Below the pieces are notes generated by a model. It was not told where the DNA came from. It saw only the letters and a program-made list of their open reading frames with translations, and made no database searches. Shown one piece after another: positions 1 to 32,000 of a stretch of DNA of 32,000 nucleotides (positions are counted from its first letter, which is position 1; every line of letters begins with the position of its first letter). This DNA is from Clostridium kluyveri (lineage in GTDB: Bacteria > Bacillota > Clostridia > Clostridiales > Clostridiaceae). The stretch lies in contig NZ_CP018335.1 in assembly GCF_001902295.1 (NCBI RefSeq), positions 1,852,750-1,884,749 on the forward strand. Reading direction: 5' to 3'. The position numbers and the translations under genes are program-made.

Positions 1-2
1 TT

Positions 3-2219
3 AAAATAGAAGGAATGACATGTGCATCTTGTGCTAAAGCAGTAGAAAGAGCTGCGAAAAAGCTTGATGGCGTTATAGAATCAAGTGTTAATTTAGCCAC
101 TGAAAAATTAATTATAAGCTATGAGCCCTCAAAGATAAGAGTTATAGATATAAAGAATGCAGTAGAAGAAGCTGGTTATAAGGCAATGGAAGAAGCTGCA
201 GTAGATATGGATAAAGAGAGAAAAGAAAAAGAAATAGAACTCTTATGGAAGAAGTTCATTATATCTGCCATATTCACAGTACCCATACTTTATATGGCAA
301 TGGGTCATATGCTAGGACTTCCACTACCTGATTTTGTTAATCCCATGATGAATCCAGAAGTATTTGCTTTAACACAATTATTCTTAATTATACCTGTTAT
401 AATTGCAGGTAATAGATATTACACAATTGGGTTTAAAACACTATTTAAAGGAAGCCCTAATATGGACTCACTTATTGCAATAGGTACATCCGCAGCAGTT
501 CTTTATGGTGTATTTTCAACAGTTAAGATTATCGGTGGAGATGTAAGTTATACTAAAGACTTATATTTTGAGTCAGCAGCAGTAATTATTACTTTAATAA
601 CTCTTGGTAAATATTTAGAATCTGTTTCTAAGGGAAAGACCTCTGAAGCTATCAAGAAACTTATGGGACTTGCTCCTAAAACAGCCATAGTTATAAGAGA
701 CGAAAAAGAAAGAGAAATTACTATTGAAGAAGTAGAAGTAGGAGATGTAATAGTAGTTAAACCAGGAGAAAAGATACCTGTTGACGGAGAAGTTATTGAA
801 GGTATTACTTCAGTAGATGAATCAATGTTAACAGGTGAAAGTATTCCGGTAGAAAAAAATGCTGGAGATAAAATTATTGGGGCAAGTATAAATAAAAATG
901 GAACTATAAGATATAAAGCTACTAAAGTTGGTAAAGATACAACACTTGCCCAAATTATAAAGTTAGTAGAAGATGCTCAAGGTTCCAAAGCTCCAATTGC
1001 AAAACTTGCAGATGTTATTTCAGGGTACTTTGTCCCTATAGTTATATCTTTAGCAGTTATTTCAGGTTTAGCATGGTACTTCTTTGGTGGAGAATCAGGA
1101 ATATTTTCACTTACAATATTTATATCCGTTTTAGTAATTGCTTGTCCATGTGCCCTAGGTTTAGCTACCCCAACAGCAATTATGGTAGGTACAGGTAAAG
1201 GAGCAGAATACGGTGTTTTAATAAAAAGTGGTGTAGCACTAGAAACTGCCCATAAGATACAAACTATAGTATTTGATAAGACAGGTACTATAACAGAAGG
1301 AAAACCAAAGGTTACTGATATAGTTACTGTAAATGCTATAACTCAAAATGATTTATTACAATTAGCTGCATCATCAGAAAAAGGTTCAGAACATCCCCTT
1401 GGCGAGGCGATTGTCAAAGGCGCAGAAGAAAAAGGACTAGAATTTAAGAAGCTTGATTTCTTTAGAGCTATTCCTGGGCATGGGATTGAAGTCAAGATAG
1501 ATGGTAAAAATATATTACTCGGAAATAAAAAACTCATGGTCGAAAGCAGAATATCATTAACAGGATTAGAAAAGGCTTCAGATAACTTAGCAGAAGAAGG
1601 TAAAACTCCAATGTATATAGCTGTAGGTGAAAAAATAGCAGGAATTATAGCTGTTGCAGATACTGTTAAGGAAAATAGTAAAAAGGCAATAGAAAAGCTT
1701 CATAATATGGGAATTGAAGTAGCAATGATAACTGGAGACAATAAAAGAACTGCCGAAGCTATTGCTAAACAGGTAGGAATAGATAGAATTCTAGCAGAAG
1801 TTTTACCGCAAGACAAAGCGAGTGAAGTAAAGAAACTTCAGGATGAAGGTAAGAAAGTTGCAATGGTTGGTGATGGTATAAATGATGCTCCAGCACTAGC
1901 ACAAGCTGATATTGGTATAGCTATAGGTTCGGGAACAGACGTTGCTATGGAATCAGCAGATATAGTTCTTATGAGAAGCGATTTAATGGATGTTCCCACG
2001 GCTGTGCAATTAAGTAAAAGTACTATAAGAAATATTAAGCAAAATTTATTTTGGGCATTTGCTTATAATACAGTTGGAATACCGGTTGCAATGGGAATCT
2101 TACACATATTTGGAGGCCCACTATTAAATCCTATGATAGCAGGAGCTGCAATGAGCCTTAGTTCTGTATCAGTTTTAGCTAATGCTTTAAGATTAAAAAG
2201 ATTTAAAACAGCTAGATAA
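3..2219 (+). CDS. copA: Copper-translocating P-type ATPase, 5' end truncated by window edge (frame open through [10 protein letters not shown])
   Basis: HMA motif [17 protein letters not shown] transmembrane metal site, DKTGTITEG phosphorylation site, [24 protein letters not shown]; reading frame continues upstream of the ORF-track start at 15. Confidence 0.96.
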
Positions 2220-2259
2220 ATATTTAAATATAATTATATGAAATTAGGAGGAATATAAA

Positions 2260-2475
2260 ATGAAAAAGAAGATATCAATTAAAGGAATGACTTGTAGACA
2301 TTGTGCTATGCATGTTGAGGAGGCACTAAATGAAATATGTGGAGTAAAATCTGCAAAAGCCGACCTTAAAGAAAAAGATGCTGTAGTTGAGCTTGCACAT
2401 AATGTAGATGATGAAAAATTTAAGACAGCTATAGCTGATGCTGGTTATGAAGTAGTCACAATAGAGACAGTATAA
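2260..2475 (+). CDS. copZ: Copper chaperone, heavy-metal-associated domain protein
   Basis: 71 aa with KGMTCRHCAMHVEEAL; immediately downstream of copA with RBS-like aggagg. Confidence 0.93.
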   Translation: MKKKISIKGMTCRHCAMHVEEALNEICGVKSAKADLKEKDAVVELAHNVDDEKFKTAIADAGYEVVTIETV

Positions 2476-2603
2476 AGATTTAAAGACAGTAGGTAGATTT
2501 TTGAATGAATTCAATAGCTACTTAGAATCACAGGTAAGACAACTAAAATAAGGAGTGATAGCATATTAATAGTGTATTTTGTTTTTAGGAATTAATAGTG
2601 CTA

Positions 2604-2674
2604 ATTTAGATTAAAGCTGTTGGTAAGAATTTCAACAACAGCCTTTTCATTTTTTGTATGTTATAGCATTTGGA
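2604..2674 (+). repeat. Dispersed intergenic repeat containing a GCTGTTG...CAACAGC hairpin followed by T-rich tract (terminator-like), copy 1
   Basis: Near-identical to 8005..8074 (ctgt[tc]gg[tc]aagaatttcaacaacagc[ca]ttttcattttttgtat). Confidence 0.7.
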
Positions 2675-2691
2675 ATTTTGTAGGTTTATTC

Positions 2692-2733
2692 TAGGCTTTG
2701 TTCCAAGGGTTCTAATAACCCTCAATGAGCCTA
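2692..2733 (+). other. Compact two-tier hairpin in leader region of response regulator gene
   Basis: TAGGCT(2692..2697)/AGCCTA(2728..2733) enclosing AGGGTT/AACCCT. Confidence 0.5.
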
Positions 2734-2855
2734 TAAGCAATTGATTTGCTGGAGACTTAGAAACAATAAATGTTGATATGTGGTAATTTTCATAAAACTT
2801 TTACAATATAGTGATATAATAAAAATTTAAATTTTTATTTAGAGAAGGTGATATA

Positions 2856-3527
2856 GTGGATAAAAGACATATTTTAGTAGTTGATGATGAAAAAGCGCTG
2901 CGAAGTTTAATGCGAGATTACCTTATAAAAGCAAATTACAGCGTCTCAGAAGCTGCAAATGGAGAAGATGCTGTAGAAGTATTTTTCAATCAAAAAATTG
3001 ATTTAATCATACTTGATATAATGATGCCTAGAATGAATGGTTATGAGGTGTTGACAGAGATTAGAAAACACACAGATGTTCCTGTAATTATGCTTACCGC
3101 AAAAGATGATGAGGAAAGTGAAATATTAGGTTTTAATCTCAAAGCCGATGATTATGTAACTAAGCCGTTTTCGGCAAAGGCTCTTATGGCAAGAATAGAA
3201 GCGGTTTTCAGGCGTTATTTAAAAGAAGGGGAGCATGAAAGAATAGGAGTTCTAGAATATCATAAGAGCAAGTATGATATCATATTGGATAATAAGCCAT
3301 TGAACCTGACTAAAAGGGAGTTTGAATTGTTTACATATTTATTTATAAACAAAGGGATTGTTTTAACCAGAGAAAAAATTTTAAATAATGTCTGGGGATT
3401 TAATTATGAGGGAGACATTCGAACAGTGGATGTATATATAAAAGAACTTAGAAAAAAGCTGACTAATAAAGCTGATTATATAAAGACCATAAGAGGGGTA
3501 GGGTATGAATTTGAGGTGAAACAATGA
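2856..3527 (+). CDS. OmpR/PhoB-family response regulator
   Basis: Receiver motifs (VVDDEKALR, LDIMMPRMNGYEV, KPFSAKAL) and winged-helix C-terminus (LTKREFELFTYL, VWGFNYEGDIRTVDVYIKELRKKL). Confidence 0.95.
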   Translation: MDKRHILVVDDEKALRSLMRDYLIKANYSVSEAANGEDAVEVFFNQKIDLIILDIMMPRMNGYEVLTEIRKHTDVPVIMLTAKDDEESEILGFNLKADDYVTKPFSAKALMARIEAVFRRYLKEGEHERIGVLEYHKSKYDIILDNKPLNLTKREFELFTYLFINKGIVLTREKILNNVWGFNYEGDIRTVDVYIKELRKKLTNKADYIKTIRGVGYEFEVKQ

Positions 3528-4951
3528 AACGATCTATTAAGATGAATATGTTTTTCGTTCTCAGTGGTCTCATTTTGGTAATGGTGCTTTTGTACTATAT
3601 AACTAATGCAGTATTTCTTGAAAAATATTATACGTATAAAAAGATAAGTTTTATGACAAGCAATTATGAGCATCTGCACCAGCTATACAGTAATAACAAC
3701 AATGCTTTTGAGGAAGAATTAAATACTCTTATCTACGATCATAATATAAATATTTTTGTATATCCTCAGGAAGATATGACATCTGGAATATTCCCAAGGA
3801 TTCTTACACTTCTGAACAGCAAAGCATTGATACAAAGAAGTAGTATATTAAAAAAGACTGAAGATTATACCATTAGAAAAATATCCCTTAAGAAAATGTC
3901 TTCTGAAATTATTTTATTTGCTGGAAACTTAAAAGGCAATGAGAAATTAATAATGTATCTCCCAGTAGCATCAATTAGCAGCAGTGCGGAAATCTTTAAT
4001 GAATTTTTGTTATATGTAGCACTAGCTGCATTAATAATAGGTATAGTAATTTCAATTATTATGGCAGAAAAGTTAACCAAGCCAATAACTGAAATTTCTA
4101 GAATGTCTGAGAACATGAAATTACTAGATTTCACCGGCAGGTATAAGGGAAATAGAAAAGATGAAATACAGGATTTGGGAGAAAATATGAATGTACTTTC
4201 CAAAATATTAGACAATACCATAACAGAGCTTAAAAATAAAAACAATAAGCTGGCACTTGATATTCATCAAAAAGATAGGATTGAAAAAATGCGTAAGAAG
4301 TTTTTACAAAATGCCTCACATCAGTTGAAGACGCCTATTACCATTGTAAAGGGCTATGCGGAGGGCCTTATGGATAATGTAGCGGATGATGAGGAAAGCA
4401 GAATAAATTATGCATCCACAATATATAAAGAAGCGGAAAACATGGAGGAATTAGTCATGAAAATCCTATCCCTTGCCCGTCTTGAAACAGATGACTATAA
4501 CCTAAAATTAGAGCGTTTTGACATAAATAAACTTATTGATGAGGTCATTGAAAGGTATGCTCCACTATTTGAACAACGTCAGATAATACCTAAATTTATT
4601 CATTATGATAAAGTTTTTGCTTATGCTGATAGAAATTTGATTTCCGATGTTGTATCTAACTATTTAACCAATGCTATTCATCATGTAGATGAAAATAAGG
4701 AAATAAATATTTCTGTGAGTATATGTAAAAGTTACACACGAATTGAGGTCTATAATTCTGGCAAAAATATTCCCCTAGAGGAAATAGAAAATATTTGGCA
4801 GAGTTTTTATAAACTTGAACATAAAGATGGATATAAAGGAAGTGGTCTAGGTCTTTCTATTGTTTCTGCAATAATGGAATTGCACAATTGTGAATATGGA
4901 GTTGTAAATCAAAATAGAGGAGTTGTATTCTGGTTTCAATTGGGAAGTTAA
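3524..4951 (+). CDS. Membrane sensor histidine kinase
   Basis: HAMP region, NASHQLKTPITIVKGYAEG H-box, N box (DVVSNYLTNAIHHV), GSGLGLSIV; overlaps the response regulator stop by 4 nt. Confidence 0.95.
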   Translation: MKRSIKMNMFFVLSGLILVMVLLYYITNAVFLEKYYTYKKISFMTSNYEHLHQLYSNNNNAFEEELNTLIYDHNINIFVYPQEDMTSGIFPRILTLLNSKALIQRSSILKKTEDYTIRKISLKKMSSEIILFAGNLKGNEKLIMYLPVASISSSAEIFNEFLLYVALAALIIGIVISIIMAEKLTKPITEISRMSENMKLLDFTGRYKGNRKDEIQDLGENMNVLSKILDNTITELKNKNNKLALDIHQKDRIEKMRKKFLQNASHQLKTPITIVKGYAEGLMDNVADDEESRINYASTIYKEAENMEELVMKILSLARLETDDYNLKLERFDINKLIDEVIERYAPLFEQRQIIPKFIHYDKVFAYADRNLISDVVSNYLTNAIHHVDENKEINISVSICKSYTRIEVYNSGKNIPLEEIENIWQSFYKLEHKDGYKGSGLGLSIVSAIMELHNCEYGVVNQNRGVVFWFQLGS

Positions 4952-5087
4952 TTTTTATAAAAATAATATAAAATACGGTATTACTTTCATAAAAGTTTCA
5001 TACTGCTGTCCTATACTGAAATTGTAAAATTAAAAAAAGATTTTACAAAAATAAAAAACGTGCCAGAAGCACAAGGAGGTTTTAAAT

Positions 5088-5552
5088 ATGAAGAAGGCAA
5101 AATTTTTATCAGGGGTATTAGCAAGTGCACTGATTTTAAGCAGTACAGCAGTATTTGCGGCTGACAATCAAAAACAATCACAAGGTGATGGGATAACTGC
5201 AGCGCAGCAGGCGAGCAGTTCATCTTTACAGCTTACTGAAAAATTGAATACAAGAATTGAGGAAGCAGTGTCATCAGGTAAGATCACGCAGGAGCAGGCG
5301 GATAAAATAAAAGAAAGACTGAGTAGTTCCCAAACAAAATCTAAGCTTCAGGCTTCTTTTAATGGAGACATGGGAAAATTAACAGAAAGACTGGATACTG
5401 CAGTGAAGGAGGGCAAAATAACACAAGAACAAGTAGATAAAATACTAGCAAAGCTTAATCAGAGAAAAGCAGATGTGAAAAGTAAAATTGATGCAGCTGT
5501 AAAATCAGGAAAAATAACACAGGAACAAGCGAACAACTTTCTTAATAACTAA
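5088..5552 (+). CDS. Secreted helical repeat protein
   Basis: Signal peptide (MKKAKFLSGVLASALILSSTAVFAA) followed by three GKITQEQADKI-type repeats; RBS aaggagg. Confidence 0.8.
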   Translation: MKKAKFLSGVLASALILSSTAVFAADNQKQSQGDGITAAQQASSSSLQLTEKLNTRIEEAVSSGKITQEQADKIKERLSSSQTKSKLQASFNGDMGKLTERLDTAVKEGKITQEQVDKILAKLNQRKADVKSKIDAAVKSGKITQEQANNFLNN

Positions 5553-5676
5553 TGAAGTAGCAACTTTAAAATCCTAATTTACTATTACAAGCATAAAAAG
5601 CACCTAATTTCTTATTTGAGGTGACCCCTTAAAGTTAGACTTTATTGCGTATCAGTTTTTACTGGTACGCAATTTG

Positions 5677-6477
5677 TTATGCAATATTAAGCCAGATCCT
5701 GTATTCTACAGGACTCATCCAGTTTAATGATTGCTTAATTCTTCGTTCATTATAATATCGTATATATTCTTCAATAGCAGATTTCAACTCATCGTAATTA
5801 TAATAAACAACACCATAATACATTTCTTGTTTCATAATCCCAAAGAAGTTTTCCATTACTGAATTGTCATGGCAATTCCCTTTACGTGACATACTTTGAT
5901 ATATTCTGTTTGCTTCTAAAGCGTGTGCATATGCCTTCATCTGATAAGCCCAACCTTGGTCAGAATGAAAGGTTCTGCGATACTTGCAGTCAACAGTTAT
6001 TTCTATGGCTTTATTTAAAGCATTCATTATATTTACTGCGGAAGGATTCTGTGAAATTCCATAACTTATGATCTCTCGATTATACAAGTCCATAAATGGG
6101 TCAAGATAAAGTTTCTTTATTGCCATTCTTCCTTTTTCATCAACCTCATAATACTTAAATTCAGAAGTATCTGTAGTGATCTTTTGATGTGGAATACTCG
6201 TGCCAAATCGACGACGAAGCCTGTTTGGTGTGACCTTACCCACCTTACCTTTATATGAGCTATATTTTCTGCTCTTTCGGGTAAATGAAGTTACCTGAAT
6301 TCCCAATTTCTGAACAATCCGTTGTACTTTCTTGTGATTCACAGCTATCCCTTGTTTCTGCAATTTACCATAAATTCGTCTATATCCAAAATCTTTATGT
6401 TCTTTACGAATCTGAAGAATTAACTGTTCTAGTTCCTCATCTGGATTTTTACGATTAAATCTTTGTTGCCAGTACAT
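5677..6477 (-). CDS. IS3-family transposase orfB (integrase core); open frame extends upstream (to about 6595) for -1 fusion with orfA
   Basis: DDE core: TTDTSEFKY, FHSDQGWAYQ, NGSVMENFFGIMKQE-like (CHDNSVMENFFGIMKQEMYY); frame upstream of the Met reads SEQKARIIHSLRGEFKLKDILAITCYPKATYMYW. Confidence 0.93.
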   Translation of the reverse strand: MYWQQRFNRKNPDEELEQLILQIRKEHKDFGYRRIYGKLQKQGIAVNHKKVQRIVQKLGIQVTSFTRKSRKYSSYKGKVGKVTPNRLRRRFGTSIPHQKITTDTSEFKYYEVDEKGRMAIKKLYLDPFMDLYNREIISYGISQNPSAVNIMNALNKAIEITVDCKYRRTFHSDQGWAYQMKAYAHALEANRIYQSMSRKGNCHDNSVMENFFGIMKQEMYYGVVYYNYDELKSAIEEYIRYYNERRIKQSLNWMSPVEYRIWLNIA

Positions 6478-6518
6478 ATATGTGGCTTTCGGATAACATG
6501 TAATTGCGAGAATATCTT

Positions 6519-7085
6519 TTAATTTGAATTCTCCTCGGAGGCTGTGGATGATTCTCGCTTTTTGTTCTGAGGTATTCCCTCTAAACGCAGCCTCCTCAGT
6601 TCTTTTAAATAGGCATTCTCGATTCGTAGTTTAAGATTTTCTTCTTCAAGTTGTTTAAGGTATTCTGCATCTGTATTTATTTTTCTACTCTTATCAGAAC
6701 TAATATCTTTCGGTTGTACCACTTGTGGTCGCCGCCCTTTCATTTTGGGTTTCAAGGCATCAGGACCAGCTATTCTGTAATCATTTACCCACTTGCTTAT
6801 TAATGCTGGATTATTTATTCCAACTTGTAGGGCTAATCCCTGATATGAAACTTCAGTTGTTAAGTATGATTCTACAACATGGAGCTTAAAATCTAAAGAG
6901 TAAGTTTGATTTTCTCGTTTTCTTATTAATCCATCAGACCCAAACGCATTGTATGCTGCAATCCATTTTCGTAAATCTTTTGTAGAAGGAATATTATATT
7001 TTTTTGATAGAAAAGAAACGCCTCCTGCACCTTCTAGATATTCTTGCACAACTTTCATCTTAAATTCATAACTATATTTTGCCAT
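6519..7085 (-). CDS. IS3-family transposase orfA (helix-turn-helix)
   Basis: HTH-type repeats (KYSYEFKMKVVQEYLEGAGGVSFLSKKYNI...), leucine-zipper-like LKQLEEENLKLRIENAYLK. Confidence 0.92.
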   Translation of the reverse strand: MAKYSYEFKMKVVQEYLEGAGGVSFLSKKYNIPSTKDLRKWIAAYNAFGSDGLIRKRENQTYSLDFKLHVVESYLTTEVSYQGLALQVGINNPALISKWVNDYRIAGPDALKPKMKGRRPQVVQPKDISSDKSRKINTDAEYLKQLEEENLKLRIENAYLKELRRLRLEGIPQNKKRESSTASEENSN

Positions 7086-7439
7086 ATAAAAACCGACCTC
7101 CCATCAGCTAGCGTTTATGTCTAACTTCTGGGGGTCGGTTCATATTCCACATTAGGTGCTTATCTGTTTTTTTGTACGTTTTTGTATTTCTTTAAAAATA
7201 TCCCTTAGATAGTTTTTTATCTTTATGAATATAGACAATTTTGCTTTTTACACATTCATATTTATCTCAGGTTTTTTTCAACTTTTGATTTAACCCACTT
7301 TATGCTCACAGTTAAGAGGTCTAATAAATAAATTTTAAGGTGAGTTAATAAATCTTCATTTTATCTACATAACTCTGCTATATACTATACACGAATAATA
7401 AAAATTAAAAAATTTGACATGTTTTAATATTGAAAAGAG

Positions 7440-7691
7440 GTGTTTAGTTTGGAATTCTTAGCAAATAACTGGTTCTACTTTTTAATATTTGGAGTAATGA
7501 TATACATGATGTCCAAAGGAGGCGGATGCTGCGGAGGCGGGCATACAAATCATAATGGATACGGAGATTCTCATGAAGGTGGGTGCTGCGGAGGTGGGCA
7601 TATGAATCATAAAAATATGAAGAAAGATTATGAAGAACACAGTGCAGAATATATTGAGAATTCAGTAGATATGGCACGAGATCCTGTGTAA
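7440..7691 (+). CDS. Small membrane-anchored Cys/Gly/His-rich protein (CCGGGH x2), possibly truncated
   Basis: One N-terminal TM helix, two GG(C)CCGGGH motifs; ends ...DMARDPV* where metal/YHS-type proteins often read DPVCGM. Confidence 0.65.
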   Translation: MFSLEFLANNWFYFLIFGVMIYMMSKGGGCCGGGHTNHNGYGDSHEGGCCGGGHMNHKNMKKDYEEHSAEYIENSVDMARDPV

Positions 7692-7757
7692 GGCATTTTA
7701 TTTGTAAAAATAGATAAGTATATAGATTGAACAAGAATTTTAGGAGGAGAGATTAAT

Positions 7758-7994
7758 ATGATGCACGGATATTGGGGATGGGGAATGATGTCTATGATGA
7801 TTGTATGTTTTTTACTTATAATCGCTATAGTAGTATTTTTCATGAGATCATTTAATGGTAGAAGCGATTACCGACGTGATAAGGAACCAATTGAAATATT
7901 GAACGAAAAATTAGCATCCGGTGAAATAGGTGAAGAAGAATATAAAAGAAAAAAGCAAATATTAACTGAAAAATATGACATTTCTAAGAATTAA
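7758..7994 (+). CDS. Small membrane protein with C-terminal SHOCT-like domain
   Basis: TM helix plus EPIEILNEKLASGEIGEEEYKRKKQIL. Confidence 0.8.
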   Translation: MMHGYWGWGMMSMMIVCFLLIIAIVVFFMRSFNGRSDYRRDKEPIEILNEKLASGEIGEEEYKRKKQILTEKYDISKN

Positions 7995-8004
7995 TTGTAT
8001 CAAT

Positions 8005-8074
8005 CTAGGTTAAGGCTGTCGGCAAGAATTTCAACAACAGCATTTTCATTTTTTGTATATTAGAGCATTTGAAA
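8005..8074 (+). repeat. Dispersed intergenic terminator-like repeat, copy 2
   Basis: Near-identical to 2604..2674. Confidence 0.7.
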
Positions 8075-8227
8075 TATCATATATATAATGTTAATAAATT
8101 AAAAATATTATATAAAATATATATTTATTAATTAAATCCATTCGATAATTTAGTTGATATACACTTCAAACAAAGGTTTTTAAGCTGGCTTCTTAAGAAC
8201 AAGGAAAGAAACCTAATAAAAAATGAA

Positions 8228-8854
8228 GTGATTTTTTGGAGGGTGATTATGACAGGAAAGACACATGCAGCGGTGGGACTTTGCGGAGCGGCGTTTTTAT
8301 TAGTTCCTAAAACAAGTATAGAAACTTCTATTATAGGTTTGGGTTTTGTGGTATTGGGATCATATGCCACAGATGCAGATTTGAAAATGTCTAAAGCAGG
8401 CCATGTTATAAGTGATATTATACATATGGCTATTTTGTTGTTAGGATTATATTTGGCGGATACATATCTGTTTCATTACAATGTTATAAATTTAATAAGT
8501 AAAAATATGCCCGGGCCGCTGAAAATAATAGGTATTATATTTATAATTGGCTCAATAGTTTTGGGAAGAATAACAGGTCATAGAAAATATATGCACAGCT
8601 TATTAGGCTTTATGACCATGACTATGGGAGTATGGCTCATTGCAGGGGAGTTTGCCGTTTGGTTTGCACTTGGATATGCACTGCATATGTTATTTGATTT
8701 ATTAAATGAAAAGCCAGAATATCTATTATTTCCATTACCTGTGGGAGGTTTCTGCTTTTCACTGGTCAGTTCTAGAGGTGCGGCAAATACTATGATATCT
8801 ATTATTAGTTATACTGCTTTTTTGTTTAAAATAGCATACATATGTATAACTTAA
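8228..8854 (+). CDS. YdjM-like membrane-bound metal-dependent hydrolase family protein
   Basis: N-terminal MTGKTHAAVGLCGAAF; RKYMHSLLGF; GYALHMLFDLLNEKPEYLLFP. Confidence 0.8.
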   Translation: MIFWRVIMTGKTHAAVGLCGAAFLLVPKTSIETSIIGLGFVVLGSYATDADLKMSKAGHVISDIIHMAILLLGLYLADTYLFHYNVINLISKNMPGPLKIIGIIFIIGSIVLGRITGHRKYMHSLLGFMTMTMGVWLIAGEFAVWFALGYALHMLFDLLNEKPEYLLFPLPVGGFCFSLVSSRGAANTMISIISYTAFLFKIAYICIT

Positions 8855-8884
8855 AACATTTTTATAAGCATTTTTAAACAGAAC

Positions 8885-8912
8885 AGGCAGCTTACCTTGT
8901 GGGTCAGCTGTC
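8885..8912 (+). terminator. Probable Rho-independent terminator after YdjM-like gene
   Basis: CAGCTtACCttgtgGGTcAGCTG hairpin followed by T-rich sequence. Confidence 0.55.
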
Positions 8913-8961
8913 TATTTTGTGTTTGTTTTTTGAAAGACAAAAGATTAGTATTTTGTTATTA

Positions 8962-9042
8962 AGTGATTCAGAGGTTCAGGTGGAGTTTGCTATAGAGAAA
9001 TGCTTATTTCTACCTTTGAAAAAATGAAGTATTAGTAATTCT
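8962..9042 (+). repeat. Dispersed intergenic repeat (ggttcaggtggagtttg... type), copy 1
   Basis: Aligns with 31363..31442 over ~80 bp. Confidence 0.65.
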
Positions 9043-9066
9043 GGCCTTCGGATTAGAGTGAAATTA

Positions 9067-9102
9067 TATCACTATATAACAAAATCATATCACTATATAA
9101 CG
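9067..9102. repeat. Two direct copies of ATATCACTATATAAC at 21-bp spacing
   Basis: 9067..9081 and 9088..9102 identical. Confidence 0.7.
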
Positions 9103-9113
9103 CATAATTGTCT

Positions 9114-9250
9114 TTAAAATATAGTTGAAGTTTTGATAATATAAGGCATTATAGCAATATCTAATTTTAAAGTTATATACACAGGGGCATATTGTTCTTG
9201 TACTTGTTATCCCATAAAATATGGATAGATAATAATTTTCATTTAATAAT
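9114..9250 (+). promoter_or_regulatory. Upstream region of the CWB2 gene homologous to the upstream region of the MATE gene
   Basis: CCATAAAATATGgATAGATAATAATTTTCAT (9212..9242) matches 29804..29834 with one mismatch; weaker similarity over ~135 bp. Confidence 0.55.
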
Positions 9251-9300
9251 TTTTTGAAAAAATTATTTTGCACTAACAATATAATTTAGGGGGGAGCTAC

Positions 9301-12108
9301 ATGAAAGAAAAAGGTAAAAAAACTTTATCTGTTTACAGTATAATGTTACTATTGGTATTTAGTTTTATATTCTCGATAAATGTAAAAGCTGAAAATTCAT
9401 CATCAATAGGTATAAACAGGATAGGAGGAGCAGATAGATATGAAACAGCTGTAAAAATTGCCCAAGCAGGCTGGCAGTCATCTGATTATGCAATATTGGC
9501 AAACGGAGAGAATTATCCAGATGCCCTTTGTGCCGTTCCTTTAGCAAAAACTAAGGATGCTCCGGTGCTTCTGACCACAGGAAGTAATTTGAACCAGGAT
9601 TCACTGAATAAGATGAAAGAGCTAAAAGTTAAGCACGTAATTGTAGTTGGCGGAAAAGGAGCAATATCGGACAATATTATAAGTGACATAAAATCACAGG
9701 GCATATCTGATGTAGAAAGAATAGGTGGACAAAATAGATATGAAACTTCCGTAAAAATAGCTGAAAAGCTAGGGACTGTTACTAAGGCGGTTGTTACCAG
9801 CGGGGAGGGATATGCAGATGCACTTTCAGCATGTACTGCTGCGGCTATAGAGAAAATGCCAATACTTTTAACAAAGAATACCGATTTACCAGATGTAACA
9901 GCAGATTACATAAAATCAAATCCTCAAATAACCACAACTTATATAATAGGAGGAACGGGTTCTATAAGTACTTCTGTTGATAATGAACTTCAATATCAAA
10001 AGAGAATTTATGGTCTTGACAGATATGAAACAAATGCCGCAGTATTAAATGAATTTGCTTCAGATTTTGACTTCAAAAATGTTTATCTGGCACTGGGAAA
10101 TGGAGCTACAGGCAGTGAATTTGCAGATGCCCTTACTGGGGGAGCTCTAGCAGCTAAAATGAAAAGTCCTCTTGTAATAACAGGAAAAACTTTGAGTTCT
10201 GCTACAGAGAAATTTATTAAAGAAAAAATCTATAAAGACTGCAATCTTACAGTAATAGGTGGAACAGCTAATATATCTGATTCGCTGGCTCAACAAATTA
10301 GGGATTCCTCTGGGGCTTCTGAAACCTCTGAATCACCTACAGGCGGCAGCAGTAGTGGTGGAGGATCTGGAAGTTCAAGTTATAAAAATATTACTTCAGC
10401 AGTAAAAGAATATTCTTCCTATAAAGATATTGTAAGCAGTATAAACAATGGTGAATATTTTAAATTAGAAGATGATAATTCTGACACCATGAACCTACAA
10501 TTAAAAAAAGATAATGTAAATCCCATTCAAGGTGTATTTCAAAATGCTGTGGATGTATATACTAGTACAGGGACTGTAGATGAACAACAGATAAGATATG
10601 ATGTAGAAAAAGTAAATGAGGAATGGGATGTAATATATGGAAAAAATATTACCGTAAAAATTGGAGAAGATACTAAAAGTTTAAGTGCTTTTTTTGGAAG
10701 TTTAGGCTCCAAATATTTTGATAGTAATGGTAAATTAAATGCAGATATAATAGTAGAACAGGTAAATAAAAAGCTTGGAAGTGATTATGATTACGATGAT
10801 TTTAGGACAAATTTAATTGAAGGTATAAAAAACTATTTTGATAATAATTCATCATTAGAGAAGAATTCATTGCAACTTAAGATTATGGGATTGAAAGTAA
10901 ATAGCATTAAAAAAGGTACATCTACTTTGTATACTTCTACTTCTTATGGAAAAGATGCTTTAAATAAATTGATAGATATATTAATACCATCTGCAGATAC
11001 AGATATTACTGGAGTGTATACTATTTATATAGAAGGAAATAACTATATAAAAATTGATGTTAAAAATGCAGATACTGCGCAACCCGTAAAAATGGCAATG
11101 GATATTAACTATTATTTTGTAGAGAATTCAGAAGGGAAACTGGAAGTGTTTAATACATCAGATGGACAGGGAGTTAGTGTTAAATCAGGCAGTAAGGTTT
11201 ATGTACCGATGTTTGATAAAACCATTGACATACCTGGGGAAGGCGGATTGTTACAAGAACAGATAGATTGGATGACCAATAAAGAATTTTATACTTTTAC
11301 TGGAAGGGAAACTTCAGATAACTCTATGATTAAATCCATAAATCTCACAGAGGAAGACCCTGCTAAGTTTAATGAAGCGTATCCTGATGGGGATTTTAAA
11401 GCTCCGGTTCATTGTTTTGTAATAGAACTTAATGATACAGTGCCAACAGATGGTGCTCCAGTAACTTTCGATGCTGATTTTCAGGCCACAGAAGAAGGAT
11501 TAAAAGGATATAATGATCTAAATGGGGAAACAGAAGGATTGGCTTCCAGTATTAATTTTATATTCCAGGGCAAGCTTAATATAGCTTCTGCAGCACAACC
11601 TGTAAAAATGGCAATGGATATTAACTATTATTTTGTAGAGAATTCAGAAGGGAAACTGGAAGTGTTTAATACATCAGATGGACAGGGAGTTAGTGTTAAA
11701 TCAGGCAGTAAGGTTTATGTACCGATGTTTGATAAAACCATTGACATACCTGGGGAAGGCGGATTGTTACAAGAACAGATAGATTGGATGACCAATAAAG
11801 AATTTTATACTTTTACTGGAAGGGAAACTTCAGATAACTCTATGATTAAATCCATAAATCTCACAGAGGAAGACCCTGCTAAGTTTAATGAAGCGTATCC
11901 TGATGGGGATTTTAAAGCTCCGGTTCATTGTTTTGTAATAGAACTTAATGATACAGTGCCAACAGATGGTGCTGCAGTAACTTTCGATGCTGACTTTCAA
12001 GCCACAGAAGAAGGACTAAAAGGATATAATGATCTAAATGGGGAAACAGAAGGATTGGCTTCCAGTATTAATTTTATATTCCAGGGTAAGCTTAATATAA
12101 TTGATTAA
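9301..12108 (+). CDS. Secreted cell-wall-binding repeat 2 (CWB2) protein with duplicated C-terminal domain
   Basis: Signal peptide; three CWB2 repeats (INRIGGADRYETAVKIA, RIGGQNRYETSVKIAEKLG, YGLDRYETNAAV); Gly/Ser linker; tandem 172-aa duplicated region. Confidence 0.93.
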   Translation: MKEKGKKTLSVYSIMLLLVFSFIFSINVKAENSSSIGINRIGGADRYETAVKIAQAGWQSSDYAILANGENYPDALCAVPLAKTKDAPVLLTTGSNLNQDSLNKMKELKVKHVIVVGGKGAISDNIISDIKSQGISDVERIGGQNRYETSVKIAEKLGTVTKAVVTSGEGYADALSACTAAAIEKMPILLTKNTDLPDVTADYIKSNPQITTTYIIGGTGSISTSVDNELQYQKRIYGLDRYETNAAVLNEFASDFDFKNVYLALGNGATGSEFADALTGGALAAKMKSPLVITGKTLSSATEKFIKEKIYKDCNLTVIGGTANISDSLAQQIRDSSGASETSESPTGGSSSGGGSGSSSYKNITSAVKEYSSYKDIVSSINNGEYFKLEDDNSDTMNLQLKKDNVNPIQGVFQNAVDVYTSTGTVDEQQIRYDVEKVNEEWDVIYGKNITVKIGEDTKSLSAFFGSLGSKYFDSNGKLNADIIVEQVNKKLGSDYDYDDFRTNLIEGIKNYFDNNSSLEKNSLQLKIMGLKVNSIKKGTSTLYTSTSYGKDALNKLIDILIPSADTDITGVYTIYIEGNNYIKIDVKNADTAQPVKMAMDINYYFVENSEGKLEVFNTSDGQGVSVKSGSKVYVPMFDKTIDIPGEGGLLQEQIDWMTNKEFYTFTGRETSDNSMIKSINLTEEDPAKFNEAYPDGDFKAPVHCFVIELNDTVPTDGAPVTFDADFQATEEGLKGYNDLNGETEGLASSINFIFQGKLNIASAAQPVKMAMDINYYFVENSEGKLEVFNTSDGQGVSVKSGSKVYVPMFDKTIDIPGEGGLLQEQIDWMTNKEFYTFTGRETSDNSMIKSINLTEEDPAKFNEAYPDGDFKAPVHCFVIELNDTVPTDGAAVTFDADFQATEEGLKGYNDLNGETEGLASSINFIFQGKLNIID
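11077..12108 (+). repeat. Tandem duplication, 2 x 516 bp (172 aa), nearly identical at DNA level
   Basis: Offset 516 bp between e.g. GTAAAAATGGCAATGGATATTAACTATTATTTTGTAGAG at 11086 and 11602; only scattered substitutions seen. Confidence 0.95.
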
Positions 12109-12125
12109 ATATTTATAGAAAATTT

Positions 12126-12197
12126 TTAGGCGTATTTTAAAGATCTATTTTACATTTTTTAAAATCTTAAGTATCGTGAATTTCTAAATACGCCTAA
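12126..12197 (+). terminator. Structured intergenic palindrome/terminator after CWB2 gene
   Basis: TTAGGCGTATTT (12126..12137) and exact complement AAATACGCCTAA (12186..12197), with nested AAGAT/ATCTT. Confidence 0.5.
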
Positions 12198-12283
12198 AGT
12201 TATAGAATGTGTCTTTTTATATATTTATAATTGTAGTTTTTGAATTTTGAGATTTAAAATTTAAATTAAAGGGGAAATTATCT

Positions 12284-13453
12284 ATGAAAATTAACTTTGC
12301 AGCACCTAATAATGTAATATTAGAAAATAATGCTGTAAATAATATTGCTGCAGTTGTAAAACAGAAAAATGCAAAAAAGATTCTGTGTGTTTTTGGAGAA
12401 AGAATTAAAGCGACTGGTATTTCTGATATGATTATTGATACTTTAAAAAGCGAAAACGTAGATGTAATAACTTATGAGGGAGTAATTTCAGAACCTCCTA
12501 AATACATAGTAAAAGAAATTTATGAATTAGGCAGAGAAAAGCATATAGATGTCATAATAGCAATTGGAGGCGGAAGTACTATTGATGCAGCTAAAGCCGC
12601 GAATTTAATGCTAACTAATAATATGAATATAGAGGATATGTTGTTATATAAGAAGATAATTAAAAATAAAGGCAAATTTTTTATTGCAGTTCCTACTACA
12701 GCTGGTACAGGAAGTGAAGTAACTGGTGCAGCTGTTATAACTGATGAAAAACTAAAGAAAAAATTAATTCTAATTTCAAATTTTATAGTTCCAGATTTGG
12801 CCATAATTGATCCCATTTTAACATTAAAATTACCTAAAGATATAACTGTATCTACAGGTATAGATGTGTTTTCACATGCTTATGAAGCGTATACAAGCAG
12901 TAATGCTAATGATATGTCAGATACTCTAGCACTAAGAGCATTTAAAATTGTAGTGGATACATTACCCCAACTTGTTGATGATTTAAATAATGAAATTTTT
13001 AGAGAAAAAATGAGTTATGCGAGCATGTTGGCTGGCCTAGCTTTAAATGGGGCAGGATCTGGTATGGGACATACCATAGCACATTCCATAGGTGCTAAAT
13101 GGAATATAGCTCATGGGTATGCTTGTGCACTGGCATCGCCGGAATCTATTAAAAACTTGGCCTTGTATATCCCACATAAAGCAGAAAAATTACTATATAT
13201 ACTGAATGACAGTACACAATATGAATCCTTGGGAGAAGAATTAAGTGAACAATTTATGAAGTTTAATGAAAAAGTAGGGGTACCTAACATTGAGGAATTA
13301 GGGATAGATTCCTCCAAAAATTTAGATATAATAAATTCTATAGCAGATGATGTGATTAATATGACGGCTTTATTTGGAGGAGATATTACACAGATAGATA
13401 AAAACAAAATAATGGAACAATATTCATTAATATTAAATAGGATAATTTTTTAA
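12284..13453 (+). CDS. Iron-containing alcohol dehydrogenase family protein
   Basis: GGGSTIDAAKAANL, PTTAGTGSEVTGAAVI, HAYEAYTSS, GAGSGMGHTIAHSIGAKWNIAHGYACA. Confidence 0.92.
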   Translation: MKINFAAPNNVILENNAVNNIAAVVKQKNAKKILCVFGERIKATGISDMIIDTLKSENVDVITYEGVISEPPKYIVKEIYELGREKHIDVIIAIGGGSTIDAAKAANLMLTNNMNIEDMLLYKKIIKNKGKFFIAVPTTAGTGSEVTGAAVITDEKLKKKLILISNFIVPDLAIIDPILTLKLPKDITVSTGIDVFSHAYEAYTSSNANDMSDTLALRAFKIVVDTLPQLVDDLNNEIFREKMSYASMLAGLALNGAGSGMGHTIAHSIGAKWNIAHGYACALASPESIKNLALYIPHKAEKLLYILNDSTQYESLGEELSEQFMKFNEKVGVPNIEELGIDSSKNLDIINSIADDVINMTALFGGDITQIDKNKIMEQYSLILNRIIF

Positions 13454-13584
13454 ATTGATTTATCTAAATGGGGCAATTAGCCAATACTTCCATGTTATTC
13501 AAAGGTTTATTCAAAAAAGTGGTTTTATTATATTCAAAAATAAGGTAAAGTTGAAATATGTAGAAATATGTTGTATTATTTTAC

Positions 13585-13659
13585 TTTACTGATAATATTT
13601 TCAGTGATATAATTTAGCATGTATTGATAATGACATTCATTATCAATACATGCTAAATT
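13585..13659 (+). promoter_or_regulatory. Candidate Fur-regulated promoter embedded in a ~22-bp-stem palindrome
   Basis: TTTACT (13585..13590) - 17 bp - TATAAT (13608..13613); GATAATGACATTCATTATC (13626..13644) matches 17/19 of the textbook Fur box GATAATGATAATCATTATC; arms 13611..13632 / 13638..13659. Confidence 0.6.
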
Positions 13660-13845
13660 TATTTTTACAAAAAGTAAATTTAAAGAATTAATTGGCGAAT
13701 TGTCTTTTTAAATAAGCAGAAAGACCAACTATAATAAGTCAAGTACTTTTTAAAAAGAAGTTATATTAAGTTTATGATTTTAAAAACTGTATGACAAAAA
13801 GACTTGCACTGCTACAAGTTTGAAATGGTTATAATTGCAAAAAAA

Positions 13846-15030
13846 TTATGAGGTTTCTTTAATCTCATAAGGTTTATTGTTTTTTAGAACAGCATAAGTG
13901 ATATGGCATAGTTTTCTGGAAACTGCACCAATACAGGTTAAATGATGTTTGCCTTCGACTCGTTTTTTCTGGTAGAAGGCATTTAAAACAGGATCATTGA
14001 ATGCAGCTACTAACGCAGCCTGGAACAAAGCTTTACGCAAGTAAGGCGAACCTCTTTTACTCATAACATTATGTATGTTTTCATATTCTCCTGATTGAGA
14101 AACAGAAGCATCAATACCAGCATAGGCAACGAGCTTTTTTGGTGAATCAAATTTATTAATATCACCTATTTCACCTAGTATTGTGGCACCAGTAACAGGA
14201 CCAATTCCTGGAATTGTTGTAATAGGTGATTCTAAAGAAACCATAAGTTTTTTGATTTCAGTTTCGGTATCTTTTACCTGCTGTTCAATGAAAGACATCT
14301 GCTCAATTAGAGCTTTTAGCTGGAAGGAGAAACTATCCTTGCAGAAGGTAATACCAAAGGAATTGGAGGCAGTTGATTTTAACTTTTCAGCTTTTGCGTC
14401 ACCTATTTTCTTGCGACTTAGTTCTGCAAGAAGTTGTGCCAGAGTATCAGCAGAAATAGATTCAAAATCGCTGGGTGAAGAGAACTGTAAAAGAATCTCT
14501 TTTGAGGTCTTACCAAATATGTTTGAAAAAATAGATTGATATTCAGGAAATACCTGATCAAGGACACAAATAATTTTTCGCTTTAAATCGGAAATGGATG
14601 ATACTAAGTATCCACGGAATCTCGTTAAGGTTCTTAAGGAAAAAATGGTTTCATCAGAAAGCACTGTTTCAACAAAAGAGCCGTAGCGTATTAAGTCTGC
14701 GATTAAAATAGAGTCAATAGTGTCATTCTTTCTTTTACGGATTTCAGTACCTTTACGCCATCCATCTGTTTGAATTGGATTGATGACATGAATAAGGAAA
14801 CCTTTATCGTATAAAAAAGAATAAACGGCTAACCAATAGTGCCCAGTTGCTTCCATACCAATTTCGAAATTAGCAGGATTATCAGAATGGCTGGTAAGCT
14901 TAGAAAATAAGGCTTCGCCACCCTCAGAAGTATTAGGAAAAGAAAATGCCTTGAATGCAATCTTACCTGCATCATCCATCATGGAAGCAACATGATTATT
15001 TTTACCAATATCAATACCTAAGTAAAACAT
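13846..15030 (-). CDS. IS110-family transposase
   Basis: N-terminal DEDD-type start (LGIDIGKNNHVASMMD), EATGHYWLAVYSFL, C-terminal GIGPVTGATILGEIGDINKF...GIDASVSQSG...MSKRGSPYLRKALFQAA. Confidence 0.95.
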   Translation of the reverse strand: MFYLGIDIGKNNHVASMMDDAGKIAFKAFSFPNTSEGGEALFSKLTSHSDNPANFEIGMEATGHYWLAVYSFLYDKGFLIHVINPIQTDGWRKGTEIRKRKNDTIDSILIADLIRYGSFVETVLSDETIFSLRTLTRFRGYLVSSISDLKRKIICVLDQVFPEYQSIFSNIFGKTSKEILLQFSSPSDFESISADTLAQLLAELSRKKIGDAKAEKLKSTASNSFGITFCKDSFSFQLKALIEQMSFIEQQVKDTETEIKKLMVSLESPITTIPGIGPVTGATILGEIGDINKFDSPKKLVAYAGIDASVSQSGEYENIHNVMSKRGSPYLRKALFQAALVAAFNDPVLNAFYQKKRVEGKHHLTCIGAVSRKLCHITYAVLKNNKPYEIKETS

Positions 15031-15055
15031 AATATCACACCTTTAAAAGAGTATT

Positions 15056-15230
15056 TTAGATTGGGAATCCCCTTATCTAGTAAGCGTCACTACCTCGTGA
15101 TAAATACGAAGAAATACCAAATGGTATTCAACATCCAACTCATTCGCGAACTGCTTATTAGAAAGAGGTATCAGTCTTTCGAGTACGAGTTCTAAGACTC
15201 AAGGAGAAAGCGATAATCCTCTCAATCTAA
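15056..15230 (-). ncRNA. Candidate IS110 bridge-type noncoding RNA upstream of the transposase
   Basis: ~175-nt noncoding segment 5' of the transposase bounded by TTAGATTG (15056..15063) / CAATCTAA (15223..15230); several internal complementary segments. Confidence 0.5.
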
Positions 15231-15427
15231 TAAAACAATTATCTCTCAATTAGAGAGAAAACTAAAGAATAGGTTATAGGTTTTCCTAATGAAATAACCT
15301 AAATATATTATACGAGTATTCCTGTAATAAAGAGTTTTAGACTTTGAATGAAATAAAAAAACCTGATATAAATATATTGTGTCACTTGCAAGAAGACAAC
15401 AACAATCTATATCAGGAGGAAAACAAT

Positions 15428-16693
15428 ATGAATAATCGAATTATAGTTCCTAACACATTAATATTAGGGATAGACATAGCAAAGGAAAATCACTATGGTC
15501 AATTTGTAGTAAATGGTGAATATATAAAAAAGCCGTTCCTTATAAAGAATACCAGAGAATCTTTCGAATGTCTATTAGATTCAATCAGACAATTAAAGGC
15601 GAAATATAACTTAGATTATGTATTAGTAGGAATGGAGCCAACAGGTCACTATTGGAAGAATCTTGCTTACTACTTAAAAAGTCAAGGGATAGAGCTATGC
15701 TTGGTCAATCCATATCATGTTAATAAAATTAAGGAGCTTGAAGATAATAGTCCAACTAAGAATGACAAAAAAGATGCCAAGATTATTTCTAAACTTATAT
15801 ATCAAGGTCAATACCTAAACTGCATGTTTGAGGAAGAACTCTACGTAAATCTTCGATTATGCAGCAACAATAGGCAAGAGCTAAAAAAACAGTTTATCTC
15901 AGAAAAAGTAAGACTAATAGCGCTATTAGATGAATACTTTCCAGAATTTAAAAAGATGTTTTCAGATATCTTAGGAAAGTCCGCTTTATGTATACTGAAA
16001 ACATGTCCTTTCCCACAAGATATAGTGAATATAGGAGTTTCTGAGCTTACTCAAAAGCTTCTAGATGCTACACATAATCGTGTTGGATTTAAGAAAGCAG
16101 AGCTGGTTTTTAATGCAGCTAAAACTTCAATAGGAGTGCCTGTAGGGCTTGAAGGGGCCAGATATAGATTAAGGCTTATTTTAAGGCAATTAGAAGCTTT
16201 ACAAAAGGAACTAGATGATGTGGAAAAGCTCATGGAAGAATATCTTTTGCAGACAGGTTATTCAGAATATTTACTTAGCATAAAAGGTGTAGGCATAGTA
16301 ACAGCTGCGGGTTTTCTAGCTGAAATTGGAGACATATCAAAATATGACAGCTATAAGCAAATACAGAAAGTGGCAGGACTTAACTTGAAAGAAACCAGCT
16401 CTGGCATGAAAAAAGGTAAAACTAAAATTAGTAAAAGAGGTCGTTCAAATTTAAGAAATATTCTATATCAGGCAGCAACTGTTATGGTAGCTAAGAATAC
16501 TGCATTTAAAGAAATATATACCCATTTAACGAAAAGACAGGAAAATCAATTAACCGGAAAACAAGCAATAGTTGCACTAAGTGTAAGACTTATAAAAGTT
16601 ATGTACACTTTATGCAAGAAAAAAACAACATATACACATGACAAAGTTCATGGGTTGACAAGTTATGGTATATTGAAATTTATAGTTCTTTAA
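15428..16693 (+). CDS. Second, divergent IS110-superfamily transposase
   Basis: LGIDIAKENHYGQFVVNG, GMEPTGHYWKNLAYYL, NDKKDAKIISKLI, SIKGVGIVTAAGFLAEIGDIS, GLNLKETSSGM, SKRGRSNLRNILYQA; RBS aggagg before ATG 15428. Confidence 0.94.
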   Translation: MNNRIIVPNTLILGIDIAKENHYGQFVVNGEYIKKPFLIKNTRESFECLLDSIRQLKAKYNLDYVLVGMEPTGHYWKNLAYYLKSQGIELCLVNPYHVNKIKELEDNSPTKNDKKDAKIISKLIYQGQYLNCMFEEELYVNLRLCSNNRQELKKQFISEKVRLIALLDEYFPEFKKMFSDILGKSALCILKTCPFPQDIVNIGVSELTQKLLDATHNRVGFKKAELVFNAAKTSIGVPVGLEGARYRLRLILRQLEALQKELDDVEKLMEEYLLQTGYSEYLLSIKGVGIVTAAGFLAEIGDISKYDSYKQIQKVAGLNLKETSSGMKKGKTKISKRGRSNLRNILYQAATVMVAKNTAFKEIYTHLTKRQENQLTGKQAIVALSVRLIKVMYTLCKKKTTYTHDKVHGLTSYGILKFIVL

Positions 16694-16699
16694 GAGTAA

Positions 16700-16865
16700 G
16701 GTAAAGCGCGTTCAAACCCCCATAAGGGCTTAATTGACCCAGTATACGAGGATTAATGCTAGCACCTGCTCTAAAATGCAGAACGAAGGAATGTAGAGAC
16801 ATAGATATGTACTCCGTGAGACATGGTAGGGTAAGCATTAGAGCTATATAGGTGTGTTTCCTTCA
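16700..16865 (+). ncRNA. Candidate structured noncoding RNA at the 3' end of the second IS110-type element (IS1111-like arrangement)
   Basis: Noncoding, locally higher-GC segment directly after the transposase stop, with TAATGCT (16754..16760)/AGCATTA (16834..16840) and CCCcataaGGG hairpin. Confidence 0.4.
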
Positions 16866-17044
16866 AAATATTGGAATATCACTTACACTCTTATGCACAC
16901 GTTCAACCTTCTCCATCCAGTATTACCTATATATTCAATATACTCACATATTTAAATTTAACCACTTGTTTATAAATAATGAAATTCTATGAAAATAGAA
17001 GTAAATAAAAGATAAATTAAAATTTATTGAGGTAGGAGAAAAAA

Positions 17045-17793
17045 ATGACAAAAAATATTAAACTTTTTTGTTTGCCATATGCTGGGGGCACATCTATGTA
17101 TTATATGAAATGGAAACAATATTTATGCAGCAATATTGAAGTATATCCTCTAGAAATGGCAGGAAGGGGAAAAAGATTTGGTTCAAATTTGTTTGAGAAT
17201 ATGTATGATGTTGTAAAGGATCTATTTAGTATATTAGCAAAAGAATTAGATAAATTAGGTGACTTTGAATATGCATTTTTTGGACATAGCATGGGAACTG
17301 TTATAATTTATGAACTAATGAAAAAAATAAAACAATATAATTACAAAGAACCCATACATATATTTATGTCTGGTAGAGTTCCACCTAGCTTTCAGGAAAA
17401 AAAATTATTTACAATTTAAGTTATGATGAATTTAAAAGAGAAATATCAAATTTAGGGGGAGTACCTGATGACATAATTAATAACAATGATGTATTTGATA
17501 TATTTCTCCCTATATTAAGAGCAGATTACAAAATAATCGAAACTTATAAATTTTCAAAATCCCCTAAATGGAATTTTGACATTTCAGTATTAAATGGGAG
17601 AAATGATCCAGAGGTTGAGGATTATTATATTTCTAAATGGGACATGTATACAAATAAAAAATGTAATTTTTATTTATTTGATGGAGGTCATTTCTTTATT
17701 AATGAAAATACAGTTGAAGTTGTAGAGAAAATAAATAATATTCTTATTAGAAATTTAGGAGAAAAATCTTTTTTCAAGGAGGCTAAAATTTAG
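17045..17793 (+). pseudogene. Type II (external) thioesterase, interrupted by an apparent -1 frameshift at A8 (17397..17404)
   Basis: LFCLPYAGGTSMYYMKWKQYL, FGHSMGTVIIYELM; ORF 17045..17419 stops shortly after the A-tract, while the other frame continues KIIYNLSYDEFKREISNLGGVPDDIINNNDVFDIFLPILRADYKIIETY...FDGGHFFI...KEAKI* to 17793. Confidence 0.85.
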
Positions 17794-18776
17794 TGTTTAA
17801 CAATGAAAAGTTTTTTTGGTCACCTGCGGCAAGATGGGAAAAAAAAGATGGTCAGGTAAAGATTGAAGTATTTTGCTATAAAGATTATATTGTTGAGTTA
17901 TTTCCTGAATTCTATTTTTTTACACAGAAAGGTGTTTATGTAAATGACTTAATTGATAAATTTCCGAAATATGATAAGGACAGATTAAAAAGTTTTATAC
18001 AGGATTTAATTAGAAAAAAGATATTAGTTGATTCTCCACTTATACCTCATGAATTATTTTATAGTGGAAATTACCTTTTTCAAAATAAACATAGTGAAAA
18101 TATAAAATATGATAAATTAGAATTTGAAAATTTTAAGAGTATGCAGTTAAATAGAAATTACAAAACGCCTAAGGGTCTGAAGATAAATTTATATAGTGAT
18201 GAGCAATATCCCTATTGTATAAGTGAACGAAAAACATGCAGAAGTTTTAATACAAATGAAATAATTAGTTTTGAAGTATTCTCAAAATTAATAGCTGTTT
18301 TTAGACAAAGAAGAATTAATGGACAAATTAAATATTACTATGCTAGTGCTGGAGGACTTTACCCTATAGACATATATATTTATATAAAGGAGAAGAGAGT
18401 AGAAAATTTAAAACAAGGTCTTTATTATTATAGTCCTTTAGATAATTCAATAAATATTGTAGATGAATGTTGTCATGTAAACAAAAATGCACACTATTTT
18501 ATGAATCAATCTATATTTAATCAATCGGCTTTTTCAATTTTTTTTATTTATAATATGGAAGTTACAATGCCTAAATATGGTGGTATCGGATATTTATATT
18601 CGTGTATAGATATAGGTATAATGGTAAGTTCACTTACTTTTGTTGCAGGACTATATAATATTGGTTTATGTTCTATAGGAGATATGAATTTTCATAAAAT
18701 AGAAAAATATTTTCAGCTTAATAAAAATCAAGTTTATATACATACAGTGGAATTAGGACTGAAGTTAGAAGATTAA
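17793..18776 (+). CDS. SagB/McbC-type flavin-dependent oxidoreductase (azoline oxidase-like)
   Basis: Nitroreductase/SagB-like features (YYYASAGGLYPIDIYIYIKE, LKQGLYYYSPLDNSINIV, GIGYLYSCIDIGIMVSSLTFVAGLYNIGLCSIGD); GTG start overlapping thioesterase TAG. Confidence 0.8.
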   Translation: MFNNEKFFWSPAARWEKKDGQVKIEVFCYKDYIVELFPEFYFFTQKGVYVNDLIDKFPKYDKDRLKSFIQDLIRKKILVDSPLIPHELFYSGNYLFQNKHSENIKYDKLEFENFKSMQLNRNYKTPKGLKINLYSDEQYPYCISERKTCRSFNTNEIISFEVFSKLIAVFRQRRINGQIKYYYASAGGLYPIDIYIYIKEKRVENLKQGLYYYSPLDNSINIVDECCHVNKNAHYFMNQSIFNQSAFSIFFIYNMEVTMPKYGGIGYLYSCIDIGIMVSSLTFVAGLYNIGLCSIGDMNFHKIEKYFQLNKNQVYIHTVELGLKLED

Positions 18777-18819
18777 AGTTATTACATTGCTGTAAAATTT
18801 ATGGAAGGAGTATTACGAA

Positions 18820-21800
18820 ATGGATTCTTATGTAAGATCGGAGAAGCTTGAAATCAAAAATTTTCCAAAAGAATTGTCGACTTTATTAAAAATAGCTGGT
18901 GACTTTTCCAGAATAAATGGAAGAGGGATATATTTTATTGAAGAAGATGAATCGGAAATATTTTTGCCGTATTATAAATTGTATGAAAATGCAGTAAGAT
19001 TATGCAGTGGATTACAGAAATTAGGTGTAAAAAGGGGAGATAAGTTAATATTTCAGTTAAAAAGTGAATTTAATTTTATAAATATGTTTTGGGCATGCAT
19101 AGTAGGAGGATATATACCGGTTCCTCTCCCAATTTCAAATATATATTCTTATAATTCACAAGATCTAGTTAGATTTTTAAATGTTACAGAGCAGCTATCA
19201 CATCCTAAAATTATTTCTGAAAAATTATTTCAAGAGTTCTTCAATGAAGGTGCATACAGTAATTTAACTGTAATATATTTTGAAGATATTGATAAATCCT
19301 ATGAACAGAATAATAAAATTCAGCTGCCTTTGCCATCTGATATTGCTTTTATTCAATTTTCCTCGGGAAGTACAGGAAATCCTAAAGGGGTTATACTTAC
19401 ACATAATAATTTAATTCATAATATATTTCAAATTAATGAAAAAAGTAAAAGTACCAATATGGATTTTATGGCTAATTGGATGCCACTTACCCATAATCTG
19501 GGATTAATCGCTCTTCATATTGCACCTTTAGGTGCTTTTAGTAATCAAATTAAGTTCAATACAGAGCTATTTATTAAAAAACCTGAATTATTTATGAAAA
19601 AAATAACTATTTATAAAGCTACTATGTCGGGCTTCCCTAATTTTGCATTATCCTTGCTTTTAGAAAGAATACCAGATGATGAATCTCAAAATTATGATTT
19701 ATCTCATCTCAGGCTTATTTATAACGGTGCAGAACCTATATCAAATAATGTAATTCAAAAATTCAATAAAAAGTTTTCCAAATGGTATTTAAATAAAAAG
19801 GCTATGCATGCTACCTATGGAATGGCAGAAGCAAGTGTTATCATCTCTCTTCAGGATATGGATGATTCTATTATCAGTCATAAAATTATAAGAAATGAAT
19901 TTTCGTTAAATAACAATATTATATATTCAGAAGACAATGAAGATACTATAGAATTTGTTGATGTGGGATATCTGCTGCCAGAAATGGAAGTCAAAGTATT
20001 GGATGATGATGATATTTTATTGGAAAATGAAAAGGTAGGTAATATTCTGGTAAAGGGTCCTAATATAACATCTGGATATATTAATGATGATGGAATGAAT
20101 GAAAAATTATTTCTAGATGGATTTCTAAGAACGGGAGATTTAGGATTTGTTAAAGATGGAAGATTGGTAATAACAGGACGCAGAAGAGATTTGATCTTTT
20201 TTAATGGGCAGAATTTCTATGCTCATGATATAGAACATTTATGTGAAGAAATTGATGAAGTTGATTTTGGACAAGTGGCTGCATGTGGGGTTACAAATTA
20301 TAAAAATGGTAGTGAGGAATTAATAATTTTCATACAATTTAGGGAGGAAATTAAAAATTTTAGTGAAGCTACCTTAAGAATAAAAGAATATGTAAATAGA
20401 AGAATAGGACAAAGTATTACCCATATATTGCCTGTAGAATATATACCTAAAACTGCAAGTGGGAAGATACAAAGGCAGGAGCTTGGACAGAGGTATTTGA
20501 ATGGCGAATTTCATGATATCATTTTAATGATAAATGAAGAAATAAAAAACTGTAATAATAAAAATAATACAGCAAGAAATAAAATAGATTTTGATTTAAT
20601 AAAGTTATGGGGCAGAATATTGAACTTGGAAAACATACGAATTCAGGATGATTTTTTTAAACTTGGAGGAGATTCTCTGAAATTAATTCAAATATGTTAT
20701 GAAATAAGTAATATATATAAAGTTGATATAAATTCAAGTGAGTTTATAAAGTTAGGTAATATTTTAAATATAAGTGATTATATTCAAAATAATAAAAATT
20801 TAATAAGTGAACAAAAATATCCTGTATCAGCACCCGATACTAAAAATCTTAATGTTCCATTTCCTTTATCCGAAGTACAGTCTGCCTATTTTACAGGGAG
20901 AAACAGTGGATTTGAAATGGGAGGGGTATCAACTCATATATATTATGAAATAGAAACAAAGCTGGATATAGATAAATTTAACCAAAGTCTCAATAAGGTA
21001 ATAAAACATCAGCCTATGTTGAGGGCCATAATTCTTGAAAGTGGCCAGCAGAAAATACTTGAAAGTGTGCCAAAATACAATATAAAAGTGGAAGATATAA
21101 GTGAACTCAATTATGACAGCCAGCAGGAAAGAATATTGGAAGAAAGAGATAGGATGTCTCACTATATATTTAAAACAGATATATGGCCTCTATTTGAATT
21201 CAAAGCTTTTAAGACAAATATCAACAAATACTATATGCTTATAGGATTTGATCTTTTGATATCAGATGGGACTAGCATGCGTATATTGGTGAAAGAAATA
21301 ATAGAAAATTATGATTGCTTTCATAAAGGCTACCAAAAGCTTAAGTTTAATTTTAGAGATTATGTAACGGCATGCGAAGAATTTAAGATATCAAAAGTTT
21401 ATGAAAATGATAAAAAATATTGGATGGAAAAACTCAAGGATTTTCCACAGGCACCTAAACTGCCTTTAAAGCAGGAGCCTTCAGAGGTGGCAAGCCCTCA
21501 TTTCAAAAGACAGAATAAAATTATAAGTAAAAATATCTGGGAGAATATAAAGAAAAAGGCCAAAGAAAATAATATAACTCCTTCCGTACTTTTGTGTACA
21601 GCCTATGCACAGATACTAGGCCACTGGAGCAATGAACCTCATCATGCGATAAATGTGACTGTATTTACAAGATATCCTTTCCATGAGGATGTAAATAAAA
21701 TCATAGGGGATTTTACATCAGTAATGTTACTTGATGTAGATTTAAAAACCGGTACATCTTTTTGGGAAAAGGCATCAGAGGTTCAAAGTTCTATGATGGA

Positions 21801-22401
21801 AGCGCTGGAGCACAGACACTACGATGGAATTAATTTTATAAGGGATATATCAAAATATAATGGATTGGGAGCAAAAGCTGTAATGCCTATAGTGTTTACA
21901 AGTCTACTGTTTTCCATGGACAATGAGGAAAAAGGAGTAGGATTTACAGAACTTGGGGATATAAAAATGGGAGTAAGCCAGACATCACAGGTATATCTGG
22001 ATTATCAGGTAATGGAGATAGGGGGAAATTTATCTATAACATGGGACTATGTAGAAGAATTGTTTGAAGAAGATATGATAAATACCATGTTCCAGCAGTA
22101 TGTAAAGCTGGTGGAAAGTTTACTGGAACACAGGGAATATAGACTTCAGGCAGAAGAAGAGACAATAAAATTTATAGATAATTATAACCACAGGGAAGAA
22201 TTCATACCTGAAACCACCCTTCAGGAGCTGTTTATGAAAAAGGCAAAGGAATGCCCTGAAAATACAGCTCTCATATTTGAAGACAGAAGTATGAACTATA
22301 GGGAACTGGATATTAAATCAAACCAGGTAGCCCATTACTTAAAACAGCAGGGATTTGGCAGCAGTGACTTTATAGGCATAGGTAGTGTAAAAAGTTTATG
22401 A
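18820..22401 (+). CDS. NRPS N-terminal fragment: acyl-AMP ligase (AL/FAAL-like) - carrier protein - heterocyclization (Cy) - start of adenylation domain; native sequence ends at 22380
   Basis: AL: FIQFSSGSTGNPKGVILTH, NWMPLTHNLGLIA; CP: DDFFKLGGDSLKLIQI; Cy motifs FPLSEVQSAYFTGR, LRAIILESGQQ, DLLISD, LPLKQEP, IGDFTSVMLLDV, MPIVFTSLLF; A start LQELFMKKAKECPENTALIFEDRSMNYRELD; stop arises in IS sequence. Confidence 0.92.
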   Translation: MDSYVRSEKLEIKNFPKELSTLLKIAGDFSRINGRGIYFIEEDESEIFLPYYKLYENAVRLCSGLQKLGVKRGDKLIFQLKSEFNFINMFWACIVGGYIPVPLPISNIYSYNSQDLVRFLNVTEQLSHPKIISEKLFQEFFNEGAYSNLTVIYFEDIDKSYEQNNKIQLPLPSDIAFIQFSSGSTGNPKGVILTHNNLIHNIFQINEKSKSTNMDFMANWMPLTHNLGLIALHIAPLGAFSNQIKFNTELFIKKPELFMKKITIYKATMSGFPNFALSLLLERIPDDESQNYDLSHLRLIYNGAEPISNNVIQKFNKKFSKWYLNKKAMHATYGMAEASVIISLQDMDDSIISHKIIRNEFSLNNNIIYSEDNEDTIEFVDVGYLLPEMEVKVLDDDDILLENEKVGNILVKGPNITSGYINDDGMNEKLFLDGFLRTGDLGFVKDGRLVITGRRRDLIFFNGQNFYAHDIEHLCEEIDEVDFGQVAACGVTNYKNGSEELIIFIQFREEIKNFSEATLRIKEYVNRRIGQSITHILPVEYIPKTASGKIQRQELGQRYLNGEFHDIILMINEEIKNCNNKNNTARNKIDFDLIKLWGRILNLENIRIQDDFFKLGGDSLKLIQICYEISNIYKVDINSSEFIKLGNILNISDYIQNNKNLISEQKYPVSAPDTKNLNVPFPLSEVQSAYFTGRNSGFEMGGVSTHIYYEIETKLDIDKFNQSLNKVIKHQPMLRAIILESGQQKILESVPKYNIKVEDISELNYDSQQERILEERDRMSHYIFKTDIWPLFEFKAFKTNINKYYMLIGFDLLISDGTSMRILVKEIIENYDCFHKGYQKLKFNFRDYVTACEEFKISKVYENDKKYWMEKLKDFPQAPKLPLKQEPSEVASPHFKRQNKIISKNIWENIKKKAKENNITPSVLLCTAYAQILGHWSNEPHHAINVTVFTRYPFHEDVNKIIGDFTSVMLLDVDLKTGTSFWEKASEVQSSMMEALEHRHYDGINFIRDISKYNGLGAKAVMPIVFTSLLFSMDNEEKGVGFTELGDIKMGVSQTSQVYLDYQVMEIGGNLSITWDYVEELFEEDMINTMFQQYVKLVESLLEHREYRLQAEEETIKFIDNYNHREEFIPETTLQELFMKKAKECPENTALIFEDRSMNYRELDIKSNQVAHYLKQQGFGSSDFIGIGSVKSL

Positions 22402-22468
22402 AAAACTATAAAATAATAAATTTTTAGGGCACCCATAAATGTAAGTTTGTTACAAATAACCGCAGTTG

Positions 22469-22593
22469 CCCTTGACAAACATTATCCAAATTTTGTTTTA
22501 CCTTGAAGAGGGCGAAGGGAAAAGATATAAAGACATGACAAAAAGCCCTCTGAAAACCAATTTTAAAATTTGTCTAATTCGGTTTGTCAAGGG
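22469..22593 (-). other. Long-range inverted repeat inside the IS, downstream of the transposase
   Basis: CCCTTGACAAAC (22469..22480) and exact complement GTTTGTCAAGGG (22582..22593), with nested GAGGGC/GCCCTC. Confidence 0.6.
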
Positions 22594-22644
22594 TTCGCTG
22601 ACGCCAACAGCTGCTTTAGGGCTCAGCTAAATAGATATAAAATC

Positions 22645-24120
22645 TTAGGAGGTAGCCTGTGATATACAATAGTCTTGAGCTAGTTCAACAAGCTTACACC
22701 AACGAGCTGGCATGGTTTGAAGACTTTGAAGTACAGGTATTTGAACTGGAACCTTATGATTAAGTGTTGAATGAGTTCTTAGAAAATTAAAATATGCAGC
22801 AAATAATGTTACAAATGCTATAGAACCATCTGAACTATTAAAACCACAGGTTGTCCTATAACTGCCTTTAAAGGTTCTATTAAGACGTTCAATTATCTGT
22901 TTTAAAGGTCTGTATTCCTTTGAAACGTCATCATTGTTTGTAAGACCTATGACTTGAGTAATATCGAAGTTAATGTCTTCGCTTGCGAAAAAATGTTGTG
23001 CCAACAAGTAGATTGGATTACCATCAACAATGAAATTTAGTTTTTTAGGTATATCCTTAAGCTTTGATAAAACGTCGTCTAAAGCTTTAACTGCTGAAAG
23101 AGTATCTCTATTTGGTGAAACTCTATAAGAAAGAATAATTTTCTTAACAGAGTCAAAGAAAAAGAAGATATACTGCCATTTACCGTTAACTTTTATGTAT
23201 GTTTCATCACCACAAAAAGAATTAGATAACTCATAATTGTAGTTATCAACAAAGGGCTTTACCACATGGGATACAGCATCAGCGTAGTTTAAAACTGTTT
23301 GATGAGATATTTTAATACCGTGAATATCCCTCATTATTGAAGCCGTCTGTCTTGAAGACATATGGTAGTTTATGTAGTAAGACATAATTAATCCTAAAGT
23401 ATGAGACGAAACCATTATTTTAGGCAGACTAATTTTAGATTTAACAGGGCTTTTACTGCTAAAAGGCTTATAGTCAAAAGTAAATTCCCTAGTTATATAT
23501 CTAACTTTATAGTTGTGAGGGTTATTTTTAAAGTCTTCTCTTTCTTTTTTAGTCATTGAAGCTAAATTGGTTTTATAAAAATCACACTCATCATTCTTAC
23601 ATTTATGCACATAAAAGTCCTTGCGAGTTTTGATTTTTTCAAGTGTTTTACCACAGTAAGGACATTTTAAAATAACGGACTTTTGAAAATAATTTTTAGG
23701 GTTAAATACTGTGTTGCATACCTTACAAAGGTATTGACCTCTGCCACCATTATTATCGTAAAGATACTGGTGGGGAGCACCACATTTAGGACACTTAACT
23801 TCTTTAGGAATGATAGTTTTATTCTTACGTGGCTTAACAGGTGTAAGTTCTTTCTTGTGACTTTCAAAATAGTTATGTAGAAGAACTTTATAATCAAGCT
23901 TTTCAGGTATTTCAAATATAGGTATTTTGTCTACCTGAAGCTTTCTATATTCCTTTTTTACTGGTTCGTCAGAGGCAGGGGTAAACATGGGTTTGCCAAC
24001 TAAAAGAATAAATAATAGGTTAATCATATTGTGTAGGTAAATAATGTATTTAACAAGAAACTCGTTAATCATGCTTGTAGCTTGCTCCTTTCTTCTTTGC
24101 TGGAAATTATGACTTTGCAA
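22645..24120 (-). CDS. DDE transposase with N-terminal zinc-ribbon motifs (IS6/IS240-like catalytic core)
   Basis: CPKCGAPHQYLYD..CKVC, CPYCGKTL; CGDETYIKVNGKWQYIFFFFD, FIVDGNPIY, QIIERLNRTFKGSYRTTCGF. Confidence 0.85.
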   Translation of the reverse strand: MQSHNFQQRRKEQATSMINEFLVKYIIYLHNMINLLFILLVGKPMFTPASDEPVKKEYRKLQVDKIPIFEIPEKLDYKVLLHNYFESHKKELTPVKPRKNKTIIPKEVKCPKCGAPHQYLYDNNGGRGQYLCKVCNTVFNPKNYFQKSVILKCPYCGKTLEKIKTRKDFYVHKCKNDECDFYKTNLASMTKKEREDFKNNPHNYKVRYITREFTFDYKPFSSKSPVKSKISLPKIMVSSHTLGLIMSYYINYHMSSRQTASIMRDIHGIKISHQTVLNYADAVSHVVKPFVDNYNYELSNSFCGDETYIKVNGKWQYIFFFFDSVKKIILSYRVSPNRDTLSAVKALDDVLSKLKDIPKKLNFIVDGNPIYLLAQHFFASEDINFDITQVIGLTNNDDVSKEYRPLKQIIERLNRTFKGSYRTTCGFNSSDGSIAFVTLFAAYFNFLRTHSTLNHKVPVQIPVLQSLQTMPARWCKLVELAQDYCISQATS

Positions 24121-24233
24121 ATCACTAATTTACCCTAAAAGTTTGGGGGGAGCAAGTTATTTATATAAAATTGTTAAAAATAAAAGGGTTACGTCAGAAA
24201 TTATATTAAAATTTTTGACAATACCTAGGCATA

Positions 24234-27053
24234 TATGGGGAAAGAAATATGAAAACCATAGTAAATATAATGGGAGTGTTAAAGGCAGGAGCAGCGTATG
24301 TACCTGTAGATCCAAAATATCCTGAAGATAGGAAAAGATATATACTGGAAAACAGTAACTGCAGGACTATACTAAAGTCAAGTTTCTATGAAGATAAAAA
24401 TTTAAGTATATACCCGGAAACAGTACCCAAAATAAAGTATAATCCACAGGATACTGCCTATATCATATACACTTCGGGAAGTACCGGGAGACCTAAAGGA
24501 GTAGTAATATCTCAAAGTGCTGTAGTAAATACCATAATAGACATAAACAAAAAGTTTGATGTAGGTGAAAAGGACAGAATAATAGGACTGTCATCCCTAT
24601 GCTTTGATTTATCTGTATATGATATATTTGGAGCCCTGTCTTCTGGAGCTTCCCTTGTACAGATTAATGATGTAAGGGATGTAAAAAATGTCATGGATGT
24701 AGTGAAAGAAAAAGGTATCACCATATGGAACTCTGTACCTGCAATAATGGATATATTGCTGGAAAATATGAATTTAAATAGTATAGAAGATTATAAATAT
24801 AATAATGTGTTAAGACTGGTAATGCTGAGTGGGGACTGGATAGGACTTAATCTTCCTGAGAAAATAAAAGAAAATTTTCCAGAAGCCAGGGTAATAAGCC
24901 TGGGAGGAGCTACGGAAGCTTCCATATGGTCTATATACTACCCTATAAAAGATATAAAAGACAGCTGGAGGAGTATACCTTATGGGATGCCTCTTGCAAA
25001 TCAGAAATTTTATGTACTGAATTATGAAATGGAATTCTGTCCTTCAGGAGTACCGGGAGAGCTTTATATTGGAGGAAGGGGACTTGCCAGAGGATATATG
25101 GCAGATAAAGAAAAGACGGAGAATGCATTTATAGAACATCCTAAACTGGGCAGTCTGTACAGAACGGGAGATTATGGAGTACTAAATAGTGAAGGGTATA
25201 TAGAATTTTTGGGGAGAAAAGATCATCAGGTAAAAATAAGAGGACACAGAATAGAACTGGGAGAAATAGAAAATGCACTGATAAAACATGAAAATATAAA
25301 AAATGCAGTGGTTGTAGACAGTAAGGATAATAAAGGAAGAAAGTTTTTGTGTGCCTATATAGTAAGTGAAGTTAGATTAAAAAGAAGTGAGCTAAAAGAA
25401 TATATAGAGGGGAAACTTCCAGAATATATGGTACCTAAATATTTCGTAGATATAAAGGAGATACCATTGACAGCCAATGGCAAGGTGGATAGAAAGAATC
25501 TGCCGCAGCCAGAGGTAGAATTGGAGGATAACTATGTGGCTCCTAGAAATGAAGTAGAAAAAAAATTGGTGGATGTATGGAGTGAGATATTGAATTGTAA
25601 CAATATAGGAATAGAGGATAATTTTTTAGCATTGGGGGGAGATTCTTTAACAGCAATAAAAATGTATGCAAGACTTAATGGCGAATTTGAAATTACTATA
25701 AATGATATATTTCAAAATCAGACAATTTCAAAGTTATCACAAAGAATCAAAAGTAAGAATAATAACTTAAAGTTCAGTATTGAAAAGTACAAGAAACAAT
25801 ATCTTCAAAGGAAAGGCATGTTTTGTGACCTAGAACAAAAATTAGAAAAAGAGTATAAGGATTACAGAAGAAAAAATAGAGAATATTATTGTGAAATTGA
25901 TCTTTCCAAAGTTAAGGTATATGAGAGTATTTTAATTACAGGCTCTACAGGATATGTGGGAAGCCATTTGCTTTATGAGTTTTTAAAAAATACTAATTCT
26001 ATAATATACACTATTATAAGAGGAAGTAGTAGGGATAAAGTTAAAGAAAAGCTTAAGAACAAAATAATATTTTATTTTGGATATGAATTTTATGAAAAAT
26101 ATAATAGTAGGATAATACCATTTAATGGAGATTTGACAGAAGAATATCTTGGATTAAATAAGGATACTTATGATGAACTTGGAAGAAAAATTCACTGCAT
26201 AATAAACTGTGCAGCTAACGTGGCTCATTTTGGTGTATATGATGAACTGTATAAAACAAATGTTAAAATTGTAGAAAAAATTATTGAATTTGCCCAAAAT
26301 TCAATCAAAAAAGATATATTTCATGTATCTACTACTTCTGTTGGAACAGGAAAATTGAATGGTTATTCTAATGTTCTTTATACAGAATATGACTTAGATA
26401 TTGGACATGAGATTGATAATTTTTATTCCAAGACTAAATTTGAAGCAGAAAAACTTATGGTACAGGCCAGAAAAGAGGGCATTAATACCACTATATTAAG
26501 GCTTGGCAATGTGGTATTTAACTCCCAATCTGGAATGTTCCAAGAAAATATAGAAAAAAGTGCATTTTACAACTTGATAAATACTCTCGTTAAACTTGAG
26601 GCAATACCTGAATTTCCATTTGGATTTTTGGAATTTTCATATGTAGACTATGTATGCAAGGCTATGTTCTTGCTTATCACAAGAAAAGAATTACAAAATG
26701 AGATATATCATATAAAAAATTCTAAAAAAATTACTTTTAATGAATTTTCTAATTATTTACAAAAGATAGGTATTGAAATAAATAGGTACGAATATGAGAA
26801 GTTTCTTGACTATTTATACTATAATTATAAAAATGAAAATTTAAAGGATCATATTGACAGCCTATTGGTACACACATACTTAATGCCTTGGAGTGTGGAG
26901 ACATTTTTTGTGGATGCTTCTGAAAAAACGGAAATGTTATTGGGAAAAATGGGCTTTAAGTGGAAAAAACCAGATGCTAAATTGATAAAGAGAATGATAG
27001 ATTATGGTATTAAGGTAGGCTTTTTCGATATAAAGTTAGCAGTTAATAATTAA
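24234..27053 (+). CDS. NRPS C-terminal fragment: rest of Cys-type adenylation domain - PCP - terminal thioester reductase (TD)
   Basis: In-frame continuation YGERNMKTIVNIMGVLKAGAAYVPVDPKYPEDR; AYIIYTSGSTGRPKGVV, FDLSVYDIFGAL, LRLVMLSGDWIG, ISLGGATEASIW; PCP LALGGDSLTAI; TD SILITGSTGYVGSHLLYEFLK, FHVSTTSVGTGKLNG. ORF-track start is 24249. Confidence 0.92.
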   Translation, partial: YGERNMKTIVNIMGVLKAGAAYVPVDPKYPEDRKRYILENSNCRTILKSSFYEDKNLSIYPETVPKIKYNPQDTAYIIYTSGSTGRPKGVVISQSAVVNTIIDINKKFDVGEKDRIIGLSSLCFDLSVYDIFGALSSGASLVQINDVRDVKNVMDVVKEKGITIWNSVPAIMDILLENMNLNSIEDYKYNNVLRLVMLSGDWIGLNLPEKIKENFPEARVISLGGATEASIWSIYYPIKDIKDSWRSIPYGMPLANQKFYVLNYEMEFCPSGVPGELYIGGRGLARGYMADKEKTENAFIEHPKLGSLYRTGDYGVLNSEGYIEFLGRKDHQVKIRGHRIELGEIENALIKHENIKNAVVVDSKDNKGRKFLCAYIVSEVRLKRSELKEYIEGKLPEYMVPKYFVDIKEIPLTANGKVDRKNLPQPEVELEDNYVAPRNEVEKKLVDVWSEILNCNNIGIEDNFLALGGDSLTAIKMYARLNGEFEITINDIFQNQTISKLSQRIKSKNNNLKFSIEKYKKQYLQRKGMFCDLEQKLEKEYKDYRRKNREYYCEIDLSKVKVYESILITGSTGYVGSHLLYEFLKNTNSIIYTIIRGSSRDKVKEKLKNKIIFYFGYEFYEKYNSRIIPFNGDLTEEYLGLNKDTYDELGRKIHCIINCAANVAHFGVYDELYKTNVKIVEKIIEFAQNSIKKDIFHVSTTSVGTGKLNGYSNVLYTEYDLDIGHEIDNFYSKTKFEAEKLMVQARKEGINTTILRLGNVVFNSQSGMFQENIEKSAFYNLINTLVKLEAIPEFPFGFLEFSYVDYVCKAMFLLITRKELQNEIYHIKNSKKITFNEFSNYLQKIGIEINRYEYEKFLDYLYYNYKNENLKDHIDSLLVHTYLMPWSVETFFVDASEKTEMLLGKMGFKWKKPDAKLIKRMIDYGIKVGFFDIKLAVNN

Positions 27054-27115
27054 TTCAATGCCATGACAAGGGGCTTACAATACCTTGTACACAATATATT
27101 TTAAGGAGATATAAG

Positions 27116-28417
27116 ATGAATCAAATAAAACAAGATAAGAAGAAGTTTAAAATGACCTATTGTATAGGAACAAATTTTGATCCAGAATTGATTGAAATAA
27201 TTTCAAAGTATAATAAACAAAATATCTTTAATTCTGTTTTCGGTAAATTAAAAAGTGACTTCATTGGCGGAGGTAGAGCATCTACATTTCTTCCTGATAT
27301 ATCTATGAAAGAATTAAAAAGTTATATTAAATTATGTCATGATAATGATTTAGCATTTAATTATCTAATAAATCCTATGTGTATGGAAAATCAAGAAGTT
27401 GAATCGAGCAGTCATATGAAAATATTAAGGTATCTTTATGAACTTATTAACATAGGAATAGATTCTATTACTATAAATTCTCCTTATTTATGTGAAATAA
27501 TAAAAAAACAGTTCCCGGATTTAAAGGTAGTTATAGGATTATATGCTTATATTTACGATATACATCATGTACGATATTGGACAAACCTTGGCGCTGATGA
27601 GATAACTTTAGGACATAAAATTAACAGGGATTTTGAAGCATTAGAAAAAATGCTAATTTATACAAGAGATAAGAATGTTTCAATGAGACTTATTGCTAAT
27701 AATGTATGTCTGCATTCATGTCCTTATGCTGTAATGCATGGGACAGGGCAATCTCATGCAAGTCAAAAATGTAATGCATCAAAAGCAGAATATATAGACT
27801 ATTGTATATTGAAATGCTTAAATGAGAAAGTGAGAAATCCCGTTAATTTAATTAGTTCAGATTGGATTAGGCCTGAAGATATAGGATATTATGAGGAACT
27901 TTGCAAAAAGACAAATAATTATAAATTATCTATAAAACTTGTAGAAAGAACTAAGACTACAGAATTTCTTACAAGAGTTATTAAAGCTTATGCTACCCGC
28001 TCTTATGATGGAAATCTACTTGATATACTTTTATGGCCTAAAATGAGTGAAATGTTAAAAGTCCAAAAAACACCAGAGCAGATGAAATTACTTGCAAGTC
28101 AATACAATGTAGATGAGCTTACCAAATATTTTGATATATTTAATCTTCCTGAAGTATATATTGATAATAAAAAATTAAATGGATTTTTAGATAAATTCGT
28201 AAAAAATTTTGAATGTGATAAAAAACTTTGTGCTGGAATGAATAATCAAGAGTTATCAGAGGGTAGTAAAGGTGTATCTGAAATTATATGTTCCTACTGT
28301 AATGAATGGGTAAATAAAGCTATTTCTTATGACAATGATGAAGTAAAAAAATGGCTGAATAAATATGATGATGTTGAAATGGGATTAAAAGAAAGTAGAA
28401 TATTTTCTAAAATTTAA
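27116..28417 (+). CDS. U32-family (UbiU/UbiV/peptidase U32-like) protein
   Basis: GIDSITINSPYLCEIIKKQFPDLKVVIGLYAYIYD, LGADEITLGHKINRDFEALEKM, RLIANNVCLHSCPYAVMHG; multiple Cys compatible with an Fe-S cluster. Confidence 0.7.
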   Translation: MNQIKQDKKKFKMTYCIGTNFDPELIEIISKYNKQNIFNSVFGKLKSDFIGGGRASTFLPDISMKELKSYIKLCHDNDLAFNYLINPMCMENQEVESSSHMKILRYLYELINIGIDSITINSPYLCEIIKKQFPDLKVVIGLYAYIYDIHHVRYWTNLGADEITLGHKINRDFEALEKMLIYTRDKNVSMRLIANNVCLHSCPYAVMHGTGQSHASQKCNASKAEYIDYCILKCLNEKVRNPVNLISSDWIRPEDIGYYEELCKKTNNYKLSIKLVERTKTTEFLTRVIKAYATRSYDGNLLDILLWPKMSEMLKVQKTPEQMKLLASQYNVDELTKYFDIFNLPEVYIDNKKLNGFLDKFVKNFECDKKLCAGMNNQELSEGSKGVSEIICSYCNEWVNKAISYDNDEVKKWLNKYDDVEMGLKESRIFSKI

Positions 28418-28495
28418 TTCCTAAATTAAATATATATAAATAGGAGTAATTTACCTTTTTATTTTCCTACCATATAATGAATGGTGATATATTTA

Positions 28496-28530
28496 GGGTG
28501 ATACCATATAAAATGGTGAAGCCCTTTTTT
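28496..28530 (+). terminator. Probable terminator between convergent U32 and AraC genes
   Basis: GGGtgatACCATataaaATGGTgaagCCCttttttt-like hairpin; preceded by a second ACCATataatgaATGGT palindrome at 28469..28485. Confidence 0.6.
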
Positions 28531-28621
28531 AAAGTTAATTATTGCTTATTTACCAATCTTCATTCAAAGGGGATAAGTATTGATTATGCCCCAATAAGTA
28601 AATTCTATCTGAACACATAAA

Positions 28622-29599
28622 TTACTTGATTCGGTGAATATTCCTGTAATTTTTTGGTCCTATGCCATAAGTTTTTTTAAAAATTCCAGCAAAATGTCCA
28701 GCATTATTATACCCTACTTTTGCTGCGATGTTTTTGATACTGTAATCTGAATCTTTTAATAACAAAAGGGCATAATTCATACGCATTTCTCTTAAATAAT
28801 CATAGGCTGTAGCCCCATAAATTTGTTTGAAGGCCATTTGAAATCTTGTTGTGCTCATGTTTGCAATTTTACCTAATTCCACTATAGAAGGATAAGAAGA
28901 TAGATTTTTTTTCATAAAATTAACAACTTTTTTTAAATATCTTAAATCTTTATTATCTAACTTTACACTTAAGGATTCCTGATATTGTCTTTGTTCTAGA
29001 TTGTGGGTAATTAAGGATAGTATTTCTAGAATTTTGCTTTCAAAATATAGTTGCTGGGAAGTGCCTTTTGCCTGGCAATCTCTAATCTGTTGAAAAATAA
29101 AATTTAATTCAGGAATATTAGGATTTTGTGATAAAAAGTGAAAAGCGTCTTTATGATTTTTATAATCTTTTAAATATTCATGATTCAAAAAGTTATGATA
29201 ATAATCTTCAGTTATTAATATTTTAGTAAAACGAGCTGGCTTTCCCACATCACAATAAGCATAGACCAATTTACTAGTATTTATATAGTAACAAATACCC
29301 CTTTCTACAAGGTTCAGTTTTTTACCTTTTATTTTAAAAGAACTGGAATCTGTTTCAAATTGACTTATCTCTAAATAATTTTGACTAATTTCAGATATAC
29401 GTACAAAATTTTCTTTTGGAGTAAAATCTGCAATCAATATAAAGAATAAATTATTCCAATTGATTTTTCGAAGAAATCCTTCTCCATATTGAGGAAACAT
29501 CTTATATGTACTGTCATAAGGGTAAGAAAGTTCAGGTATATATACAAAGTTTAGTTGTTTTAGGGCTATCTCATAATATTCTTCAAGGGATTTAATCAA
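28622..29599 (-). CDS. AraC-family transcriptional regulator
   Basis: C-terminal double HTH: LGKIANMSTTRFQMAFKQIYGATAYDYLREMRMNYALLLLKDSDYSIKNIAAKVGYNNAGHFAGIFKKTYGIGPKNYR. Confidence 0.92.
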   Translation of the reverse strand: MIKSLEEYYEIALKQLNFVYIPELSYPYDSTYKMFPQYGEGFLRKINWNNLFFILIADFTPKENFVRISEISQNYLEISQFETDSSSFKIKGKKLNLVERGICYYINTSKLVYAYCDVGKPARFTKILITEDYYHNFLNHEYLKDYKNHKDAFHFLSQNPNIPELNFIFQQIRDCQAKGTSQQLYFESKILEILSLITHNLEQRQYQESLSVKLDNKDLRYLKKVVNFMKKNLSSYPSIVELGKIANMSTTRFQMAFKQIYGATAYDYLREMRMNYALLLLKDSDYSIKNIAAKVGYNNAGHFAGIFKKTYGIGPKNYRNIHRIK

Positions 29600-29704
29600 A
29601 ATAAATTCCTCCTATTTATACAAATTCATTTAATGTTTTTAGTGTAACATAAAATAATATCACGATAAAGTCAAATAATATCATAATATAACTGTAATCA
29701 TGTT

Positions 29705-29842
29705 TAAAATATGGTTGTAATACTGTTCACATAAGGGATTACAGAGATTCTTAATTTTAAATTTGAACATGGGTATACATATTGCTTTGATATTTATTAT
29801 ACCATAAAATATGAATAGATAATAATTTTCATATGATAATTC
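29705..29842 (+). promoter_or_regulatory. Upstream region of MATE gene, homologous to 9114..9250
   Basis: Contains CCATAAAATATGaATAGATAATAATTTTCAT (29804..29834). Confidence 0.55.
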
Positions 29843-29879
29843 TAAAATTTTTCTAAGATTATACTAAAGGAGGGAAATC

Positions 29880-29951
29880 ATGAGGATTGCTATTGCGACA
29901 GTTACATCTAAAGATGTTTTAAATGATACAGCAACAAGAAAAAACCCATAA
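29880..29951 (+). CDS. Possible 23-aa leader peptide MRIAIATVTSKDVLNDTATRKNP
   Basis: Strong RBS aaaggaggg 5' of ATG; short frame ends 26 nt before the MATE start codon. Confidence 0.35.
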   Translation: MRIAIATVTSKDVLNDTATRKNP

Positions 29952-29977
29952 TTAGTTAGTGAAAGGAAATGGTAAAT

Positions 29978-31342
29978 ATGAGTGGAGATAGTAGAATAAA
30001 ATTAATGAGTGAAGGTAATATTTCTAAGAGTTTATTTAAATTTGGGATACCTATGATTGCAGCTATGCTTGTAAATGCACTTTATAATGTAATAGATGCT
30101 TATTTTGTAAGTGGACTTGGGACAAGTGCCATGGCTGCAGTATTTGTGGCATTTCCTATATCACTTATTTTTTCAGGAGTAGGATTGACTTTTGGAAGTG
30201 GTGGAGGATCTTATATATCTAGACTTTTAGGAGCAGGAAATAAAAATGAAGCCAGCAAAGTTGCATCTACAGCGTTATTAAGTTGTATATTTATAAGCAT
30301 AATTATAGCTATATTATTTTTGATTTTTTTAAGTGATATTTTAGTTTTTATGGGAGCCACTGAAACTATATTACCTTACGCAAAATCTTATGCAATTATA
30401 TTCATAATAGCATCAATAGTAAGTGCTTTTAATGTTTCTATGGGTAATCTAGCAGTATCCCAGGGTGCTTCAGTCATTTCTCTGGTTTCAATATTTACAG
30501 GTGCTATTTTAAATGTAATTCTATGTCCTGTATTTATATATGCACTTAATCTGGGAGTAAAAGGTTCAGCTATTGCAACGCTGGTGGCTCAAAGTGTTAC
30601 TGCTTTAATATATATATGGTATATTTTTAGTGATAAAAGTTATGTAAAAATATCAATTTCTAATTTTTCTTTAAAGAAAGAAATTTATTCTCAAATATTT
30701 AAAATAGGAGTTTCTATGCTTATTTTACAATTATTAACAACTATATCCATGGGATTGATAAATATGGCAGCTAGTGATTATGGAGATTCTGCAGTAGCAG
30801 CTATGGGAATTGTAACTAGAGTAGTTTCATTAGGTACTTATGTTGTGTTTGGATATATGAAAGGATTTCAACCAATGGCAGGATATAATTATGGGGCGAA
30901 AAATTACACAAGATTAAGAGAAGCAATAAAAGTTTCTCTTAAATGGACTACAGGCTTTTGTGCTATATGGACAATTGTAATGTTTGTTTTTTCAAGAGTC
31001 ATTGTTTCTATGTTCAGTAGTAATCTTGAAGTTATTGATATAGCCAATAGGGCGTTAAGAGCTAATAATATTATGTTTATTACATTTGGTTTTCAATTTG
31101 TATATTCAACATTATTTTTAGCAATTGGAAAAGCCAAGGCAGGGGGTATATTGAATATGGCAAGACAAGGCATATTTTTTATTCCTGTAATATTAATTTT
31201 GCCACAAATCATAGGGTTAAACGGAGTGATTTATACTCAAACCATTGCAGATTTATTTGCAACCATATTGACAGGTGTACTTGCATTAAGTATAAGAAAA
31301 CAGATAAATACTTTAATAAACATGGACAAATTACGGATATAG
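29978..31342 (+). CDS. MATE-family multidrug efflux transporter (alternative start 29969)
   Basis: 12-TM pattern; SLFKFGIPMIAAMLVNALYNVIDAYFVS, ALGVKGSAIATLVAQ-like (LNLGVKGSAIATLVAQSVTALIY), GFQPMAGYNYGAKNY. Confidence 0.94.
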   Translation: MSGDSRIKLMSEGNISKSLFKFGIPMIAAMLVNALYNVIDAYFVSGLGTSAMAAVFVAFPISLIFSGVGLTFGSGGGSYISRLLGAGNKNEASKVASTALLSCIFISIIIAILFLIFLSDILVFMGATETILPYAKSYAIIFIIASIVSAFNVSMGNLAVSQGASVISLVSIFTGAILNVILCPVFIYALNLGVKGSAIATLVAQSVTALIYIWYIFSDKSYVKISISNFSLKKEIYSQIFKIGVSMLILQLLTTISMGLINMAASDYGDSAVAAMGIVTRVVSLGTYVVFGYMKGFQPMAGYNYGAKNYTRLREAIKVSLKWTTGFCAIWTIVMFVFSRVIVSMFSSNLEVIDIANRALRANNIMFITFGFQFVYSTLFLAIGKAKAGGILNMARQGIFFIPVILILPQIIGLNGVIYTQTIADLFATILTGVLALSIRKQINTLINMDKLRI

Positions 31343-31362
31343 AAAGAACAGATGTAACAATA

Positions 31363-31442
31363 ATGTGATTATTAGGTTCAGGTGGAGTTTGTCTGTGAGA
31401 AATGCGTATCTCTACTTTAAAGAAAATGGTTTAGCTAATTAC
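31363..31442 (+). repeat. Dispersed intergenic repeat (ggttcaggtggagtttg... type), copy 2
   Basis: Aligns with 8962..9042. Confidence 0.65.
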
Positions 31443-31667
31443 TGTGTTGGAATAAAGATTATTAAACCTGTTTGAAGAACGAAAAATAATAACATGAAAG
31501 GATAGAAAGTTTAACTTTCTGTCTTTTTATGTTCAAATGATTATCACATATGTATTGTGATGTTATTAGATTTTTAAAAATTTGTTACAATATAATTAAA
31601 TCAAACTTATTTATACAGCATAATATGATAAAATCTATCTAAAAGAAAGCAGACTGGAGTGATATTA

Positions 31668-32000
31668 TTGGAAAACAAAGAATTACCTTTAATAAGTATA
31701 AAAGATTTGAAAATTAGCTTTGGGGAAAAACAGGTGTTGAAAGGGGTGAATTTGAAGGTATATAAAGGTGAAATTATAGGATATATAGGACCTAATGGTG
31801 CAGGGAAAAGTACTACGGTGAAAATAATGCTTGGACTCATAGGGGAATATGAAGGAGAGGTAAGAATCTTAGGACAAGACATAAGTGACGGTAATATAGA
31901 ATATAAAAGGAAAATAGGTTATGTACCTGAGACAGCAGAAATATATGATAGTCTTACAGCCAGAGAATACCTAACTTTTATAGGAGAACTCTACGGATTA
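31668..32000 (+). CDS. ABC transporter ATP-binding protein, 3' end truncated by window edge; TTG start
   Basis: Walker A IGYIGPNGAGKSTTVKIMLGL, Q-loop IGYVPETAEIYDSLTAREYLTF; RBS-like ctggagtg upstream. Confidence 0.9.
   Translation, partial: MENKELPLISIKDLKISFGEKQVLKGVNLKVYKGEIIGYIGPNGAGKSTTVKIMLGLIGEYEGEVRILGQDISDGNIEYKRKIGYVPETAEIYDSLTAREYLTFIGELYGL

Follow-up and report, generated by a model that had tools for sequence, protein, structure and literature searches.

The pyochelin line (PchD/E/F) uses a salicylate starter and a stand-alone PchD, and its aldehyde branches off from a larger pathway as a shunt product, with no dedicated module ending in a reductase to make it. In the bacillamide system (BmdB and BmdC; PDB 5T3E, 7LY4-7LY7), oxidation of the NRPS-tethered thiazoline by BmdC has been demonstrated by experiment (PMC8795117). 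Among proteins of the U32 superfamily, UbiU/UbiV, TrhP and RlhA carry out prephenate-dependent, O2-independent hydroxylation (PMC10990095, PMC5727448, PMC11574389), and the mechanism proposed for U32 oxidases (PMC10990095) begins by oxidizing the ring by two electrons.

Here we analyzed a 32,000-nucleotide stretch of DNA (the window) from Clostridium kluyveri. An earlier sequence-only reading had ascribed the locus to an anaerobe, and C. kluyveri is indeed a strict anaerobe. We consider it likely that positions 17045-31342 hold a thiazole NRPS cluster of the bacillamide type, with a single module and a probable U32 tailoring step, whose copy in the window has been disabled by mobile elements.

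Gene content and NRPS organization

The sequence-only reading had listed a thioesterase, an oxidase, an NRPS, a U32 protein, an AraC regulator and a MATE exporter. All six genes are found in the region, with coordinates and profile matches in agreement. The first gene (17045-17793, plus strand) encodes a type II thioesterase (PF00975, residues 6-119 only), whose open reading frame ends after 124 aa because of a run of eight A at 17396-17403. Three-frame translation with one A added to this run gives a 249-aa protein, and the sister strain has nine A and an intact 249-aa thioesterase with a layout identical to that of the repaired window protein. The frameshift may be a homopolymer sequencing error instead of a true lesion.

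The thioesterase stop codon overlaps by 1 nt the GTG of the next gene (17793-18776, plus strand), which encodes a BmdC-like FMN-dependent azoline oxidase of the SagB/ThcOx nitroreductase family (TIGR03605, 101.8 bits against a cut-off of 78.4) with an N-terminal RRE-like domain. It matches BmdC (7LY4/7LY7) over its full length (E 2.3e-87, residues 5-326). In this alignment, BmdC residues R145/R146/S147/R149, N236, Y260, S292 and G294 correspond to R/K/T/R, N, Y, S and G in the window protein, so that the FMN and catalytic residues (as defined in PMC8795117) are retained, in keeping with the azoline-to-azole oxidase originally proposed. In aerobes, the reduced FMN of a BmdC-like oxidase is re-oxidized by O2.

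The NRPS gene is split by an insertion sequence (IS) into a 5' part (18820-22380) and a 3' part (24234-27053), both on the plus strand and both identified from Pfam, NCBIfam and PDB matches, the former also from motif positions. The 5' part encodes an acyl-AMP-ligase-type loader (18907-20529), an ACP with the motif GGDSL (20596-20784), a Cy domain (20863-22149) and the beginning of an A domain, which starts at 22219 and ends beyond the IS at 25502. It is followed by a PCP, again with GGDSL (25566-25751), and a thioester reductase domain (25932-27026).

The condensation-type domain is a Cy domain: it has DLLISD where condensation domains have HHxxxDG, and its best eight matches among solved structures are all Cy domains, led by BmdB Cy2 (E 1.9e-121) and followed by EpoB, HMWP2 and PchE. 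The A domain (TIGR01733, 356 bits against a cut-off of 317) carries the specificity code DLYNMSLIWK, which corresponds to published Cys codes. Its top single-domain solved match is the Cys-activating A2 of BmdB at 598 bits, with the next single A domain at about 330, and the domain is thus predicted to select Cys, as the sequence-only reading had it. The terminal domain was likewise correctly recognized as an NRPS thioester reductase (PF07993, 154.6 bits; motifs TGSTGYVG and YSKTK; TIGR01746, 186.5 bits, under the cut-off of 213), and its best solved matches are the reductases 6VTJ (E 1.8e-44), MxaA (E 3.4e-27) and AusA R (E 2e-21).

Downstream of the U32 gene, an AraC-family regulator (28622-29599, minus strand; PF12833 and PF00165) is convergent with the operon, a position kept in the sister strain and seen in loci L086, L087 and L001. 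The MATE efflux transporter (29969-31342, plus strand; TIGR00797, 209.9 bits against a cut-off of 147) occupies a matching position in L086 and L001 and is the probable exporter of the cluster product. Immediately upstream of the cluster, both strains have a gene for an iron-containing alcohol dehydrogenase.

Predicted pathway and product

A route from a fatty or aryl acid and Cys through a thiazoline and a thiazole to release as an aldehyde or alcohol is well supported as a prediction, because the Cy-A unit and the oxidase are close to BmdB module 2 and BmdC. In the intact cluster, as in the sister strain CP110856, the FAAL/McyG-like acyl-AMP ligase would adenylate a carboxylic acid that lacks an alpha-amino group and charge the ACP with it. 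Since C. kluyveri makes caproate, a plausible starter is a fatty acid of short or medium length, although it might also be an arylalkyl or keto acid. L-Cys would be charged onto the PCP by the A domain, and the Cy domain would then carry out condensation and cyclodehydration to a 2-substituted thiazoline-4-carbonyl-S-PCP. The BmdC-like FMN oxidase, acting in trans, would dehydrogenate the thiazoline to the thiazole, presumably while it is still tethered. The terminal reductase would free a thiazole-4-carbaldehyde, or the alcohol if a second reduction follows. The type II thioesterase may clear mis-primed carriers, with the MATE transporter exporting the product and the AraC protein regulating the cluster.

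The loader had been expected to activate an acyl or aryl acid; its nearest solved relatives are McyG and other acyl-AMP ligases, but it scores under every NCBIfam FAAL cut-off. Its best solved matches are McyG (4R0M), presumably a phenylpropanoid loader, and then 6ULW/6ULX, deposited merely as "amino acid adenylation domain-containing protein", ahead of the classical FAALs 3PBK and 3KXW. It is therefore possible, if clearly the lesser prospect, that the released molecule is something other than a free 2-alkylthiazole-4-carbaldehyde, either through an arylalkyl or alpha-keto starter or because the aldehyde is only an intermediate destined for reduction to the alcohol, transamination or further condensation. 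The alcohol dehydrogenase gene just 5' of the cluster points in this direction, as do related clusters in Lacrimispora, Hungatella and Ruminococcus, in which the reductase is directly followed by two further enzymes, a class III aminotransferase and a methyltransferase. By gene list and Pfam annotation, however, the window cluster has no aminotransferase or methyltransferase gene, and the sequence of the reductase decides for neither two-electron nor four-electron reduction.

A divergent U32 protein linked to Cys-heterocyclizing NRPSs

The gene at 27116-28417 (plus strand) starts 62 bp past the NRPS stop codon in the same orientation. It encodes a divergent TIM-barrel protein of the U32 superfamily (PF01136, 31.7 bits against a cut-off of 22.4), an assignment that also draws on the AlphaFold model (pLDDT 82.7), Foldseek and synteny; U32 structure 5D88 is the best match by Foldseek and by sequence. 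C198, C202, C234 and H208 are invariant in 94/94 family members, and C89 is retained in 85% of them. The loop that carries these invariant residues aligns to the Fe-S motif region of RlhA, although the canonical CX6CX15CX3C spacing is absent from the protein, and a four-Cys motif (C367, C372, C392 and C395) lies near the C terminus. The protein falls short of the TrhP, UbiU/V and RlhA models: the TrhP model matches residues 63-168 only, and hhalign gives E 0.0025 against UbiU, for the N-terminal half only, and no significant match against UbiV.

The sequence-only reading had flagged the pairing of a U32 protein with an NRPS as unfamiliar. Synteny reveals the U32 gene as a conserved partner of Cys-heterocyclizing NRPSs, a link on which we found no paper. 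Adjacency to an NRPS recurs in Clostridium, Fusobacterium, Peptoniphilus, Lacrimispora, Ruminococcus and Sporomusaceae. A neighbor-joining tree contains a mainly NRPS-linked Bacillota clade. The NRPSs next to the clade of the window protein (C. botulinum, Fusobacterium, Peptoniphilus, Lacrimispora, Ruminococcus) are solely of the Cy-A(Cys)-module type, all with DxxxxD Cy domains and DLYN[LMFI]S[LM][IV]WK A domains. In C. botulinum, F. nucleatum and Peptoniphilus, the U32 gene comes immediately after the gene for a Cy-A(Cys)-...-reductase NRPS, at a distance of 66-128 bp. A deeper clade is found in methyltransferase/type III PKS clusters, and shikimate-pathway genes lie close to two family members.

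The window protein is most likely an O2-independent Fe-S tailoring oxidase or hydroxylase. It would act oxidatively on the thiazol(in)e product, the most likely chemistry being a ring hydroxylation of the UbiU/V-TrhP-RlhA type. NRPS clusters and the distant type III PKS clade alike have a methyltransferase gene directly 5' of the U32 gene, an order that fits hydroxylation and subsequent methylation.

Less probably, the U32-like protein is no hydroxylase and instead serves as an oxygen-independent redox partner in azoline oxidation, either dehydrogenating the thiazoline itself or acting as electron acceptor for the BmdC-like oxidase once the FMN of the latter has been reduced. The host is strictly anaerobic, the two-electron ring oxidation would by itself turn a thiazoline into a thiazole, and the feature shared by all NRPS neighbors is Cy-A(Cys), not the reductase domain. 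Moreover, the two-gene cluster of C. botulinum consists of an NRPS and a U32 gene with no BmdC-like oxidase in the region viewed, so a dehydrogenase fits there no less well than a hydroxylase. We nevertheless regard a redox partner as unlikely: the U32 family also occurs in type III PKS/methyltransferase clusters without an azoline, many clusters have a methyltransferase gene immediately 5' of the U32 gene, which is better explained by hydroxylation and then methylation, and at least 12 loci contain both a BmdC-like and a U32 gene, which are therefore not simple alternatives. Whether as hydroxylase or oxidase, the U32-like enzyme may explain how azoline/thiazole-type oxidation proceeds without oxygen in anaerobes.

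An inactivated allele with intact counterparts

The element that splits the A domain is an IS6/IS240-type insertion sequence of 1845 bp (22381-24225, minus strand; PF13610, inverted repeats and target duplication). Its 491-aa transposase (22645-24120, minus strand) has N-terminal zinc ribbons and matches DDE_Tnp_IS240 (PF13610) at 40.7 bits against a cut-off of 27; the NCBIfam IS6 score of 79 bits is under the cut-off of 125. The terminal inverted repeats are imperfect (GGTAGTGTAAAAAG / GGTATTGTCAAAAA), and the 8-bp direct target duplication TAGGCATA is found at 22373-22380 and 24226-24233. The element is missing from L086 and L087. Removal in silico of the IS and one duplicate restores, as had been claimed, an uninterrupted NRPS gene of 2126 aa reading loader-ACP-Cy-A(Cys)-PCP-reductase, collinear with the intact 2141-aa gene of C. 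kluyveri CP110856.

A second insertion of 3310 bp (13724-17033) is delimited by blastn breakpoints against L086. Within it lie two transposase genes of the IS110 family, one at 13846-15030 on the minus strand and the other at 15344-16693 on the plus strand, identified from Pfam DEDD_Tnp_IS110 and Transposase_20 hits. Its junctions read AAAG/ACCAAC... and ...GAGGT/AGGAGAAAAAAATG. Not present in the sister strain, it lies within the ribosome-binding region, some 11 bp 5' of the thioesterase ATG, and cuts the operon off from upstream DNA. The window is rich in insertion sequences (IS3, IS110 twice, IS6-like).

With the IS110 block, the thioesterase frameshift and the IS within the A domain, the locus has three lesions and thus represents an inactivated allele. 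The proposed thiazole aldehyde route passed every domain-level test applied, but given these lesions the pathway is probably silent in this strain, with no product made. Three independent lesions amid dense IS could also signify a relic that is functionless throughout the species, beyond this strain alone. We find this doubtful: a search for matching clusters elsewhere turned up near-identical intact copies in the sister strain CP110856 and several metagenome assemblies. In these the genes for thioesterase, oxidase, NRPS and U32 protein are all full-length, and the gene order is the same in CP110856 and a 35-kb metagenome contig. The reading frames have no further stops, and the proteins, the NRPS included, are about 99% identical between alleles away from two mosaic patches.

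It is very improbable that the U32 gene encodes a collagenase-type peptidase or a housekeeping hydroxylase of RNA or quinones and is a mere bystander next to the NRPS, as the Pfam name "peptidase U32" and the lack of an NRPS within 10 kb of some close relatives (L008/L009, L012, L014 and a rumen subclade) might suggest, since its co-orientation and spacing, the adjacency repeated across genera, the failure to reach the TrhP, UbiU/V and RlhA models, and a C. felsineum NRPS cluster with two U32 copies all speak against it. The U32 gene is the most informative part of the cluster and not incidental to it.

Comparison with known systems

The literature searched yielded no characterized cluster with an identical architecture. 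The scaffold had been expected to resemble aeruginaldehyde/IQS; IQS and aerugine do share the predicted scaffold type, a one-Cys 2-substituted thiazol(in)e-4-carbaldehyde or alcohol. The Cy domain of PchE, however, matches the window Cy domain far more weakly (E 9.6e-50) than that of BmdB, and by sequence the closest characterized system is bacillamide (BmdB module 2 and BmdC), not pyochelin/IQS.

Bacillamide biosynthesis provides the nearest solved Cy-A(Cys)-PCP module together with a stand-alone two-domain FMN oxidase, as judged from the Cy, A and full-length oxidase matches given above. The two systems differ at both ends of the line: bacillamide starts with an Ala-activating A1-PCP1 and is released through a tryptamine-adding C domain, whereas the window NRPS has an acyl-AMP-ligase/ACP loader and a thioester reductase. 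The window cluster also has no decarboxylase, adds the U32-like protein, type II thioesterase, AraC regulator and MATE transporter, and belongs to a strict anaerobe. Peptide-aldehyde NRPSs (AusA for aureusimine, MxaA and the archaeal/rumen PCP-R 6VTJ) share a homologous SDR-type terminal reductase, but these lines have ordinary C domains and non-Cys residues and are without a Cy domain, azoline oxidase or U32 protein.

The U32-like protein belongs with UbiU/UbiV, TrhP and RlhA to the PF01136 superfamily, with 5D88 as its top structural match, and resembles RlhA in the Cys-rich loop past the barrel and in additional, essential-looking C-terminal cysteines. Anaerobe hosts, a methyltransferase in many clusters and shikimate genes near two loci extend the likeness to this group. 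The sequence relation is nonetheless very distant, and CX6CX15CX3C in the known U32 oxidases stands against C89...C198-X3-C202...X31...C234 in the window protein. Those enzymes act in quinone or RNA modification, whereas the family of the window protein is found in secondary metabolism.

The cluster and its inactivated allele

ORF listing and Pfam/NCBIfam scans placed every gene named in the sequence-only reading where that reading had put it. The cluster begins with a thioesterase gene (17045 onward), followed by a SagB/nitroreductase-type oxidase gene (17793-18776), an NRPS gene in two pieces (18820-22401 and 24249-27053) with a transposase gene between them on the strand opposite to the NRPS, a gene for a U32-family protein (27116-28417), an AraC regulator gene on the minus strand (28622-29599) and a MATE transporter gene (29969-31342). 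The oxidase and the U32 protein, together with the iron-containing alcohol dehydrogenase and the cell-wall protein encoded upstream, are exactly identical to NCBI entries APM38902-APM38910. A promoter and terminator scan of 16700-32000 returned signal no better than that of shuffled sequence.

The octamer TAGGCATA at positions 22373-22380 recurs at 24226-24233, bracketing an element of 1845 bp whose ends are the imperfect inverted repeats GGTAGTGTAAAAAG and GGTATTGTCAAAAA (11 of the first 14 bases match). Target duplications of 8 bp are typical of the IS240/IS6 family. The transposase matches the IS240/IS6 DDE domain PF13610 with 40.7 bits (cut-off 27); against the NCBIfam IS6 equivalog it scores 79 bits, under the cut-off of 125, and at 491 aa it is unusually long. 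Excising this IS6-like element with one copy of the octamer fuses the two NRPS pieces in frame into a protein of 2126 aa (hereafter the reconstructed NRPS), so that a single NRPS is restored as had been proposed.

The same gene set exists in other genomes. A look-up of the oxidase returned the C. kluyveri sister strain CP110856 (cluster at about 721.2-732 kb of the record, L086 9252-18817) and several metagenome contigs that share the gene order, which in CP110856 runs thioesterase (249 aa), oxidase, uninterrupted NRPS (2141 aa), U32 protein, AraC regulator and MATE transporter. Relative to this strain the window allele carries three lesions. The IS6-like element lies inside the adenylation (A) domain. 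A run of eight adenines at 17396-17403, nine in the sister strain, truncates the thioesterase at 124 aa; a naturally short thioesterase was ruled out because the second half reads on in the +1 frame and matches the 249-aa protein. Finally, a 3310-bp block (13724-17033) with two IS110-family transposase genes sits in the ribosome-binding region, about 11 bp 5' of the thioesterase ATG. A homopolymer sequencing error could account for the frameshift but not for the two insertions. The window allele is thus dead while the cluster is alive elsewhere, including an intact allele in a cultured strain. An IS3-family element at 5617-7138 (minus strand; orfA 6519-7085, orfB 5677-6477) is likewise missing from the sister strain, and with the two IS110 copies and the IS6-like element it brings the mobile-element insertions to four in 32 kb.

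Strain differences and neighbouring genes

Outside divergent patches, the two strains are 99-100% identical over the cluster. The larger patch covers the core of the heterocyclization (Cy) domain (window 21213-21963 versus 13421-14172 of L086, the sister-strain locus), where 750 bp share 67% DNA identity and about 250 residues share about 45% protein identity between flanks that are 99-100% identical. Both alleles retain the DxxxxD motif. This pattern suggests a mosaic allele produced by recombination with another Cy-containing gene. Several metagenome contigs end just before the patch. A second, short patch lies in the A domain between motifs A4 and A5 (window 24770-24810 versus L086 15125-15210); here the strains differ in length by 15 residues and share one specificity code.

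Directly upstream of the cluster, both strains carry the iron-containing alcohol dehydrogenase gene (window 12284-13453), separated from the thioesterase gene by only about 280 bp in the intact allele. Its product could reduce or oxidize the released aldehyde. Beyond window base 32000, the sequence is continued by L001 (6161-12902), a locus from the same species in which an ABC transporter pair, an Sfp-type phosphopantetheinyl transferase, a further type II thioesterase and a second NRPS (C-A-C-KR...) follow about 0.3 kb past the MATE gene. The window cluster contains no phosphopantetheinyl transferase gene and may rely on this neighbor. Further upstream, about 507 bp are tandemly duplicated within the gene for a 935-aa protein with cell-wall-binding repeats (11077-11583 and 11593-12099, 96-99% identical), a repeat that produced cross-matches when the strains were compared.

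A predicted thiazole module of the bacillamide type

We examined each domain of the reconstructed NRPS against solved structures and curated profiles. The condensation-type domain had been read as Cy, and this holds: DLLISD at residue 811 (DFLIID in the sister-strain allele) replaces the HHxxxDG of C domains. All of its top eight PDB matches are Cy domains (BmdB, EpoB, HMWP2/Irp2, PchE and 6LTA; E 1e-121 to 1e-48), led by Cy2 of the bacillamide synthetase BmdB (E 1.9e-121), whereas ordinary C domains among the PDB sequences match at E 1e-14 or weaker. The A domain, which scores 356 bits against TIGR01733 (cut-off 317), carries the ten-residue code DLYNMSLIWK at the standard A4/A5/A10 motif positions. 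The same code is found in at least 30 Cy-linked A domains of related loci, and DLYN[LM]SLIWK is one we take to be of the Cys type. As expected for Cys selection, the best single-domain solved match is the Cys-activating A2 domain of BmdB (597.7 bits over one stretch, against about 330 bits or less for the single A domains ranked next). We therefore describe it as a predicted Cys-activating adenylation domain.

Residues from about 30 to 570 form an AMP-binding enzyme that had been called an acyl ligase-type loader. Its nearest solved relatives are ACP-loading acyl-AMP ligases, namely the McyG loader 4R0M (3e-81), 6ULW/6ULX, 7R7E, the E. coli FAAL 3PBK and the Legionella FAAL 3KXW, and CoA ligases in the PDB match far more weakly. 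Its best NCBIfam models are also fatty acyl-AMP ligases, but across all NCBIfam FAAL/FACL models it reaches no curated cut-off (PRK09192 FAAL, 332 bits versus 600), so the general type is retained and its assignment to a curated family is not. An ACP with GGDSL directly follows. A loader of the AMP-ligase type next to an ACP would activate a carboxylic acid and load it straight onto the carrier; the domain is thus a predicted carboxylic-acid activator for its own ACP. C. kluyveri produces abundant C4-C8 acids, which could serve as starters.

Downstream of the A domain, a PCP with GGDSL precedes a terminal domain that proves to be an NRPS reductase, as the reading had it, with TGSTGYVG at residue 1756, YSKTK at residue 1918, a PF07993 match of 154.6 bits and best PDB matches to the R domains 6VTJ, MxaA and AusA. 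It does not reach the curated TIGR01746 cut-off (186.5 bits versus 213.35), but since the alignment spans the whole model (profile positions 2-370 of 371), we regard it as a divergent member.

The stand-alone oxidase scores 101.8 bits against TIGR03605 (SagB-family dehydrogenase; cut-off 78.4) and 59.3 bits against PF00881. Residues 5-326 align with residues 6-326 of the bacillamide FMN oxidase BmdC (E 2.3e-87), covering both the RRE-like N domain and the Ox domain. BmdC positions R145/R146/S147/R149 read R/K/T/R in the window oxidase, each retained or conservatively exchanged, and N236, Y260, S292 and G294 are kept; in BmdC these residues bind FMN or act in catalysis (the FMN-binding R-R-S-x-R, the Asn, the catalytic Tyr and the Gly; PMC8795117). 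BmdC acts before release, dehydrogenating the thiazoline of the NRPS-bound intermediate (PMC8795117). Together with the full-length likeness, this makes the earlier suggestion of oxidation to a thiazole well founded. Taken together, the sequence-only interpretation stands at the domain level and needs amending in that the allele is dead, the family is of the bacillamide type and the choice of starter acid stays open. In its core the locus obeys ordinary NRPS logic, joining a thiazole module like that of bacillamide to a new loader and to release by reduction.

The U32-like protein is a predicted TIM barrel with invariant cysteines

PF01136 matches the U32-like protein with 31.7 bits (cut-off 22.4), a match confined to profile positions 4-86 of 233. 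The family profile matches the U32 structure 5D88 at E 1.6e-11, and the AlphaFold model (pLDDT 82.7, pTM 0.85) is a TIM barrel whose top Foldseek match is again 5D88 (E 1e-9), its sole close solved relative. Across 94 family members C198, C202, C234 and H208 are invariant (94/94), C89 is kept in 80 (85%) and a separate C-terminal four-Cys motif in at least 95%. The canonical CX6CX15CX3C is not present in these 94 members, which have C198-X3-C202...C234 instead.

Characterized U32 proteins are Fe-S enzymes required for hydroxylating aromatic rings independently of O2, prephenate being the oxygen donor (PMC10990095, PMC5727448, PMC11574389). The family HMM against four E. coli U32 proteins gave a partial barrel alignment, with 27.8 bits over 72 residues for TrhP. 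For RlhA the result was suggestive, in that the CX3C loop lines up with its Fe-S motif region, C198 falling on the first motif Cys with a different spacing. The NCBIfam TrhP model matches at E 8.5e-5 (21.5 bits versus a cut-off of 534). Using hhalign with single E. coli sequences, UbiU was matched at E 0.0025 and UbiV not significantly, and neither comparison was usable for mapping cysteines. By these alignments, likeness to UbiU, UbiV, TrhP and RlhA appears marginal.

U32-like genes accompany Cys-heterocyclizing NRPSs across phyla

A search of 5.8 billion proteins returned about 960 relatives of the U32-like protein, and scanning all of 1.84 billion representatives with the HMM gave at least 651 clusters at E 1e-30 or better. 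For 94 genomic loci around such relatives, we took all large ORFs and read the diagnostic motifs in each condensation-type and A domain. Among the closest relatives the gene neighborhood is strikingly constant. In Clostridium botulinum, Fusobacterium nucleatum and Peptoniphilus duerdenii, the U32 gene follows a reductase-ending NRPS by 66-128 bp. Essentially all NRPSs adjoining the U32 clade combine Cy domains (DxxxxD) with A domains carrying DLYN[LMFI]S[LM][IV]WK, in one to at least three Cy-A modules per NRPS. A tie between the U32 protein and a reductase domain or aldehyde product was ruled out: nine NRPS-linked U32 loci are without a reductase domain, whereas Cy-A(Cys) is retained in all. 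The constant partner of the U32 protein is therefore Cys heterocyclization rather than reductive release.

Variation among these loci takes several forms. Lacrimispora, Hungatella and Ruminococcus share a cassette in which a FAAL- or C-started (Cy-A-T)x2-reductase is followed in order by a methyltransferase, the U32 protein, a class III aminotransferase and a thioesterase, which implies conversion of the aldehyde to an amine, with methylation accompanying the U32 step. In the loci L016-L021, L023, L029 and L036 (Lacrimispora, Hungatella and Ruminococcus flavefaciens), where this cassette is preceded by a two-Cys-module NRPS, the methyltransferase is UbiE-like and the thioesterase of type II. 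Before the same U32 gene, the NRPS is 1774 aa in one C. botulinum genome (L002) versus more than 3600 aa in another (L003), and the short form begins with a partial A domain; the difference suggests that recombination collapsed repeated Cy-A(Cys)-T modules. The Clostridium felsineum locus (L093, 7640-11272) encodes an NRPS and a PLP-dependent decarboxylase, then two paralogous U32-family genes with an SDR/epimerase gene between them, pointing to a pathway in which at least two steps depend on U32 proteins.

A neighbor-joining tree separates a Bacillota clade, mostly NRPS-linked, from a deeper clade of Geobacter, Geomonas, Desulfuromonadaceae and Nitrospirota. In the deeper clade the gene order B12-radical-SAM, methyltransferase, U32, type III PKS is conserved (L065, L072, L080, L082 and L085), a set with the look of an anaerobic pathway whose phenolic lipids or quinones are hydroxylated and methylated. 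This context resembles an anaerobic counterpart of hydroxylase-containing alkylresorcinol/quinone operons. No NRPS was found within 10 kb for Ruminiclostridium sufflavum, a Spirochaetota MAG or a rumen Oscillospiraceae subclade. Shikimate-pathway genes, DAHP synthase and a chorismate synthase/shikimate kinase among them, lie at most 10 kb from U32-family genes in R. sufflavum and a Sporomusaceae genome (L092 7284-8147 and L094 19240-21290). Such neighbors are of interest because the known U32 oxidases depend on prephenate.

Candidate roles of the U32-like protein

In two cluster types that are unrelated to each other, the gene immediately before the U32 gene encodes a methyltransferase. This adjoining methyltransferase, the shikimate genes near two members and the type III PKS context back a hydroxylase role circumstantially, and combined with the chemistry of the superfamily they lead us to favor a hydroxylase or oxidase that modifies the thiazol(in)e product without O2, an assignment we hold tentatively and at somewhat less than even chance. 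The main rival has the protein serve azoline oxidation under anaerobic conditions, either as the dehydrogenase or as an electron sink, a role which the C. botulinum cluster favors because the U32 gene is present there with no BmdC-like gene in view. That the gene encodes a bystander peptidase is very unlikely, since NRPS-U32 synteny holds across phyla.

Extending the hydroxylase or oxidase reading to the whole family, the U32-like proteins might form a previously unrecognized clade of Fe-S, O2-independent tailoring oxidases/hydroxylases for the secondary metabolites of anaerobes. They would be dedicated to thiazol(in)e NRPS lines in Clostridium, Fusobacterium, Peptoniphilus, Lacrimispora and Ruminococcus, with a sister clade that in Geobacter-like bacteria belongs to type III PKS/methyltransferase clusters for phenolic lipids; we regard this wider proposal as possible but less likely than not.

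The natural-product pathways of strict anaerobes are poorly known, and oxidative tailoring without O2 is an open question for which the conserved U32-like partner offers a concrete, testable candidate that would oxidize or hydroxylate a small-molecule product. If the proposal is true, the clade would do for anaerobes what P450 and flavin oxygenases do in the clusters of aerobes and, should prephenate be the oxygen donor as for UbiU/V, would be the first tie of that chemistry to natural-product biosynthesis. The pairing occurs beside multi-thiazoline NRPSs in C. botulinum and Fusobacterium nucleatum, so pathogens, as well as the communities of gut and rumen, could be affected by the chemistry of these pathways and by whatever metal binding or aldehyde reactivity their products have.

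Comparison with known systems

In the accessible full-text literature, which leaves subscription journals mostly uncovered, we found neither a link between U32 proteins and NRPSs or biosynthetic clusters nor a characterized cluster combining loader-ACP-Cy-A-PCP-reductase with an oxidase and a U32 protein, an identity of architecture that would have spoken against the sequence-only reading; given that coverage, an earlier description is possible. The bilothiazole cluster of Bilophila (PMC11934131) was considered as a match and ruled out: it is aryl-capped and without a U32 gene, and its multi-module NRPS/PKS releases its product by a thioesterase, unlike the window cluster. The core of the locus adds a variant to a pathway type already known, and its testable interest lies in the conserved U32 partnership. 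The likeness first drawn to aeruginaldehyde/IQS, and with it to pyochelin, gives way to bacillamide, whose Cy domain, Cys-activating A domain and stand-alone oxidase are the closest characterized relatives of the window enzymes, the pyochelin and IQS systems being less close.
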